Below, piece by piece: positions 1 to 64,000 of a stretch of 64,000 bases of DNA. The stretch lies in contig QPGO01000245.1 in assembly GCA_008632985.1 (NCBI GenBank), positions 1 through 64,000 of the forward strand. The letters run 5' to 3'. The DNA comes from Psammoneis japonica. Taxonomy: Eukaryota. Positions within the stretch are counted from its first letter, which is position 1. Each line of letters starts with the position of its first letter. The notes below the pieces were generated by a model. The model was given only the letters and a program-made list of their open reading frames with translations, was not told the origin of the DNA and did no database searches. The position numbers and the translations under genes were made by a program.

Positions 1-398
1 CGAATCCATCGTATCAGCACCTTTTTCACCTCTCAAACGCTAGTGGTAGTCTAAGGTCCAGCAATAGAATGGCTGTAGCGCATGCAAAGGGTTTAGGGTC
101 TGCAAAATTGCGGGAAGGCCAAAGATTTTTTTTCTGGCAACAAGCAGGGCCGGCCCAGTTGGACCACAATGATGCGATGGACACATCACATCCTGTACTG
201 TCGGGCTTCCCATTATTACAGTAGCAAGGAGCTACTCAATCTCTTTTATTCTACTAGAGGTAGTCTAGTAGAGAGAGACAAGGAGAGGGTGTTTACAAAA
301 TCGGCACCTAATTGCTCAGGTTTAAAACGGATCGGAGGAGGGTTCTTTTGAAGTGTTTGCGGACCAAAGCAAGCAGTACATAGTTTCTCTCTCTAGTA

Positions 399-1360
399 CT
401 ATTCATCTTCACCGTAGCTTGGCGCTTTACGTGATTTGGGAGAGTCATCCTTTGTAGTAGTAGTACCCTTTGCTTGTTGCGCCAGCTGCTTGAGTTCAGG
501 AGGCTTATCCACCCATTCGAGTAGCTTTTGCTTTTTCATTTGATCCCAATGAATCCAAAGCATGGATCCACGCAATCCAACGTTATGCTGCACGGTCGTG
601 AGGCCATTATCATTATCAAATTCGTCACGTTGACATTCGAATCCACACTTGCTGGCGTTTGAAAGAATCCCAATCGCCGCGTCTTCCCACGGCATGTACT
701 TGGCCGTGGCCACATGGGGTAAAATGCACTGCACGTGCTTGCGAGTCAGTGCATAACCCATTCCCTGGGCGTACACGGGATACTTGTCCTTGGAGTACAT
801 GGCCTTGGGTGTGTACCAATAACTCTCCTCGTTTCGTTGTACCGTCAATCGCTTGTCGTCCAAATTACAAATACCCCAATACTGTGGCTGATGCTTGGAG
901 AGAATGCGTGAAATTTCGGGAATACCCACATAATGATCCACCAACGCAGGAGTAGTATTCTCGACGGCGTGCAAAAAGACAAGAGTCTTGTACGTGAGCA
1001 AGAGATAATCTTCCTGAATGTCAATCCACACCAAATCCCCAAAATTGTAAAATTCTTCTTGAATGTCTTCCCAAAATCCACCCACCAAAAAGAAAACACG
1101 GCCATTATGTTTTTGTTGTGCTTGTGCCCACGTGTTGCGAATGTTAAATCGTGGATCTGGTTTGGATGCATCCGAGAGAATACCAAAGACAATGACGGGT
1201 TCCGTGTTGTTGTTGTTGTTTGGATTGCAAAGTGGATATCGGTTACGGAGTGTTTTGCCCGAAATGATTGTTTTGTTTTCACCCATTTCCACCGGCACGC
1301 GTTGCTCGACTTGTGGAACCATCCTCTTGTTGGCCTCCAGAGCTTCCTTGACAAAGGCTT
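399..1360 (-). pseudogene. GT31 (beta-1,3-galactosyltransferase-like) domain; C-terminal part of the same gene, with the DxD motif missing
   Basis: GT31 motifs IRNTWA, EEFYNFGDLVWIDIQEDYLLLTYKT, YPVYAQGMGYALT and MPWEDAAIG are present. The expected KTDDD segment is absent (VENTTPALVDHYV). Confidence 0.7.
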
Positions 1361-2562
1361 GCAATGGATTGAACCACATCCAAATTGTGCAACAACACTT
1401 CAATCTCATTGTCGGGTACCTTTTGTAGTTGGAGTAGCGCCTTTTTTGGATTGGCAATGAAATCGGATTCCTTGATAAAGATACAAAAGTCCTTCATTTG
1501 AATACTCGATTGAAAGGGACCGGCATAATCTTGATAATGGTCGCTAATCACAACGGGTATACATCCGGCTCGTACAGCATAGAGAAGCGAGTGAGAATGC
1601 GGCGTGTCTCCCCGAATCACTAAACAAAACTTGGAAGATACGAAGTGCCGAATCCATTCGTCTCGTTCCATTTCCATACCAATACTGGATTTTGGAAAGT
1701 CATCCATTTGAATGTCAAAAGGAGCCTTGCGAAAGGGTGTCGAACCGTACCCAAACGGATCCCACGTGGCGTTGCGGCTGTGATAAAATACAAAATAATT
1801 GGAAGCTTTGAATTTGTCCAGGGTTGGTGTTTGGATTGCAAACGGTGCATCCACACCCAAACCAATCGAAAAGGCCTTGGTCACGGGCAATTCTTCGGGA
1901 AACAAGTAGTTGAATCCCTTTTTCTCTTTTGTTGGATTGGTCTTTTGCTGTTTCATGAGTTTCAAACACCCAAACGCATCATAGTGACTGGCCACAGTGA
2001 CATTTTCCAGGACACGATAATTCCGTGATAGAGCCGGAACGTAGGCTGCATACCGTGGATTAAAGGAAAACCATCCATACGAAACAAGCACGTGATTGTG
2101 TCCCTCTTTATAAAGTGCATGTTTGCGCAAGGCCTCGACGGCTTGATCGAAATCATGACAATCCTCCCAACGACATCCCTGTGCCACCATTTCCGAAATC
2201 AACCACGGAATAATATAAAGTTGTGCCTCGTGGGGATTGCGTGTGCGGAGTGCATGTCGTTCTAGAGCTTGCAACGTATCACGTTCGGCTTGTAAATCTT
2301 TTTCCAAATGATCCAAGCCTTCCGCATCGGGTGAAATGGGTGTCTTGACGGATCGTTTGATATTGAGAATGAGCTTGCGTGAAATGGCGTGATCCTCGTA
2401 AATGTAAAATTTGGTTTGAATATTCTTGAGAGTGTCTGTATGGGTGATGGACCATGGCCACAGCTTTTTTCGTTTGTTCGTTTGCTTCTGACGACTTCGC
2501 CAAAAGTCTTTGTGAGGCAATATTATGTAAATCATTGTCGTGTTTTCCGTTGACACGCACAT
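1279..2562 (-). pseudogene. Exostosin/GT47-family glycosyltransferase domain; N-terminal part of a probable GT47-GT31 fusion, frameshifted near 1360
   Basis: The ORF carries the GT47 signature SSKFCLVIRGDTPHSHSLLYAVRAGCIPVVISDHY and the segment RTRNPHEAQLYIIP. The reading switches frame at DVVQ.. to AFVKEALEA. Confidence 0.7.
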
Positions 2563-5523
2563 GACAGTTATTTATATTTATTGGGGCTGTTGAATGATAC
2601 ATCGTACGGTATGGTACGTACAGTACAGTACTGTACTGTACTCTATTGCATCTGGCCTGATGGAAGCGATGCTGTAACATCGCTGATTTCCGATGATTTC
2701 ACACCACCACCATGAGCGAATTGCAACACTTTGCGGCTATAATACGATCCGGACTGGAATCTCTCTCTTGTCGAAACCACCTGATACCCTTGCTTTACTA
2801 TCGCCAGGGGATCATCGGAGATGATTATGTCTTGATTTTCTCAGATAGCCTACATCCTTCAAGCGGCTCGTGGAATAAGGAATAAGTTCCGCAGCATGTT
2901 CCATGCTCTTTGTCCAGCCAGCGATACCAGGAACTCGTGCGCTTGATACTGAATATATTGGTTTCGAGTATGCAAGAGCTCCAGAACCACCCGATCACGT
3001 GGAGATCAGCTTCCAGTTGAAAGAACATTCAAGTCTCCAGATCTGGGGATCTTTCTGTATTGTATAGGATTCCACAATCTCCATGGGATTGGCTGCTTGT
3101 GCTGCGGCAGCCCCCGTCACTTACTTTGACGGCGTCTCCCATTACGAGCATGCTGTCAATACAAGCTTTGTGGGTGCTACGGATTCTATTGATGTTGATC
3201 TGATGACAGGGCCTCGTGATTTGACCACGCATATTACCAGTTGCTCAACTTTCTTCGACAAAAAGACACTGAAACCGGAAATATCACGTTTGATGCTGTC
3301 GGACGAACTTCTTTCGAGCTGGAACATGGCTTTACTGCGACGGAATAACCAGCATGCCTCCGCCTCTACCAAAGGTCCAGATGGACTACAACTACCTGAA
3401 CGGAGTACTACGTGGTATTGGCTTTGCCCTTTCGGACACTAAAAATCTTCTACATATTGCATTCGGGGTCTGAACCATCCGCTGCAGAACGGGCAGAGTC
3501 GTCAAAGCCTCAAAGCCCATTTTGTTGCTTTTCATATGCGGCGGTGTACTGTTAAAATGGGGTAAGGTATGTTCTGTTGTGTGCTTAACGGGCATCTGTG
3601 TTTTGTCGCATAAAGTGAAGACACGGCTCATACAATGTTTCCGTTGCGCACTCTTGTTTTTCTCGTTAAGGTCGGCCATTATTCCTTTGAGTTTCAATGT
3701 CAAAATTGAGAGCAAAACGAGCTGGATGTGGTATTGCAGTTCAAAGCACACCTTGGCTGTTGGTTGCTCGCACAAAGATTTCGGATGGAAATCGATTGGG
3801 ACGCTGGAAGCAACGATCGGGTAGGCTGCGGGAGTGATCGTAGCTGGGACACAATAAATAGCGGTGACGACACGGTCGAGAACCATCACCTTGAGAGCAC
3901 CTTTTTTGATCACCATGTCGAGGAAATGAACGAAGAATGCAATACCGAAGGTCACGATGAAACTGAATGTTGCTGTATGTTTTCTAATCTTGGAGGAGAT
4001 GCGACTTTGATTGCACCTCGTCCAGCTTCTGTCTCCGTGGCTCGGAGCATTATTTTTGCTCATCTTGCGAAATACCATACGTTGAGTAGAGATCCTTAAA
4101 AGAGGCAGGAAAGCCGTGGTCTTCTGTTGTGAGCGAGTATGATAGGATGCTAATGGAGTACAGGAACTGAAATCAACTGGTATTCCTATCCACAAACGAC
4201 TTGGTGATTCATTTTTACATTTCCGACTGGAGCAACTTTCAAAGCATTACAACTATGAAGTATTCTGTCTGGTGTCCGGGGTGGAATCAGGTTGACGGGT
4301 TGGAATCAGCAAGTACATGAGAGTAGTTTATTTGTTCCGCGTGTTCCCGTCTTGGCATTACTCGGTGATGTAGGGCTTGTTTTTACCGATTCGCTGCATA
4401 CTTTTTTGCGCGAGCAAACTGATCAGTTTGAAAAGGTATTTTGTCATCAAAAATCAAGATATGTACAATGCCCGAGGCATGAAAATCAAAAAGTGTATCG
4501 GAGCAGCGGGGATGGCTCGTATGCACAGAGCGAGATTTACTAGAGAAGAAGGCGCTAGATATTTGCGGTGTCCGTACATTGGGAACATCGCTATGGTCAG
4601 ATACTGCAGCATATGCCAAAATGTCATGAATGACTGCGGACGACGGTAGAGAGCTTCGAAATTTGTCAGCAAAAAAGAAACGCGTCAATGGCATCGAGAA
4701 TGTCTGCAGTGGTTGCAGGATTAATTGGTCAAGGGATTCCCACCACTGCACTAACACACCACATGCCTGAATTTGAAGGGACTAACCATCCCAGGCATGC
4801 TGGGGATGTGTTGGCCTGTTGCTTTTCGTCCCATTTGACCGAGTTCCTCTCAATCCCCGTCAAATTCTAGAAATGCGGTCACACCCACTTTAATTTTGTC
4901 GGAGACACACGTCTGCTCTCCAACCAGTGGGGTTGTAAAGCCCATGAGAAGCCCAATTATTGCACAGATGGCAAGGTGGTCGGAATCGACCAATTCCCAT
5001 GAGCAGACAGGGAAAGGAGAGAAGGCGCTCAAGCTCCATGTCAGTGTTGTCGGGGAGGAGACGATTTGCATGCTGATGGGATTAGAGGCAAAGTTCAGGC
5101 ACGGTCAACTTAGTGCATCTATTCTGGTTCTAATGGCATGTCAGCTTCTGCATTGTAAATTCTTTCTAGGCAATCGTCAAAAGATGCTCTTGGAAACTGG
5201 GTGCATCGTGTGCCTCACGCAACTTTTCAAACATCGTGCCGCCAACTAACTGCTGCGCGCGGCTCTTGCTCAGCTCATGGCATCGGCACACTCGGCAATT
5301 GACTGGATAAATCCACCGGACAAACAGTGTTGTGATCTCATTAACCGCACTTCATGAGCATCCATGTTTTGTGCCAAAGCCACCACAACATCAGCGCACC
5401 TGTGTCTGTTCCAACATTTCCAAATCCGCTGTGAAATTCTTGTCATTGCCCATGATGGAGGCTCCTGACTCAGTGTGGCAGTCAAGCAACAAGAGAGTTG
5501 TTTGGCGGCTGTGATTCCTTGCA

Positions 5524-6165
5524 CCCAAATGACATTTGATCTTTTGACAGCCAACCACATTTGGTTTGTTGCCTTCCCTGATCTGTTCTGGGGTGCCACC
5601 ATCCTCCTCCTTGATCCATGCCACTTTGGCCATCTCCCTCCTTTTGTCCAAAAGAAGCATCAACAAGGGCTCCCACTTCAGCAGCCAGCAATGTCAGCTC
5701 CAGTCATGGCAGATTGTCCAAATCCACATGAGCAGGTTTGTCAGATCCAAATGACACAGCAAAACTCTCTTTGGTTGAAGCAGGGTTGTCGCGACTTTTG
5801 TGCCAGGGAAGAGTGCAGCTGAGTGACGAGCAATGCACTTTGAAGTTGGCGGCCATGATTTCTTCCACCCAAACAACATTTGATCCTTTAACAGCCAACT
5901 GCATTTAGGCTCTTGTCTTTTCTGATCTGTTCTGGGGTGCCGCCATCCTCCTCCTCATTCCATGCCACTTCAGATGTCTCCCCTCTTTTGTCCAAAAGAA
6001 GTGCCAACAAGGGCTCCCACTTCAGCAGCAATGTCAGCTCCAGTCATGGCAGATTGTCCAAATCCACATGAGCAGGTTTGTCAGATCCAAATGCCAGCAA
6101 AACTTTCTCTGGTCATGGCAGGTTTGTGACTTTTGAGCCAGGGAAGAGCGCAGCTGAGTGAGGAG
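5524..6165. repeat. Local tandem duplication (about 340-bp unit) containing an inverted Copia RT fragment
   Basis: The segments ctgatctgttctggggtgcc and caagggctcccacttcagcag...gtttgtcagatccaaatg each occur twice. The minus strand encodes DGGTPEQIREGNKPNVVGCQKIKCH, similar to 7465-7540. Confidence 0.75.
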
Positions 6166-7199
6166 CACTGCTCTTGTCAAACTGGCAAGGTGCATCATGA
6201 ACAGTCCCAACCCATTTGGGTGCAGTTGGCTGGGGCGCAAGAGCAAAATTTTCATCCAGCTGTCAAAGTGCACAGATTTGTGGGCTGGCAGCAGGTGAGG
6301 TTGACCTGACTTTGGGTCAACCCACACAGTGGAAGCCATTCAGATTGGCACATCTTTCAAAGGTTTGCACTGCTTGGTGCATGACAAAATTGGCAACAGC
6401 ACCACCACAAGCATCAGGGCACAAGCCCAGATTGTTGGCAGGCATGCCATCAGCAGCTTCAGCTGTTGAGATGCAGTGGATGAGTGTTCATTGAGAGCTG
6501 TTTGCATGGACAATCGTGCAGTGCCAGCTGCTGGTTTGGACATCCATGATGTTGTGCCGCTGTGCAGTGGGCAACCCTGGATTGCACTGGCCCGCAGGAG
6601 CAGCTGATCATTGATCATCATGCAGAAAAGCAGCACCTTGCAAGCTTGCTGTTGTCCACACCAGCATCATGCAGGCAAGTTGTGGCCCAGCTGTTCATCA
6701 TGCAATTGGCACATTGTGCATGAAGGGGCAGCTTTGCAGAAGCTGCACAGTGTCAAATGTGGCTGTTGTCACACAGGGGCTCAATCTCCACATGGCCCTG
6801 GACTCATCTGTCACTGCCTGAGTGCTTGAACCCCATTCCTGTGCAGGTTGCAGCAATGTTCTTGCCCCACCCAAGTGCAAAAATGCTTCTCAGTTGGCTG
6901 GCCATGTGCCAGTGCCACAGAAGGTCACTCCCTGTCAGCTCTCTGTGGCTGTTTGTCAAGAGGAGAGCAGAGTGCAAAAAATGCAGCAATGTTGCTCATG
7001 CAGTTGAGAATGCACACAAGCATTTTTCAGAACTTTTGCTGCTCAACAAAGGCAGTGATGTGCCACAACCTTGCACATGTCAGCACAAGATGATGAGAAT
7101 TCCAAGACTCAACCCACTTGGCACAAACAATGCTGCAGAGATGCTGCATTTCATGACCAACTGAAGAGATGTTAAAGCCAGCTGTCAGGCACAATGTCA

Positions 7200-8260
7200 T
7201 GTTCAAAAAATTGTGACTGCAAATGTGGCAGCAAATTGCATGGCTGCACAACAGCTTGGGCACATGGTGCATTTTTGACATTGCTGGGGGATGTCAGCTG
7301 GACAAGACATCCCTGGAAAGGCTGCTGAGTGGCACACCCAGAGCCAACACTGGCAGATGGTGGTCATGGAAAAGCACTCCAGATTGGCAAGGAAGTGGGG
7401 ACAGATTGTTGGTGCAAGACCATCAACAAAGAAGCGTGGAAAGCAGATGAGGTGTGGAATGAAGATGGTCACATCCCAGAACAGATCAGAGGAGGCAAGA
7501 ACCCAGGTGTGTTTGGGTGTCAGGAGATTGGATGCCATTTTGTCTTTGATTTCAAAATGGACTTCACAAGGAAAGCAGGAAAAATTTGTGGCTGGCAAAC
7601 ACACACAGCAGAAGCTCCACTCCAAATTTTGCATGTTCAAGCATTGCGTCAAGAGACAGCACCTGCATTGGCTTGCTTTTGGCAGCTCTGAATGACTTGG
7701 AGCCACATCTTCTGTTGACTTGGAAAACATGTGTTTGAGCACACCATGGGCTGCACAGAGAAAACATGGCTTGAAGGGGGTTCAGAATGTGGCAAAACAA
7801 GAAGGGCACAAAAGGCCAGGTGCCAATTGTTGTTGGGTGAGTGCTGCATGTTTGAAAAGTGTGCTGGATGTTCTTGGTGGATGCAGCATCTCATTGCTTC
7901 TATCATCTGAGACCCAGATTGTTGGTTGACTGTGGCTGATCCTGACATCTGGATTTGTGCTGCAAAACAACCGGATGGTCATGAGCACTTTGAAATGTTG
8001 TTGTCATGTGTTGAAGATGTTGCAATTGCCTCCCATCAAGGCAATGCTGTTGTCAAACAACTCAATGCAGTTGTGAAGGTTAAACCAGGCAGCACCAGAG
8101 AATCAATGTGTTGTCTGGGAGCAGACATTGAGAAACTTCAAACCAAGGGTGAGCATGTTGTTTTGGGCAGCTCGCCAAAAAAATCACATGTTGGGGGTGC
8201 AATGAACACAGCTGAGAAGCTGTCAGAGTCAGAAAAGTTGGCCCCAACCAACGTTTTCAA
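7200..8260 (+). mobile_element. Degenerate Ty1/Copia (CoDi-like) pol fragment (RT)
   Basis: GCQEIGCHFVFDFKMDFTRKA resembles GYQEIKCHxIFDVKMDFTRKARF. DLENMCL resembles DxxNAYL. ADPDIWICAAKQPDGHEHFEMLLSCVED resembles ADPDVWxRxAxKPDGxEYYEMLxxYVDD. Confidence 0.85.
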
Positions 8261-10419
8261 GTGAGTCAAAAATGTCAGCCCCAATGAACTTTTTCTTGTC
8301 AGTCAAAAAGGTCACAACCAACCTTTAAAAGTGAGTCAAGAAGGTTGGTCTCAACCAACCTTTCCAACCAACCTTTTCATTGTCATGTGCTTGCCTGCAT
8401 GCAAAGCAACAGAGGCTGAATGACAAGAAAATGGGAAAAACTTCAAACACACAACAACACAAGATGTTTCATGCTTGAGCATCAGGGTTGTGTTCTTGCA
8501 GAAGTCATCACCAATCTTTTGACAACCAGCACAGTGCTTGAACAGCAACAAACCAGGCCTTGTGAAAGCAGTCATGTGTGAAAAGTCAGGGCTTTGGTTT
8601 TTGCAAGTTGGGCATGCTCCAGCATCAGGATGCAATGCACAAACAACAGACCATTTTTGTCAATTTGCACACAAAGCACATGTTTGTTGTGAGCAATCAT
8701 CTCAAATGTTGGCATTTAAAAAATTTGAGTGCCTTGCACAGACTGTCCAAGACTCATTTTCTCAGTTAACTGCCAGGGATGCAAATGCCCAGCACAACAC
8801 AAACAGAAAGTAGAGTGCAAATGACTGCCCATGACTGCATCAAATTTTGCCCCTTGACATCAAAGTTGGTGCCATCAGATCTGATGCATTTCTTTTCAGT
8901 TTTTGCAGGTGCCCTCTCTCTTTTTGATCAATGCCAATGAGTGACACACTTGTGAAGCAATTTCTTCATGACCTTCTTCAAGTGTTGAGAGTGGTGCTGA
9001 ACTCTGCTCATCTTGGGCTGTTTCTTGCCCCCACTCTTAAACTGTTTAACACAAAAACAACAACACATTCAAAACAGCTGCAATGCACAAATTGGCTCAC
9101 AAGTGCACAGTTGTTTCTGTTTCACACAGATCTGCTTTGACAACCAACTGCATCAAACTTTTTGTGGTGCATCAAGTGCACCTGCAATTTTTTTGCCATC
9201 AATGAGTTTGTTTCAGCAAGCACTGCACTGTGTTTTGCTGCTTCTTTTGTGACACACACTGCATCTGCTTCATGTCATCAATTGGTGCCACCCAAGCAGC
9301 TGGTGCAAAGCTGTTTGAAAGAAGTTGTCAGTGGAAAGGGTCATTCCTGCACAGACAGTGGAGATCACTCTCAGGTCACAAGCCTTGCTTTTACTTGGTG
9401 CAAGGAGGGGCCATGCCACACCGTGAAACAACAAAACAACTTCAGTGGCCATTGTCAAAAACCAGCAGTGAGCATTTGCAATGCACCCACTTTCCTCTGT
9501 TGACACCATTGATGTGCCATTGCCGTTCATCATGTCACTTTTGTCAGTGTCGCCAGACAACATTTAATGTGGCTGTGGCATGGCACACACTCTGCTTGCA
9601 CAGCAAACCTGTGTGAGGTGCACTGTCAAAGATTCAACATCAGCTGCCCTGTGCACAGTTTGATTTCTTTCAGTGCAACAACATCAAGATGGTCCTTGCA
9701 AACAGCACCTGTTTGAAGATGGCGTTGTTCTGGTGAGCAAAATTGTCATTGATGCAAGCCTCTCCATCCTTGGCATCAGGAGCTCAAGATGGCAATTTGC
9801 CAACTTCCACTGCAACCAACACTCTGTGTGGACTCCCAGCTGTCTCTGCTCCACCGGCCAACATTGTTGCTGCACATGATGTGACTCACCCCATTGTTGG
9901 GTTGCATCCCACAGCAACAGCTCCATCCCATGCTGCTGCCAACACAAACCTGGAACCCACCCACATTCCAGCCTCCAATGCCTTCGCTGCTTTCCAGAAG
10001 GCTGCCACCACCTTGCTCAGCCACAGACACATGTGGGCCCAGAATTTCTCATGCCAAGTTAACACCCCTGCCCACACTGCCACTCTGTCAGCAACTGCTT
10101 GGCCAGTTGCTTCTTGTTCTTTTTCAGCAAAAAACAAGACTGACCCATTTGCCACTTTTAAGATTGCTTTGGGCAAGCTTGACAAGCCAATTGAGTGCAA
10201 GGAGGCTGGTGTTTTGCTGTTGACCAAGCAGCCATTGCACGTGTTGTGAACAAGGTGACTGCTGCAACAAAAATGCACTCCCTTGCTTGATGCTCATCAA
10301 CATGTTGCATGTTGTGAGCTTCCATCTGTGCACCACATGCAGAGGATGACTTCTCTGCACACCATGAATGAGGCAAATTGATCCATTGTCTTTTCTAGGA
10401 AGTCAGTCGTCCCAGATTC

Positions 10420-11300
10420 CACTCACCCCAACCCTGCCAATGTCACAAGCCTTCCATTGTCAGGGGTTGTGCTGCTTGGAGTTGTTGTCAGTTGTTGCCT
10501 TGGCTGCTCCCTGGTGACTTGCTGCTGCCACATTGGCGCTGCTCTGGCCACCCACCTGTGATTTCCTCTTGGATTGGGCAAGGTCTGGAAGGCCTCCCGA
10601 CATTGTGCTTTGGCGTCATGCCAGCTGTGACCTCCCAGCTTGCTTTCCCACTCATGCTCAAGCAACCTCTTGGTCTGTCAATTGTTGATTGCCCAACATT
10701 TGGTTGGGACAAATTGCACATTGTTGGGTGCAGAAATGGGCTCATTGCCCTGCCGGCCAATTTTTTTGCCAACAAACGGAGTTTTTTTTTGCTGGTGGCA
10801 AGCCCAATGCATGTGCATGGACACCAACACACATTGTCTTTGGCAATCAACACTTGTGCATTGTGCACTCATCATGTCACAACATGTGAAAAATGTGCAC
10901 ACTCTGCACACAATGACCCACACAATGTGAAGAGTTCATGTGCAATTGTGTGCCTTGAAGCACGAATGTTTGATTTTTCTAATTTTCCATGACCTTTCAA
11001 AACACAACGACAATGGCAACCATGAGTGCAACATGCCCCATCAATGACCAGAAACTCACCATGACACTGACACATGTCAACAGCTCCTGATTGATTTTGC
11101 ATGTCTGTGGCTTCTTGCTGTGCTTTGAAATTGATTGATTGCAGTGAAAACAGCTAAAATGTTCAATTTTTTTGCCCATTGCTTTTCAACTGCATGAGTC
11201 ATCAACAACAAGCCTGTTGCACTCTCATGTGCAAATTCCGCTGTGCACAAGTTCACAAGATGTGACATGCTGTTGATTCTTGTGGCTCTTCAAGGTGACA
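10420..11300 (-). mobile_element. Degenerate Ty1/Copia RT fragment of a second family
   Basis: AKDNVCWCPCTCIGLATSKKKLRLLAKKLA resembles AKDGYVYxEIxKGMYGLPQAGxLANxLL. Flanking fragments resemble the TG..EYRxL / WxxxxxNExGRL and LxWDY..ISMPGYV segments. Heavily decayed. Confidence 0.55.
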
Positions 11301-12583
11301 CCACCATTGAAAAAATGGTGACCACTGAGTTGCCATGGTTGTGATGTGGTTTCCTCAGTTTTTGGCTGCCGCATGCCGTGTGCAGGGCCCCACCCATGGC
11401 AACCAAAAGTGAGCTGTGCTTGTTGAGTTAGCACGGCCACCACTTTGCGCATCATGTGCCCACCACTCTCAGCCGGCGGGGCTGACAGCAAAAAAAATCA
11501 TGATTTGGCAAAAAAAAAGAAACTCCTCAGGCTCATTGCTCCTCTTTTGCCATCTGTCTGTCTGGCAGCCATGACTCTCACCACTTCTTTTTTGCACCGG
11601 AAGATCTTCAACCCTGTTTTTACCAGGCTTTTGACTCTCCTGGTGTGTGTGTGTGTGTGTGNNNNNNNNNNNNNNNNNNGGGGGGGGAGGGGGTGTCAGT
11701 GTGATGGGTCACTCTCAGAAATTGTCAAAAAACAGCCGGGCCCACACTCTGTCATGGCAACTTGTGCAAGAAAACATGTGTCACTTTGCACAGAATTCTG
11801 TGCACATGGCTCAAAGCATGCAGCTGTTTTCACATGTGGTTTGCCAACATGAACAAATTTGTTGCTGGCTCAAAGGCATTCTTTGTGTGTGCAGCAAAAA
11901 TGCAAGCTGCTGCCAGCTTCCAACTTTGTGGCCTGAAGAACAAGAACTCCCAACAAGTCAATTGTTTGCAAAGCTGGGTGTTTTTGTGAACTTGTTTGCT
12001 CATGAAGATGGACAAAAATTTGCTCTCAAGATTGGCAAACCACTGTGTTGCAGTGCTGCTCAAGCAACAACATGAAAACATGTGGGAGGAGCACAGCAGC
12101 TTGTTGCTTTGGCTGTGTGAGGGGCAGGGTTGTCTCTTGTTGACATTGTTTTGGTTCAGCAAGTTTGTCCCTGGCTCAGTGGCCACACAAAGGCTTTGGC
12201 TGTGATTCAAACAAGTGTGCCCCCCATTGAGAGCAACACAACTGACCCTGAACCATCTCTTCCTTGCTTGACAAACAAAATGTTGACAGCTGTGAAACAG
12301 ACAGTTGTTGCCAAACACAACACCCTTGTTTGTCGCTTGTTGCAATGACATGTGAGACCTGCGGTGGGAAGGCAGAGCCAACAACAAGTCCAAAGTCACA
12401 CATTGTTTGCACAAAGGCACAGACAAAGAGCACAAAACAAATGTGTGAATTTTCACCAACAATGCCTCTTGACAATGAAACCAAGCAAAGCTCCAGCCAC
12501 TGCCACTGGTGCAAAGAATGGCTTTCTTGTGTCTTTTCTCCAGCCAGCCTTGCTTTTTCCCTGCTGGCTTGTGGCAGCACAAA

Positions 12584-12742
12584 ACAGAAATTGAATGAGA
12601 TTCAGTGGCAAGACAAACAATGCTTCTCACTGCTGTTTTTCATGATGCATGGAGCTGAGAGCACACACAGCTGTGTGCAACAGCCAAACACACTGCGCGC
12701 AAAAAGTCACAAACAACTAAAATCGTGTTCAAATCCTGTCAC
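12584..12742 (-). repeat. 3' LTR relic of the Copia element
   Basis: The blocks acagaaattgaatgag..gtggcaagacaa..ttctc, tgatgcatg..agagcacacaca and gttcaaatcctgt align with 17574-17795. Confidence 0.75.
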
Positions 12743-15700
12743 TCAATGTTTTGAGCCACAGGAAGAACATTGTCAAAATTGGATGAACAAAGCACTTTGG
12801 GATCAAAGTTTTGGAAAACATGAGAGAATGAAGCAAATTTCAAATTTGGGAGCAACCCCAATGCTTGCTTGGAGTGTCAGCTGGGTTGCAAAAAGCCTCA
12901 ATGAAAGAATGAAAATTGAGAAAACCAGAAGCAATCACTTCGTGCACTCAGTGAAATGACATGGTGTGGTGCTTTGCTTGTGCAACTTGAAGTGTGGGAT
13001 CACAGCACTGTTCACAACAAGAACTGACTTCTTGTCATCACCAAACATGCAACCAGCATCATTGATCAGGACACCTGGGTGATGCAGAATGATGGTGTGC
13101 AGGTTGACAACCTGCTCTCCAAACAAGTCCTTGCAGCAACAAATTCTAACCCACATGTGGCAGCATTGATGGTGCTGTTTTGTTTCTTGGAGAGAACCAA
13201 CAGACCAGGAATTTGTCAAGGAAGCAGAGGATGCCTGCAACTGATCATGCAGTGAGAGAGATTTGGTGCATCAATGCAGCAGGTCACAGTGGTGCATTTG
13301 CCAAGGGTCTCAGGGGCATCCATCAGAAGCATCTCTTCCACATTGCCACACACGGTGGTGTGTGCCCAATCATGCACAGGTTTAGGAAGGTTGAAGCAGT
13401 TGGTTCCTTGGTGTGCACACACACACACACAAGGCTCCATGTTGCATCTTGGCATGGTCCAGATGGCAGCCTGGTGTGGTGCCACACAGAAGCTGGAGAG
13501 AGACATGACAGCCACAGTCACACAAATGCAACCAAGTGACACAGCCCATTGGAGGGACCCACCAAGAAGGGGCTGGAGCTGTTGAATGCCACCTGGTTCC
13601 AAAATTTGAAGATGTTGAGCTCAGGGTGATCTCTCTTGTCCAAAAAGGAAAACATGATGTTGTTGTGGCCTGGGTTTTCTTGCCAAAGAAATGTGTGCAG
13701 GTGTTGGCCATGTGCTCAATGTGCTTGCAGGGTGTGAGGCACAAAATGTGCCATTGGGGTCATGGGAAAAGTTGTGCCAAGGTGGAGCTCAATCAGCCCA
13801 GCACCTTTTAGCTTGAACTTGTGCTTTTCTTAAGGGCATCTGCAAAAGCCTGGGAATCCCTCATGGTTGTGGCCAAGTTGTCAACATGCACTGCACTGCA
13901 GCATGTTTGCAGTGGTCGCTGTCCCTGCACATCCAGATGCTGGGCTCAGCAAAGCATGGGAAGAATCCTCCAGAGCAAAGACAATCTGCAAACAAGCATC
14001 ATTTGTGCCTGCTTTGGCTGGAGATGTGGAGCCTGCACAGCACCTTGTGACTGACAAGAATGTGGCCTTCAAGGTTTCCAAACTTGGGTCTGGCAATGAT
14101 GCACAACCTCTCCTTGATGGTGGCTTTGAGGTGTGCATTGCCAATCATGTCCTCTGTGGCCCAAGTTTCTGGTTTGTTGAGCTTGGCCAGGAAGACCATC
14201 GGAGGGACACCATGGAGAGACACCACCCCAGAATGAATGCTGTTGACTGGGACATCAATCAAGTGCCCATGTGCTGCAAGACATGCCTTGTGGCATCCAC
14301 CACATTTGATGTCATGAGCAAAGTGCACATGGATCTTCTTGTGCCCCACAGGAGCTTGGAAGTTCTTGCATTGGTGGCCACAATCATGGAACATGGAGTG
14401 CTCATTGAGTTGGTTCATCTCAAGATCCATTGCATCTTCCCATTTGTGGTTCCCATTGCATTCATCAAGGGTCACGGCATGTTGATGGTCACCAGCAGGG
14501 ACTTTGCATCTGCACTTGCAGCAAGGTGCAGTGTGGAAGGACCTCTGCTCAGCTCAGTTGGCCATGTGGAACAGTTTCTTGTGATGTCTTGCAATGCCAC
14601 AGAAATGCTTCTGTGTCCAGGAGGCTGCTCTCACATGTGCAGATTGCTCACAGGTGACAGAGTCATCCTTGGCAATGATGGTCAGGAGTTCAGCTGTGAT
14701 CTCCCCAATCTCCCACTTGAGTGAGCCACTGCAGCTTGAGCCTTTCCACATGTGAGGCTGTGAGATCTCAGTGCGGAGGACCCTCATGCAAAAGGGTGTG
14801 TCAGAAAAATGTTGTCATTGCAAGCAAGAGTCACTTCATGTTCTTCATTGTTGATGGCGCAAATGAATTTGGCAAGTTCCAGGTCATTGATTGCTTTGCT
14901 GTTGTGGTCTTTGACTGCCTTGACCATGTGGGCTTGATGCCATTGTCTGTCCTCTTGTGGTTTTGCAAGGAAGGTGCATCCAACAATGTCCAATGGGTCA
15001 AAAGCTGGCATCTTGGGCGTCCTGATCTCCCCATCTAAAGGACCATCAGAGCTGGCATTGGGGCAGTCATGATGGGATGTGACAACAATGGGTGAAACAG
15101 TCTCCCCATCAAGAGGATTAAGACGCAAGTTGTGAGCCAGTGGATCATGGGTGACAGGGTGCATGTTGGACCTGAACATCAACACCTTCCAAACGTCATC
15201 AGAGAGAGAATCTTGAAAGTCATCTGGTGGCCCAAGTGTGTTTTGCTGTGCCAACAAAGTGGCCACACAGTGCCCAGGATTCAGGTGGCCAGCTGGATTC
15301 GTCAAGGTGGCAGCAGATGGGTTCCCACTGGTGAAAGTGAAGAGCGGGGCTCATGTGTGTTGGGTGGAGCCACTTGGCACCTTGGTGGGTGTGCACCAGC
15401 AGCACAGTTTGGTGGTTGGCAGATGCAGTGTGGTTTAAAAGAAAACACATGCACATGAGAGCAAGCAGCCACATTGATCCATGATGGTGTTGGCCATGTT
15501 CTTCTCTGTCTGGTGGCATCACTTGGCAAAGATCTGATGCTGCTGGTGAGGTTCACTTTGCCAGCTGGAGACAGAGCATGGAGAATCCCAACAACCTTGT
15601 TGCTGATCTCAACCTGAGTTTGATTGCTGATGAGCTTGGAGGGAGCACCACATTCATGGATGTCATCCTCAAGGGTGTCAACAAATTCTTTCTTGGTCTC

Positions 15701-17573
15701 AGTGCCACATGTGTCAATGACAAGCAATTCCACGCCAGCAAAGAGTTGAACACTGGCACAACCCAAGTGGATCACCGGGGTGTCTGAGCAAACCCTGCAA
15801 GTTGCAATGGGGGGTTGTTGCAGCAATTGAATGTTGAGTGCTGGGTTGGGAGACTTGCAGGCCTTTTTCAAGTGTGTGCTGGCATGCATGCAGGTGTGTT
15901 GCATCATGCAATCAAAGGTGGTGCAGCATGCAGTCTTCCCATCAGAACAAAGCCAAAGTGTGGTTGCAGGGAGATGCAGTCAGGGTCCTTGGGTTTGACC
16001 TCATGCTCATGGCACTTGCAAAAGAAATCAGATGTTGGCAGCCCATGATGCTCAATTAGATTCCCAGAGCATTGCATTGCATCACAACATGCTGATGACA
16101 GCAATTGCCACACTGGTCAAATGGGTTGGTGGTTGGGCAGTTCTGCAGTTCAGAGATGGCATCACACCACTCATCATTGGTGGTCAACACATGAGCAAGC
16201 ACCAATGGAGACATGGAGCAAATCACATTGTGGGTGTTGACATGACAACAAGTGCAGCCATTGAGCTCAATGTTGTTGGGTGCAGATGTCAAGGTGGCAG
16301 TGGGCTGGGACTTGTCAGGAGAGCAAGCCACCTCAGAGGACTTGTTGTCAGGCAACAAGAACTGTTGGAGCCCAGTGGCAGAGGTTTGTGCTGTGCATGG
16401 TGTGCTGGAATGGGGCTGTCATCTAGGACATCCACAGTGCTGTCAGATGTGCAGGGGGGGCTGGAGGCAGGGTGACATCATGAGACATGGCAAACAACTT
16501 GACATTTCCATCACTCCCCAGGTGAAGGTCATGGAGATTGACCATTGCTGAGTTGTGGCAGTTGGCAGCACAGGGCACATGGGACTCAAAGATGATCACC
16601 TTGGTGGATGGAGGCAATGTGCCCACCAGATGCACTGATTTCCCAGAGGGATGCAGTGCCATTGGTTGCTGGTGAGACTGGCCCTTTGTTGATGGGGTGC
16701 ACTTGCACTGTGGGAGGCACAGGCTTGAACAACATCAACATCACTGTCCTTGTCATTCTGCAGGAGGGATCCACTCAAAAACAGCAAACATGTGCTTCCC
16801 CTCATTGAAAAATTCCTGAGCTGTGGCAGTGGTGGGCCGGCAGCTTGGATCAAGAATGTGTGCTCATCATCCTGCACTTGGGCTTGAACAATGACAGAGT
16901 GCAATGTGTGCCACTGCTTGTCATAAAAACATCAGGGTCATGCTTGATGCCACACTTGAAATCATGGAGGGGATCATGGTGGCAAAGAGCTGGGTGCAGG
17001 AGCAGAGGAGGGAGCTGCACCTGCTGTGATGACAGAGATGCCACACACTTGGGGCTGAGACAACACCCACAAAACTCTTTAGCAGGTGCAAACAAGTGGG
17101 GGTCATTGCTGACATCAGTGCCTCCACACCCTTCTTCAGTGTAAAAGCCAATCAAAGCCAATGGCAGACTTTGGCAGCCACATGGCAGAGCGACACAATT
17201 GGTGCCATCATCACAGATGGAGAGCAGCCTGGCACAAATGTGTGAACACATCCTTGCATGAGTCTGACCCATCAACAGGCAAGGCAGAGTGGAGAGGGCT
17301 GTCTGCAACTTGACTCAACACTGCTGTGTTGAGGATGTGCTCAAGGCCCTGAGTTTGTTGTTGCCTGGTGAGAACCATGTTGATGGCAAGAAGCACAGAA
17401 GGCACAGAAATGGCTGGTGGAGAAAACAAAAACTGAGCTTCTTGGTTTTTAAATCCAAGCCGCAGAAGGTGAGTTAACATGTTTCCGCCAATGCAGCAAG
17501 CAGCATGTCGAAAAACAATGATGACATGCTGGGTGCTCAGTGTGGTGTCAACAGTGCCAAAGCTGTTGATCTG

Positions 17574-17795
17574 ACAGAAATTGAATGAAAACTGGTGGCA
17601 AGACAAGCAACACTTCTCCCTGCTGTCCAAATGGCACATGGGTCACCATGCAGAGACCATTGCAGGAGCCAAAAAAGACATGCATCATGTTGTTGGCATG
17701 CATGCACTGATGCATGAAGACAAGAGCACACACAACTGCATGAGACAAATCTCGCACAACTCACATCCTGTTCAAATCATTCAAATCCTGTGACA
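17574..17795 (-). repeat. 5' LTR relic of the Copia element
   Basis: Same three blocks as 12584-12742, lying upstream of gag. The minus strand begins TGTCACAGG. Confidence 0.75.
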
Positions 17796-18471
17796 GTGAG
17801 TCATGCAGAGAGTGCCCCTCAAGCAGCTGTTCACCCTGCCAACTGGGGAGCTCAAGCTCCCAACCCTCAACTCCAAAGACAAAAGCTCTGCCATTGAGCC
17901 ACAGCAGCTGTGCTCACCTGTGTGCAATTTTTTTGTGGGTGTTCAAATCCCGCTGGTTGATGGCTGGCAGAGGGGCACAGAGCTTGCTTGGCTGGACCGC
18001 TGCTGTGTGGTGTGTGTGATGTGGCCCCAAAGCAAAAGTTGTGTGTTGGCATGGCACAGCACAAATTTGTTTGAGGCTTTGTCAATCACCAGCCTCGTGC
18101 AGGAAAGAGGAGAACCTCCCTCTGCTGTGCACCAACACACAGCCCCCTCTCTTGTTCCAAGTGCACTCTGCATTGCTTGCCATTGCACCAAATTCTGGGT
18201 GAGAGGTTGGCCAGCATGGGGTCAAAGCAAGAGGAGATCATCTGATGAGTGGACACTGTGCTTGAGATGGCAAAAACACCTCAGCAACCTCAAAGACAGA
18301 GCTGAGCTTTGTCATTCATTGTGCTTCAAATGTGGCAAAACCTTTTGTGTGCATGATGTGTGACAGTGAGAGTGCAGCAGCTGCAGCTCAATGGCAGAAC
18401 TTGTGTCTTTGGGGAATGAAAGGACAGGGGCTCAAGCCCCCCCAGCCAGCCAGAGTGGCTTCTGCTTGAGG

Positions 18472-18474
<3 letters not shown>

Positions 18475-18510
<36 letters not shown>

Positions 18511-18534
18511 GTCTCTCCCTCCCTCTCTCTCTCT
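18475..18534. repeat. (CT)n/(GA)n microsatellite
   Basis: Directly visible, imperfect at its 3' end. Confidence 0.95.
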
Positions 18535-18874
18535 GGTGAAACAAGTTGATTGGCACAGACAATCATCCATCAAATCATGTGACTGACAACTGGAGCAGCT
18601 GGAGTCAACAGCTGCAATTTGGGTGCTCATTTCAGCCACACAACAACAGCAAGGCACAGGATTGTTGGCCAAAGTCAGGAGCAAGTTTTCTGCAGTGGCT
18701 TCATCAACAGCCAGCTGTGCTGTTGCCAGCACAAGATGGAGGCTGTTGCATGAAAAGATCCAAGGGGCAGGCAGACAGTGAGCAGTTGTCAAGTGGGCAC
18801 ATTGCTCTCCCTGTCTGTTGCTCCATCTCTCTCTTCCTCTGTGCGTGTCTCTGTCTCTCCGGCTCTCAGCTGCC

Positions 18875-19090
18875 GCCCCCTGTTTGCAGCCCTGTGGGAC
18901 AAAACTTTGGGGCCATGTTTGGGTGCAAAAGGAGGTTGCCAAGGTTCTAGGATCCTCAGCTGCAACAGACAATCATGCGGTCAAGCCCAGCAGCACATTG
19001 TGGGGCATGGCTGCACCGCAGGTTTGAGAGCGGCTGAGAGTGGCGAGAGCTGGGTGGGCCAAAGGAGCAGCGCCAAAGCTTGATCTCACA
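18875..19090 (-). mobile_element. Degenerate 3'-end fragment of a Penelope-like RT, related to the element at 26010-26220
   Basis: Shares ctgtttgca..ggacaaaact..gggccat, caacagacaatcatgcggtcaag and ggtttgagag with the element at 26 kb. Translates GLDRMIVCCS. A CT-rich tract is adjacent. Confidence 0.75.
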
Positions 19091-19436
19091 AAAGCAGCAT
19101 TTGAGAGTGGTTGAGAGTGATGAGCTGGGTGGGCTAAAGTGCCAAAGCTTGATCTCACAAAAGCAACCATGGCTCAAAGGCAAAGCTGTTGTTGCTGGCC
19201 CGCTCTTGATTTGGGCACAGCGGGAGAGACAGCCGCTGGAGGAGCATGCCCCACCTGCCCTCTTCCTTTTTGCCAACAAGCTGCCAGTGGCAGCAGGGGG
19301 GGAGTGGCTGGTCAGCTGGACGAAAGAGGACAAAGCAGGTTTTTGCAGTGATGCTGGCTGGTGGCAGCAGCCACAGCTTCATTTGGACAACACAGCATCA
19401 CGCTTTATGTAGCGTAAAAATTATTTTCGAGGTAGC

Positions 19437-19508
19437 GCAGCCGTGGCTCAATGGTAGAGCTTTCGTCTTCGGAACGAAAGGTTGGGGGTTCGAGTCCCCT
19501 CGGTTGTA
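19437..19508 (+). tRNA. tRNA-Arg (anticodon UCG)
   Basis: Cloverleaf with acceptor GCAGCCG/CGGTTGT, D arm GCTC-AATGGTA-GAGC, anticodon arm TTCGT-CT TCG GA-ACGAA and T arm GGGGG-TTCGAGT-CCCCT. A T-run follows downstream. Confidence 0.9.
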
Positions 19509-20345
19509 AAATTGGCATTTTTATTATTTATTTGAAATGCTTTCGTCGAGCATTCAACATTCACCATCCTTTTCGCTCTTTTGGTTGCTTTTCTGTGTGG
19601 GACGACGCCAAGTCGAGTAGGGCCCTATTGTAACACTCCCAAGGACAAATAATCCGGTATTTTGGAGGCCGCCAGTGCCAGAACATTCTTGGTGAAAGGT
19701 GAATTTATGGAAGGATATCCCACCGAAGATGGACTGACAGCGCAAGATTTGATCCAATCCGTCCGGTCAGGGCGTTGGCATAAGCACCACGCATCGGCAC
19801 CAAAGGCGTGCCTTTTTTCTCAAGTCTACACCGCATTTTGTCAGCAAACGGCCACTGTGGAGCTCGCAGGCCGGGTCTTGCTCGATTAGAGACTCCCTGC
19901 AATTCAGTGACGGATCAAAGTGAATGCTGGATGCCGGATGCTGCATCGATTGCGGCAGACAATGGAATAATAATTGAAGCAAAAATCAGCGATCGAGATG
20001 TCTCGATTTCAATGCTCACTTTTCCAACCCAAAAAGGACGACGTTCTCGGCTGCGATCCTTTGGCTGAGATGCAGGGGCGCGATCCACTGCGAGACTGGA
20101 GCACTGATATTGCTGGTGGCTTTGGCAAGGCGCGTGGCTGAAACGACCATGACAATCATATCGGGCCCTAGAATTTCAGAGTAAATGGAAAGCCGCTTTG
20201 GCGCAATCTTGGAACTACGAGCCGATGACGAGCACCGGTACCATACTATTTATACACGTACACGCGTGACGACGCTAAAAATGTCTATGAGTGAAGGTCA
20301 ATCGAGCGATGATTACTAATTGTAGAACAAACGGAAGCTCCTCAT

Positions 20346-21499
20346 CTACTCCATACACCAGCTCATGCGAGGTCCCCAAAAGTCTCGCTGATGAATCCAA
20401 GAATTGGCTGCGTACTTTACCCCCTTACGGACAGGCATTGCGGAATGCTCTGTTCTTTCGTCGATTTCGTTTGGTTTATCGTTCAAGACATTTGGCCAAA
20501 GAAGGGCACGTCCACGTTTCGGATGAAAAGTCAAGTCCAGTCCGGGAAAGTGTGTTTCTCCCCCATCCTCGACACTATTCAAGTACAAGAAAAAGTCATG
20601 ATCCGCACTCCGTATTGCCTGTAGTAATCCGGCCTATCATAGTCACAATGGGCTTCATACATCTGTCCTTCTTCATATCGTAATAGCTGCAAGTCTTCCG
20701 AATGTGTGGTCGGAATACCAGTGATGTTGGCAATACGTTCCAACACTCCTTTTGCCACGACATCACCGTGGCATTCTGTGCACCAGGCTTGACAAGAAGT
20801 GCGTCCCTCGTGAAAGTATGTTTGATATGTACCATCAGGGAGATATTCACCCCAGTCGTCGCTTCGTACGTATTCTGCTTCGTGACCCATCTGGATAAGA
20901 TGATTGGCTTCTTGTTCTGACATAACGTTTTCCAAACTAACGATCCATGGACCTAGCTTGTAGTCTGCTGTCTCATGGTTGTCGCCTTTGGCGTACGTGG
21001 GCCGTGACCATACCTTGGATTCAAACGACTGCACGTGTGGGTCTTCTATCAGATCTTCGAAAAACTTATTGAGATCACCTGGCCCCCAAATGTCGGGTTC
21101 ATCGGGATCAGTTGGACATCGCGTTTCGTATTCCATCATCTCACACTGGAAACAAACAGGAGCGCAATTGTAGCGCATATAGGGGTCGTCACAATGCCCA
21201 TCCACTGCCCAAACAACACAATTCTCGTCTCGATTCTTGCATCGAGGCACCAATGGCATCAAATCTTCATCTTCAGCGGCCCATTCCATGTAGCCCTGTG
21301 TCATGGTAACACGATCTACGTGTTCTTCGTTATCCATGTCGATGACTTGCTCTACGCCAGTGTCAACTTCGTCATCAACCGCAGGCGCAACGTCATCATC
21401 GCTACAGAGTTTACCGTTACAGAAGGCTCGCTCGTGTTCGTCACCAAAGCACTGACGAGATAGAAACAGGATAACAATTAGGAGCCCCTTGCTTGCCAT
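20346..21499 (-). CDS. Prolyl 4-hydroxylase (2OG-Fe(II) oxygenase) with signal peptide and ShKT domain; one 1-bp frameshift at about 20592
   Basis: ShKT-like CKNRDENCVVWAVDGHC..CAPVC, then RTS, SEDLQLLRYEEGQMYEAHCD, YLNSVEDGGETHFP, PKRGRALLW and RTEHSAMPVRKGVKYAANSWIH. A T5 run stands where T6 would restore TFFLYLN. Confidence 0.9.
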
Positions 21500-22899
21500 T
21501 CTTCTGCATGATTCGTTCTTGAATAACGGAGCAACATTTATTTTGTGAGCGAAGTAATTAGCACAACGCACAACACACACACACTCTGGCGAGTCAGTCA
21601 TTCGAGTTTCCATTTTGATGACCTCAAAATGACTTCGTCTGTGCGCCCGTTCCGGTTGGTCTCACTGGTTGTTCAGACCAAGAATCAATCGCCTCACCGC
21701 AAAGTGAAAAACAGGCAGTGGACAAAAAGCCAAGCATGAACCTATGACACTGTGCTGTTGAGCCGGCAAGTCACTGTCACCAAAAGGGAATCCTGCCAGG
21801 CTTCCTGTGCCACTCATTCTTGCACTTGCCCTGTTGCTGTGTCGGCTGTGGCTCGCCTCAACATCGAATGTCAAACGTGTGCCAACAGATTGTTGGGTGG
21901 CAACAGATGGCACTTGTTGTTCTCAATCAACCAGATGATTCACTCCAAAGAGTGAGCAGAAAAAAGTCAGTGAGATCATGACAGATGATGGAGAGAAGAT
22001 CCTCCAAAGAAAACAGCAGTCAGCATCCTCAACTCGCCACGTCAGCGCTCAAAAGATGCAGCTGCATTTCCAGGTCACAGGTGGAACCCCTTGAGCCAAA
22101 GGCTTCAACATGTGCCAACCATGGTTGCTGCCAAAACCATCAACACAAATTCACTCACATTTCTGCTCTCAGAGGGGGTGACTCTCAACAAGCTTGAAAA
22201 TTGATGGCACACATTCTGGCACACACAAGGTCAAGCAAAGTTCTTCAAAAGCCATTGCTCGGTTGACACATCATTGGCATTTAAAAAGTCCTTGTCATCC
22301 ATCTGAGGGACAATGTGTTTTCTTCCCTTTGTGGATGCTGCAGCTTGACAGATCTTTTGCTTTTTTCTGTGACCTTGTTTGCCTTGTTCTTCTTGTCCTT
22401 GGTGCGTTCATCATTGCACATGCACACGCAGCCAGACAACCCAAGTGGAGGCCTTTTGGGCAGCAGCAATGTTGAGGTAGCTTTGGAAATGTGGTCATAA
22501 AGAATGACATGCAAAAACAATGTGGATCCCATGAAGGGGTGCTGGAAACACATTTTTCACAAGACAAAACATCATGTTCATGTTCTCTGAATTTTGTGTG
22601 TCAACATTCCCTGCCCTGAACAATGCTTGCATGCCACCCCAACAGCAGCCATGGTGCATTTGGTGCCAATGTGACATGCTTGACAGGCAATTCACAAATG
22701 TGTCAACAGGCTTTTTCAATCACTTCTTGAGTGTGTGTCCACCACAGCTGTCGCCCGTGCACAAAAAGAACATCAGCTCAGAGAAAAACAGCTGAAAGAA
22801 GAAAGCTCTCACACCACTCTCATTCCTCCACACCTTTCACAGCTCCATCAAAAGTCAGAGGTGAACAGAGCACTGGCATTTGTCAATGTTTCACCGTGT

Positions 22900-24210
22900 C
22901 TTCAACAGCAGGACACTTGAGGTTCCAAAGCTCCAGAGTGAAAGGATCCCACGACGGCGGCACCAGCCATCCTGACAACAACAAACTGAGGGCATTGGTG
23001 TCTGGCAGATCCCAGGTGACACTTTTGGGAATTGCAGCTGGGTGTTGAAAGGTTGACCTTGTGTTGTTGAGGCCCCATGTCATCTTGTTCCTGACAGCAG
23101 GTGAGCAGATTTGACTTTCCCAACTCCAGAGTGTCTGGTGGGCCCCAGGAGTGACTTCAAGAATGGTGGCTGAGCACTGCAAGATTGATCTCATGGCATT
23201 GTGGTCCCATGTCACCTTGTCCCCAACAGCAGCAGACTTGACTTTCCCAATGCCAGAGAGCAACAATCTCATGATGGCACCAACCAACCAAACAGCTGCA
23301 AGCTGAGGTCATTGGTGGTGTGTGGCAGACCCCAGGCAAGACTTTGAGAACTGTGGCCAAGCATTGCAAAAGGTTGATGTTGTGGTGTTGTGGTCCCATG
23401 CCATGTTGTCCTCAATGGCAGCTGACTTGAGTTTCTAAACTCCACAATGCAAAGATCCCATGACATGCCAGTGCACCTGACAACAGCATCAGCCTGAGGA
23501 CATTGCCTGGCAGTGTCTTGTTTGCCCCAGGTGAGACTTTGAAGGAACTGGTGGGGTGCTGCAAGGTTGATCTTGTGGCACTGTGGCCCCATGTCACCTT
23601 GTCCCCAACAGCCACAGACATGACTTTCTCAACTCCAGAGTGAGGAAAGGAGGACCCCGTGACAGCACCAGCCAATCCAAGAGCTGCCACCTGAGGACAC
23701 TGACAGTGTCTGGTGGATGAACAGCAAGACTTTAAGAGCTGTGGTTGAGTGCTGCAAGGTTGATCTTGCGGTGTTGTGGCCCCATGTCAGCTTGTTGTCT
23801 CTGGCAGCAACAGAAAACTTGAGTTTCCCATGTCCAGAATGCAAGGATTCCATTGTGGTGCTGGCCAACCTGACAACTGCAAGCTGAGGGCATTGGGCCC
23901 CAAGCAACATGCTCCTGAGAGCTGGGGATGAGTTTGCAAGGTTGACATTGTGGTGTTGTTGCCCAATGCCACCTTGTCCCCGTCAGAAGCAGACTTGACT
24001 TTCCAAACTCCAGAGCAAAATGATGCCATGACAGTGCCATCCATCCTGTCAACAGCAAGCTGCAGGCCTTGGTGGTGTTCAGCAAATCCCAGGCAACACT
24101 TCTTAGAGCTGTTGTGGCTGGGCATTGAAAAGTCAATCTTGTGTCATTGTGGCCCCATGTCACCTTTTCCTCAACAGCAGCAGATTTGAGTTTCTGAAAT
24201 CCAGAGTGAC
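22900..24210. repeat. Degenerate tandem repeat, about 190-bp unit, about 7 copies
   Basis: The anchor ggYcccatgtcacctt recurs at about 23071, 23203, 23392, 23585, 23778, 23961 and 24151, each followed by ..actccagag. Confidence 0.85.
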
Positions 24211-24599
24211 TGGTTCAAAGGTTTTTGATTGATGAATGGCAGTGGGTGAGAATGCAAGAAACATGAAGTTGTTTGCAATGGCAAAATGGCATGAGGAAAA
24301 TGGAGAACTTTGCATTGGCATTTTTGAAGCAAGTTTCACTTTGCTGGAAGCAATGAAAAACTGCAATGATCAGACAAGCCATCTTTCACCCTGATCTAAA
24401 GCTCAAGTGAGAATGGATCTTGTTGGAAGATTGGTTGAGATGCAAGTCAGAAATGTCAAACTGAGCTTTGTTGGTGGCACACAACACAACTTTTGGAAGC
24501 TTGCAGCCTCTTCAAGCTTTCCTTCCATGAGTTGTCAAATGAGTTTGCATGGCTGGTGTTGTTGACAACACAGCAGTTGCAATGTGGCACCAATCATCC

Positions 24600-25700
24600 A
24601 TGCTGACCTTTGCACAAAGTCTCAATCTTGAGTGAGTTTTCTGTCTCCAAAGCCTTGGTCATTGCAGCTGGTGCCATCCAGTCATGCAACCCAGGTCCTG
24701 GAGTCAGGTTCATGGAGAGCACTCACCCTTCTCTCTGAATGACAAATTGGCACCAGCACTTTGACAAGCATGGCATCCAAGTGGCCCTCAACAATCTTTT
24801 GCAAGAGACAGAACTGGTGCATTCACAGAAAAGAGCTGCACAAACAGAGAACACAATTTGGTGTTCCCCACCAGAAATCCACTGCCTGCTGCAGAGTGCA
24901 ATGTGCAAGCACAGACTGAAGCAAAAAACAAAACCAAATTCTTGCAGTCATGCAGGCCCTGATGACTTGGCACCCCACAATGTTTTCAGCACATTTGTTG
25001 TGTCTGTCAACAGCTTCAAAGAAGTGGCATTGAAGAAAGCACTGATTGACCCACACTGCAATCTGGGTTGATGTTGGCATTTGTCAAATTGTGATGTGAT
25101 GACTGTGTTGAGTTGGTTGACAAGAATTTCTTGTGGCAACAGGAAGCGTGAATGATGGCATGGCCATTGCAGGGGCTGCATGACATTGTGAGCCAAAAGC
25201 TCTGGAGTGTGCAAGCTGACACTGGGCAGAAGGAAAGGACTCAAGTTTGCAATTGTGTTGTTTGTCAAAAACAGGGACTGCTGGTTCAATGATTTGTTCA
25301 TTTGAAAAGAGAGTCTTTTCACAGGCATGCAATGAGGATGCCGTGAGCTGCAACAGGGCTGCACTGTTGTTGCACAAACAATGGATTGAAGGCTGAGTTC
25401 TTGTGTGGTGCCTGGTGCAACAAAGAAACACAACAAAACATGCAACGGGCAACTGGGTGGCAGAAGATCTTCCAAAACAAATGAGCTGGCTCTGGGCAAG
25501 ATGCTGGGCCACAAAACAGAGCATTGCAAATCTACCACCTTTGGAAAAATTGACTGTTGGCCTGGATGACAAACTTTGGCAATGGCAGATTTGTGGCTGA
25601 AAATGAGCCAGTGTCAAAACATTGTTCAGAATCACAACTGCTTGTGACTTCTGTGAAGAGTGCAGTCACAGGTGCAAAGATTTTTTTGTCAATTTGCCTT
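24600..25700 (+). mobile_element. Possible non-LTR retrotransposon 3' remnant
   Basis: HATGNWVAEDLPKQMSWLWARCWA resembles the TG..W....LW....W C-terminal pattern of stramenopile LINEs. Very decayed. Confidence 0.3.
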
Positions 25701-25829
25701 CTTGTTGGGCATGAGAAAACATGCTGCAGATGACAGCTGTGACAAACAAAGAATGCAAGCAGCTGAGGTAGAGCCACTTAATCGGACATTTATCCAACTG
25801 TTTCGGCAAATGGCAGGCACAACAACGTT

Positions 25830-25877
25830 GGCCGAAGTCAGGAGAATGAGACTTTCGCGGTGGCTTCATCAGCGGCC
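25830..25877 (-). ncRNA. Type I hammerhead ribozyme (copy 1)
   Basis: Minus strand reads GGCCG-CUGAUGA-A-GC(CACC)GC-GAAA-GUC(UCAUUCUCCU)GAC-UU-CGGCC. The core is intact, with a 5-bp stem I, a short stem II and stem III. Confidence 0.8.
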
Positions 25878-25966
25878 GGCTGTTGTTGTTGACGTGGTTG
25901 AGGTTGTTGCGTTAAAAAATCCGAGTGGTGGAGGACAGGCGAGTTGACTCGATTGATTAATTCAAA

Positions 25967-25971
25967 TCACC

Positions 25972-26010
<39 letters not shown>

Positions 26011-28280
26011 GGGCCTCCCTGTTTGCAATCCGGCAGGACAAAACTGGGGGGCCATGGGAGATGCAAAGTTTGCAACAAGACAGAAGGTTTCCGAGGTTGT
26101 GTGAGCGGCCACAACAGACAATCATGCGGTCAAGGCCGATGCGTTGTCGAGCGTGATTTCGAAGGTTTGAGAGGGGTTGTGAGCAGGGAGGGGTGGCCAT
26201 GGCACCTTTCCAAATTTGCTGCAGTTCACTTGATGGCGGATCATTCGGATGACAGGGGATGTGCAGAAAGATGGGGTTCGACTGAGGTGCTTGGATTGTT
26301 CCGGTGGCGTTGCCAAGGATGCGGTCATGTGCCTTGTGGAAGAGCAGTTGCAGTTTGCTGGGCTTGTAGCCTCGAGCTTGAAGTCGAAGGCAGAGCAGTC
26401 TCATTTTCGCTTTGGCATCGTCAGTGTCGGAGCAGAGGTTTTTGAAGCGAAAGAGCATGCCCATGACAAGGCCGGTGAGTGCTCCAGGCGGATGAGCTGA
26501 GTGAGGCGGGATGTGCATGTGTGGGTTCATTTCTTTTTCATAAAGGGTGGCATGCAGGTGGGAGCCTTGGAGTGAGATCGTGAGGTCCATGAAGTTGACT
26601 TGGTGGCTTCGGGCGCTCGTGATCCAGGTGATGTCGAAGTCGTTGAGCCTGGAGGTAAATGCTTCCCAGGTGGCGGAGTCGGTGGCAGAGTCGGTGATGC
26701 GCCAAATGCCAAAGACGTCGTCAATGAATCGTTTGCAATAAAACAGCTGGGAGCCAAACTCCTCCAGGAGCATGTCTTCGTGAAGTGCGCAGCATGAGGC
26801 AGCGCATGGAGGGGCGGGTGGTGTGCCCATGGCGGTTCCATTGCGCTGGTGCCAGGTTGCATCTCCGAATGTGAGTGCATTGTTTTCCACAACGATTCAG
26901 AGGGCTTTGATGAGGGCGTCCGTTGGTGCATCGTTGCAGTCATTTTCATGACGTCGGAGGTGGGCGGCGATCAATCGAAGTGCTTTGTTGGCAGGTGTGT
27001 TGGAGCAGCAGGCCTCGGTGTCGGATGTGAAGAGGAGGCAGTTCAGTGGTAACTCCATTCGGACGAGTGCTTGTTTCAGGTCCAGGGAGCTCTTGAAGTG
27101 TGAACGTTGGTGGCGAGCAATCTTCTGGAGCTTGTCGTCTACCCAGATGCCTGAGCCGTAGAGCAGGCTGCCACTGGTGGAAACGATTGGTCGAGATCGT
27201 AGCGGTGGGGGGCTTGTGCACCTTTAGAGTGAGGCAGAAGACAGGGAACGGGTCTTCGTCAGTTTCGAGACAGTTTTTGAGGTGCTTGCGTTCCATGGGG
27301 GTGAGGCTGGCTTTGCATGTCGTGAGCCAATCGTTGAGGAGGTTTTTGATGCGGCGTTCATAGAATCGGGTTTCAAATTCGTTGAGGAAACGACATGCGT
27401 TGGCACCATTAAGGTGGTCGCGGCATGCCATCTTGACATGTTCAGTCTTTTCGATGATGGCGGGTCCCAAGTTCTTGTCGCATTGAGCTGTTGTGAAGTC
27501 ATCTTGTTTGTGAAGGTAGGTGAGGGCGCGACGTTGGTGAGGCAGGAGGTTGGTTCTGCCACGGCGTTTCACGAGCAGCTTGGTGACTTGTGTCTTGAAA
27601 GCAGTGTAGCGGCATTTGACGATGTTGGTGAGTTTCCAAGAGGGAGGTGTCCAATTGGACCGGAGGTGCATCCGGGGGTTGCAATCTCCATCAGCATTGT
27701 CAATTGGGGCATTGGCAAAATGCTCACGCTTGTCGAGGTCTTGCTTGAATCGTCCGAGTGTGTGTTCTTGGATCTTGGAGGACTTCCCGTCATTGGCGAA
27801 GCGTGGTGTTGGGATAAATTTCAAGCCGAGACCGAGCAGTGATTGAAGGTTTTTTGGTGGTTGTTTTGTTGTGATGCAGTCATGGAAGGCAAGGTGAGAG
27901 GGCCTGCTGAAGCAGTGCCAGGCAGGCATGTGTTGGAGGTGGATGCAGGCGTTGTGGTGGGTTGTGCGAGATGGATCGGCGACGAATCCGTGTGTGCGGT
28001 GGATTCGGCGGTGGATCGCCTCTAGCGCCTGTTCCGATTGGTGCTGGAGCGCTGTTGCTTCTTTTTCGATGGCTGTTTCGATTTGGAGCGACGGCGATTG
28101 CTTTTGTTGGCGCTGGCGGTGTCGTTGTCGGCATCGTCGGCTTCGCGGTCGCGCTGAGGACGTTGTTTCCTCGGTTGACCCGATGAGGCACCTTTGCCTT
28201 TTTCTTTTTGTGATGAGGCGCCGGCGGTGTGAGTGCGGCCCCTCTGGGTGTTTGATTGAGCCTTCATGGACTTGATTCAT
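25967..28280 (-). pseudogene. Penelope-like reverse transcriptase (disabled by a frameshift at about 27190, a TGA at about 26898, and many Tyr>Cys/His changes)
   Basis: Motifs LLGLGLKFIPTP, CDKNLGPAII, FCLTLKVHK, LFTSD..CCSN (motif A), GTAMGTPPAP (B'), KRFIDDVFGIW (C), VNFMDLTI, LYEK..IPPHSAHPPG, RLQARGY and LHIPCHP. The ORF runs into (GA)n. Confidence 0.9.
25973..26008. repeat. (TC)n microsatellite at the junction between the RT 3' end and the downstream repeat
   Basis: Directly visible. Confidence 0.95.
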
Positions 28281-29306
28281 TGGGCAAGCGAGTTGACCTG
28301 TTGGGAGAGTTTTTTGGTGTTTTTCTCGGTTTCCTTGCGGATTAGTTCTTGCAGGGTGGCAGGGTCGACGGCGGCTTCATTGTCAATTTCCATGTTGGCG
28401 TGTTCGGCAGCCTCTGTGTCAAAGTGTTCTTTGTTCAGTTTCTTCAGCTGGAGGCTGATGTCGTGTTTCTTTTTGGTTTCGAGGTGGGTTTCCCAGGGAG
28501 ACACGAAGATGCATTCAAACGCTCAGAAAATCTTGCTGAGCTCAGTCTCGACTTTCTGTTGTGCGGTGGTGATCTGCGGAGCTGCTGGTGCTGGTGCGGG
28601 TTCTTGTGTTAGGAACAAGGAGTCGCCAGCTCGGTCCTCTTCTTGTGTTGGTCGAGCGGCAGGGGCAACCAGCGGTTGAGGCAGGTCAGGGACGGTGTTT
28701 GCAGTCTTGTGCTTGGCAAGGAAGGCATTGAGGTCGCGGGCCATGACGTGTTTGAGTAACGTCTCATGGCAGCGGTCGAGTGGGGGTGACCACTGCAGTG
28801 TCGACAGGCGTGTTGATGCTGTCGGCCACAACGAAACTTTCGGTTGCGAGTCGGATGGCTTTCGCGTGCGACTCCAAAATTTCTTCTTGGATGACTCGGA
28901 GTTCAATCTTGGTGGCTTGGATAACTTGCTTTTTGAAAGCTAGTTGGGTTGTAGAGATGAGGTCATTGGTTTCCTCCTGCAGAGCTAAAAACTCCTGGCT
29001 CTGTTCAGCGGTTTTCGACATTTGAAATTCGAAATTGATGCGGGCTGAGCGGGGGATGAACTCCTCATCTTGTTCCATCCGTTGGATGTGAAAGGCCTTG
29101 TTGTGGGCCCCAGCTTGCAATTGGATGTGGTGGAGAGCAAGCTTCTCAAGGATGGTGGCTATTTCTGGTTGGAGCGACACGATGTGGTTCCTGATGCGTT
29201 GGGCAGCGGTGGCAAGGGGTGTCCTTGTTTGCTGGTTGGCTGGGTTCACCGCAGTTGAATCGAAACGCGTGCGTTTTGGATTGGTGGTCTCGGTCGCAGC
29301 ATCCAT
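28022..29306 (-). pseudogene. ORF1 of the Penelope-like element (coiled-coil with Lys/Arg-rich tail), disrupted
   Basis: ORF pieces 28764-29306 (FIPRSARINF), 28523-28760, 28277-28504 and 28022-28267. The last two are in frame across a TGA (likely CGA>TGA) and overlap the RT frame. Confidence 0.7.
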
Positions 29307-29460
29307 TGTTGTCGTTTCACTCTCTCTCGAATGAACGAACGAATCGGCACAGCCGATTCTCCGTCAAATGTGACAAACAAAGAATGCAAGCAGCTGAGGT
29401 AGAGCCACTTAATCGGACATTTATCCAACTGTTTCGGCAAATGGCAGGCACAACAACGTT

Positions 29461-29508
29461 GGCCGAAGTCAGGAGAATGAGACTTTCGCGGTGGCTTCAT
29501 CAGCGGCC
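29461..29508 (-). ncRNA. Type I hammerhead ribozyme (copy 2), upstream of ORF1
   Basis: Identical to 25830-25877. Confidence 0.8.
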
Positions 29509-30326
29509 GGCTGTTGTTGTTGACGTGGTTGAGGTTGTTGCGTTAAAAAATCCGAGTGGTGGAGGACAGGCGAGTTGACTCGATTGANNNNNNNNNNNNN
29601 NNNNNNNNNNNNNNNNNNNNNNNNNNNNNNNNNNNNNNNNNNNNNNNNNNNNNNNNNNNNNNNNNNNNNNGGGGGGGGGGGGGCTGCTTTTTCCAACCTT
29701 CACACAGAGGAGGGAGGCTCCCTGGGCCAAAACAATCTGGAGTTTAGAAAAACAACTGTGCCGCGGACTTCCCAGAGTTGAGGGAGATGTTCGGCTTCTC
29801 CACAAGCTCAAGAGGGTAGTCAGAAAGTTTGTGTCTGGTGTGCTGCACTTTTTTCCAAAGGTGTGGGCCCAGGTGAGCTGGCAGTCATGTCTGCCCCAGC
29901 TGCAGGGGTTGCTTCAACCATCTGGCCCAAAAACTGTTTGACAAGAACAAGACTTGCACCATCTGGAAACACACAGATGAGCATGCAACCCAGATGGCAG
30001 TGGATGGTGTCACACAAGCAAAGTGTCCAGAGACAGATTTTTGGCATGCAAGTCAACCAAGAAGCTTTGCCAAGTCAACCCAACACCAGGAGCTTCCAAC
30101 TTTGCAGGACTTGAGGTGCTCTGATCTTGAGAGAGAGGCCAGAATGCTGGTGCAGTGAGGAAGATTTCATCACAGAGGCTCCCCTCAGATGAGATGTGAT
30201 GTGGTGTGCCACAGAGAGCTGCACCACACAAGTTGCCAGGCAAGTCTGCCACTTTTGGTGTGAGCCTTGACCACCCCCTGGACCATCTTGACTTCACCAG
30301 AAGCTCCTTCTTGCCAGGGCCAGCTC

Positions 30327-30328
<2 letters not shown>

Positions 30329-30367
<39 letters not shown>

Positions 30368-30638
30368 GATCAAAATTGGCAAAGCCAATTTTCCGTCAAA
30401 TGTGACAAACAACAGCGGTGCAAGCAGCTGGGGCAGAGCTGCTTAATTGGATGTTTGTCCAACTGTTTTGGTGAATGGCAGGCACAACAACATTGGCCCA
30501 AGTCAGGAGAATGAGGCTTTTGTGGTGGCTTCATCAGCAGCCGGCTGTTGTTGTCATTGTGTGGTGGGCGTTGTTGCGTTAAAAAGATCCAAAGAAGGAC
30601 AGACAGGTTGATTAAATTGATTCAATTCAAGTCAAGTT

Positions 30639-30674
<36 letters not shown>
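30329..30674 (-). mobile_element. Older degenerate copy of the PLE 5' repeat (inactivated hammerhead), flanked on both sides by (CT)n
   Basis: 30363-30630 aligns with 29329-29587, with TA>CA/TG and CG>TG/CA changes. The hammerhead GAAA has become AAAA. Confidence 0.8.
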
Positions 30675-30677
<3 letters not shown>

Positions 30678-32682
30678 GGCCTCCATGTCCATCTTGACTT
30701 CACCAGAAGCTCCTTCTTGCCAGGGCCAGCTCATCTCTCTCTCTCTCTCTCTCTCTTGTTCTTCCAGCTTTGGAAAGAGCCCCAGCTGGCTGTTTGTCTC
30801 TTTTGTCTCTCTGAACATGTCAAGCTTTCTTGTGTGTCTGCCACTGACCAAGAGCTTGTTTGTGGCTTGTCTGAATCATTTCCAGATGATGCCTCAACTT
30901 TTGACAACAATGTTGAAGTGCAACACTTGGTCTCTTTGTGCATTTTGTGGGTGGTGACACACAGGAGCTTCCTGAACTGATTTTTTCTGTGCTGTGTGTG
31001 ACTTCTTGCTCTGCTTGGCTGTGGCAAGAGAACAAGCTCAACCATGTGCTTTTCACTCATTGACGCCAAGTTTGCCTTTCCTGAGACAGCCACATTTAGA
31101 GGCCACAGTGTCTCTGCTCATTTTTGAGTCTCCAGTTGGAGCACCCCATGCTTTTGTGATGTCTTGCACACACTGGTCAGCTCCATTTCAGCAGCAGTGC
31201 ACCCCCCCCCCCCCCAGTTTGAGGATCCTGCAGAGGGGGGAAATTCAGAGAAAAAGAGAACAACTGAGTTCCATCCATTGCATGCCTGTGCAAAAGCAAA
31301 AGCCTTCTCAACACGGGGAAGAGGATGTGCTTTTGTCCCAAGCTTGGCTCACAGAGATTGTCATTGTTCAGGCTCAAATTTTCTTGTCATGCCATGCATC
31401 CAAGTTCTGCCCCTCCCTGTGTTGGCAGCAGTGTTTGTGCAATGGGGAGTGAAAGAACAACCAAGTTCTGCAAATTGCATGCCTGCACAAAATGCCCTCC
31501 AGCTGTCCCACCTTGGCTCAGAGGTTGTTGTTCTTTCAACTTGGGTCATTGCACTGTGGGCCCACTTCAATTGTGTGTGCACATGAAAGAAAGCAGCAGG
31601 GGCAAATGGACAGAGATGGGAGATGACATGCTGAAAAGGCTTGCTGCTTGTTTTGTCTGCTGGTGCAAGTGCAGAAGTCAAGATGCTGTGTGAGCACTGC
31701 AAGAAGGGAAATTGACATGTGCACAAGTGTTGAGTTTCAAAGCTTGCATGACAAATTGCCACAAATTGTTTTTAAAAACCACCCATTGTCAATTGAAAAT
31801 TTCATCTGTGTGTTTGTGAGATGTCAATGCAAACATGCACAGCTTTGTTTGCATCATGTGTCATTGCATTGTCAGCCTTTGTTGCTTCTCTGTTTCATGC
31901 TGCAATTTTGCAGATTTGCATGGCTCTAAATGACACACAGCAGAAGTGCAAAATGCACAGGAGCAAGCCACAGCCATTGACATGCCACTTGCAATCACAA
32001 AACAAGGGGAGCTCTGTGTGTCCTTCTGGCACTCTTTGGGTGCTTGTTGAGATTTTTTTCAGCAGGTGCACACACCCAGCATTGGCTGTGGCTCCAGCTG
32101 TTGACAAACAATGGACGGGAGACACCACTCCCCTCTGCAGTTTGTGCCCTGTTCCAGGCTGTTGTTTGTCACAAAAGGCAATGGGTTGGCTTTCAGGCAC
32201 AACATGGGCTTTTCTGCTGCTCCTCAGTGGCCATGTCCTGTGTGGAATCTTTGACAAAAGGTCTGTGGGGAAATGCCATTGTTTTGTTGCAGTGTGTCTG
32301 AGCACAGCATTGTCTGCTGGGGGCATGGTCAAAGCAGAAAGGGGGATGCCACTGCCCAAAAAAACTGGCAGCAAAGATTGCTCTCGTGATTCAAGGTGCA
32401 ACTTTCACCGCAGTTGCTCGTGTTCCATTTTTTACAACTCCATTGGACTCATTGTCATTGTGATCACAACTCTGCAAAAGTGCAGATGCGTGACAACACA
32501 CATTGGCACCGCGCGTTGGCTGAGAGGAACTGCGCTGGATGGCTTTTTATGACTCACTCGTGGTTATCTACGGTACTTGCTTTTGCGAAGTCAAACAGAA
32601 GGTAGGTACAGGAGTGAACAAAGTTTAGTTTTATCGCTTACAGCACAGTAACTGAAAAGGCAGGGAACACGGTTGCTTGTTC

Positions 32683-34264
32683 CTAAGCTGCCTTTTCCTT
32701 CGAAGCATCATGGCCGCTCTCATCCAAGACAGCGTCAAGCGCTTCCTCCATCGTGGCTACAGTTTCAGGAATGTTGCCCATCTTATCCAGCCCAAAGAGA
32801 CCAATCCTAAAGGTACGGAGTCCATCAGGTTCGTCAATCCTCCACGGGACACCCATGGCGATTTGCATGCCCTGTCCCTTGAATCGCTGCATCATGACTG
32901 GGTTGTCCACGCCCGTCGGACTGTAGTAAACCAAAACTCCAGGAGCCTGAAAGCCGGGTGCTGCAACAGATACTAGTCCACGTGAACTAACAGCATCTCG
33001 CGCCGCCTTTCCGAGGTCCAACTGAGCCTGCTTCAGTTCAGGGAGACCAAACTTCAAGGTTTCTACACTGATTTCGTGGAAATCACGCAGACCATCCGTG
33101 GGCATGGTTGTGTGGTAACCAAATGCGCCCTTTTCATACGTGTCCATAATGGCAGACCATCTCTTGAGGCTCATGCTGAAGGACGTTTCTTGCGTGGTGG
33201 ACATTTTCGCCACTGCATTATCCGACATCATTACGAGTGCGGCACAAGCGGGGCCAGTCCAACCCTTTTGAGGGGCAGAAATCACAACGTCAACACCCAA
33301 GTCTTTCATATCGGCCCAGACGGTCTGCATTTCAAGTTAAAAGTAATACAAGCAATCCTGTCAGTTTCCCATTGCAGCATGCCGTTTTGTTTCATAACAT
33401 ATACTCACACCAGATGCAATGCAATCCAAAACAAACAAGCCTCCCACGTCGTGCATGGCGGCACTGGCCTTTCGGATATAGTCATCCGGCAAAATCATAC
33501 CCGTGGACGTTTCCACGTGAGGAGCAAACAAGACCGCCGGTCGCTCCTCGTAAATTTTCGCAACCACGTCATCGATAGGGTAAGGTGCATACTGCTGATT
33601 CTCTGGGTTGTCACCAGGCTGAGGCTGCGCCATGAGGACAGTGTGTGACTTGGGGATTGTGTGCCCTTCTGTAATTGCCGTATGGCGAGAGTAATCAGTG
33701 CAAATGAGTCACCCGGTGAAAGATACTACTAAAACATCTTGACCAGCCACGTACCTCCACCCATGTCAAATATTTCTGTCCAGCGAAAGGAGAACCACCC
33801 ATTACGAATCACCATGACGTGTTCGTCGGTCGCAAACTGACGTGCCACAGCTTCCATACCAAAAGTTCCCGATCTGTGGAATTCAAAGATTTTTCATCGA
33901 AAAAGTACCGTTAGTTCCTGATTCTGAAGTACTTTTACGCAGAAGGCGGTATTAACAAAAAGCGCTTTTCTCTTCAAACATACCCTGGAATAATCGCAAC
34001 CTTAGAAGCATTATAAGTGGTTTTCAATAGATTATTCAAGTCTCTCATGACTTTCTGGAAGGGATCGCTCATGAGGTTAAGCGCCCGATTCGTGAAGATG
34101 ACCGAGTATTCTTTGTACTGTCCGAAATCATCCTTTGGAACCACGTCGTATGTCAAATCATCGCTAGACGCAGAGAAGGCTCTTGGTGCCGACGCTGTGA
34201 CCGCTCGGGCGGCAGGGGCTCTGCGACCCAAGGTCCTTGCAGTTGATCGCAACATCATCATCAT
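32683..34264 (-). CDS. Class-V aminotransferase (alanine-glyoxylate/serine-pyruvate type) with probable mitochondrial transit peptide; exons 34264-33984, 33873-33755, 33668-33409, 33324-32683
   Basis: Motifs EYSVIFTNRALN, IIPGSGTFGMEAVARQF, FAPHVETSTG, LDCIASG, ISAPQKGW (PLP lysine) and FRIGLFGLDK. Three GT-AG introns keep the frame. Confidence 0.92.
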
Positions 34265-34983
34265 GGTTGTTTTGGAGATGTTGTTGGCAAAATGGGCGAG
34301 CGAGAAAGGATTTCGTACTCGCCAACGTCACGATGACGAAATCATGATGCATGAAGAAACCTACGTAGAATCAATACCATTCCCCACGCATAAAGACAGC
34401 TGTGTAATGACGTCATACTCTAGAAAATCGTGCTGACGTGGTCTGTCGAATGGAATTTCTGCTCGTACGACGAACGTACGCTCGCTTACGTAAACACATA
34501 CATACAACAATAGAAAGACGGATAATAATTAATGCGTTTAACATTTTTTCTTTGTACAGTACTCAATTATTCAATCTTGACTAGAAACAACATTGTTTAA
34601 CGGACAGAAATGTCTTTGACATCCTAGAAACGGTATTATTATTTAATTAGAAATGTCCTTGACAAGAATTCTTACTAATTAAGATTTTTCCTCTCTGTTC
34701 CTTTATATAATGATTGGTGCGCAATCTGGCCAGAAATGTCTTGTCAGGTGTTTTCGGGTCCACGAAAGATAATATAGGATCCTGCGTGAGAATGACACTT
34801 ACGGCTGTGCAGTTTTCATGCATTTTTTTAAAGTTTATGTTCGAAGTTGAAGTGAAGGGGACGAAAAGCGAATTATTTCTCCATGCCGTGTTGACAACAT
34901 GACACAAGACAACAAAAGACGTCCACCACCTCTCAAAGTAGTATCTCTGTGCTCTTTCTCTCATCACGAAAATAATATCGATC

Positions 34984-36141
34984 ATGTTCTTTCATCAATC
35001 CGCTGAAGTGTCAAACTATGATGTTTTGTTCGGGCGTGACGGCTCTCTCGCATCTGCCAACCATGTAGGAAACAACCGGTTCGAAGTCTTTCTGGAGCTT
35101 CATCGAAAGGAGTTTTTTCGGGCCAAGTCGCAGCAGGAACGAGACGTGACAGTCGATAGAATTATCAATACTGTCTGTCGCCAGTGTGTACCAAATGGCC
35201 GCTTCTTGGAGCGCAACGGAGACCAGTGGGCAATTCTGAGTAGTGATAAGGCCACAAGAGAGCGAATCCATCAGGCCTTGATGATGGGTGTTGACACTGA
35301 GAACCACAAGCGCTTGACGAGGCACGTCACCGAAGAATCTACCCAAAGGAACGAAGGAGGCCCCAAGCGACCTCGTCGTGGATCCCTACATCGTCTGAGG
35401 CGTTCCATGTCCGAAAGCATGGTGTCTTCATGCGAATTCAGTCTTTCCTCCATGACGATGGAAATAGAAGAAGAACCGGCTGCCTCGATCGACCGAAATC
35501 CTACGTGGGAGTCAGAGCGGGGTTCCTTTCCAGGACCACCCATGACACCTGCAGCACCGATTCTAAGTACAGTGTCTAACGGACCGGTATCACAGCAAAT
35601 GGACGTGATTCTGAGTGCCAACGGCGTTTCTCTGGACCCCCAACCAACGCTTGTGGGAAATAATCGATTCCGCGTGTTGTTGACGATGCACTCCAAGAGT
35701 CTAAATATGGAAGAAACCGCAACAGAACTAGTGAGGACGGTGACTACCCATTGGAAGGGTCGCTTTCTCAAGGCAACGTCAGACTTTCCACAAGCCGCCT
35801 TGCAAGAGTTAAGCACCTCAGAATCCACAGCCTTCGTCGCCACGTTGCTACGGCAGCAACAAGCTGCTGCTCCTGCAGCACCACCACCGCAACAAGCTGC
35901 TACCTCCGCAACGCCACCACCGCAACAAGCTGCTTCGTCTGCATCGGCTTCATTGTTTGGTGTATTCAATCCCGCTGAGATCCGAAATATGAGGAAAGCT
36001 GCCGTCAAGGAACTCAAGGAACGAAAACAGAAGAAGCAGGTCGCAAACAAGATGATCGGTAGATTACTCCCATTGTCCAATGATGGAACATTGCCTTCTT
36101 CGTTCAACAGCTTTCAGAACTTTATGAGCAACAAGCGCTAA
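34984..36141 (+). CDS. Diatom DUF6824-like domain protein (two repeats)
   Basis: 385-aa ORF with DVLFGR..HVGNNRF..GRFL and DVIL..VGNNRF..GRFL. Confidence 0.8.
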   Translation: MFFHQSAEVSNYDVLFGRDGSLASANHVGNNRFEVFLELHRKEFFRAKSQQERDVTVDRIINTVCRQCVPNGRFLERNGDQWAILSSDKATRERIHQALMMGVDTENHKRLTRHVTEESTQRNEGGPKRPRRGSLHRLRRSMSESMVSSCEFSLSSMTMEIEEEPAASIDRNPTWESERGSFPGPPMTPAAPILSTVSNGPVSQQMDVILSANGVSLDPQPTLVGNNRFRVLLTMHSKSLNMEETATELVRTVTTHWKGRFLKATSDFPQAALQELSTSESTAFVATLLRQQQAAAPAAPPPQQAATSATPPPQQAASSASASLFGVFNPAEIRNMRKAAVKELKERKQKKQVANKMIGRLLPLSNDGTLPSSFNSFQNFMSNKR

Positions 36142-36387
36142 GTTGCAATACGATACAATTTCGAGGCCGCGCCATAATCTTTTCACAAGAGTAGTGTAAA
36201 CAGTCATACATGCTGTACTGTAGATATTCACCAAATAATCAATCCGCCTTTGATTTGTCGCGTCTGGCTCTATGGTACTACATATTTGATTACGGTCTCG
36301 ACTCCATGAGTATTGAAGATAATGTGTGCGTTTGAACTAGAGTAGGCTGCCTTCAAAAACTGTTCCTCAATCATCATTCGTGACGAG

Positions 36388-37605
36388 CTACAATGTGCAG
36401 GTACAGATAGCAGATGAAGCTTTCCTCCTACAACCGTGCGATTCTCCCCCGTGGGTGCAGCTCTCCGCTTTCTCAGCTGAAAGACACGCACCACCGCGTT
36501 TCTTGCAGTAACTGTGGCATTTCCCACCGCCCAAATCAATGTGAAATGTGCACTGCGAATCGTCTGCGCCACATATTCTGGCACGACGACTACCATACTT
36601 CGTCAAGCAGCCATGGCTATTGATGATGGGAGAAGTGGATGGGCTTGTTGAGTTTGTCTTTGCTGTAGGATCTTCCTTGAAAATCTTCTCAAGCAATGTC
36701 GGTGATGGAGTTGGACCGAATGTTGAAGAATGTCCGGTTGGGCTAGTCGTGAGCTTGGAGGCTTTCACAACCGACGGCTTTTTTTCTTCCCCCCCCCCTG
36801 AAAGGGGAGTAGTGAAGTGATAACTTGGAGCACTTGCGGATGTCACCACTCCATTCACTTCCTTAGAGAAAACTGTTCTTGAAAACATTACCTCCTCGCA
36901 GTCTATCTTTATCACTTGTCTGAGGAACTCATTCATCCAGCTTTCAAAGCTAGGTTCGGGCGTCTCGTGGTCGTTGAGACATAAATTACAGGAAACCTTA
37001 ACTTGGAGAGTGAACTTGCGTCTTTTTCTACTTTTCCCAATTTTCTTTCTTCTTGTTCCTTGAGAGAACGCCGCTTTGACAAGCGCATCCGCGATCTCAT
37101 CGACTGGATGGTCTTCCAATACGACCTTCTCCTTGGTAACGAGTTGGTCACCAACAAATATCCTTACTCGAGCAGTAGCATCATTTACAACTGTCATTGA
37201 TATTTTTTCCACGCCTTGGTTGAATAAGACTCTGTTTATCACCCACTCTTCTTCGGCATTGTCGTGTAAGAACTGTCTAATGCCATTGGGTTTGCTTGGG
37301 TATTCTCTATACTGAGCGTACTCAGCATAATACCTTTGTGCAAAGTTATTCATGTTTGATGCCATTGATTTTTCAATACACACGACAACTCCTTCCGAAG
37401 GTCCATTGTCGTTGTCGTCCGGTCCCCCTTCATCCACATCTTCGTCCATGTCGATGCTGTAATAGTATGTCACATCGTCCGACACGTCAAGATCCCTTTC
37501 TTTCATATTCAGCAGGGCGGTACGTAAAGAAGCATTGGTCGTCCCACAAGAGAATACTGACAGTACTGACACTGAACCGAGGATGCTGGTTAGAGAGAGT
37601 CCCAT
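36388..37605 (-). CDS. Hypothetical secreted protein with Ser/Thr/Pro linker and Cys-rich C-terminus
   Basis: Long ORF of normal composition, with a hydrophobic N-terminus MGLSLTSILGSVSVLSVFSCG, an acidic patch, a PTPSPT stretch and a Cys-rich end. Confidence 0.65.
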   Translation of the reverse strand: MGLSLTSILGSVSVLSVFSCGTTNASLRTALLNMKERDLDVSDDVTYYYSIDMDEDVDEGGPDDNDNGPSEGVVVCIEKSMASNMNNFAQRYYAEYAQYREYPSKPNGIRQFLHDNAEEEWVINRVLFNQGVEKISMTVVNDATARVRIFVGDQLVTKEKVVLEDHPVDEIADALVKAAFSQGTRRKKIGKSRKRRKFTLQVKVSCNLCLNDHETPEPSFESWMNEFLRQVIKIDCEEVMFSRTVFSKEVNGVVTSASAPSYHFTTPLSGGGEEKKPSVVKASKLTTSPTGHSSTFGPTPSPTLLEKIFKEDPTAKTNSTSPSTSPIINSHGCLTKYGSRRARICGADDSQCTFHIDLGGGKCHSYCKKRGGACLSAEKAESCTHGGESHGCRRKASSAICTCTL

Positions 37606-38021
37606 GGTAGTGGTGATGATATCACCGTGCAATTTGGAATGGACCATCTTGTGGCACAATACTACACACACACAGTGCGTGACCGTTTTTTCATGGATGG
37701 AGCTACCAAATTGTCCTCCTCTGACAGTTGTTTAAGCCCTCTGCTAACTACATTTATGCCTCTTCGTTCACGAGAGACAAAATGACTGTGTCAAAGTCAT
37801 TATTGCAATCCGTCCTTCCATCCGTCCGTCCATCTGAAAAGAAAATGAAGCACAGGAAACTATTATCGATTTTGGTCGTTGCCTACCGCTGTCCGCGTGT
37901 CGCGTGTCGCGTGTCGCGCTTCTGATGGCCAAGGCCATGGTGGCCTCATTCCAGCGGTCCAGCGGCATGCACTATTTTATTACTGTATTGAATCCATCAC
38001 AATTACTGATGCCATTGGAAT

Positions 38022-41000
38022 ATGGCAACACTCTCGTTGATCCGGTCTTCACGTCCCCATCGAGTACCAAGCTTTCAACGACGCAATTACTTCCCGTCGT
38101 CGTTACGACGATGTTTCAGCAACGCTGCGGGCGACGACAATCACGTTACGATCGGCAATGTCCGTGTTGATTCGTCGCCTGTGGGTAGCAACCGACAAGA
38201 TCTCGTCCCTTCCTTGCAGAATTATCGATACATGTCGCCATGTTCCGTTTCACACTTGCGTTGGATGCTTCAAAAAGATTTGGTGTTGCACCAAGATTTC
38301 CTCTTGTTGGGACCGCCCACGTTGGCGCGCGATCGACGTCATTTGATGTTTCTCTATGCAGCACTTGTCGAAAGAGAAGTTGAATACGTGAGTCTTAGTA
38401 AGGATACGTCAGATGCGGATTTGAAGCAGAGAAAAGAAGTTTCCAATCATGAGAGTAGCTATGCAAATCAAGCTCCAGTCAGGGCAGCCCTGAACGGCAG
38501 ACTCCTGATTCTCGATGGGTTAGAAAAGGCGGAACGGAACGTGCTCCCTACCTTGAATAACATGCTGGAAAATCGAGAACTATCCCTGGATGACGGAAGT
38601 CTTTTGGTGTCGCCGCAAGTTTATGATGCACACTCTGAAAACCAATCGCTCCACATCCACAGAGTGCACGAGGATTTCCGTGTCGCAGCTCTCGGTAGTC
38701 TCGCGCCCGACGGCGCAGCCATGTTGGATCCACCATTACGATCGCGGTTTCAAGCTCGCGTGGCAACGCATATGGATCCAGGTGAAATGCTAGCCACCAT
38801 AAGTGCGGAAAGGGATTTGGATACCAAGATAGTTCAGGAGTTGGTGCAAGTTGCAGCATCCGTGCCAGAGGGTGTTTCACTGCAATGTGTTCATGACGCA
38901 GCAAGGTATTTAGAAGTTCATCCTAATCATTTAAGCACTCGAGCCGCCATGGACGCACATGGTGGAGCCATGATCGCCGTAGGGGATGTCAATGAAGCGT
39001 GGTCATCAAAGCTTGATCCGGCTCCCTCAGTCAAGACGTTTGTTCAATCCAAAACAACCAATACAGTTCAAAACATGATTTTGTCGGCGTTTGAGAGCGG
39101 CAGTCGTGCTGTTGCGTTGGTGGGTCCACAGGGATGCTATAAATCGGCTCTTGCAAGAGACTTGGCACAAAGGGAGGGGGTGAATGCTGAGCTATTTTCA
39201 CTCTATTCCGACATGACTTCTCGAGATTTGCTCTCTACCCGAGCGACGGATGTCGATGGGAACACAGTGTGGCATAGTACGCCATTGACGCGAGCTATTC
39301 AAGAAGGCTCATGGGTCTTGCTGGACGGTATTGATAAGCTCGGTACAGATACGTTGTCTTCGTTGGCGATTTTGATGGATCATGGTCAGGTGGACTTGCC
39401 TGATGGGACCAGACTCCAAGCAACCGAAGGTTTCCAGTGCATTGCAATTGCCCACCCTCCTGAGGAAGACTCGCCTAGCTGGATAGAACCCGAAATCGCC
39501 AGCATGTTTCATTGGATTTCAGTGGACCCGCTACCGAGTCACGAGCTACAGTTGGTGCTGACGGGTTTGTTTCCCGCTTCGGATACCGCGGCACTCGAAA
39601 AGATTGTGAACCTACGAGATCGACTGGCTGATGCGATTACCAGTGGGGCTGCGGATACCCTAGAGGAACAGGAAAGTCTTCTTCTGTCGCTTCGCAAGAT
39701 GAAGCACATCTGCAGACGCGTGGAACAGCGAGGGAGTGATGATCTTCCTCGTTTGGTTCACAACGCCCTCATGACAAGTCTAATGCCAGACCGAGAGAAA
39801 CGTATAGTTGTGGCTTGCATGAAGGACTCCGGCATTGTTGGAGACCCCAACCAAATGCCCAAGACAAATAAGATTGAATTGGACAAGGATTTAATCGCAT
39901 CGTGTCGTCGTACGCCTAAGAACCCACTGCTTGTGCCAGACCCTGTATTCGAACAGAATCCAGGACATAGTCAAGTGCTCCGAGACATTCTTGATGCCCA
40001 CAGTGTTGGAGAACGAGCGCTGTTGATTATGGGTTATCAAGGAGTCGGAAAAAACCGTGTTGTTGATTTCTTACTATCTTCTCTCTCGTGCGAACGCGAA
40101 TACTTGCAGTTGCATCGCGACACTACTGTTCAGTCGCTGCTGTCGTCGCCTTCCGTGGAGGAAGGACGCATCGTTTATGGCGATTCGCCGCTTGTACGAG
40201 CAGCTAAACATGGTCGTATCCTTGTCGTCGACGAAGCCGACAAAGCTCCTGTTGAAGTAGTGGCGTTGCTAAAGGGTCTTATTGAAGATGGGGAGCTGGC
40301 ACTACCAGATGGGCGTATTCTGAGATACGAAGCATCTTCTTCTCAACCCAATATAGTACACATTCATCCCGACTTTCGAGTTTGGCGCTTGCCAATCCTG
40401 CGGGTTACCCCTTCCACGGAAACGATCTTGCTCGAGAGATGGCTGACGTTTTCTCCTGTCATAATGTGCCATCCCTTGATGCCGAAAGCCAATCTCGCAT
40501 CTTGAAAAGTTACGGTCCTCGTGTATCGCAGGATGTTGTAAGAACTCCTTATCGACATTTGGCAGGAATTGAGAGAGGCGCATGAACGAGGTGTCATGGC
40601 ATATCCGTTCAGCGTTCGTGAGGCTGTCTCGGTTGTGAAGCACTTGAATCGTTTTCCTGAAGACGGGCTCAGCGGAGCCCTGGAGAATGTCATTGCCTTT
40701 GACCGATTCGATACATCTCTGTTGAAACAATTGGATACAATTTTTGCAGGGCACGGGGTGAAGATCGTACAAACATCGAAGATGGCGACTTCTGAACTAT
40801 CACCTGGAGGTGGAATCTCTACTCCGAAAACAAGATCTCACCTTCCAAAGCATGGTAAGATTGATCCAACGAACGCACCTCATGTAGGTGGCAACACGTG
40901 GCATGGTGGGACTGGGGGATCGGATACGGCTGGACTCGGCGGACGCGGTGGTCCGTACCGACAAGATTCAGGGCACCCCGTCCACCAAGTTTCAGATGAA

Positions 41001-41888
41001 ATGAAAGCGCAGGTATCGGAAGAAGCCCAACGTCGCGCGCGAGAAATGGCGAAGGAGGCATTGAAAAGGAAATTAGAGGAGCTGAATATGGGGAAACTTG
41101 ATTGGGACCGGTACGACAATTTGCGTCAACAAGTAGCTGTGCAAATACAACAGCTTCAGGTGTTACTGAAAGACATCAAGCGGCGGAAAGAAGAACGAGT
41201 TTGGTTGAAGCGCCAGTCGACGGGTGAATTGGATGACTCACGTCTTGTAGATGCTCTCGCTGGAGAAAAAGATGTGTTTAAACGCCGTGGGAAATCCGAC
41301 GATTCTCGTATGAATTCCATGCGCGGATCAGAAACTATTTCCATCAAGCTTGTTGTGGATGTCTCTGCGTCAATGTATCGCTTCAATGGCTATGATGGAA
41401 GATTACAGCGTTTGCTTGAAGCAACTCTGATGATTATGGAAGCACTGAAGGATGACGAAAGATTTGACCTCACCATCGTGGGTCACAATGGCACAAGTGC
41501 TGACATTCCGTTTGTCAGCTCAAATACTGACCTTGATCCAGCGACGCAACTAAAAATTCTGGAAGGGATGGTAGCTCATACGCAATACACGTATGCAGGA
41601 GACCGAACTCTTGAAGCAATCGATCTTGCCGTGAACGAAGCAAAATCAGGAGATCTTGTCTTGGTTATTTCCGATGCGAACTTGAAGCGTTACCGCATTA
41701 TGCCGGAGGATGTGTCAGATCTAATGCGGAGAAGGGATGTGCATACGCATTTGATTTTGATTGGTTCAATGGGCCAAGAAGCTAACAAGCTGGCCCGCGC
41801 AATTCCAAATGAAAGAGCAAGAGTCTGCATGGAAAGTGAAGAGTTGCCTCTCATTATGAAGAGCATTGTCGCCGCCGCTGCAAAATGA
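38022..41888 (+). CDS. VWA8-like protein (multiple AAA+ modules plus C-terminal von Willebrand A domain); two 1-bp frameshifts (about 40387 and 40541)
   Basis: Motifs LRWMLQKD, LILDGLEKAERNVLPTLNNMLENRE, LDPPLRSRFQ, GYQGVGKN, DEADKAP, PKHGKIDPTNAPHVGGNTWHGGTGGSDTAGLGGRGGPYR, GELDDSRL and VDVSASMYRFNGYDGRL. Confidence 0.9.
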
Positions 41889-42041
41889 GAGCTACGAAAG
41901 TGCTGGAAACAGGCTGCCAATGACCTTGCATTCCCAGTATTTGTGTTTTCGACTTAGATTTTAGAGAAAATAGAAGATTTTTGGTAGTGTTAGAATCAGT
42001 TCAAACGTACAATAGTTGCTTATGGATTTCCAATGCATCTT

Positions 42042-43802
42042 CTACAAAGTGATGCGACCATATCCGGCGCTGGAATACTTGTCACCCCTTCTAGTAGCCC
42101 ATCCACCCGACTGCTGCCCCGGTTGCGTAGGGTGCTCGAAACGAAACACTTTTTCGCCGGCAGCAGTCGTGTCAGTGTGAACCTTAACTCGAAAGACGTG
42201 ATTGAGATTCTGCCCCATCAGCGTCCACGTCGGTTCAACAGGCTGAGGATTGTTCGCATCGTCCCACGCCCGGCACCAAATCTCGTCCGATCCAATCAAC
42301 TTTGCAACCTCTAGGTCGTAGGTCCACCACACCCAACACCAGTACATTCCATACTCATTCGGGCGCTCCTTGCGATCAATCTTTGTCAGCTCCCACGTCT
42401 CTCCCTTGTCGGTGCTAATTTCCACACGAGTCACCATACGTCCACCACCCGTGTGCGCAAAGCCGCCAATCTCCCAAGTCTTGTCAATGTTTTTGCCAAT
42501 CAAAATGGTGTCATCGTGGTTAGGATTGGTAATGACCGAGTTCAGACTCAGCTCGTTGATAATGTACTCTTGTTTGTACCAATAGCCGTCACGCAACGCA
42601 ATCTCAGACGTCACCTGCGGTGGTAAAGCCTTATTGTCGTGATAATGGTAGTGATTCTTGGTTTCATGTGGGATGACATTGATCTCTTTCAGCCACTGTC
42701 ATATTTGAAGTACAGACGTTTTTTCTTGTTAGTACCGAGATCTCGGAAAGCAGAAGATTTAACAAAGCAAGGAATTACTCACCTTGATCATTCGTCCTCC
42801 AATGTACCCAGGGATGATTAGACGGCACGGAAAGCCATGATCGACGTGAAGCTTCTCACCGTTGGCTTCGTACGCAATGATAACGTCATAGGCAGGGTTC
42901 ATCGCTCGGCCTAGTGGAATTGATGTACCGTACTTGACGCTCTTCCCCCATGGTTCATCCTTGAAGGGACCGGGTCCGATTTTGTTTGGCAAATCCTCGT
43001 ATCCAATGAATTCCACGTGCTTGTCACGGACGTTCGTTTCCGATACACCAGCCTTTATCAAAATGTCTCTCAAAGGAACTCCCTTGTAGACGTTGGTGCC
43101 AACGCCTCCGGCACCCCAGCTGAAACCAATCGTTTGACGAATCAGATTGGCTTCCTTACGACGATTCCCGCAGCAAGAAATCGTTACCGGGAATTCCTTG
43201 GCTTTCATGAAAGCGAGTTGATCCATGCTGAGTTCCAGAGGGTTGGGTACTAACGGACCACCAACGCAAAGCGTATGATCTTCCCACGTCATTTTCGGTA
43301 CTTTGTTGTGGTTGCGAACCACATGAAGCGAAACCGGAGTAATGAACTTGTACTGTGACAATAACTCGAGAGGAGGTTCACTATTGAAAGGGTGCCGACC
43401 TGTAAGTCGAACCATGCGTCCATCTCGTGGCACCCATTCGTCTGGTGTACCGACATCACGATAATCGCGAGGAAGATCGTAAATGGTCTTTGCTTTTGCA
43501 AAGATTTCTTCGTTTGGAGTTTCGCCCTCGCGACCTTCATTTGTTGAATTCAAGAACGGAATTGGAGTCGCCTGGAAGAAGGGAGCAACCAAGAAAGAAG
43601 TTAGAATTCAATACAATTACACCGTTTGATGCCACGATGGATGGTTCTGTCAGATGCAGTATCCTTTCCTTTGCCTCACCTTTGGGTACGGCCCGTAGAG
43701 CTCTTCACATGTTGGTTCTCGTTCCACATTTCCATCTTTTAAGGAAAGGAGGCGCTTTACACTCTCGGTCGCGGTAGTAACAACCGTCACAGGACTAGAC
43801 AT
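42042..43802 (-). CDS. Nitrate-reductase-like molybdopterin + dimerisation module only (no cyt b5 or FAD/NADH domains); exons 43802-43680, 43571-42783, 42695-42042 (521 aa)
   Basis: Motifs CEELYGPYPK, GTPDEWVPRDGRMVRLTGRHPFNSEPP, CCGNRRKE, DHGFPCRLIIPGYIGGRMIK|WL, YHYHDN, WCWVWW, CRAWD and FEHPTQPGQQSGGW. Two GT-AG introns; stop after SAGYGRITL. Confidence 0.9.
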
Positions 43803-44445
43803 GATACTTCTGGCACTTTTTATATTTGTGAGACGAGATACAGCAACCTTGTATCATTCGCCAATCCAATATTTTGTGTCGAGACAGGCCATTTTGTGAG
43901 AGAAAATCCGATGCCGACTTTGAGAACAGTGTTTTGGTGGGAACTTCCAGAAGCAGCGACGTCAAGTGGGAATACAAACCGTTAAAGATCAGTCACTCGT
44001 GAATCATCAATCTGCATCCGACGTGCGTCCGTCAAGAGGAGTCGAGAGGCGGTTACTAACTGTATCTCGGTCGCCGCTGTTGCTGTGGGTCGCTGGGACA
44101 TTTCTTCATTGGTGCAATACAACAAAGCACCTGTCACATTACATGATGCATCTCATTGCTCATCGTGGGATGTCGTCGCACAAGCAAGAGAGATCGAAAA
44201 TTCTGTGCTGTGTTGTGAATATATTTATTAAAGTACGTTGATTTGTTAATGTTACATTTTTGGTACTTGTCGTGCGTAAAAAGCTACGAGAGTCGTCAGT
44301 TCACGACCTACGACGCACGTACCACAGAATATCTTTGAAGATCTATCTCCAGATCGGTGTACCGGTAGGCCTAACTAACATACATAAAAGATCAAGCGCA
44401 ATGAGGAAGAGTTGCCGGTGCTCTTAAGCCACGAAAGCCACCACC

Positions 44446-45370
44446 ATGAGAGTTTCCATATGGAAAGACACGTCAATATGTTCTTTATTTCTCCTGCTGC
44501 TGTTGAAAAGAGACTGTATGGCTCTCGTATCGCTCAAGACTCATTCATTTATTCCAAACAAAGCACCGACACAAGTTTTCGACTTTTTAGCTACTCCATC
44601 CAATTGGCCAAACATTGTCTTGTCGTCTGTAGGTGTCAAAGGACCCAGTACAAGCATCCCTCTTACAGAAGGAGACTCGGTAGAAGAAATGTTTGGATTA
44701 CCACCCCTTTTGCCTCTCTGTGTGAAATGGACGTGTAAACGTGCTGACAAAGCAGAAAACGTCCTGGATGTGCGCTCACCCAACGGAGTTGCGGGACTGG
44801 CGTCGAATTGCCGCATGTTGTTTGTTCTGCAGGAATCTTCAAGTGGCGGTACAAGTGTTGATTTGACAATGGAGTACGAACCGGAAAACATCTTGGCAAC
44901 CTTGGCGATACCGGTTCTCACCGTGGACAATGCGCTTGCCCTCAACGTGTTGTTGCCCAAAGCACTGCAACCCCAAAAGCGCCACTGGACGATTTTCTGA
45001 ATCTCATGGGAACTCTTATGGCATTGCAGGAGTCGCACACTTGGCAGACTGCCTCTCGGACTCGAAACTTTTGGTAGCCGCCGGAGCTTCTCCCTTTTAC
45101 GATTTACCCGTGGAGGGCAAGAGCTTGGCGTTGCTTTGGTGCGCGGTAGGACCGCTCTCCTATGTTGCGTCTCGAACAGGACTCGGAACTCTCGGGTTGA
45201 TTGTTTATGGTGCAGTTGAAGTGTTTGGTTCCTTTGTCGTCGGCGCGACGAGCACTGCTGGAACAGCAGCTACGATGGATCCACTCGTCAATGCAATTAT
45301 TGTTCAGGGCATTGTAGCCATCTCTTGGGTGTACTCGTTTAGGAAACAATCCAGACATGAACAACAGTAG
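44446..45370 (+). CDS. SRPBCC/polyketide-cyclase-like domain fused to a multi-pass membrane domain; apparent 1-bp deletions at about 44978 and 45017
   Basis: APTQVFDFLATPSNWP..GTSVDLTMEYEP, then YGIAGVAHLAD and hydrophobic helices. Restoring one A and one T in short homopolymers gives a continuous ORF. Confidence 0.6.
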
Positions 45371-45839
45371 TGGTTCCAAATCCTGAGCAGCTGACATTGT
45401 ACCCGCTACTGATCCAAGCCGATTGCAGTGAGGGTTCTGCGATTCCGTATTTTGGCAGAATCAGCCATTCAGTGTGTGAAATCCAACCTGAATATATTTG
45501 GACTCAGACGAGTCACATTGGCATACGTTGGAGAGACAGAGAGCTGCATCACGAATGGTGTCCCACCTGTCAGCTATAAGAATCTTTTGAGAGGTACGAT
45601 GCAGCTGCATTTTTCTTGTGGAACCTTTCCTTTGTCTTTTCGAACCTCCAACTTTTTTTTTTTCCTTTCTCCGAACGCTCTCTCAGTTATCGTCCTCTCT
45701 CTGGAATGCGTGACTACGACCCTACGGTGCACTGTGCTGTTGGTATTCAAGACAACTCTATAGGGAGCTTAAGTATTTTGATGTTTTTGATGAAAGTTTT
45801 CATGATGTCACTGGACGTAGACGAACTATCGGACCAAAG

Positions 45840-46285
45840 TGAGCGCGAATAGCCGAGGTCTTGGCTGCCTCCTTGGGTGGAGCCATTTCCGCGTCCATTC
45901 TGTATCCGCTCGAAGTGCTAAAAACAGTACATCTATGTTGGAGTTGAAGTATGCGGAAAACTTGTAGCACCACTCTCCGCCAGGGTTGGTTTATTTTCGT
46001 CAAGTGCGTGGAATTTCCACCTTGCAATGGGCCACGGAAAAAGCACCTCCTTTTTTGCCTACAAGGCCTTGAAAAAGTTTGCAGTGCCAAGTGGCAGAGT
46101 AGTATGAGCACGCCTGCCAATTATTTACTTTTGGGGTACATTGCGGAGTGGGCACATTTGCCAATCACGCTGCCCTTGGATTGTTGGACGACGGCGATTC
46201 AAACCACCGCTGCTGGTCAAGCACAAAAATGGAATGGAGTTGTCATTGATGCTGTTATCGGAAAAGGTGCGGGGAATGTGCTATG
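45840..46285 (+). pseudogene. Mitochondrial-carrier family fragment (peroxisomal adenine-nucleotide-carrier-like)
   Basis: AEVLAASLGGAISASILYPLEVLKT carries the PxExxK signature, and LLGYIAEWAHLPITLPLD lies in a separate frame segment. Truncated. Confidence 0.7.
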
Positions 46286-46403
46286 GTGGACCTTACGACT
46301 ATGAAATTGAAACGTTCGTGCACCCCAACTTAATACTACTGCTTTCTTTATTATCGTTTCGGTCCTTTTGCACGCGTAAGACACAGAAAACATAAGAACA
46401 ACC

Positions 46404-47820
46404 ATGGCCAGTTTCTCGGTCCCTTACGTTGCCCCCAACCCGTCGTCATGGGGTCCTCCAAGTGAGACGAGTTGTTGCCTTATGCTCCGTTTGGTACAAC
46501 AAGGAGTTTCAGTACAAGGTGGACGCCGTGGAGCAGTCGTCCTTTCAGTTGGTCGATACAACCAAGTCTCAGACGACCAGTTCCAGCCGTCGGTTTGTCA
46601 CTCCCGCTGCGCGCGTCGGTTGCGTCAAGTCAATGCCCGTCGTCAGGGCGATGGAGGCGGACGTGACGGTGGACAGGATCGCTTTCAGAATGCACAGCGC
46701 ACTCGTGGAGGAGGCAGAGGTGGACGTGGTGGCCACGGTTTTAGAGGTTGTGGAGGATATCGTTGGAACTACCAGAACCGTTTGAACCGACAAGCCTCTG
46801 TCTCGGTTCAGCCAGACCGGAAGCAGGTGGAAGAGCTCGACTTGGCCAAGCTCACAAAGACACTCGTGGCATCGACAAGTCTTCCTGGAACAGAAGATTT
46901 GTGTTGGACAGGCTTTCTGGACGCCTGCAATGATTCGTACGATATGGTCACGGCACGTGCTCCCGTCACGCTCAAGCGCAGTGATACCAAGAGTTTTACC
47001 CCGTCACCGCTACGGACGATCCCGTCTTGGAGAAATTGGCCATTGATGAAACGGGCAATGTCTTTTGTACGGACGCAATCTTGGCTCTTCTCATCACGTG
47101 CTCACGTTCTCTAACCCTTGGGATTCGGTGATACAGAAGCTCCCTTCGGGCATGTTGTTTTTTGACAAGCGCGATAATTCTCAGTTTGACTATCTGTCTG
47201 CGCACGAGACGGCTCACTCCCCGCCCAACGATGATGGCCCCAACGGTGTCAATACTCCTGAGCGCTTGGCGCTGGAAGCTACCACGATTAATCAATACTT
47301 TACTCAGCAGATTCTCAAGAAAACTGGGCGAAAGGACTTTGAGTATCCGAACCCTTTCTTTGACGAAGACGAAGATGACGCGGATATTGTGGAGCACGCC
47401 TCTGTCGCATACGGTTATCGTAAGTTTGACTTGGGCGACAATATAAATCTCGTATGCCGTACCGAGCTTCATGGTATTGTCGAAAAGGACACAGCATTTG
47501 CAAACTGGCAGACCAAAGTCAAGGAACGCTGTGGCTTTGATCCTCTCGGGCTTCAGCCGACAGACGACGGATCGATTCGTTACCTTACATGAGAAGACTG
47601 TTGTTTCGTGTCGCGGATTCCAAGTGCCGCGGGAGTCCAGAGGATGCATCACGCATGATTTTGCAAGATTTCCCTACGGCCGGGGCGTTGGGGCCAAATG
47701 TCGTTACAGTTGGCACCGCAGTCCAAGGATAGTGAAGGACAGTTGCATGCCAATGTACAACGAGGTGCTTCTTCAACTCAACCCTTACAGTCTAGATAAG
47801 ACGTGGAACGTGAATTGAAA
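46404..47820 (+). pseudogene. eIF3d: Translation initiation factor eIF3 subunit D pseudogene (several frameshifts and internal deletions)
   Basis: [75 protein letters not shown] and [15 protein letters not shown] are spread over three frames. The C-terminal part is collapsed. Confidence 0.85.
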
Positions 47821-48459
47821 ACGAGCGTTTAAAAAGATGGGCTAGAGCTACCGCCAATTGTGACAGCAGAGGCAGAAGCGAAGGATAAGGAGGCAGACGA
47901 AAAAGAAGTCCTTCATGCTTACTAGAGAAACATTTTACCAAGCAATTAAAATAGATCCAAAGAAGACTGAATTGCCTTAGCCGGCTCCTACAAGGAAAGA
48001 TGTTCCTTGTTTTTATTCTAAAAGCTTATCAATGCACTACTGTACAAGGGAAGGCACGGCCTGACAAGGGTAAATAAAGTCGCGTAGCCAAATGTCGATA
48101 AACTCCTGGTCCACATTTTGTTCGAGGAACGTAAGGCGCGGGGCGGGACCCGCTGTTACTTAAACCTTGTGTATCGACATGAGGCTACGGCCCAATTCGA
48201 ACCTGTGAGGGATCAAGGGAGGGAGACCTTTGTTTTTTTGGGGGGGGGGGGGTGAGAGAGCGGTGGTTTGGAGTGCGATCCAATCCAAGAAGGATCACAC
48301 TCCAAACCTAAGAAACGGCGAGTGATTAGTGAAACGAGCGAAAACAGAAATAATGTGGCAACGATAGGACAAAAGCACACACTACTCACCTTCAGTGTCA
48401 CCGCCAAGCAAAACCCTACTCGCGAGCAGATTGAGTGAGTGGTAAGGACGGCTCGCAAC

Positions 48460-48775
48460 ACTGGACGGACAAGACGAACTGGAGGTATTGGAGCTTGTGG
48501 AGAAGGATCATGGAGAATAGATGGAACACAGTACAGCAGACAAGACGAACTGAAGGAATTGGAGGTGAGGGGGTGGATTATGTCGAATGCGAACGATGTG
48601 GAGGTGTTTTGGTGACGAATGAAATATCGTGGAGGGAGTGACGAGTCGGCAGAGAGATAAAGGACGAACATGACGAACTAGAGGTATTTGTGGTGGTGGA
48701 GAGTGATCATAGAGAAATTGTGGTGAAGAGAGAACAACTCAGTAAAGGACGGACAGGACGAACTTGAGGCATTGG
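48460..48775 (+). repeat. Four imperfect copies (about 27 nt) of ggacggacaagacgaactggaggtatt, irregularly spaced
   Basis: The core gacgaact occurs at about 48473, 48544, 48672 and 48756. Confidence 0.7.
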
Positions 48776-49129
48776 GCGAGCGATTTGGAGGTTTTGTGGT
48801 GACAAATGAGACGTTGTGGATGGAGTAGAGCGTCGTGAGAGGGACAGATTGAGTTGAAGGCGATTGTAGTCTCGAAATGGATGTTTGGACATGGTGGTGT
48901 AGAGGCTCCAGTGAATACAACCAGAAAGAGTAAGACGCACCAACAAGCATCCAATCACGAAAATATAGGCACTCACCTTGGTCCTATGTCTTGAGAGCCG
49001 GTCGTACAAGGGGGATCCCACCGAAGCTATAACAGGGAAAGAAAGGTGAGTAGATAAGGATGGTGATGCGCAGCAAGACATGACCGCCAATTCACACACG
49101 ACACTGACGAACGACAAAGAGGAAGAACC

Positions 49130-50150
49130 AATCCCTCCAACCGCGATACAAAACAAAGCATGCACCAAACGCAAAGCGACGCAAGAAAAACGACGATCGA
49201 GAAAGCACACGCAGAATGACGAAATATGCAACCCCGCAGCAAAGAACACAAAGCGAAAACAAGAAACCCGCACACACAGGCAACGAAAGCCGAGCAGCCA
49301 ACAACAAGAGCAGCAGAAATATCGACGACCCTTCAACCGCGATACAAAACAAAGCATACACCAACAACAAAGCGACGCAAGAACAACGACGATCGAGAAA
49401 GCACACGCAAATGACAAAATATGCAACCCCGCAGAAAGAGTACAAAGCGAAAAAAGAAATGCGCACACACAGGCAACGAAAGCCAGGCAGCCAATGACAA
49501 GAGCAGCAGAAACATCGACGATAACCCCGCAAATGCAGATACAAAAAAACGAAACATTGCAGCAACTGTGTCAGGGAACAAAAAACAAAAGCAAGACAAC
49601 AGCAAAGCAACACAAAACAATGCACCCGCAATCAAAGAAGCACAGTGCAATGTAATTTAGCACCACAGCAAACACAATCATGCATCAAGAAAATTCCAAC
49701 AACAATGCGAAACGAAACCCGCAAACACTGACAAGAATAACAACCAAAAGACAACAAACAAAACAAGATGGCGCAGCGATACAAAACGAAAAGCAGGGTC
49801 CGATAACCACCTCTTGAGAGCTCCACCATAGCTGTGACAAGGGAAATGTGTGAGTGGCAAGGAATGGCAAGTCAAGGACACAAGTTCTTAATCGGCAGTG
49901 GCAAACGACAACGACGAAAGACTAAACCTTCCAACAGCGATACAAAACAAAGCATGCAACAACAGCAAACAGGAGCAAGAACAACGACGACCGAGAAAAC
50001 ATGCGCAAGACGACGCAACATGCAACCCCGCAGCAAAGAATACAAAGCGCAAACAACAAACCCGCAAACACAGGCAACGAGAGAACCGCCAGCCAGCAAA
50101 AAGAGCAGCAGAAACATCGACGATGACCCCGCAAATGCCGACACAAAAAA
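49130..50150. repeat. A/C-rich repeat of about 190 bp, 3 copies (about 49135, 49330, 49930)
   Basis: gcgatacaaaacaaagcat..cgagaaa..atgcaaccccgca..cacaggcaacga..gagcagcagaaa is repeated. Confidence 0.85.
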
Positions 50151-50759
50151 AAAAGATGAACGATTGCAGCCACTTAATCAGCAAACAAAAGCACAACAAC
50201 CGCAAAGCAACGACAACGAGCCCCACCAACAGCAAAGCAAAAAAGAGCAAATCGACTGCGATACCGGCAATCACAGAAACGCAACATTGTGATTTGCAAC
50301 GCAACAAACATGGTCAAGCATCAAGCACACCTCCAACACCGATGCGATGCGAAATGCGAAAACAATGACAAATCATGGCAACGACGAAAGCAAACAAGAA
50401 GATGGCGCAGCGAAACAGCAACACAATCCCGTCAACAACAACATGCGAATGCAGTGCAAAACGAAATCCCAGATTGCCGGGTCCGACAACCAGCACCAAC
50501 ATGCCGTCTCCATCTTGAGGCAAGAACAAAAGTGCACATCAATGACGAAGCTTGCAGCTTGCAGGTCAAACAAAAGAATGCCTGCCCCACCTCAGCAGGT
50601 GCGCGCAAGCTCCATTGAAGACAGCACAATCGCTCAAACAAACAGCCCTCCGCGCCGCAGAGTTGTGGCCAACTCCTCCGGTGGGAATGCACACAGACGT
50701 GCCCTGGAGGAAGTTTCCGGCTGCTGTCAGCTTCCGCAATAGACTGGAGAAATGGCATT

Positions 50760-53700
50760 TTAAGTGTGGCGAGAACCTCGAGGACCGACGAAGCACGCAA
50801 GCGTTCTCGGAATGAAGGCAAACGCCGCCAACGGCATTGTCAAGACAAGCGGAGCGCCGAAGAACTCGTGGCTTACAATTGCGGACTGGGGTGGGGTGTG
50901 GAGGAGGAACATGGGGGTCTTGTGGCAGTGGTGGCTGCTGAATCGGGGGATCTTGTGGCAGTCAGCCATCCTCGGCCTGAAGAGGAGGGGCTGGGTCTTG
51001 AGGATGGATCGGAGGATCCGGTGGCATGGGATGCGGCGGAATCGGGTCTTGGTGATGAACGGTGTCTTCGTCGTGTGCACAATGAACTGGAAAAGGCTCA
51101 TCATCATCATCATCATTGTCATCAGGAGCGATGCAATTTTGCACTGCAGTCCAAAGAAGCCCTGTTGCCAGCAACCAAATCACGTTGACAAAAGGAGATG
51201 AAGATGACCTCTGCGTCACAACAGCTCGACTCGGAAGGTGAAGCTTAAAAGCATTCAATGCAAGATGCTTCCGAGGCGGAAAGCGATCTGTGATGGCCTC
51301 CAAAGCAACAAGCTGACGACTTGAAATGATCACCAATGCCTTAGATGACGCCGGTTTCCAAAGTGGGACACGAACAGCCTGAGACTTTTGGGAATCCTGA
51401 ATGGTCAGAGGCAGAGCCGTGGACGAAACAACAACCAAGGCCTTGGAAGGAGCAACCACAACAGCTTTGCAAGGAACAATCATCAACTCACCTCTTGGAC
51501 GAACCACCAAAGCCGTCGATCCAAAGTGAGATGGCGGCATCGCCACAGAACCGCTCATCGATCGTGAAGAAGAGGCATGGTGCAAGACCAGAAAGCCCAA
51601 GGAACCAACAACAAGAAAAGTGCGACTCAGCAGGGGCAAGCTTCGTGGTTCTTTGAATTTCTTGTCATTTTTAATCCACACCTGAGCCTCCTCATCTCCA
51701 TTGCAAAGCACTCGGCGAGTCGCCACTTCATCGATGTCACTGGGTGTAGTTCGAGCACAAGAAAGCCAAATGATGATTGTCAAGACAAGCCCAATCACAA
51801 GCAACCATTTCGAAGGAATTGTCTGGAATGTAGATGGGGCTGACAGCACATGTTCCTGACTCTGTGCATGAATTGACATGGCATTCGGAACAGACGCAGC
51901 GGCCGCATGCCCCAAAATTGGGACTCGAATCGACAAGGCCTTGCTCGAATCCGGAATTGCCGGTGCCAACCGCGTTCGACGGAATGACCATCAAGGCCTT
52001 GGATGGTGCAACCATCAATTCACCAAGAGGCCGGATTGACAAAGCCACACATCCTGAATGTGAAGACAGCCGGCAGACAGAATCGCTCATTGTTCGGGGC
52101 AAAAAGTGGAACCACCAGAAGAAGAGAAGCGAGACGCAGATTGCGAAGAGAGCGACAAGAATGCAGAAGACAGGCCACCAAGTCATCGTTGGTCCAGGCT
52201 CTTCCTTGCCGCATCTGGCATCATCAAATCCAGCTTGAATGAAGACATGACCGATTGCAACCAGCACCCATGACGGAGGCACGCGAATGAATGAAGAAGC
52301 CCTCGAAAACGCAACACCTCGACCGCAGCATGAAAGACGTCGGCCGAGAATGAGATGGCGGCAAGCTCACAGAATGGAACATTGGTCAAGGAGACGAGAC
52401 AAGACACCAGACGAAGAAAATCCAGGAACCGACAGCAAAGAAATGTCGAATCCAAAAGAGTGAGAATCGTGGTTCTTTGACTTCCTTGACGTCTTCGATC
52501 CAGAACTGAGCTTCCTCGTCTCCGTCACGAAGAATGCACCAATCCCTTCCTTCCTCGTTGTTGCAAGGCGTGTTTTGATTCCGAACAACTCCAAAAAGAA
52601 TCAAGACAATGCCCATCACAAGCACCCACGTAAAAGAACACATCAGGAATGCAGTTGGAGCAGATGGCATGGGAACTCGAATCGACAAGGCCTTGCTCGA
52701 ATCCGGGATGACAGGCGCCAATGCCTTCGACGGAACGACTGCCAATGCCTTGGATGGTGCTGCAATCAATTCACCAAAAGGCCGGATCGCAAGAGCCGTG
52801 CATCCCAAATGTGAAGACAGTCACAAGAGAGAATCGCTCATTGTTCGAGGCAAAGAGTGAAGCCGCCAGAAGAAGAGAAGCCAGACGTAGATTGCAAAGA
52901 GAGGGACAAGAACATAGAAGGCGGGCCACCAACTTGTCACTGGTCCAGCCTCTTCCTCGCCGCATCTGGCATCGTCGAGCCTCGCTTGAAATGGAGGCAT
53001 GCGAATGAAAGAAGAAGCCCTCGACAATGTCACACCTCGACTCCGGACATGCAGTGCAATCTCTCTCGATGGAAGAAGCTTCCGAGTTGGAACGCGACTT
53101 CTTGTAGCCTCCAACGTAACAAGCTCTTGACTTGAAATGATTGCCAAGGCCTTCAATGACGCCGGCTTCCAAAGCGGAACGCAAATCGTCAGAGACTTCT
53201 TGGAGTCCGGGATGGTCAGTGCTAATGCCTTGGAAGGAACGAATCGCAAGTGCCTTGGAAGGGGCGATCATGATGGCTTTTGAGGCTTTGGACGGAGTGA
53301 GCATCAAAGTCTCAGACGACACAACAGCCAGCCCACCCAAAGGACGAATCGCAACAGGTTTCGATTCAGAAGATGAAACCAAAGAGACATGGCACCAAGC
53401 GAGCAGACACAATGAAGCGATTGCAAAGAAGCAACGAATGAACCACAGGATCCAACCTCTCACATGATTGGTTCTTTTGTTCTCTTTTTCAATCGGCTCG
53501 TCTTGTCCCAATTCCCTGCATTTGATTGCATTCGATGCAAGGTCCTCGACTCGTTCGGTTTGGCGACGGTTGAGCAATTCAAGGTGCACCAGCTCCTGTT
53601 CATGACCCAATTCACCTCCAGCAATCTGCTCCAGCAACTTCTGCGTTGCCTTGGGATCGTCAAACAGCATGACAGGCTGGACAGGATCAAGAACCTGTTG

Positions 53701-55700
53701 GGATAGCACATGCACGGAAGTCATGGTGAGACAACGACAACAAATAAAAAGAACGAGCAACAAAGAAGGAAAGCCACCAATGCACAAGCCGAACGATTGA
53801 CTCACCTTTTGGTTGGGACAACGCGATGCGTGATGCGTGCAGATGGATCTCCTTCGTCATCGTCATCATAACTCGATTGACGGGATGGCTCATTTCCTTC
53901 CTCGTCTGTCTTTTGAAGTGTCAGAGTGTCAGCTTGAATCGCCGCATTGCGCCCGTTGAACTCATCGGCAAACACAGGGACACATGACATGAGGACCTGC
54001 AGGGGGAAAACACATGGATTGGAACAACAATGAGACAACAATCTCCCAAACAGCAAAAAACCTGAAACTTTCATGCTGTGGACGACATGCCGAATCAATG
54101 ACTTACATTTTTGAGAGGAGAATGCTCGAGTGCTTCTGGCTCTCCCCAGCCGTCAAAACTGGCTTGCTTCTCCTCTTCTGAAGAATCGGTGTGTCCGCTT
54201 CAGCCGTCTCCTTGTCCTCGCGTTCCGGCATGGTCGCACTGCGCCGGTTGAGTGCAGAAAATTCAGCGGCCAAAGCAGGGACGCAAGGTGCGAGGACCTG
54301 CAGGAAAAGACAAAAAGATTGAAACAAGGGTGAGATGACAAGCCTGAATGACAGCAAACAATCCGAAACTTTCACACTGTAGACGACATGCCAAATGAAT
54401 GACTTGCATTTTTGAGAGGAGAATACTCGAGTGCTTCTGGCTCTCCCCAGCCGTCGTCGAAACTGGGTCGCTTCTCTTTCTTCTGGAGAATCGGCATGTC
54501 CACTTGAGCCATCTCCTTGTCCTCACATTCTAGCACAGTTGCATTGCGCCGGTTGAGTGCAGAAAATTCAGCGGCCAAAGCAGGGACGCATGACACGAGG
54601 ACCTGCTGGAAAACACACATAAATTGTGACGACGATGAGACAACAATTACCCAAACACAGAAAAACGCAAGGCATGCTGGCAAATGACACGTCGAATGAA
54701 TGACCCACATTTTTGAGAGGAGAATGCTCGAGCACTTCTGGCTCTCCCCAGCCGTCGTCGAAACTGGGTCGCTTCTCTTTCTTCTGGAGAATCGTGTCCG
54801 CTTGAGCCGTCTCCTTGTCCTCGCGTTCCGGCACAGTTGCATTGCGCCGGTTGAGTGCAGAAAATTCAGCAGCCAAAGCAGGGACGCATGACACAAGGAC
54901 CTGCAGGAAAACACACATGTGTCATGACGATGATGAGACAACAAGTCCCCAAACACAAGGCACACTGGCAAACAATGTGTCGAATGAATGACTTGCATTT
55001 TTGAGAGGAGAATGCTCGAGCACTTCTGGCTCTCCCCAACCGTCGTCAAAACTGGGTCGCTTCATTTTCTTTGGAGCATGCGCTTGAGCAGTCTCGTTTT
55101 TCTCGCATTCAAGAATCTCTGGTGCAAAGGGCCCATCACCTGGGATGCATGATGTGAGAACCTGCGGAAAGGCAATTCGATGGAAGCAACGGTGAGATGA
55201 GGACAATCCAATCACAGCAAATCCGCAAGACTCAAAGGCAACACGCTGAATGATCAACTCACATTTTTCACAGGAGAGTGCTCGAGAACTTTCTGCTCGT
55301 CGCCACCCCAGGGGACGAGGCGCACTCCCTCCTCTTTTTCTTGGAGATTCAGAGGTGCGGCTTGACCTTTCTCCATGGCCTCGATTTCAAGAATCTCCAG
55401 CCCATGGAGCCCGTCAAAGCGTTCATCGAGAGTCCACTTGTTGTCGAAACAAGTGGGACATGACTCGAGAGCCTGTGGTCATTGTAGATCAAATGAAACC
55501 GCAATGGTGAGACAATGAGAAGAAACCAGACACAGCGACAGCACAACAGAAGAGAGAGCGACAGAGAGAGAGAGCAAGCCACGAAAGCGATCACAGCAAA
55601 CTGCACGACTGAAACACAATGCGCAGTCAACTTGCCTCCTTTTTGTCTCGTCCAAGTGAGACAAAGCCTTGCTCTTCGGCAAGGTTGACCTCGGGATGGG
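50760..55700 (-). pseudogene. Multi-exon, internally repetitive gene of unknown function, undergoing decay
   Basis: Repeated peptide (A/S)IRPxGELxxxPSKAL (the 51921 and 52671 blocks are offset by about 750 bp). Five exon-like units end VLE(Y/H)SP(L/V)KN|gt and have cag|g acceptors. Stops and frameshifts are present. Confidence 0.55.
53980..55290 (-). repeat. Tandem exon+intron duplication, about 290-300-bp unit
   Basis: catttttgagaggagaatRctcgag..cttctggctctcccca occurs at about 54106, 54407, 54708 and 54996, and gacctgc acceptors recur with the same period. Confidence 0.85.
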
Positions 55701-56204
55701 CATCCGGGTCTTGTTCACAGCAAGTGGCATCAGAGTGCGCAACCGTGCTTGTCATGGTCATCGCAAAAGCTTTCAAAGGTGTCATTCACTGCAAATCAAA
55801 GAAAGTGAGCTTGTTTCAGTGATGCTCTAAGAGAGTCAGAGATGCAGGGGACAGGTTTGCCGTCATGGTTCAGTTTGTCGACGTTTGGCAAAACCGCTGT
55901 CGAACCAAAAAACATGCAACATTCAAGACTGAAGAGACTGTGATCTGAGTTCCACGCAATCACTGCACTGCACACTTCGCATGTTCGACAATGTTTGGGG
56001 TCGTGGGAAAGGTTCATTGCTCAGCAATTCCGCCGATTCATTTCCGTGGAGTCGTTCCTGACATTTTAAAAATTATGATTGGTGAACAACATGATGCAAC
56101 ACTGCACTTCTTACAACCAAACACGGTGTTTTTACAACTCAATCCCCTCAAAAGTGCCGGTGACTTTCAAAAACCAACACTGACACAAACAAAAGCTCAT
56201 TGTT

Positions 56205-56295
56205 CTTGAGGGTGCCCTTGCCTGGTGCTAGAGCCATGATTCACCAACCTCTTGGCAGAGCACAGGGACAAGCTGAGGATGTTGAATCCAAACAA
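56205..56295 (+). pseudogene. clpP: Clp protease proteolytic subunit fragment
   Basis: PLPGARAMIHQPLGRAQGQAEDV matches the ClpP signature ALPNxRxMIHQPLGGAQGQAxDI. Confidence 0.7.
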
Positions 56296-57482
56296 AGAAG
56301 GCGTGCACAACACCAGACTGCTCTGACTGGTTTGTGTGTGTGTCTGCAGAGTCGTGGCTGGAAGTTGGCTCCAGCAGAGAGCAAATGACAAAGCAACTGA
56401 TTCAGCTGTTGCAGTGCTTGAGCAGTCCTGCACTCCAGTTGCACAACACAGGGGTGACACAGGGGTGACAATTGCCGGAAAACAGCTGCTCTCCAAAGGC
56501 ACAAAACATTGCAACATGCATGACAAAGATTGGAGAATCTCATTGCGCCATCTACAAAACCAGGCCAAAAGAGCCAACGTGTCTTGGTCAACAATGGCAC
56601 CCAAATCATGGTCTCATTGATTGCTTTCATTGCAGGACAAGACTTGCAGCTCGGATGTTGCTCTCCCACACCTCACCTTGAGTCTCCAGTCTTGTCCTCC
56701 TCGCTGCCACTCCAAGAGCGGAAAAGTTTTTGTCATGATTGGCACATCTGTCAAGAGTGGGCAAGTCTCTGGCAAAAGGACATGCTCTTTGGACGGAGAG
56801 AGATCACGATTTGGGGTGGGGGTTGTCAGGAAAATGCGCAACATTCAAAACACAGTGAAGTTGGTTGCTGGGAGAGGGCACACCAGGTGATGGCTCTCAA
56901 ACTGCATGCTGCTGAGTGAATCAAGAAAGCTTTTGGTTTGAGTCTTTAGGACATTGCAAAGGTTGCTGCAAGATTGTTCATGCCAAAAAGCTGTCAAATG
57001 TCACGAAACAAGAACAAACGACATTCGCTGCTGACGCAGGTGTGACCTCAATTGACACGGAAAATACGGAGTTCAAAGTTGTGCGGATGATGCAGAATGA
57101 GGTGATGAATTTGAATCTTCAGCTGACAGACATCTCATGCAGCAAAGCGCTCAGATTTTGCTCTTTTCATCTTCAAACAGCTCTTTCCGGTGTTCCCAAG
57201 TGTGGGTGATTTCGAGCACCGCGTCTTTCGAAGTTTGATTCTCTGTTCTTCGGATGCCTTCAATGGGACAACAAATGACGACTTCTCCTCCAGCAAGACA
57301 TGCTAACTTATTTCTAATCCCGAGGACAGTCACGCCGTTCAAGACCTTGCAAGCCAAATGAACTGGGCTGGCACATTTCAATTTGGACAAACAGCTCTGT
57401 CGATGGTCTCTACATTAAGAAATTTGAGCTCTAGAGTAAATACAATGTTAACTTATGTACTGTTTTCTGGTAGAGCCACATA

Positions 57483-58607
57483 CTAAACGGAAAGGGCTTG
57501 ACGATATTTTCGGCACGAGTTGTCAATGGAGAAATAGTTGCAAAGCATACAACACGGTTTGCTTGCCACGTGTTGTTCACTGTACCTTTCAAGGGAGCAC
57601 AACGTCATGGACAATGCCACTTGAGGTTCGACTTCATACCATAAATTCGTGGACGACGACGGCTGAGGAACTAGGAATCGTCCCCGAGGAGTCGAATCGT
57701 AAATGGCCTTGACGGCCACCTTGGCCATGTCTGTCAGTCTTGAAGTATCCGTCGTTGCTAGAACATTGAACGAGTCCGTAATGCTGGCGTCAATAATGGC
57801 CAGGAAACGAAGATTTCCAAGATTGGTTGTAGTTAATACGCCTTCACTGGTTCCACCGCATAGCACATCATGATCGCCAACTTGGGAGTATGGAATGCCT
57901 CGCTTCTTCCACTGGATAGCATTCTGTGACGAACTTGTTCTTTCGCCTCTGCTTCGGTTGCTTTGGGAAAATGGTTTCTTTCTCTTGGCTTTACCATTCT
58001 TGTTGTTAGAATCAAAGACAACATCGCGATCGAATCGAACTCGCTTTTTCTTGGGCACTTCTGACGGTTCTGGCGGCTGCAGGCCTTTCTCCAAGGAGGA
58101 ATCAGATGACATGGAAGAACTGCTTGTCCGCACCAACAAGAGACTTTCCGCAGCTTCCAAGTCTTGCTCCAAATTGCGTTTCTTGCTATCCGCAGGATCC
58201 ATAGGCTTTTTCGTCAAGCCGTAAAAGTCAAGGAGTGCACTGAAAATGAATTCAGCCGCATCTCTGGAATCGAGTATGGGTGTCCACTCGTTGTTCGCTT
58301 GAGACACATCCTTCACAAAGATCTGACCTCGTCCACTCTCGCACAGCGATCCCATTAACGACGTTGCAACGCTTCGTGCGTTTGTATCTTGTCGGTATTC
58401 TTGAAGAAACTTTCCTTGGTTTAACTCGGCCAGGCACTGAAAAAACTGATGCCCGGAATGCTGACTCTCTGCCAAGGTGACTGTCGAGTTGTCGCCGTGC
58501 ACCAGCAGATAGACATCGTGAGATGAACTTTCGATATTCACGTGTCGCATGCTTTCGTTGTTACCAAGTGTCGATGATCGCCGGGGATGAATTTGTGAAC
58601 CTTTCAT
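57483..58607 (-). CDS. Diatom DUF6824-like domain protein
   Basis: ORF of normal composition from MKGSQ, with HDVYL..GHQFF and DHDVLCGG..GNLRFL..RGRFL, and an NLS-like PKKKRVR. Confidence 0.75.
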   Translation of the reverse strand: MKGSQIHPRRSSTLGNNESMRHVNIESSSHDVYLLVHGDNSTVTLAESQHSGHQFFQCLAELNQGKFLQEYRQDTNARSVATSLMGSLCESGRGQIFVKDVSQANNEWTPILDSRDAAEFIFSALLDFYGLTKKPMDPADSKKRNLEQDLEAAESLLLVRTSSSSMSSDSSLEKGLQPPEPSEVPKKKRVRFDRDVVFDSNNKNGKAKRKKPFSQSNRSRGERTSSSQNAIQWKKRGIPYSQVGDHDVLCGGTSEGVLTTTNLGNLRFLAIIDASITDSFNVLATTDTSRLTDMAKVAVKAIYDSTPRGRFLVPQPSSSTNLWYEVEPQVALSMTLCSLERYSEQHVASKPCCMLCNYFSIDNSCRKYRQALSV

Positions 58608-58829
58608 GGTTGAAAAAGCATTCGCCGTTTGATGTGAAGTGAGGCCTATCTCTTGCGTTTTAGGCGTGAGAATTATGATGGCGAAAATGTGACCGAAAAA
58701 AAAGGCCAAAAATGCTTTGCCGTAGAAATATACCAGGATCTCCGTAGAGAAGACATTCTGGGAACAGCTTGAACGTTCGTCAGCAAACCACGCCTGTGCA
58801 ATTTGGCCTACCGTGTGGCGTTCTGTCCG

Positions 58830-60520
58830 TGTGACCAGGCAGCGCTGACCTTCACTGTTTGTTCTGCACTGCACTGGAGACCCTCTCTATTCTCTACTGG
58901 CTCTAGAGAGAGCAGGGGCCTCACTGTAGCCCCAGCTGTGTGGACCTCTTTCTGCACCAGCCAGAGAGGCATCCATGGCAAAGAGCACCCAGCAACAGTG
59001 TGGCAGGAGCTGGAGAGGACCAACTCTCTCCAGAGTCACAAAGTGCCTGGGGATTCTTCGCGGCACCCAGCTTTTTCATCAGCAACAACAAGAAGGACCA
59101 AGCACTTTTGAAAGCTGCTGAGAACAGCCACACACTTCATGTTGTCCCATGTGCTTGACAGGTCATCTTTGGTTTTTGCAAACTTCAAGTGTGGCTCATT
59201 CTCGTGCAGTCTCAGCATCCAAAAAGAAAACACCCACATTGTTGAAGAGTTTGGGATCTTCTTGCTCTTCTTGCTGGGAAATGGCCACTGTGCCCTTCAT
59301 TTTTTTTGGGTGTGTGAGCCACTGCATTGATGTCAGTCCATCTGAAACTGCACTTGGCATTTTGTTGCAGAATCAAAGCTGCCACCACACACATGCTGCA
59401 CGTCTTGAGATGGAGCCATTGGCAGAGGTTGCTGGTTTTGCAATGGGGCAATGACCGTGTTGCTTCAAGGAACTCTTTTCCTCACATCTTGTTGTGTGGT
59501 TGTTTTTTTTCAAGCATGGCTTGTTCCCATCATCTTGCTGCCTTTTTGCTGTTTTGCTGTTGCCCCTTTTGGCTCTTTGTGCGCTTCCAGAGAAGCAAAG
59601 AAGCACACTTGTTTTGCTGCTGCAAAAAGTTGCTTGCTGCTCACTCTTTTCCATGTCTTGGTCAATTCAAGCTGTCCCTTCTTTCCTCATTGCAACAACT
59701 CCACCTCCTCCAAGATGCTGGTGCTGCCCTCTTGGATCATCACTTGCTGCTCAATCTCCAAAGGTGTGCTGTGCATTTTGGCACTGCAAGCAAGTTGGAG
59801 CAAAGATTGGGGCCCACCAACACAGCAACATTTGTGTCTGAAAGTGCAATGTTTACATCATCAAGTTTTTTCATTTCTTCCTCCAGAGCTGCAGCAGGTG
59901 CTCATCTCTGGAGATGCGTGGCTCATGATGCTGCCCAGATGCTTCTCCATTTTGGCTCGCTTGACTCTCAACAAATGTGGTCACATTTGCAACAGTTTGG
60001 TGATGCAAGCCAAGCATTGTGCCTTGATGGTCTTTGTTGGTTGCACCTCAACTTGACTTGCCCCATGGCACCCCAAATCTGCAGCTGTGTGTGTGACAGA
60101 GCTGGGCGCCGCCGACGCAGCAGTTGGCTGCAACCAAATTTGCAGCTTCTTTGGCAGTTGACTCAAGCCCATTTTGTTGCTCCTTGTCTGACACTTGCAA
60201 AACAAACTTTTACAAAATCAGCACGGCAATCTCTTCTTGATTGGTCATCATCCCAAGTGCCTTGTTCAGCCACCACCACCATGCTGAGCAATGGCCAGGC
60301 GTGGCAAATTGTCCTCTGTCTTCAGCACTCTGGAGAGATCTGTTTCCAACACCTGTCAGGAACTCATTTCCTTTTTTCTGGTGATGCGCAATCTCAAACC
60401 GCTTTCTTCCCTTGTTTGTCCGCGAGCTTGGCCAATTGAACTGGCTGAGTGACTGGCAATTTCTTGTGTTGCAACAAGGACATTTTGAAACAAGAACAGA
60501 AAACTCTCAGAGCGCAACTC
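58830..60520. other. Small hypermutated domain D (decayed sequence of unidentified origin)
   Basis: TpA and CpG are depleted between two normal, divergently oriented genes. Confidence 0.75.
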
Positions 60521-60911
60521 TCTAGTAGATCCTGTGCATTGTGAGAGCAATCACCAAAATAAGTGTGATCACCAAATGATTGATTCTGTTGTCGTCGTCG
60601 GACTTCCCCGAGATCATCGGCGGGAGGCAGAAACAGAAGAAACAATGGCGGGGAAAAGAAAAAAGAAAAAAAATGGAGGAAACGGCGAAAGCAGACTCAT
60701 TCGACTAAACAGAATATTTAGTCGTTTTTCGCCATCGCTCATTAGTCCCGTCTTTCAGTACACATCTCACGTGCAGTTCTACGCGAAGCTCTCTCCGACA
60801 TCATGGCATCCTCTGCATCGTCTCTGTTCTCTTTTCTCTCGCCGTCCTCACTCTTGTGGAGATGCAACTATTGATGCAACCGTCAAAGAACAGCTCAGAA
60901 ACGAAACCACA

Positions 60912-61841
60912 ATGTTGCCACTATTAGTCTCGGCCAGCAATATTGCGTCGGCTTCCTTGTATTGGTCTAGTCTTGCCTCGTCGATGGGCAGCGTCTTGTG
61001 GGACCAATCCGTCTCGAATCATTACGTTCGCTCATCATGGAGTGACGCTCTCGACGGGTATGCGTACAACTGCAACGGAATGGTTATTGGATTCTCCTCC
61101 AACACTATATTGTGTCAGAGTACCACAAGTGGTGAAACGTTCACTTGTGGAGACTATGGCTACAAGCAAGACACGCATCGACTATCCGGAAACACGTCAT
61201 CGGGTCCTTTTGTCGCCACCGAGCTGGAGTTGCACGACGACATTTTGGTTTCCTTTGTTGCAGAACAAGTCACGTGCCATATCGTGAGTTTGGACTTTTA
61301 CACCTATTCTCAAGTGGACTACATGGGCTTTCAGTGCCCATCCCAGAACCAAGTGCCAAACGTGTCGCATCAGTTGAATCATTTTAGTTTTGGCCAATCG
61401 GGCGACGTTGCGCTACGATCCCAAGTCAACATTCATGCTACTGCAGACACTGCAGATACGGATGGTCAAGGTGGCAACGTGCACAATGTCATTTCAGATT
61501 CGTACGGAGTTTACAACTTGAATACAGAAACTGGAGTCGTGGAAATGTACTTTGGTCCGCAGCATGGACGACCCACAACGCGGTTGAGTGGTACCATAAA
61601 ACAAGACCCGACGTCACTAGTGGAGCTTAATGTGAAGGAATACAAGCCATCCGGCCCTTGCGTTCATGATGGTATTAGCCCGATGCAGAATTTGAAAGAA
61701 CTGAATCCAATTATTACTGAAACAAACGAGTCCACATTTGCGACCAGTGGTGCAGCGAGCCTATTTGTCACTTGGACTTTGCCTCTACTCGCCACCATGG
61801 GAATTGGAGTGACCTTGATGGTTGTGCAGCTGGTGCATTAA
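60912..61841 (+). CDS. Hypothetical secreted/surface protein with C-terminal hydrophobic (TM or GPI-signal-like) tail
   Basis: The ATG lies in an ACAATG context, the ORF has normal composition, and it ends TSGAASLFVTWTLPLLATMGIGVTLMVVQLVH. Confidence 0.7.
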   Translation: MLPLLVSASNIASASLYWSSLASSMGSVLWDQSVSNHYVRSSWSDALDGYAYNCNGMVIGFSSNTILCQSTTSGETFTCGDYGYKQDTHRLSGNTSSGPFVATELELHDDILVSFVAEQVTCHIVSLDFYTYSQVDYMGFQCPSQNQVPNVSHQLNHFSFGQSGDVALRSQVNIHATADTADTDGQGGNVHNVISDSYGVYNLNTETGVVEMYFGPQHGRPTTRLSGTIKQDPTSLVELNVKEYKPSGPCVHDGISPMQNLKELNPIITETNESTFATSGAASLFVTWTLPLLATMGIGVTLMVVQLVH

Positions 61842-63102
61842 ACCTCTTGACCTATTGCTCCACGACATTTGTTTCTGACGAACCTGGATGGATGCTGGAG
61901 GTGATCACGTTCCGGAATGAACAGCGCATGGCGTAGTTTGACGAAGTCACGGCGACAGTAGACCTATTCAGTCTTCTTCGTGGCAAGCTCTTGACGGGGG
62001 ACAGGTTGGGATGTTTGTGATTGGCTTTCCGAGACGAGCAATGCGACGACTCGATGGTTGACTTTAAGCTAGCAAGGGCAGGAATGAACTGGATGAAATA
62101 ATGGGTCTCACAAAGAGAAGGCCCTACAAGGACATTCAAAGGGACTGCACTGGATCGATTGTTGGGTCTTCAATGCTAATGGGATGATGATTCAAACAAT
62201 GATTCCCGTCACTCTGTGCAGCGCGCCCCGTTGCGGATGAATCTTCGTTCGTTGTCAGCGGCGCTAGTCGGCAAGCGCTTTCGTTCAAGGAGCAACTATA
62301 TTTGTTCTCGCAAGACCCCCATACGCATAAGTTTAAAATAAAATGCACGCCAGTGACACTGTGTGACAATGTCGATTCCCGCATCGAACCTCAAATAATA
62401 TAAGGAGTAGAGTGGGGTTTATTTGGGAAGACACGTAACGTGATTGCAGGTATCAAGAATTGTTACACACGTTGCACTCCCGGTGAAGGTATTACGATTG
62501 TTTGGCCACAATTTCAAACGGCGCTCTACGTGCCGTGACGGAAATTACTCATATTGCTCAAACGGTCCACCAACATCAACATTTGTGTTGACAGCATGAG
62601 CGGCGTTCTTCTTGTTTGCGATGGGTATCCACACCATTGGATCAAGTAATTTTTCCTTGAGCTGCCGCATCATTCTACACCTGCGCGAGAGAATAGACTA
62701 GCGTTTAAACCCTCCCTTTCTATGTGTCTTGATCATACAGATGGACACTAATCGAGGTATTTTCAGTAGCATCACTCATTTCTTGAAAAATTACCAGGGT
62801 ACAGTACTCTCTAACTTGAATATAGTTCTCAACACTTGCTACCGGTATACCGTGCTTTCCGACTAGCTCAACTAGGGATGTTTCACGATAAATCTTGTCC
62901 TATACATTTCCGCTCTAGACTAACTAATAAGATGTATCCCCAAAACGCTAATAAATTAACTAATCAAGATTCTAATATGCCAGTTGCATTCTCTCCCACC
63001 TAGTATCTAACAAGTTGGCGGGTTGAGCTTTGCAAAAAGCCAAAAAAAGGATTCAATCCGCTCGAGCACATGGTCTACTCTTTTCCGCATCTCCAATACC
63101 CA

Positions 63103-63978
63103 TTAGAGACCAGCAGCCTGTCTCTCTTGATAGAATTTTGACATGTCAATTACCCTAGTTCCACCAATCTCCACCGGCACGTCGTGTTTGCCGAGCTCAT
63201 ATAGCTGCAGTTGTCGCAGGAGATGTTCGGGAGTGCCAGTATGGAGCAAGACGCGCTTCTCAAGGCGTTTTCCGAGCAGCATGGTGACGAGCGGCCACAA
63301 GTACTTGACCCACTTGGGCGGATGAACGACATGATAGGCTGAGAGACGAAGGGGAATGGCTCCTTTTAAGGAGCCCGCCAGGCGGAGAAACTTGGGGTCA
63401 TGTTGCTTGCTGAGATTGACCTTGGCAGGATAATTCAGCACAATCATGCCTTTTTTCTGCGTTTGTGGATTTTCAAGAGCAAAATGGGCGAGGTAAAAAA
63501 TGACTCGCAGATAGCTCTCCCGTGTGGTGTCTTGGAGTGAATACTTGTGTAGTTGCTCAAACGCAATGATCCGTCCGTTGCTACCTTGAAAGATATTGAA
63601 CAGACCACTTTCTCGAGCAATTCGATCATCGTCGCTGTCGAGCGTCTCGACTGTCAATGGTTGAAACGCCTTGTCTGGTCCAAACAGTTTGACGCGCACC
63701 TCCCAGTACTTGGCATAGCGAATCGCCGCCAAGGGTGCATTGAATACGTCAGCTCGTAAAAAGATGAGTTTGAACTCCTCCGTCAAGAGTTCTGGACAGC
63801 GTTGCTGAGCTTGCAACAACATCTTTCCGCCATGCTGCAGGCCGTTCGCCGCCGAAACTAGCTTGGCGACTTTTTCGTCAAACTCAGTCAATTTTCTTGC
63901 AATCAGCTGCGGTGTTTCGATCGGGTGTTTCTGACCGTATCGATCCGGAGCCTCGAAAGCGACGTCTTTTGTGACCAT
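63103..63978 (-). CDS. CRAL-TRIO (Sec14-like) lipid-binding domain protein
   Basis: Motifs FKLIFLRADVFNAPLAAIRYAKYW, QKKGMIVL, GAIPLRLSAYHVVHPP, RVLLH and VPVEIGG. Confidence 0.88.
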   Translation of the reverse strand: MVTKDVAFEAPDRYGQKHPIETPQLIARKLTEFDEKVAKLVSAANGLQHGGKMLLQAQQRCPELLTEEFKLIFLRADVFNAPLAAIRYAKYWEVRVKLFGPDKAFQPLTVETLDSDDDRIARESGLFNIFQGSNGRIIAFEQLHKYSLQDTTRESYLRVIFYLAHFALENPQTQKKGMIVLNYPAKVNLSKQHDPKFLRLAGSLKGAIPLRLSAYHVVHPPKWVKYLWPLVTMLLGKRLEKRVLLHTGTPEHLLRQLQLYELGKHDVPVEIGGTRVIDMSKFYQERQAAGL

Positions 63979-64000
63979 GTTGCTGTTACGACCGCGGTCC

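Follow-up and report, generated by a model that had tools for sequence, protein, structure and literature searches.

A 64,000-nucleotide stretch of Psammoneis japonica DNA (GCA_008632985.1, QPGO01000245.1:1-64000; hereafter the window) contains long blocks in which the dinucleotide TpA is nearly absent, and the question that it raises is by what process TpA was removed. The original prediction was of a repeat-restricted conversion of TpA to TpG or CpA, separate from the decay of 5-methylcytosine (5mC), that would represent an undescribed genome-defence system.

Extent and composition of the TpA-depleted domains

TpA occurred at 2.7 per kb in the depleted domains versus 39.8 per kb in the flanks, i.e. 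it was 15-fold rarer, in agreement with its predicted near-absence over about 15 kb and in three more domains (~21560-32547, 50000-57303, and 58928-60522). Across 13 successive 1-kb bins (6001-18001), observed/expected (o/e) ratios of 0.00-0.07 for TpA and 0.02-0.19 for CpG were combined with ratios of at least 1.74 for both TpG (1.74-2.11) and CpA (1.74-2.34), versus 0.38-0.79 for TpA and 0.82-1.24 for CpG in the flank bins; the flanking genes thus have the normal TA and CG content that had been claimed for them. Similarly, 250-bp bins contained 0-2 TA across 5501-19250 versus 5-21 in the flanks, and the interval 5400-19150 (A1; 13,751 bp) held 37 TA versus the ~547 expected from the TA density (39.8 per kb) of 28,104 bp of normal sequence. 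The losses in A1 (TA, -37.1 per kb; CG, -50.4 per kb; sum, 87.5 per kb) approximately equaled the gains (TG, +44.0 per kb; CA, +48.6 per kb; sum, 92.6 per kb). GC content in A1 (0.43-0.52) was similar to that of the flanks, and AA was not lowered within the depleted blocks (o/e 0.88-1.56). TpA was also mildly under-represented throughout the window (o/e 0.4-0.8), as is usual in most genomes.

The edges of the domains were sharp, to within tens of bases. For the first domain, predicted to span 4700-19405, the right edge was exact (final TA at 19135, following TA at 19406) and the left edge was relocated to ~5343. Depleted blocks that are also CpG-poor are referred to here as class A and those in which CpG was kept as class B (Table 1). 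TpA loss was limited to blocks derived from mobile elements, B2 and some parts of class A being unclassified, and the adjoining genes were normal. This confinement agrees with the original prediction, but the term repeat-restricted holds only in part, in that the copy number of depleted DNA at 80% likeness was mixed: some stretches were multi-copy (read depth 500-2400) and others, such as 30716-32635, were single-copy (depth ~60).

Table 1. Coordinates of the depleted blocks and of the element fragments within them
Feature	Position	Strand	Basis
Class A domain, TpA-free and CpG-poor, mosaic of degenerate Copia pieces	5343..19405	.	dinucleotide bins, edges
CpG-poor core of first class A domain	~5510-18840
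Copia polyprotein N-terminal fragment	6202..6504	-	tblastn with full-length polyproteins
Copia reverse-transcriptase fragment (PF07727 relatives), with GCQEI and CVED	7368..8258	+	tblastn, motif translation
Copia RNase H-region fragment	13114..13602	-	tblastn
Second Copia reverse-transcriptase fragment, with GHKKI, IHSGVVS, and GNAHL	13882..14484	-	tblastn, motif translation
Class A block, ~190-bp repeats at 22.9-24.2 kb, multi-copy in read contigs	21560..25737	.
Class B retroelement B1, TpA lost and CpG kept; second terminal repeat cut by N gap 29588-29670	25738..29587	-
B1 terminal direct repeat, 100% identical to 29369-29587	25738..25956	.
B1 terminal direct repeat, second copy	29369..29587	.
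B1 reverse-transcriptase gene; ~630-aa relatives covered, 43-51% identity; one frameshift near 27200	26021..27938	-
Class A block; holds at 30401-30688 a copy of the B1 terminal repeat, diverged and mutated	29671..32547	.
Class B block B2, TpA lost and CpG kept; unclassified, internally repetitive; long ORFs on minus strand	50000..56000	.
301-bp array inside B2	53975-55076
Short block, TpA loss and partial CpG loss; strand bias opposite to B1 and B2	56001..57303	.
Class A block, 2 TA in 1.6 kb	58928..60522	.

Direction, context, and strand of the change

All five altered Copia motifs in which Tyr was said to have become Cys or His were present in the six-frame translation (CVED at 8007, GCQEI at 7515, GHKKI at 14346, IHSGVVS at 14238, and GNAHL at 14142), and each fell in a stretch assigned to Copia polyproteins by tblastn; Pfam RVT_2 was undetected in both Copia reverse-transcriptase fragments. 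None of the 19 conserved Tyr columns of the Copia pieces was kept (His in 6, Cys in 5) and only 2 of the 20 conserved Arg columns were (Cys in 5, Gln in 4, His in 3), versus 19/29 for Gly and 9/13 for Lys. The retroelement B1 kept Tyr in 2 of 19 columns (12 Cys, 5 His), Arg in 15 of 21, and Gly in all 15. Intact relatives carry Tyr where the copies in the window have Cys or His, and the depleted copies contain frameshifts and stops. Among eight repeat pairs within the window, CA in one copy faced TG in the other in 40 of the 153 adjacent double differences, the second-commonest type being seen 9 times and the other double transitions 2-7 times; the occurrence of CA and TG at the same position implies that the copies were mutated independently and on different strands. 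Differences to paralogous contigs comprised 912 transitions versus 303 transversions. The change therefore runs from TA to TG or CA with both strands hit, as had been proposed from the replacement of Tyr by both His and Cys.

The base 3' of the TA strongly influenced its survival. TAT and TAC were each reduced to 0.1 per kb in A1 (10.6 and 13.5 per kb, respectively, in normal sequence), while TAA and TAG remained at 1.7 and 0.7 per kb (8.3 and 7.4 per kb in normal sequence). Of the 37 surviving TA in A1, 31 lay in YTAR (odds ratio 28, p = 6e-19), which suggests that 5'-TAY, on whichever strand it occurs, is the target. YTAR survival was 20-40% of the gene-region baseline, which indicates that this class is resistant and not immune, or else that the baseline is wrong. 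Read from the opposite strand, the A>G event is formally T>C at 5'-RTA, and an attack on thymine might therefore also produce these counts.

Two depleted blocks, B1 and B2, retained CpG (58.6 and 52.4 per kb versus 56.0), and this loss of TpA with CpG kept shows that the process is independent of 5mC decay, as originally argued; the retention of Arg columns in B1, set beside their loss in Copia, points the same way. The 3.85-kb B1 has 78 metagenomic relatives, all with normal TpA (o/e 0.42-0.85), and 69 of these, of 2 kb or more, were used for dinucleotide comparison. B1 contained 7.3 TA per kb versus 42.0 in the relatives (range 23.1-62.3) at an unchanged CG (52.7 versus 52.8), with the CA, TG, and GC steps raised by 24, 16, and 22, respectively. 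TA was the sole A-containing step outside the range of the relatives, in accordance with a predicted enrichment of A>G at TpA; AA (85.6 versus 95.5 per kb), CA, and GA were not below it. Some of the metagenomic relatives showed the converse, with CpG lost and TpA normal.

In the CpG-intact blocks one strand was saturated first, namely the antisense strand where orientation can be told. Sense RTA in B1 survived at 2.8% of the family baseline versus 28.6% for YTA, and plus-strand TAY at 0-5% versus 43% for RTAR; B2, with its long ORFs on the minus strand, was likewise saturated on the plus strand. Beside this strong antisense-strand bias, the 12 Tyr-to-Cys columns of B1 represent A>G on the sense strand. 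TpA loss in class A blocks was symmetric, with both strands saturated. The CpG-intact blocks are possibly younger than the CpG-poor ones.

Candidate mechanism and alternatives

We consider the most probable explanation (probability roughly 0.6) to be a context-specific A:T to G:C transition process acting at TpA on mobile-element-derived chromosomal blocks, most likely through a TadA/ADAT-type deaminase. An adenine hit on the top strand would convert TA to TG and one hit on the bottom strand would convert it to CA, with 5'-TAY as the preferred site and YTAR, which offers no TAY on either strand, as the resistant class. Such a process would run independently of methyl-CpG decay and outpace it: CpG-intact blocks have already lost 80-90% of their TpA, one strand ahead of the other, and in blocks that have lost CpG too both strands are saturated. 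Chemically, the best candidate is an enzyme that deaminates adenine to hypoxanthine while the DNA is transiently single-stranded, the next round of replication then fixing the change as G. The element would be inactivated irreversibly, with the loss of all its Tyr codons and of many codons for Ile, Val, and Leu, an action that would resemble fungal RIP with opposite chemistry. From these patterns we infer that adenine is deaminated enzymatically in situ on chromosomal DNA and that this serves defence; a TadA/ADAT-like adenine deaminase is our leading guess for the enzyme. No deaminase domain was found among the scanned ORFs of the window. A simple in situ model with a double-stranded target does not predict the strand bias seen in CpG-intact blocks, and editing of first-strand cDNA fits this bias equally well; the identical terminal repeats of B1, with 5 TA in 219 bp, are also awkward for purely post-integration mutation.

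Editing during retrotransposition, in which a host adenine deaminase would act on first-strand cDNA as a counterpart of APOBEC3 and new copies would arrive mutated, is a rather unlikely alternative. Repeated cycles would saturate one strand, and the strand saturated in B1, as judged by both the RTA and the TAY survival figures, has the polarity of first-strand cDNA (antisense, the plus strand of the window), with B2 showing the same arrangement; the read contigs contain multiple copies of the B1 family, set apart mainly by transitions, and the terminal repeats of B1, which are 100% identical, are less depleted than its interior. This alternative is at odds, however, with class A blocks that are saturated on both strands whatever the orientation of their Copia pieces, with sense-strand A>G at the 12 Cys columns of B1, with the depletion of tandem and satellite-like repeats and of margins outside the CpG-poor cores, and with the presence of CA and TG at the same sites in repeat copies of one locus. 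In addition, the targets reported for Bigelowiella natans are double-stranded DNA viruses mutated in situ.

As a further alternative, the cause may be something other than a deaminase; T>C at 5'-RTA is an equally valid notation for the event. Error-prone patch repair of the Pol-eta type (WA motif) or mutagenic processing of a modified base at TpA in silent chromatin, for instance a methylated adenine at that step or an oxidised thymine, has in our estimation a small chance of being correct. A palindromic TpA target hit on both strands suits a symmetric DNA modification, and sharp-edged confinement suits a chromatin-directed mark, but we have seen no evidence for such a base in diatoms, and nearly all changes are transitions that yield a single product pair. 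Pol-eta makes its errors at A that follows A or T; because ApA was not depleted in the blocks or in B1, repair of this type, one of the candidates originally offered, is disfavored.

That the pattern arose artificially in sequencing, assembly, or polishing, or through chimeric joining to foreign DNA, is highly improbable. One read run contained 98% of the sampled words from 14000-23999, and its contigs (unique depth ~60) matched 21500-23235, 23867-25615, 29671-30256, 30767-31214, and 31211-33000 with 0-2 differences, bridging the boundaries of the depleted sequence at ~21.6 kb and ~32.5 kb and including normal flanking genes; contigs assembled from reads thus reproduce the depleted sequence, although this sole run may be the source of the assembly and its support is then not independent. 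At 27791-27797 all 9-10 contigs have T, G, and T where the window has C, A, and C, a discrepancy that an artefact would accommodate; the changes nevertheless make biological sense, since they hit Tyr and Arg columns in genuine transposon proteins. A native composition, in which selection (UpA-directed RNA cleavage, codon usage) would have led the elements or foreign DNA to avoid TpA, is scarcely credible. It would accord with the mildly low TpA of the whole window, but intact relatives have normal TpA and Tyr at the Cys/His columns, the depleted copies carry frameshifts and stops, and codon choice cannot yield o/e values of 0.00-0.07 in every frame and in non-coding repeats too.

Comparison with known mutational systems

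Fungal RIP (Neurospora and others) is likewise an irreversible, dinucleotide-specific transition hypermutation that inactivates repeated or mobile DNA, with some spill-over past the core as seen here, and it shows strand bias within single events. RIP, for which sequence duplication is the trigger, converts CpA to TpA (C>T) and makes DNA AT-rich and TpA-rich; it was rejected here because TpA is erased, CpA and TpG are increased, and GC is raised or level. Deamination of 5mC also produces TpG and CpA, and CpG decay is evident in class A blocks, where it is visible as Arg columns turned to Cys, Gln, or His, but this decay alone was rejected since TpA is lost too, and in B1 and B2 is lost while CpG is not. 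APOBEC3 editing of cDNA shares with the present case a deaminase-type hypermutation of retroelements and a more heavily changed strand of first-strand-cDNA polarity in B1, and differs from it in that the attacked base here would be A instead of C and that both strands, non-coding repeats, and margins are hit.

The natural substrates of TadA/ADAT enzymes are tRNA loops, and the DNA adenine base editors are engineered; to our knowledge a natural genome-wide DNA activity of TadA/ADAT is not established, and we know of ADARs from animals only. Both ADAR and TadA/ADAT2-3 convert A to I, read as G, and prefer U or T 5' of the edited A, the preferences listed in Table 1 of PMC10661471 being 5'-UAG for ADAR and 5'-ACG for TadA/ADAT2. 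ADAR-type hyper-editing was rejected on this listing, since TAG and TAA survive best here and TAT and TAC are erased. The erasure of T-A-C agrees with the TadA/ADAT2 motif of A then C given there, although TAT was lost as fully as TAC.

The closest precedent is B. natans, and on its account the signature can no longer be called undescribed, although no report of TpA>TpG/CpA hypermutation was found in the literature on diatoms. In mutation-accumulation lines, according to the preprint (Mettrop et al., bioRxiv 10.64898/2026.01.13.699255), TpA>TpG/CpA hypermutation affects NCLDV and virophage DNA integrated in the genome: among 231 de novo mutations within two such viral regions, 230 were A>G or T>C changes at TpA; the local rate was measured at ~1000-fold over background, in some lines only. 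The same source describes a long-term footprint of TpA-poor, CpA+TpG-rich 1-kb clusters, an enrichment of reverse-transcriptase and DDE Pfams among TpA-poor CDS, and a proposed ADAT2/TadA-like deaminase. To date, this 2026 preprint is the one report of targeted A:T>G:C hypermutation of invading DNA, and it concerns a single rhizarian alga. Its signature, if present at saturation on diatom retrotransposons, would be shared by at least two major marine phytoplankton lineages and would join RIP and APOBEC editing as a third type of mutational genome defence; the match suggests that DNA-editing defence is more widespread than known. We put forward only tentatively that diatoms and chlorarachniophytes might share an ancient dedicated enzyme across the SAR supergroup, a natural 5'-TAY DNA adenine editor that would act on silenced mobile or viral DNA in the chromosome, moving along one of its strands processively, and would erase such DNA in an evolutionarily short time, well before methyl-CpG decay, like RIP with opposite chemistry. 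The TAY rule, YTAR survivors, one-strand-first saturation, and independence from CpG decay offer handles for the search for the enzyme, which would be a natural DNA adenine editor. For annotation, elements mutated by TpA loss escape Pfam, and the disappearance of two of the three stop codons leaves genomes full of spurious long ORFs.

As far as the available preprint text goes, the diatom and B. natans share an identical product pair (TpG or CpA) with both strands hit, changes that are nearly all A>G or T>C with the mutated A preceded by T, a footprint on the 1-kb scale that is poor in TpA and rich in CpA and TpG, and limitation to non-host (viral or mobile) blocks beside normal host genes. 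They differ in host (a diatom of the Stramenopiles versus a chlorarachniophyte of the Rhizaria), in targets (Copia and another retroelement versus double-stranded DNA viruses), and in degree, depletion being near-complete here (o/e 0.00-0.07) versus a Rho of 0.45 retained in the B. natans NCLDV region; the 3' pyrimidine rule (TAY/YTAR), the strand bias of CpG-intact blocks, and the overlay of CpG decay are features of the diatom without a counterpart in that part of the text.

Composition and edges of the depleted domains

Dinucleotide counts revealed four domains in the window with almost no TpA. The original prediction of repeat-restricted conversion of TpA to TpG or CpA was borne out in its central observation, a near-absence of TpA beside normal genes: TA occurred at 2.7 per kb in A1 (the block 5400-19150 used for counts) compared with 39.8 per kb in a baseline of 28,104 bp of normal sequence from the same window, and the three further domains that had been announced were located at about 21560-32547, 50000-57303 and 58928-60522. 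In 1-kb bins across 6001-18001, observed/expected ratios (o/e) were 0.00-0.07 for TpA, 0.02-0.19 for CpG, 1.74-2.11 for TpG and 1.74-2.34 for CpA, while gene-bearing bins of the window had values of 0.38-0.79 for TpA and 0.82-1.24 for CpG. Relative to the baseline (CG 56.0, TG 76.1 and CA 71.5 per kb), A1 contained 5.6 CG, 120.1 TG and 120.1 CA per kb, a deficit of 87.5 per kb in TA+CG against a gain of 92.6 per kb in TG+CA.

The domain edges were sharp. TA counts per 250-bp bin were 0-2 across 5501-19250 and 5-21 outside; on the left, TA density was normal up to 5342 and the next TA came only at 5889, and on the right a TA at 19135 was followed by one at 19406 and then by one per 4-50 bases. 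The end predicted for this domain (19405) was thus exact, whereas the predicted start (4700) lay about 640 bases too early. At all edges the TA-free zone reached about 150-500 bp past the CpG-poor core, and margins with normal CpG and no TpA lay at 18844-19405, 21560-21876, 32385-32547 and 57004-57303. Inside the depleted blocks, dinucleotide o/e showed an excess of GpC and a deficit of ApT, because TAC becomes TGC and TAT becomes TGT. TAA and TAG were almost gone from A1 and the other depleted blocks, and long spurious ORFs therefore appeared in all six frames (13 of at least 150 aa within 4-20.5 kb); automatic annotation of these blocks would be apt to mislead, and Pfam misses the true Copia frames.

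One public read run, which may be the assembly's own source, contained 98% of the words sampled from 14000-23999. Contigs built from it separately from the assembly (unique depth about 60) showed 0-2 differences from the depleted stretches 21500-23235, 23867-25615, 29671-30256, 30767-31214 and 31211-33000, and single read contigs spanned the normal-to-depleted transition near 21.6 kb and again near 32.5 kb. Two further runs contributed almost nothing (3 and 0 contigs). The read contigs rule out a chimeric join as well as artefacts of assembly or polishing, though they are not independent confirmation; the check in reads suggested with the prediction thus reproduced depleted stretches and two edges, in a comparison that covered sequence from 14000 onwards.

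Identity of the blocks and relation to CpG loss

Pfam returned no transposon family for the long ORFs and read-through translations of the depleted blocks, even at E = 0.1, and their identity therefore comes from homologue searches only. A query from 7404-8132 led to PF07727 (Copia reverse transcriptase) proteins, and the Copia pieces listed in the table contained all five peptides that had been quoted as evidence in the original prediction.

Depleted blocks and mobile-element features of the window
Feature	Position	Strand	Description
Copia piece	6202-6504	-	tblastn, full-length polyproteins
Copia piece	7368-8258	+	tblastn, full-length polyproteins
Copia piece	13114-13602	-	tblastn, full-length polyproteins
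Copia piece	13882-14484	-	tblastn, full-length polyproteins
Class A block	5.3-19.4 kb		TpA and CpG both lacking
Class A block	21.6-25.7 kb		TpA and CpG both lacking
Class A block	29.7-32.5 kb		TpA and CpG both lacking
Class A block	58.9-60.5 kb		TpA and CpG both lacking
Class B block, B1	25.96-29.37 kb		TpA alone lacking
Class B block, B2	50.5-56 kb		TpA alone lacking
B1, separate 3.85-kb retroelement	25738-29587	- (RT gene)	

B1 carries terminal direct repeats of 219 bp, 100% identical to each other, and a diverged third copy of the repeat lies at 30401-30688. Read depth puts the B1 family at about 10-30 copies. Its reverse-transcriptase (RT) gene runs on the minus strand from 27938 to 26021 with one frameshift and spans relatives of about 630 aa (43-51% identity), which are abundant on 3-4 kb contigs. 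A (CT)n tract adjoins the terminal repeat at 25974-26010 and 30329-30364; on the sense strand of the element this tract reads as a (GA)n polypurine tract directly before the 3' repeat, consistent with B1 lying on the minus strand. At 27791-27797 in B1, all 9-10 read contigs carried T, G and T, against an apparent C, A and C in the window. B2 is internally repetitive; its ORFs had no match in a protein atlas search or in two viral-contig scans, and it is left without classification. A 301-bp tandem array at 53975-55076 in B2 comprises 3.7 copies (80% identity) that differ chiefly by transitions, CA versus TG pairs included. Directly upstream of B2, the top strand at 48000-52000 is A-rich and T-poor (AT skew up to 0.43), with TpA still ordinary given the base composition and with repeats of about 196 bp at 49.1-49.55 kb.

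Beside the blocks, the best named relatives of a VWA8-like ATPase ORF were from Seminavis robusta (67%), Amphora (62%) and Nitzschia (59%); the host was read as a raphid pennate diatom. A protein atlas search for clues to the taxon yielded bacterial molybdopterin clusters only. The gene (38022-41888) comprises two adjacent ORFs with three AAA_5 stretches followed by a weak VWA_2 match, and its split, set against diatom relatives of about 1,300 aa, suggests a short intron or frameshift somewhere within 40505-40596. A sulfite-oxidase-like gene at 42042-43607 (minus strand) carries Oxidored_molyb and Mo-co_dimer on two ORFs, with an intron presumably lying between them. Ten ORF products of the window had no exact match in the protein collection.

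CG was present at 58.6 per kb in B1 and 52.4 per kb in B2, close to the baseline value, with TA at 7.0 and 4.5 per kb, respectively, and no 250-bp bin of the window had lost CpG and kept TpA. Among metagenomic B1 relatives, L035, L059, L030, L011, L003 and L009 presented the converse of class B, with CpG o/e of 0.23-0.42 and TpA o/e of 0.42-0.69 (0.23-0.36 and 0.53-0.69, respectively, in the first four). Judged from these compositions, TpA loss and CpG loss are separable processes, in line with the predicted mechanism distinct from 5mC decay, and here TpA loss either precedes CpG loss or strikes unmethylated DNA.

Direction, context and strand of the change

The Copia pieces were compared with 15 aligned intact polyproteins at columns with at least 60% agreement. 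None of 19 Tyr columns was kept (His 6, Cys 5, others 8) and only 2 of 20 Arg columns (Cys 5, Gln 4, His 3), as against 19/29 for Gly, 9/13 for Lys and 5/8 for Trp. By the same procedure with 41 relatives, B1 kept 2 of 19 Tyr columns (Cys 12, His 5), 15/21 Arg, 15/15 Gly and 9/9 His. As predicted for conserved Tyr, TAY (Y, pyrimidine) therefore became TGY or CAY in both types of element, while CGN decayed only in Copia. TpA o/e was 0.42-0.85 in 78 metagenomic loci encoding B1 relatives, a set biased to intact copies and found with peptide patterns that contain Tyr, versus 0.08-0.19 in B1 bins; equal TpA poverty of intact elements, which would have spoken against the prediction, was thus not seen in these Tyr-selected loci. 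Against the 69 relatives that reached 2 kb in length, the B1 coding strand had 7.3 versus 42.0 TA per kb (range 23.1-62.3) and 52.7 versus 52.8 CG; CA, TG and GC were raised by 24, 16 and 22, GC lying above the relatives' maximum, and AA, GA and AG were inside the relatives' range. What is lost is thus A that follows T, rather than A in general, which is evidence against the error-prone Pol-eta-type (WA) candidate proposed earlier.

From normal sequence to A1, TAT fell from 10.6 to 0.1 and TAC from 13.5 to 0.1 per kb, while the drop was 8.3 to 1.7 for TAA and 7.4 to 0.7 for TAG; in mirror image, ATA and GTA behaved likewise against TTA and CTA. The 37 surviving TA in A1 comprised 31 YTAR (R, purine), 3 YTAY, 3 RTAR and no RTAY, whereas in normal sequence YTAR accounted for 15.5% of TA (odds ratio 28, p = 6e-19), and TTAA alone made up 25% of all survivors versus 4% in normal sequence. 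TA thus survives where neither strand reads TAY, which points to 5'-TAY, with the A changed, as the preferred site; 5'-RTA with the T changed would be an equivalent description of the sequence. The rule shows again in the B1 terminal repeat, which contains 5 TA: its class A copy retains both YTAR sites and has GTAG changed to GCAG and TTAT to TTGT.

Class A survivors were symmetric between strands. In B1 and B2, plus-strand TAY was nearly absent and RTAR (TAY on the minus strand only) survived like YTAR: survivors were RTAR 14, YTAR 8, YTAY 2 and RTAY 0 in B1 (RTAR versus YTAY against normal, p = 0.0016) and 14, 7, 3 and 1 in B2 (p = 0.005). The RT gene of B1 lies on the minus strand, which makes plus the antisense strand, and survival on the sense strand relative to the family baseline was 2.8% for RTA and 28.6% for YTA. 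Minus-strand ORFs of 361 and 342 aa in B2 exceeded the maximum of 340 in 300 first-order Markov simulations, so plus is probably the antisense strand in B2 as well. The bias was incomplete, as the 12 Tyr-to-Cys changes in B1 reflect A>G in sense-strand DNA, and a small block at 56.0-57.2 kb had the opposite bias (YTAY 4, RTAR 0). A reading that confined the hits in B1 to the plus strand had rested on raw TG/CA counts of a G-rich strand and was refuted by the Tyr-to-Cys changes and the family baseline; both strands were hit, the antisense more.

Among eight repeat pairs inside the window (2,079 aligned dinucleotide columns), CA versus TG accounted for 40 of 153 adjacent double differences, the next commonest type for 9 and other double-transition types for 2-7. 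Such an excess is expected when one ancestral TA (or CG) is converted independently on different strands; the mutation was therefore later than the copying and affected both strands, the latter as had been claimed.

Mechanism and comparison with known systems

The best-supported explanation is that a process targeted to blocks and dependent on sequence context converts A:T to G:C in chromosomal DNA, as directly measured in Bigelowiella natans. There, according to the available text of a preprint (bioRxiv 10.64898/2026.01.13.699255), two integrated viral regions gained 231 new mutations, of which 230 were A>G or T>C at TpA; the rate was about 6e-7 per site per generation, and only some lines were affected. 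Editing of first-strand cDNA during retrotransposition, the main rival, explains neither the symmetry of class A, nor the depletion of repeats and margins, nor the sense-strand changes, and does not fit the dsDNA-virus precedent of B. natans, although it accounts for the strand bias of B1 and for its identical, less depleted terminal repeats; chromosomal and cDNA routes may both operate.

For the chromosomal process, a rate like that in B. natans would saturate TpA long before CpG decay, which would fit a class B younger than class A. Adenine deamination to hypoxanthine would be the simplest chemistry. In tRNA, U occupies position 33, before the edited A34. Table 1 of PMC10661471 lists ADAR as preferring 5'-UAG and TadA/ADAT2 as preferring A then C; the 3' pyrimidine rule counts against an enzyme of the ADAR type and is closer to TadA/ADAT2, a fit that is only partial since TAT was lost as completely as TAC.

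A literature search returned no account of RIP-like mutation or loss of TpA in diatoms; RIP, TpA, hypermutation and dinucleotide are not mentioned in PMC2806351 or 10.1101/2025.10.24.684338 and occur only in unrelated passages of PMC4504042. The signature that had been called undescribed is already known from B. natans, as far as the available preprint text goes, and that text is silent on diatoms, on CpG and on any tri- or tetranucleotide context (bioRxiv 10.64898/2026.01.13.699255). The predicted observation thus stands and its interpretation was right in substance, but the claim to novelty of the signature does not hold; this is a very recently described phenomenon, here with new anatomical detail. 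With RIP it shares a dinucleotide-specific, irreversible inactivation of mobile DNA, but the defining chemistry of RIP is not matched, whereas every testable feature of the B. natans phenomenon set out in the available text, including that paper's cluster thresholds, was found here.

What the first reader, a model, noticed from the sequence alone, without database searches (positions are those of the whole stretch)
5300..19400. Surviving TpA is almost only YTAR, defining the target motif as 5'-TAY-3'
Seen: the TA dinucleotides left in domain A are mostly TTAA, TTAG, CTAA or CTAG (e.g. about 5341, 5888, 5905, 7172, 8080, 8716, 10058, 10394, 12717, 13146, 15035, 16056, 16422, 17474, 18947). There are only a few exceptions (CTAT about 7900, GTAG about 8810, TTAC about 9392 and 11620, ATAA about 16924, GTAA about 17141). 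Inference: YTAR is the only NTAN class with no TAY on either strand, so the mutator most simply reads TAY (equivalent to RTA>RCA on the other strand). Established: TadA acts on U-A-C in tRNA, and TadA-derived DNA editors prefer a 5' T. The resemblance is suggestive only.
Basis: partly seen in the sequence, partly recalled or inferred. Interest (0 to 1): 0.85.

Follow-up and report, generated by a model that had tools for sequence, protein, structure and literature searches.

The report
TpA-erasing mutator in diatom repeats
In this diatom chromosome piece, repeat-filled stretches have had nearly every TA step rewritten to TG or CA by a mutation process that prefers TA followed by T or C, a rare kind of genome defence so far reported only once, in an unrelated alga.

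Summary
Window 5300-19400 holds 39 TpA against about 548 expected, and 32 of the 39 are YTAR. In the unaffected parts of the window 186 of 1152 are YTAR (Fisher p=1.6e-18).

The window is nuclear DNA of a pennate diatom. Ordinary genes alternate with repeat islands in which TpA (rho 0.04) and CpG (rho 0.10) are nearly gone and TpG/CpA nearly doubled. The summed rho of the four pyrimidine-purine steps is unchanged (3.92 vs 3.89), so both were lost by transitions.

A per-strand model fits the 16 NTAN counts (residual deviance 6.9 on 12 df). Survival by the base 3' of the A is A 0.85, G 0.35, C 0.04, T 0.03. TAY is therefore the preferred target, TAG is hit less, and TAA hardly at all.

Independent tests agree:
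- Four other domains show the same bias.
- A retroelement's conserved Tyr codons became His only after a purine (7 of 11 vs 0 of 15).
- A comparison of terminal-repeat copies follows the rule.

TpA loss and CpG loss are separable. The closest precedent is a 2026 preprint on Bigelowiella natans. The enzyme is unknown, and A>G at TAY cannot be told from T>C at RTA.

The parts
5300..19400 (.). Type-A domain A1 (the finding). A 14.1-kb repeat island with TpA rho 0.04, CpG rho 0.10 and TpG/CpA rho 1.9.
   Evidence: No 150-bp stretch inside it reaches the normal TA+CG density (domain mean 1.0, normal mean 14 and minimum 8). It is built of dispersed repeats: 704 contigs of run X1 are 80% or more alike, while its own copy sits at single-copy depth of about 60-77. 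No Pfam family among 54 ORFs, apart from a sub-threshold DUF7495 match at the border.
5502..6175 (+). Tandem duplication inside A1 (5502-5840 and 5846-6175, 84% identical).
   Evidence: One search finds 8 CA/TG double swaps in 339 columns, which is independent resolution of ancestral TA or CG in each copy, plus 2 TA/TG differences.
19437..19508 (+). tRNA-Arg(TCG) gene about 30 bases beyond the sharp right border of A1.
   Evidence: ARAGORN and Rfam RF00005 at 67.3 bits. TA and CG return to normal density from 19401/19406.
21650..25737 (.). Type-A domain A2 (TpA rho 0.03, CpG rho 0.11), with roughly 190-bp tandem repeats at 22891-24214.
25738..29587 (-). Type-B domain B1, a retroelement whose sense strand is the minus strand. 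Direct terminal repeats 25738-25956 and 29369-29587 are identical at 219 of 219. TpA rho is 0.14 and CpG is kept (0.87).
   Evidence: The 444-aa ORF has 1138 relatives at E<=1e-3, and one relative has a weak RVT_1 match. Tyr is 0.7% against 4.3% in relatives. About 80% of the TA loss is A>G on the antisense (plus) strand.
29700..32400 (.). Type-A domain A3 (TpA rho 0.05, CpG rho 0.08), holding a degenerate copy (30352-30688) of the B1 terminal repeat.
   Evidence: The copy is 80-82% identical to the B1 repeat. Where the B1 repeat has CG this copy has TG or CA, and the TA sites follow the TAY rule.
50200..56200 (.). Type-B domain B2 (TpA rho 0.09, CpG rho 0.82), rich in tandem repeats. Nothing recognisable is encoded.
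   Evidence: Of 30 surviving TA, 22 have a 3' purine.
56200..57000 (.). Type-A domain A4 (TpA rho 0.06, CpG rho 0.23).
58900..60450 (.). Type-A domain A5 (TpA rho 0.04, CpG rho 0.20).

Best explanation
SHOWN. Window 5300-19400 is a repeat island in a pennate diatom's nuclear genome that has undergone near-saturating transition mutation at the two self-complementary pyrimidine-purine steps. TpA became TpG or CpA, and CpG became TpG or CpA. The TpA arm acts on each strand separately and depends on the base 3' of the adenine (T about equal to C, then G, then A far behind). TA sites with a purine 3' on both strands, above all TTAA, are therefore what is left. The two arms are separable, because two other domains have lost TpA but kept CpG. 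The process stops within a few bases at the island's edge and spares the neighbouring genes.

INFERRED. The TpA arm is most likely enzymatic deamination of adenine to hypoxanthine in DNA (read as G) by a nucleic-acid deaminase that recognises T-A-Y. It would be aimed at repeats or silenced chromatin as a genome defence, as proposed for Bigelowiella natans. It kills elements by missense changes (Tyr to Cys or His, Ile to Met, Val or Thr, Thr to Ala) and cannot create a stop codon. The CpG arm is most likely ordinary decay of methylated CpG in silenced repeats, faster with A/T flanks. It is slower than the TpA arm, so young elements show only TpA loss. In the one element whose history can be read (B1), most editing hit the antisense strand and happened before or during integration.
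For: Direction and mass balance
- The summed rho of TA+CG+TG+CA is 3.92 in normal parts and 3.89 in type-A domains.
- In B1, 109 TA are missing against a baseline of 50 related elements, and about 106 TG are gained over the two strands.
- The four most conserved Tyr columns of B1's first ORF now read Cys 3 and His 1, while Pro is kept at 18 of 21, Leu at 15 of 17 and Trp at 3 of 3.
- CA/TG double swaps occur between diverged repeat copies (8 in 339 columns, 10 in 271 columns, and others).

Context

Separability
- Type-B domains have TA rho 0.09-0.14 with CG rho 0.82-0.87.
- TTAA retention is the same with CpG loss (0.62) and without it (0.61).

Targeting
- The domains are multi-copy in the genome.
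- The normal parts hold ordinary genes: VWA8-type ATPase, Mo-co oxidoreductase, eIF3 subunit, CRAL-TRIO, GT47.
- The border is sharp at 19400.

Real sequence
- Contigs built from run X1 reproduce A1 with 0-2 differences per contig, at the depth of the flanks. X1 may be the assembly's own source, so this is not independent support.

Still active
- Of the 6 single-copy differences between window and run that were shown, 5 are transitions at these steps: 9047 TA/CA, and 5828, 16940, 17479 and 19169 CG/CA.

Precedent
- In B. natans mutation-accumulation lines, 230 of 231 new mutations in integrated viral DNA were A>G or T>C, all at TpA, and the authors propose a DNA adenine deaminase.

CpG arm
- Diatoms methylate CpG in transposable elements through DNMT5a (passages of PMC9998398).
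Against: - No enzyme is identified. No whole genome is held for this window, so no deaminase candidate could be sought.
- A>G at TAY and T>C at RTA are the same change in duplex DNA, so the modified base is not known.
- The expected counts for A1 come from genic DNA of the same window, not from unmutated ancestors. What the A1 repeats once were is unknown.
- The in-situ reading is strained by B1. Its two terminal repeats are identical and still hold a TAT and a GTA although the interior is nearly cleared. This points to editing before or at integration, or to an assembly effect beside the N gap.
- In B1 the sense-strand loss shows little context dependence (loads A 0.70, C 0.81, G 0.15, T 0.93).
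- None of 80 related elements from metagenomes is TpA-poor (minimum rho 0.43). None of 87 relatives with 5 or more Tyr columns shows the Tyr loss. Both searches favour intact copies.
- The flank 4500-5300 is also multi-copy (up to 12 contigs) yet is not mutated, so repetition alone does not trigger the process.
Confidence: 0.6

Rival explanations
1. The modified base is thymine, not adenine. An enzyme of the TET/JBP dioxygenase kind would oxidise T in R-T-A (to 5-hydroxymethyl- or 5-formyluracil, or a base-J-like product) in silenced repeats. The product mispairs with G and gives T>C. The same enzyme acting on 5-methylcytosine at CpG could drive the CpG arm, which would explain why both losses end in TG/CA.
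For: Sequence cannot separate it from the adenine reading, because RTA>RCA equals TAY>TGY. In B1 the net change is T>C on the sense, non-template strand: T is 17.8% against 22.2% in the family, C is 33.9% against 29.7%, and A and G are unchanged. That is the strand exposed during transcription. Both arms hit a pyrimidine followed by a purine, and both accept a 5' A. That 5-hydroxymethyluracil and base J favour TpA steps in dinoflagellates and kinetoplastids is recalled, not from any call.
Against: The 5' preferences differ between the arms: R (A or G) before T, but T and A before C. Type-B domains lose TpA without CpG loss, which needs unmethylated CpG there. No call shows such a modification or enzyme in diatoms. 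The only paper on the phenomenon proposes adenine deamination.
Confidence: 0.2
2. The editing is not done on resident chromosomal DNA. It would act on the single-stranded minus-strand cDNA of retroelements during reverse transcription, with the timing of APOBEC3G but on adenine, or be inherited from an edited master copy. Islands such as A1 would then be piles of copies that arrived already edited.
For: B1's terminal repeats are identical at 219 of 219 yet TA-poor, with 3 of the 5 TA in the roughly 320-bp 5' copy being TTAA. About 80% of B1's TA loss is A>G on the antisense strand. Antisense TAY is at 2 against about 56 expected. B1 is a reverse-transcriptase element.
Against: A1 is cleared symmetrically on both strands and without any unmutated gap of 150 bp over 14 kb. 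Tandem repeats and unclassifiable repeats are equally affected. B1's sense strand is edited too, with 13 of 26 Tyr now Cys. One TA/CA difference between window and run suggests change in place. In B. natans the targets were integrated DNA viruses mutating in place. The repeat identity may be an assembly effect, since the 3' copy abuts the N gap at 29588-29670.
Confidence: 0.25
3. ADAR-like editing of double-stranded repeat RNA, fixed in the genome by reverse transcription.
For: The changes are A>G and T>C with a strict 5' T, and ADARs favour a 5' U (as stated in the B. natans preprint's discussion).
Against: The 3' preference here is T about equal to C, then G, then A. The 3' G preference of ADARs is recalled, not from a call. 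Loss is near-total (96% of TA), far beyond known hyperediting. ADARs being confined to animals is also recalled. The islands include tandem and unclassified repeats with no sign of retrotransposition.
Confidence: 0.04
4. Artefact: systematic miscalls at modified bases, or an assembly or polishing error, not real sequence.
For: The domains are probably heavily modified chromatin. The only run that holds the stretch may be the assembly's own source. Two N gaps lie in the window.
Against: Contigs rebuilt independently from the run's reads agree to within 0-2 letters per 0.7-3.9 kb, at flank depth. The changes obey codon-level logic against 30 or more relatives from other sources. Diverged repeat copies show alternative TG/CA outcomes, which miscalling of one motif would not give.
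Confidence: 0.03
5. Selection or avoidance: the islands are kept free of TA and CG because something reads those steps (a nuclease, restriction, or an RNA sensor).
For: Both depleted steps are self-complementary, as in word avoidance.
Against: The islands encode nothing recognisable. B1's invariant Tyr residues are destroyed, so function is lost, not kept. The summed rho of the pyrimidine-purine steps is unchanged and the changes are transitions only, which is the mark of mutation pressure.
Confidence: 0.02

Closest known systems
TpA hypermutation of integrated viral DNA in Bigelowiella natans (Mettrop et al., bioRxiv 10.64898/2026.01.13.699255). I read the abstract, passages and the Discussion.
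   Same: TpA to TpG/CpA transitions only. The process is local to foreign or repeated DNA (reverse transcriptase and DDE domains are enriched among TpA-poor genes). TpA depletion comes with CpA+TpG gain in clustered 1-kb windows. The neighbouring genome is unaffected.
   Different: The host is from another supergroup branch (a chlorarachniophyte, Rhizaria, versus a diatom, Stramenopila). Depletion there is mild (viral region rho 0.45), while here it is near-total (rho 0.03-0.14). The preprint's main text holds none of the words flanking, context, trinucleotide or CpG, so no 3' base preference, strand bias or coupled CpG loss is reported. Its figures and supplements could not be seen and may hold a motif.
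Repeat-induced point mutation (RIP) of ascomycete fungi, and the TCG-directed variant in basidiomycetes (PMC3318451, seen only as a search listing with the start of the abstract).
   Same: A repeat-directed, dinucleotide-specific transition mutator that ruins transposable elements and leaves sharply bounded, compositionally odd islands. The CpG arm here (TCG most affected) resembles the basidiomycete pattern.
   Different: RIP changes C to T, mostly at CpA, and so enriches TpA and lowers GC (recalled). Here TpA is erased and CpA/TpG enriched, which is the opposite sign. GC stays at about 49%, against about 47-48% in the normal parts.
APOBEC3G editing of retroviral minus-strand cDNA (recalled).
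   Same: A strand-biased, context-specific deamination signature on a reverse-transcribing element. In B1 about 80% of the changes map to the antisense strand.
   Different: The base is adenine (or thymine), not cytosine. The outcome is T>C on the sense strand, not G>A. The large islands are symmetric.
TadA/ADAT tRNA adenosine deaminases and TadA-derived DNA base editors.
   Same: A deaminated A preceded by U/T, and TadA's natural site U-A-C-G (recalled) matches T-A-Y. Passages of the B. natans preprint cite an amphioxus ADAT2 reported to edit DNA, and an EcTadA residue said to be pivotal for DNA editing.
   Different: No such protein was examined here. Eukaryotic ADAT2/3 also edits U-A-G and U-A-A anticodons (recalled), which does not match the weak TAA and TAG loads.
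Decay of methylated CpG in silenced repeats.
   Same: CpG to TpG/CpA in transposable-element islands only. Diatom elements are CpG-methylated through DNMT5a (PMC9998398 passages). Differences between window and run at CG/CA sites suggest it is continuing.
   Different: Nothing unusual beyond the flank order T > A > C about equal to G. Methylation itself was not measured.

Membership tests
TpA-directed hypermutation of foreign/repeat DNA (B. natans type) | Changes are A>G / T>C transitions at TpA, giving TpG or CpA. | tested here: met
   Conserved Tyr (TAY) became Cys (TGY) at 13 and His (CAY) at 7 of 26 sites. TA lost 109 against TG gained about 106 in B1. The summed rho of the pyrimidine-purine steps is unchanged.
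TpA-directed hypermutation of foreign/repeat DNA (B. natans type) | Confined to repeated or foreign sequence, with neighbouring genes spared. | tested here: met
   The domains are multi-copy or a retroelement. Genes beside them have TA rho 0.57. The border is sharp at 19400.
TpA-directed hypermutation of foreign/repeat DNA (B. natans type) | Mutation observed arising in place in real time (mutation-accumulation lines). | not testable with these tools
   The only hint is one TA/CA difference between the window and run X1 at 9047.
Fungal RIP | C>T at CpA (or TCG) in duplicated DNA, with TpA enriched and CpA/TpG depleted. | tested here: not met
   TpA rho is 0.04 and CpA/TpG rho is 1.9, the opposite sign. 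Only the CpG arm resembles the TCG variant.
ADAR-type hyperediting | 5' U/A and 3' G neighbour preference on double-stranded RNA (preference recalled). | tested here: not met
   The 5' T is met. The 3' order is T 3.4, C 3.1, G 1.05, A 0.17, so G is not preferred. An RNA stage was not tested.
APOBEC3-type cDNA editing | Cytosine deamination on minus-strand cDNA, giving G>A on the sense strand. | tested here: not met
   The sense strand of B1 shows T>C, with A and G unchanged. Only the strand bias is alike.
TadA/ADAT-like adenine deaminase as the agent | A deaminase-fold protein with HxE and PCxxC motifs that acts on A in a T-A-C/T context in DNA. | not testable with these tools
   No genome is held and no candidate gene lies in the window. 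Only the site preference matches.
Methylated-CpG decay | CpG>TpG/CpA restricted to methylated repeats. | tested here: inconclusive
   CpG rho is 0.08-0.23 in type-A domains and 0.82-1.0 elsewhere. The B1 repeat has CG where the old copy has TG or CA. Methylation was not measured.

The most novel reading that the evidence does not exclude
Diatoms carry a dedicated, sequence-specific A:T-to-G:C mutator, a T-A-Y-reading DNA or cDNA adenine deaminase. It would inactivate retroelements and other repeats by erasing TpA. It can act on the minus-strand cDNA before integration, as an adenine counterpart of APOBEC3, as well as on silenced chromosomal repeats. Together with the chlorarachniophyte case, this would make TpA editing an old genome-defence system of the SAR supergroup and a natural source of context-specific DNA adenine deaminases.
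Probability: 0.35. Interest if true: 0.92.

Novelty: new variant of a known kind. Interest (0 to 1): 0.8.

Why it matters
Repeat-directed point mutation is well characterised only in fungi, where C changes to T. A mutator that erases TpA by A:T>G:C changes has a single, very recent report, in a chlorarachniophyte.

Finding it near saturation in a diatom extends it to a second major lineage of ecologically dominant algae. It also supplies what the first report's main text lacks:
- a flanking-base rule (T-A-Y far above T-A-G, and T-A-A hardly at all);
- per-strand action;
- strand bias in a retroelement;
- separation from CpG decay.

The rule is a concrete biochemical fingerprint with which to look for the enzyme. 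No natural enzyme that deaminates adenine in DNA is well established (my recollection, not from a call; base editors use evolved TadA). The rule also gives a simple genome-scan statistic: TpA depletion with YTAR survivors.

There is a practical consequence for annotation. Because TA>TG/CA never creates stop codons, dead elements keep long open frames and can be mis-annotated as genes.

Tried and rejected
- Whole-genome access: none is held, so no genome-wide scan, no family consensuses and no search for deaminase or dioxygenase genes.
- Pfam on 54 ORFs of A1 and 54 ORFs of the other domains found nothing meaningful. There were sub-threshold chance-level rows only (DUF7495, HCMVantigenic_N, Prd1-P2).
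- Homologue search with A1 ORF 15305-15979 found none. The protein atlas on ORF 13834-14721 gave no hit of 0.9 or more. The original nature of the A1 repeats stays unknown.
- Self-comparison of the window found no terminal repeats inside A1.
- Sequencing runs: one holder only, probably the source. No RNA holder is listed, so nothing can be said on expression.
- Laid contigs give only summary counts of paralogue differences (A>G 93, T>C 129, C>T 97, G>A 96, transversions 15-30 each). Only 40 of 601 places are shown, so the context of paralogue differences could not be tallied.
- Related elements from metagenomes (80 kept of 356 confirmed): none is TpA-poor. The search patterns contain Tyr and favour intact copies, so this says little about other diatoms.
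- Earlier findings of this scan: nothing on this genome or on look-alike stretches. A word search gave only unrelated phage cases.
- TTAA as a product of double hits on TCGA was rejected. TTAA retention is the same where CpG is kept (0.61 vs 0.62). TTAb proportions also differ from TCAb proportions (chi2 32.7, p=4e-7).
- RTAY palindrome recognition was rejected. Half-sites (RTAR, YTAY) are depleted to 2-5%.
- A gradient of editing along B1 was looked for by eye in per-kb counts. No clear trend was seen.
- Literature: no paper holds TpA, TpG, CpA and diatom together. Searches found only the B. natans preprint for TpA hypermutation.

Full report
WHAT THE WINDOW IS

The window is nuclear DNA of a pennate diatom. 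The 827-aa AAA_5 ORF at 38022-40505 belongs to a VWA8-type gene. Its best named relatives are Seminavis robusta (67%) and Amphora coffeaeformis (62%), and its best unnamed relative is 72% identical. Other unaffected parts encode a galactosyltransferase, a GT47 exostosin domain, DUF6824, a Mo-co oxidoreductase, an eIF3 subunit and a CRAL-TRIO protein. No whole genome is held.

THE DOMAINS

Per-kb counts and finer profiles show two kinds of abnormal stretch.

| Type | Stretches | TpA rho | CpG rho | TpG/CpA rho |
|---|---|---|---|---|
| A | 5300-19400, 21650-25737, 29700-32400, 56200-57000, 58900-60450 | 0.03-0.06 | 0.08-0.23 | 1.65-1.97 |
| B | 25738-29587, about 50200-56200 | 0.09-0.14 | 0.82-0.87 | |
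| Normal | 33000-48000 | 0.57 | 1.0 | 1.17-1.18 |

The summed rho of the four pyrimidine-purine steps is 3.92 in normal DNA and 3.89 in type A. What TA and CG lost, TG and CA gained, which is the mark of transitions.

THE OBSERVATION

All 39 TA of 5300-19400 were listed.
- YTAR accounts for 32: TTAA 17, TTAG 6, CTAA 6, CTAG 3.
- RTAR is 4, YTAY is 3 and RTAY is 0.

Outside the domains YTAR is 186 of 1152 (Fisher p=1.6e-18). A null of TA regenerated from the domain's own TG/CA gives 0.23 (p=8e-15). The other type-A domains repeat the bias with 16 of 27 (p=7e-7).

Retention by tetramer falls from TTAA 0.62, through CTAA/TTAG 0.27 and CTAG 0.14, to 0.02-0.05 for sites with one TAY half-site and 0 for RTAY.

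A model in which each strand is hit independently, according to the base 3' of its A, fits the 16 counts.

| Model result | Value |
|---|---|
| Residual deviance | 6.9 on 12 df |
| Improvement over uniform loss | chi2 101.5, 3 df |
| Survival in A1 by 3' base | A 0.85, G 0.35, C 0.043, T 0.032 |
| Survival in the other type-A domains by 3' base | A 0.58, G 0.46, C 0.12, T 0.036 |

TAY is therefore the preferred target, TAG a weaker one, and TAA nearly refractory. Recognition of an RTAY palindrome is excluded, because half-sites are almost as depleted.

DIRECTION AND RULE, TESTED ON KNOWN ANCESTORS

Domain B1 is a retroelement whose sense strand is the minus strand.
- Its 444-aa ORF has 1138 relatives at E<=1e-3 among 1.84 billion representatives. 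One of eight relatives scanned has a weak RVT_1 match.
- Direct terminal repeats are identical at 219 of 219.
- Tyr makes up 0.7% of the ORF against 4.3% in 30 relatives. All four columns with 97-100% Tyr now read Cys (3) or His (1), while other conserved residues are mostly kept.

Over both ORFs I examined 26 columns that have 30% or more Tyr in relatives, or a Tyr kept in the window.

| Outcome | Sites | Base before the codon |
|---|---|---|
| His (CAY) | 7 | purine in all 7 |
| Cys (TGY) | 13 | A in 4, pyrimidine in 9 |
| Tyr kept | 6 | pyrimidine in all 6 |

His against a 5' purine is 7 of 11 versus 0 of 15 (p=5e-4). T>C thus occurs only in R-T-A, which is T-A-Y on the other strand.

Of the 24 TA surviving inside B1, 22 have a 3' purine on the plus (antisense) strand, while the 5' base is unbiased. 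Binomial p=3e-4 against the family baseline.

Eighty related elements fetched from metagenomes have TpA rho of 0.69 +/- 0.14, with a minimum of 0.43. Using the 50 of similar GC content as a baseline:
- B1 should hold 133 TA and holds 24.
- Antisense loads are T 2.8, C 2.4, G 0.66, A 0.38.
- Sense loads are below 1 and almost context-free.

Mass balance gives 109 TA lost, 86 TG gained on the antisense strand and about 20 on the sense strand.

A third test compares the B1 terminal repeat with an older, CpG-depleted copy at 30352-30688 (80-82% identical).
- Both TTAA are kept.
- GTAG became GCAG and TTAT became TTGT.
- CG in B1 corresponds to TG or CA in the old copy.

Diverged tandem copies inside type-A domains show frequent CA/TG double swaps, for example 8 in 339 columns and 10 in 271. 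This is expected if an ancestral TA or CG was resolved separately in each copy.

NATURE OF A1

- None of its 54 ORFs of 100 aa or more has a Pfam family above threshold.
- One ORF searched against 5.8 billion proteins found nothing, and an atlas look-up gave nothing of 0.9 or more.
- Laying the contigs of the one run that holds the stretch shows A1 reproduced with 0-2 differences per contig at depth 59-77, the same as the flank. The run may be the assembly's source, so this only rules out an assembler or polishing artefact.
- 704 contigs are 80% or more alike, and some bins sum to depths of about 1000-4200. A1 is therefore made of dispersed repeats.
- No 150-bp stretch inside it has a normal TA+CG density.
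- The right border is sharp. The last TA-free base is near 19405, and a tRNA-Arg(TCG) gene lies at 19437-19508.
- Of the six single-copy differences between window and run that were shown, five are transitions at these steps: one TA/CA at a TTAA, and four CG/CA. This suggests both processes are still running. Only 40 of 601 differing places were shown.

THE CpG ARM

Per-strand survival by the 5' base is T 0.16-0.18, A 0.21-0.35, and C and G about 0.5. TCGA is retained at 0.02 and CCGG at 0.32. Diatoms methylate CpG in transposable elements through DNMT5a, and many have RID-related DNMT4 of unknown function (passages of PMC9998398). I read this arm as ordinary decay of methylated CpG. It is slower than the TpA arm, which explains type-B domains. 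Methylation was not measured.

MECHANISM

Shown: a per-strand, context-dependent TA>TG/CA transition process that is confined to repeats and separable from CpG loss.

Inferred: enzymatic adenine deamination in DNA. This is the proposal made for the only precedent. In mutation-accumulation lines of Bigelowiella natans, 230 of 231 new mutations in two integrated viral regions were A>G or T>C, all at TpA, at about 6e-7 per site per generation.

The rival is that T in R-T-A is modified and mispairs. It cannot be excluded from sequence, and it fits the net sense-strand T>C of B1.

When the editing happens is open. A1's symmetric, gap-free clearing and the B. natans experiment favour action on resident DNA. 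B1's identical terminal repeats, which still hold a TAT and a GTA, together with its antisense bias, favour editing before or at integration. An assembly effect beside the N gap is the other possibility.

A useful corollary is that TA>TG/CA cannot create a stop codon. Dead elements therefore keep long ORFs (444 and 307 aa in B1, and many of 100-296 aa in A1).

COMPARISON AND NOVELTY

- It works like the B. natans system and meets its sequence criteria. Its sign is opposite to fungal RIP.
- It shares only strand bias with APOBEC3 editing.
- Its 3' preference does not fit ADARs (preference recalled). It matches TadA's U-A-C site only by analogy.
- The preprint's main text has none of the words flanking, context, trinucleotide or CpG. 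Its figures and supplements could not be seen.
- No paper in the library joins TpA, TpG, CpA and diatom. Five further searches found only that preprint.

I rate this a new variant of a just-described kind: a new lineage, near-saturation, a flanking rule, strand asymmetry and a coupled but separable CpG decay.

VERDICT

The enzyme and the timing are unresolved.

Noticed in passing
window 19437-19508: A tRNA-Arg(TCG) gene sits about 30 bases beyond the razor-sharp right border of the mutated island. It could be a chromatin barrier, or the landmark of a tRNA-targeting element's insertion.
   Followed up: partly
window 25738-29587: A retroelement of an abundant reverse-transcriptase family that Pfam does not recognise: 1138 relatives, and no family for 7 of 8 relatives scanned. 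Its terminal repeats end in (TC)n, and the 3' copy is cut by the N gap at 29588-29670.
   Followed up: partly
window 49000-50200: A stretch with 45% A and 9% T, made of ACA/GCA-rich tandem repeats (RCA 119 against TGY 18 per kb). TA is only mildly reduced, and it leads into the TA-poor, CG-normal domain 50200-56200. Nothing recognisable is encoded.
   Followed up: partly
window 5300-19400 and other type-A domains: CpG loss depends on the 5' base of the C (T > A > C about equal to G). TCGA is retained at 0.02 and CCGG at 0.32.
   Followed up: yes
window 4500-5300: The left flank is also multi-copy in run X1 (up to 12 contigs and many variant letters) but has normal TA and CG. Repetition alone does not trigger the process.
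   Followed up: no
window 25738-26060 versus 30352-30688: Between the young terminal repeat and its degenerate copy, A>G is 12 against T>C 1. Many of these are at non-TpA sites such as TGA versus TGG, a strand-biased extra A/G difference that the TpA rule does not explain.
   Followed up: partly
window 5828, 9047, 16940, 17479, 19169: The window and the run's single-copy contigs differ at TA/CA or CG/CA steps. These are either alleles of a diploid or recent mutations of the same two kinds.
   Followed up: partly
window 38022-41888: The VWA8-type gene reads as two ORFs (38022-40505 and 40569-41888), while relatives are single proteins of about 1300 aa. This is probably a short intron or a frame change between them.
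   Followed up: no

Follow-up and report, generated by a model that had tools for sequence, protein, structure and literature searches.

Which process could strip a transposable element of nearly every TA dinucleotide and leave most of its CpG in place? The question is raised by positions 25967-29306 (3,340 nt, to which counts for the element refer unless otherwise given) of the window, by which we mean the whole 64-kb stretch of DNA analysed here. Dinucleotide counts give 23 TA (observed-to-expected ratio, o/e, 0.14) and 193 CG (o/e 0.85) in this interval, with an o/e of 1.64 for CA on the plus strand, equal to that for TG on the sense strand. On the plus strand, the surviving TA lie in 14 RTAR, 7 YTAR and 2 YTAY contexts and in no RTAY, as stated by the original prediction, made by eye from the letters, of a CpG-rich Penelope-like element (PLE) without RTAY. 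The chance of drawing no RTAY among 23 TA is 0.009 against the region's own neighbour frequencies, 7.8e-5 against the share of 0.337 that RTAY has in genic DNA of the window and 2.0e-4 against the share in RT coding regions of 30 of 60 relatives (0.309). TA is not scarce in intact relatives, where its o/e is 0.42-0.88 across RT regions at 30 of 60 loci.

The element is one part of a mosaic of three DNA classes whose borders fall within 500 bp. Genic DNA has a TA o/e of 0.55 (0.4-0.9 in individual genic stretches) and a CG o/e of 1.0, with RTAY as the commonest TA context (390 of 1,157). The TA-poor, CG-normal class comprises the element and a second domain at 50001-56000 (TA o/e 0.0-0.17, CG 0.70-1.21 in 500-bp bins), which matches no recognisable element and contains a 301-bp tandem array (53975-55076). 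The third class, about 21 kb, is nearly free of both TA and CG and has CA/TG o/e of about 1.9-2.0; its largest domain lies at 5501-19000 (TA o/e 0.00-0.13, CG 0.00-0.29) and the others at 22001-25500, 29700-32400 and 59001-60400, the four together holding 53 TA in 21.1 kb. This doubly depleted DNA is complex sequence, not simple repeats; TRF found no tandem array in 22000-25700, although blastn there does show diverged repeats. Twenty of the 128 500-bp bins are TA-poor with normal CG and none is in the reverse state. Roughly half of the window is compositionally rewritten, and about a third of the window retains almost no TA or CG. Host genes are spared: the depleted domains are sharp-edged, and their 129 ORFs returned no Pfam family, host-gene or other, at E ≤ 1e-4. 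Among named sequences, a host gene in the window is closest to Seminavis (67%), Amphora (62%) and Nitzschia (59%), whereas a protein-atlas query with a molybdopterin oxidoreductase yielded bacterial clusters alone and was uninformative on taxonomy.

As judged from a modelled fold and from its layout, the element (25738-29587) is a dead, endonuclease-less Penelope-like retrotransposon. An AlphaFold model of a homologue (P0004), built from 30 aligned sequences, has a pLDDT of 84.4, and its top four Foldseek matches in the PDB are the telomerase catalytic subunits 6zdq, 3du5, 7trd and 6usq (E 7e-9 to 4e-8, TM 0.39-0.42), with retron and group II RTs ranking next. The RT was recognised by the fold search only, as Pfam gave no RVT family in the window pieces or even in intact homologues, and a PDB profile search with 30 homologues gave no RT. 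A DKG-type N-terminal motif is present as CDKNLGP, with C147, K149, N150, L151 and G152 invariant across 30 homologues; PLE clades carrying DKG variants (DKA, DKT, DK-) are described by Craig et al. 2021 (PMC8557442). Also PLE-like are the pseudo-LTRs, 219-nt direct repeats that flank the body at a spacing of 3,631 bp, the right copy entering an N gap. Neither the window pieces nor three intact homologues gave a Pfam match to a GIY-YIG endonuclease, and homologues stop at the (GA)n tail, about 20 aa past their final conserved block; on these two grounds the element is grouped with the EN-deficient kind. Within 18000-32500, Rfam at E ≤ 1 returned a tRNA and a weak miRNA-like match and no hammerhead ribozyme in the pseudo-LTR, and some PLE clades lack canonical hammerhead ribozymes (Craig et al. 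2021, PMC8557442). With EN-deficient PLEs as presented there (Athena/Coprina clades), the element shares a TERT-like RT with a DK-type N-terminal motif, the absence of GIY-YIG, pseudo-LTRs from partial tandem copies and an association with microsatellites, but it differs from them in lacking a hammerhead ribozyme in the pseudo-LTR and telomeric repeats, in its (GA)n tail and in having DKN rather than DKG.

All parts of the element read on the minus strand. The upstream pseudo-LTR (29369-29587), identical at 219/219 positions to 25738-25956 and cut by an assembly gap (29588-29670), holds 4 TA (GTAG, TTAA, TTAT, TTAA) and 13 CG. A leader to the first ATG (29307-29368), which aligns to an older relic at 30352-30400, precedes the N-terminal non-RT coding part (28074-29306), which begins at the ATG at 29306, is split over several frames (stop-to-stop ORFs 28764-29363, 28523-28939, 28277-28522 and 28022-28276) and matched no Pfam family above cut-off (E ≤ 0.1); at 28782, one base is missing from another copy. 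The RT follows in two frames, the first (27207-28073) with the N-terminal motifs including CDKNLGP (tblastn, six homologues, 43-49% identity over 27929-27198), the second (26021-27205) with the RFIDD palm motif, IPPHSAHP and the C-terminal part (44-49% identity). The frameshift between them, seen as a tblastn frame change at 27205-27207, is copy-specific, with about half of the other copies' read depth lacking one base at 27207. An in-frame TGA stop within the RT (26897-26899) lies opposite the Arg in the consensus ALRLVM of the homologues and may have arisen by a CGA>TGA CpG transition. The 3' end is a (GA)n tail (25975-26008; (TC)n on the plus strand), where the relatives' proteins run into RERERE. 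Beyond it, the downstream pseudo-LTR (25738-25956) completes the 219-nt direct repeat of the 3,631-bp tandem unit, and CpG density jumps at its border (3 CG in 24800-25737, dense from 25783). Two older relics, both on the minus strand, lie nearby: a pseudo-LTR with (TC)n, also CpG-eroded, at 30352-30688 (80-82% identity), and a still older one at 18471-19053 made up of (TC)n, a pseudo-LTR-like stretch and the body's 3' end (66% identity to 25815-26196). In public reads the element is multi-copy (depth 255-1645 versus 59 for single-copy DNA), and 77 of the 88 differences between it and other genomic copies are transitions.

The coding sequence records the direction of the TA loss. Eighteen RT columns have Tyr in at least 60% of 73 homologues, each of at least 600 aa; of these, 12 read Cys, 5 His and 1 Tyr in the window, and all 17 changed codons are TGY or CAY. 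The six columns in the first frame became 4 Cys and 2 His, and the twelve in the second became 8 Cys and 3 His, with 1 Tyr retained at 26368. Other conserved residues were kept in 240 of 301 columns (47-100% by residue type; Fisher p = 1.4e-10 versus Tyr), and no homologue among the 73 has more than 2 Cys or His at the 18 Tyr columns. The same shift is visible in overall composition, with the window RT at 1.0% Tyr, 4.2% Cys and 5.9% His versus homologue means of 4.2%, 1.1% and 3.5%. The reading from the letters that conserved Tyr are mutated therefore stands, by TA>TG and TA>CA in 17 of 18 columns, and the six peptides quoted for it (LFYCKRFIDD, ACCSNTP, MHIPPHSAHP, LHIPCHP, IVCCGR and FCLTLK) all occur in minus-strand translations. 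A target of the form TAY on each strand, also proposed at that stage, predicts the fate of a Tyr codon from its preceding base: codons preceded by Y gave 9 Cys and 1 His and those preceded by R gave 3 Cys and 4 His, although the split has a Fisher p of only 0.10; the hazard fit described below predicts about 5.8 His among the 17 changed codons, and 5 were seen.

Flanking bases govern TA survival beyond the element. With both strands pooled, genic DNA has 13.0 RTAY, 9.8 RTAR/YTAY and 6.1 YTAR per kb; the corresponding densities are 0, 2.4 and 2.1 in the element, 0.5, 1.4 and 1.3 in 50-56 kb, and 0, 0.26 and 2.0 in doubly depleted DNA. The predicted order of loss, RTAY before RTAR/YTAY before YTAR, thus recurs outside the element, as only 3 of the 28 TA in 50-56 kb are RTAY (with 14 RTAR, 8 YTAR and 3 YTAY) and the 53 surviving in doubly depleted DNA include no RTAY and 42 YTAR. 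An additive per-strand hazard model (TAT ≥ TAC > TAG > TAA) fits all ten context classes in doubly depleted DNA (fitted versus observed: TTAA 22.2 versus 22, CTAA/TTAG 16.7 versus 17, CTAG 3.7 versus 3) and improves on a single rate with a likelihood ratio of 132.5 (p = 1.5e-28), where window genes, or RT regions from 30 relatives, stand in as baselines for the ancestors. The supposed immunity of YTAR narrows to TTAA (survival 0.62) and does not extend to CTAA/TTAG (0.27) or CTAG (0.09). We caution against reading the flank rule as absolute: two of six polarisable TA differences between copies run in the disfavoured way (26740, ATAA>ATGA; 28758, GTAA>GTGA), and the rule is thus a preference.

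CpG loss lags behind. This copy has lost 17 of 18 Tyr codons and 3 of 18 CGN Arg codons, in agreement with the prediction that CpG loss is the slower of the two. On the refuting test named with the original prediction, a comparison between copies goes against it: among 40 differences listed of 88, the 13 CG-type changes outnumber the 5 TA-type (6 TG/CA differences are ambiguous), but per surviving site the relation is reversed, TA being about three times more variable (5/26 versus 13/202 CG). Units of the 301-bp array, which differ by 69 transitions and 20 transversions, are polymorphic for CG/TG/CA, TA/TG/CA and TG/CA, with 10 CpG-type columns versus 3 TA-type. In doubly depleted DNA, CpG loss itself varies with the preceding base, the hazards being T 1.93 > A 1.27 > C 0.78 ~ G 0.76, and CpG survival ranges from 0.011 in TCGA to 0.25 in CCGG; the CG/TA exposure ratio is about 0.06 in the element versus about 0.36 in doubly depleted DNA. 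CpG decay cannot account for TA loss, which in the element is far ahead of CpG loss. Some metagenomic relatives are CpG-depleted without TA depletion (L007, CG 0.22 and TA 0.54; L033, 0.39 and 0.71). Independence of TA erosion from CpG decay is at most plausible.

When the TA were lost can be read in part from the copies, and all support here is comparative, from composition and copy comparison, not from new mutations. At 26112 another genomic copy has TAT and the window TGT; at 26740 the window keeps TAT and other copies have CAT. To judge from these, TA changes are copy-specific at at least two sites (26112 and 26740). Six TG<->CA double differences separate copies among the 40 differences listed of 88, and in the 301-bp array one ancestral site is resolved as TA, TG or CA. 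The description of the element as a young insert is doubtful: the 219-nt repeats are identical, each with sensitive TA sites, and the right repeat abuts the N gap. Identical pseudo-LTRs that still hold sensitive TA imply that erosion predates the last copying event, and most of it seems to have taken place before this copy arose. The relic at 30352-30688, compared with the young pseudo-LTR, shows GTAG>GCAG and TTAT>TTGT with both TTAA kept, alongside 7 CG>TG/CA changes and 3 CA/TG swaps.

We consider it likely that a DNA-level TpA->TpG/CpA process has hit the non-genic, repeat-derived DNA of a diatom-like nuclear genome, leaving a dead PLE with TA near gone and CG mostly left. The composition, the Tyr>Cys/His changes, the context hierarchy, the copy-specific changes and the CpG lag are its observed footing. 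Such a process would take one T:A pair at a time, preferably one in which A is followed by a pyrimidine (5'-TAY, or 5'-RTA on the other strand), in the order TAT ≥ TAC > TAG > TAA. RTAY would offer two good targets and be lost first, YTAY and RTAR would offer one each and become YTGY and RCAR, and TTAA would be almost spared. Chemically, the most likely route would be an enzyme that deaminates DNA adenine (A>I, with I then read as G), as proposed for the TpA hypermutation of Bigelowiella natans. CpG loss would proceed separately and more slowly, probably through deamination of 5-methylcytosine in silenced DNA, and its continuation after TA exhaustion would yield domains free of both. We infer the enzyme, the strand chemically attacked, the methylation and the early bursts of TA erosion from this pattern.

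An alternative interpretation is RNA or cDNA editing during retrotransposition, in which an ADAR-like activity would convert A to I in a UA context on the element's RNA or first-strand cDNA before that template enters the genome, tying the erosion to the copying event rather than to resident DNA; both pseudo-LTRs are identical including their surviving TA, as if changed before or during copying, Tyr>Cys (sense A>G) exceeds Tyr>His by 12 to 5, and ADARs prefer a 5' U according to the B. natans preprint (bioRxiv 10.64898/2026.01.13.699255). We regard editing as unlikely because 5 of the 17 Tyr changes are sense T>C, impossible by sense-RNA editing, because flanking bases alone explain the Cys/His split, and because a like loss with the same context rule extends over 6 kb (50-56 kb) and 21 kb of other DNA without a recognisable retroelement, and because units of the tandem array differ at TA/TG/CA sites and must have changed after DNA-level duplication. 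The 3' neighbour preferred by ADARs is G and not a pyrimidine. It is similarly improbable that the family was TA-poor and Cys/His-rich to begin with, through UpA selection or codon usage, and spread that state by amplification without erosion here. Only 3 of the 40 differences listed of 88 have TA elsewhere where the window has TG or CA, and the seven R-preceded Tyr codons show no TG/CA difference among those 40, so that most losses seem common to copies at least 90% alike, in an element whose depth (255-1645 versus 59) attests many copies. That degree of sharing rests, however, on 40 listed of 88 differences; an RT without 17 of 18 conserved Tyr is unlikely to be functional, given at most two such changes in any of 73 homologues; the states at 26112 and 26740 and the six TG<->CA swaps are copy-specific; and the same depletion affects non-coding and unrelated DNA.

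A single 5'-T-preferring deaminase, acting fast on A in T-A-Y and slowly on C in T-C-G as two rates of one defence, would account for the dependence of CpG loss on the 5' base, T being highest, and ADAT2 enzymes acting on both A and C in DNA are cited in the B. natans preprint; of 231 new mutations in hypermutable B. natans regions, nevertheless, 230 were A>G or T>C (bioRxiv 10.64898/2026.01.13.699255). The two losses are also out of step, with a CG/TA exposure of about 0.06 in the element versus about 0.36 in doubly depleted DNA. Faster CpG decay in A/T flanks is, besides, expected from spontaneous 5-methylcytosine deamination, and we find one enzyme very unlikely. We give even less credence to an artefact in which modified DNA (5mC at CpG, modified T or A at TpA) was misread as TG/CA and the true DNA keeps TA and CG. 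The domain structure would also be compatible with epigenetic domains, the assembly platform is not on record and an N gap adjoins the element; but contigs of exact 31-letter words from public reads (word depth about 59) match 19501-23235 with 1 difference and 23867-25615 with 0, reproducing the doubly depleted sequence with 0-1 differences over 3.7 and 1.7 kb, as accurate reads and not raw error-prone long reads would give, though that read run, of a library type not on record, may be the assembly's own source. Hemi-targets such as YTAY would have been readable from the opposite strand, 97% conversion is not expected of misreading, and copies disagree with each other at these sites. As far as public reads go, the window sequence is not a base-calling artefact, and a Nanopore-type artefact was set aside.

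Returning to a DNA-level process at TpA, known systems resemble it in part. Like fungal RIP, it would be a defence that riddles repeated or foreign DNA with one-dinucleotide transitions, leaving sharp domains and dead transposons. RIP changes C to T mostly at CpA, so that TpA is enriched and CpA/TpG depleted, whereas here TpA o/e is 0.02-0.15 and CpA/TpG o/e reaches 2.0, the opposite direction on the opposite base pair, and RIP was rejected. With the CpG decay of methylated transposons (vertebrates, plants, diatom TEs) the locus shares CG>TG/CA changes confined to silenced repeats; 5-methylcytosine deamination would account for the CpG half of the doubly depleted domains but not for the TA loss.

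The closest parallel is B. natans, in which the 231 new mutations noted above came from two regions of integrated viral DNA (Mettrop et al., bioRxiv 10.64898/2026.01.13.699255), all GC-biased new mutations were on TpA, RT and DDE domains are over-represented in TpA-poor, CpA+TpG-rich clusters spread genome-wide, and an ADAT2-like enzyme is the candidate for the adenine deamination proposed there. Both cases have T:A>C:G transitions at TpA, giving TpG or CpA, limited to foreign or mobile DNA with host genes free of them. They differ in host (a diatom-like stramenopile versus a rhizarian, the chlorarachniophyte B. natans), in target (a Penelope-like retroelement and other DNA versus NCLDV and virophage inserts), in depth (TA o/e 0.02-0.15 versus 0.45 for the B. 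natans NCLDV region) and in evidence (comparative here versus mutation-accumulation lines). Neither the 3'-neighbour rule (TAY >> TAG > TAA) nor a link with CpG loss, both seen here, is in the main text of the preprint, which has no mention of CpG, flanking or trinucleotide (bioRxiv 10.64898/2026.01.13.699255). TpA hypermutation of foreign DNA has so far been reported from one unrelated alga, and the present case would add a second lineage; a literature search, with most subscription journals outside its scope, returned no diatom report of TA-directed hypermutation.

A wider reading, which we put forward tentatively and with less than even confidence, is that diatoms carry an adenine-deaminase-type DNA defence that would act on new or repeated DNA in early, self-limiting bursts of T-A-Y->T-G-Y on either strand, killing every Tyr codon and RT genes long before methylation-driven CpG decay, with the same or a convergent system in Rhizaria and a wide spread in SAR. 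If an enzymatic TpA-directed defence is at work, its range extends from one alga, in one 2026 preprint, to an ecologically dominant and distant group; if the defence is SAR-wide, it has a readable sequence signature in which TTAA alone survives. The order TAT/TAC >> TAG > TAA is a handle for enzyme searches and in-vitro assays, the loss of TA before CpG could serve as a clock to stage insertions, and a naturally occurring adenine deaminase that acts on DNA in a defined context, if real, would interest the base-editing field. In genomes of this kind, dead elements, stripped of every Tyr codon and of two of the three stop codons, would also leave long spurious ORFs and failed profile searches. 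In doubly depleted DNA, a homologue search with the ORF on the strand opposite 13834-14721 (plus strand) was empty, and the ORF at 13834-14721 (plus) itself has 32 weak homologues (best E 8e-14) that lack a Pfam family and resemble antisense ORFs.

The Penelope-like element (PLE; minus strand, 25967–29306) is one tile of a compositional mosaic in the window, in which three states were distinguished in 500-bp bins. Genic DNA (1–5000, 19501–21500, 32501–50000, 57001–58900 and 60501–64000) has a TA observed/expected ratio (o/e) of ~0.55 and a CG o/e of ~1.0; TA-poor, CG-normal DNA (the PLE and 50001–56000) has TA <0.25, CG 0.7–1.2 and CA/TG 1.3–1.4; and doubly depleted DNA, nearly free of both dinucleotides (5501–19000, 22001–25500, 29700–32400 and 59001–60400), has TA 0.00–0.13, CG 0.00–0.29 and CA/TG 1.8–2.0. 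The last state covers ~21 kb, in which the sequence is complex and largely unique rather than made of simple repeats; 53 TA and 117 CG remain there, and CA/TG stand at twice expectation. No bin of 128 was CG-poor with normal TA, and 20 were TA-poor with normal CG. Within 25967–29306, 23 TA (o/e 0.14) and 193 CG (o/e 0.85) were counted; the + strand contexts of these TA (R, purine; Y, pyrimidine) are RTAR 14, YTAR 7, YTAY 2 and RTAY 0, which confirms the original observation for RTAY in this 3.3 kb. The probability of finding no RTAY among 23 TA is 0.009 given the region’s own neighbour frequencies, 7.8e-5 given the RTAY share of genic DNA in the window (0.337) and 2.0e-4 given that of the reverse transcriptase (RT) coding regions of relatives (0.309; 30 of 60 loci). 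The 30 RT regions examined among these 60 loci all lack the TA depletion of the window copy, and three metagenome homologues from other organisms (L006, L007 and L033) are CpG-depleted (o/e 0.22–0.39) with normal TA (0.42–0.71).

The RT occurs as a single copy in the window (tblastn with six homologues as queries), on the minus strand in two frames (27929–27198 and 27205–26021, from tblastn) with an internal TGA stop at 26897–26899 (from the ORF list), and the coding region upstream of it, from an ATG at 29306, is split over several frames. The PLE body lies between 219-nt direct repeats (pseudo-LTRs; 25738–25956 and 29369–29587) that are 100% identical at a spacing of 3631 bp, and is closed by a (GA)n tail (26008–25975, minus strand) at the point where a RERERE run falls in relatives’ proteins. 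Pfam recognised no family in the PLE protein or its intact homologues, a PDB profile search likewise did not recognise the RT, and no hammerhead ribozyme was found for the PLE; the best fold matches of a homologue structure model (pLDDT 84.4) were telomerase catalytic subunits, followed by retron and group II RTs. Because of this TERT-like fold, a CDKNLGP motif, the pseudo-LTRs with a microsatellite tail and the absence of a GIY-YIG domain, the element fits an endonuclease-deficient PLE as set out by Craig et al. 2021 (PMC8557442). Two copies of a 77-nt unit with a (TC)n end (30274–30350 and 30680–30756, 94%) surround an old pseudo-LTR relic, an arrangement that resembles a (TC)n target site into which a solo pseudo-LTR was inserted and that agrees with the reported bias of PLEs towards microsatellites. 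An assembly gap (29588–29670) directly follows the right pseudo-LTR, and read depth is higher at the pseudo-LTR and (TC)n ends (900–1645) than over the body (255–1060), so assembly may have collapsed a longer tandem array at this locus.

Loss of TA is written into the RT protein. At 18 columns with tyrosine in at least 60% of 73 homologues (each at least 600 aa), the window RT carries 12 Cys, 5 His and a single Tyr, and no homologue among the 73 has more than two Cys/His at these columns. Retention of other conserved residue types was 47–100%, and 241 of 319 conserved columns were kept overall (Tyr versus the remaining conserved residues, p = 1.4e-10). In all changed Tyr codons TA has become TG or CA, giving TGY or CAY, and four of six Thr>Ala replacements are T/ACN>T/GCN, in which the TA change straddles the codon border; the six mutated-Tyr peptides first quoted as evidence were all recovered in minus-strand translations. 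Conserved Arg columns (n = 19) hold 15 CGN codons, one AGG and three replacements (CAA, CAA and TGC), so that 3/18 CGN Arg codons were lost versus 17/18 Tyr codons, which supports the claim that CpG loss is the slower process. The in-frame stop falls at a consensus Arg position, which points to CGA>TGA.

The flanking bases influence which TA survive, both in the PLE and beyond it. With strands pooled, densities per kb of RTAY, RTAR/YTAY and YTAR are 13.0, 9.8 and 6.1 in genic DNA, 0, 2.4 and 2.1 in the PLE, 0.5, 1.4 and 1.3 in 50–56 kb, and 0, 0.26 and 2.0 in doubly depleted DNA, where YTAR makes up 42 of the 53 survivors and RTAY none (p = 3e-10 and 3e-24); the proposed order of loss, RTAY before RTAR/YTAY before YTAR, is supported, with RTAY rarest in both doubly depleted DNA and 50–56 kb. 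Survival in single-base contexts, measured as density in doubly depleted relative to genic DNA, is 0.62 for TTAA, 0.27 for CTAA/TTAG, 0.09 for CTAG, 0.013–0.05 for contexts with one TAY and 0 for RTAY; YTAR had been called immune, which overstates the case for all but TTAA. A model in which A on each strand is hit at a rate set by its 3′ neighbour, the hazards of the two strands being additive, fits all ten TA context classes in doubly depleted DNA (hazards for 3′ T 3.79, C 2.79, G 1.08, A 0.23; compared with one uniform rate, the likelihood ratio is 132.5, p = 1.5e-28), and TA-poor, CG-normal DNA gives the identical ordering (likelihood ratio 29.2). The proposed per-strand TAY target is supported and can be refined to TAT≥TAC>TAG>TAA.

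The products match a directed model, in which YTAY becomes YTGY and RTAR becomes RCAR: TG gains per kb in doubly depleted DNA are +12.7 for RTGY, +16.2 for YTGY, +5.2 for RTGR and +8.8 for YTGR, against predictions of ~12.2, ~16.3, ~6.8 and ~7.8, while an undirected model would predict ~11.5 for YTGY and RTGR alike. The fate of Tyr codons is in line with the model: those after a pyrimidine gave 9 Cys and 1 His, and those after a purine gave 3 Cys against 4 His, although the Fisher p value is no lower than 0.10. For the 17 changed codons, the hazards lead to an expectation of ~5.8 His, compared with 5 observed. The pseudo-LTR relic at 30352–30688 shows GTAG>GCAG and TTAT>TTGT and keeps both its TTAA. 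Two of the six polarisable TA differences among the copy differences listed (26740 and 28758) went in the slow direction, which argues that the flank rule is a preference.

The original prediction also held that TA loss is independent of CpG decay; the lag of CpG stands, but ‘independent’ is too strong. CpG survival in doubly depleted DNA relative to genic density also depends on flanks, being 0.011 for TCGA and 0.25 for CCGG, with pooled per-strand hazards ordered T > A > C ~ G by 5′ neighbour, so TA and CG targets both favour a 5′ T. CG exposure divided by TA exposure gives ~0.06 in the PLE and ~0.36 in doubly depleted DNA, and TA exposure (TAG, TAA and TAY hazards) differs only ~2-fold between the two states; taken against the genic baseline, these figures suggest an early, self-limiting erosion of TA and a slow decay of CpG that continues. 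At four genic/doubly depleted borders (5342–5506, 18844–19406, 21559–22046 and 32385–32548), the TA-free zone extends 50–500 bp farther than the CG-free one, into DNA that still contains CG; TA erosion seems to spread slightly past the CpG-decayed core. A tRNA-Arg gene (anticodon TCG; 19437–19508, + strand) sits exactly at a depleted/genic border and adjoins an old pseudo-LTR relic (18471–19053).

TGA is the sole stop left in doubly depleted DNA, which accounts for its abundant long spurious ORFs; no Pfam family was found for any of 129 ORFs tested from these domains. One ORF there (13834–14721, + strand) has 32 weak homologues (best E 8e-14, 35% identity), which are short, rich in Val/Asp/Gly/Glu and without a Pfam family, and probably come from reading a conserved mobile-element gene in antisense.

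The PLE is multi-copy (depth 255–1645 versus 59 for single-copy DNA; 192 of 957 contig pieces at least 99% alike), and 77 of 88 differences between the window and other copies are transitions. Among the 40 of these 88 differences listed, CG was lost in the window and kept elsewhere at 9 and the reverse at 4, TA was lost in the window and kept elsewhere at 3 and the reverse at 2, six TG/CA double differences account for 12 positions, and the remainder are 7 other transitions, 2 transversions and 1 site outside the PLE. Position 26112 is Tyr (TAT) in another copy and Cys in the window, and 26740 is Tyr in the window copy and His in others, indicating that these Tyr changes are derived and copy-specific; most Tyr losses appear to be common to the copies compared. 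Other copies do not carry the frameshifts at 27207 and 28782. Most differences between units of a 301-bp tandem array (53975–55076) are transitions at CG, TA and TG/CA sites, and the same sites appear as TA, TG or CA, which shows change in resident DNA after duplication. The + strand of 50001–56000 is A-rich, with AT skew of up to 0.43 just upstream.

We caution against the premise that the PLE is a young insert. Each pseudo-LTR keeps one RTAR and one YTAY, and the pair is identical despite these sensitive sites, which argues that most erosion predates the last copying of the unit (25738–29587). Alternatively, the identity could be a product of assembly or conversion, in keeping with the N gap that the right pseudo-LTR abuts. 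To the extent that accurate reads can show it, the letters themselves are real, since public contigs at a word depth of ~59 matched 19501–23235 with one difference and 23867–25615 with none, although the read run behind those contigs may itself be the source of the assembly.

Fungal RIP is a functional analogue with the opposite mutation direction. Bacterial TadA targets U-A-C in the anticodon loop of tRNA-Arg and early TadA-derived base editors preferred YAC, contexts that resemble the T-A-Y preference in the window. The most likely process is hypermutation directed at TpA in mobile or foreign DNA, of the kind described in Bigelowiella natans (B. natans) in a 2026 preprint, the one directly relevant paper found in the literature searched. 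According to that preprint, A>G or T>C made up 230 of the 231 new mutations that arose in two integrated viral regions of mutation-accumulation lines, the GC-biased mutations were all at TpA, genomic clusters poor in TpA and rich in CpA+TpG hold an excess of RT and DDE domains, and an ADAT2-like adenine deaminase was proposed (bioRxiv 10.64898/2026.01.13.699255). Its main text makes no mention of CpG, flanking bases or trinucleotides; within the literature searched, the sequence rule and its relation to CpG decay are not in print, and no report of TA-directed hypermutation in diatoms was found. If the process is of the B. natans kind, the window would add a second, distant lineage. The window most likely derives from a raphid pennate diatom or something closely related to one: the host gene at 38010–40502 shares 67% identity with Seminavis robusta, 62% with Amphora and 59% with a Nitzschia transcript, diatoms account for every named match above 47% identity, and a DUF6824 gene in the window has the same affinity.
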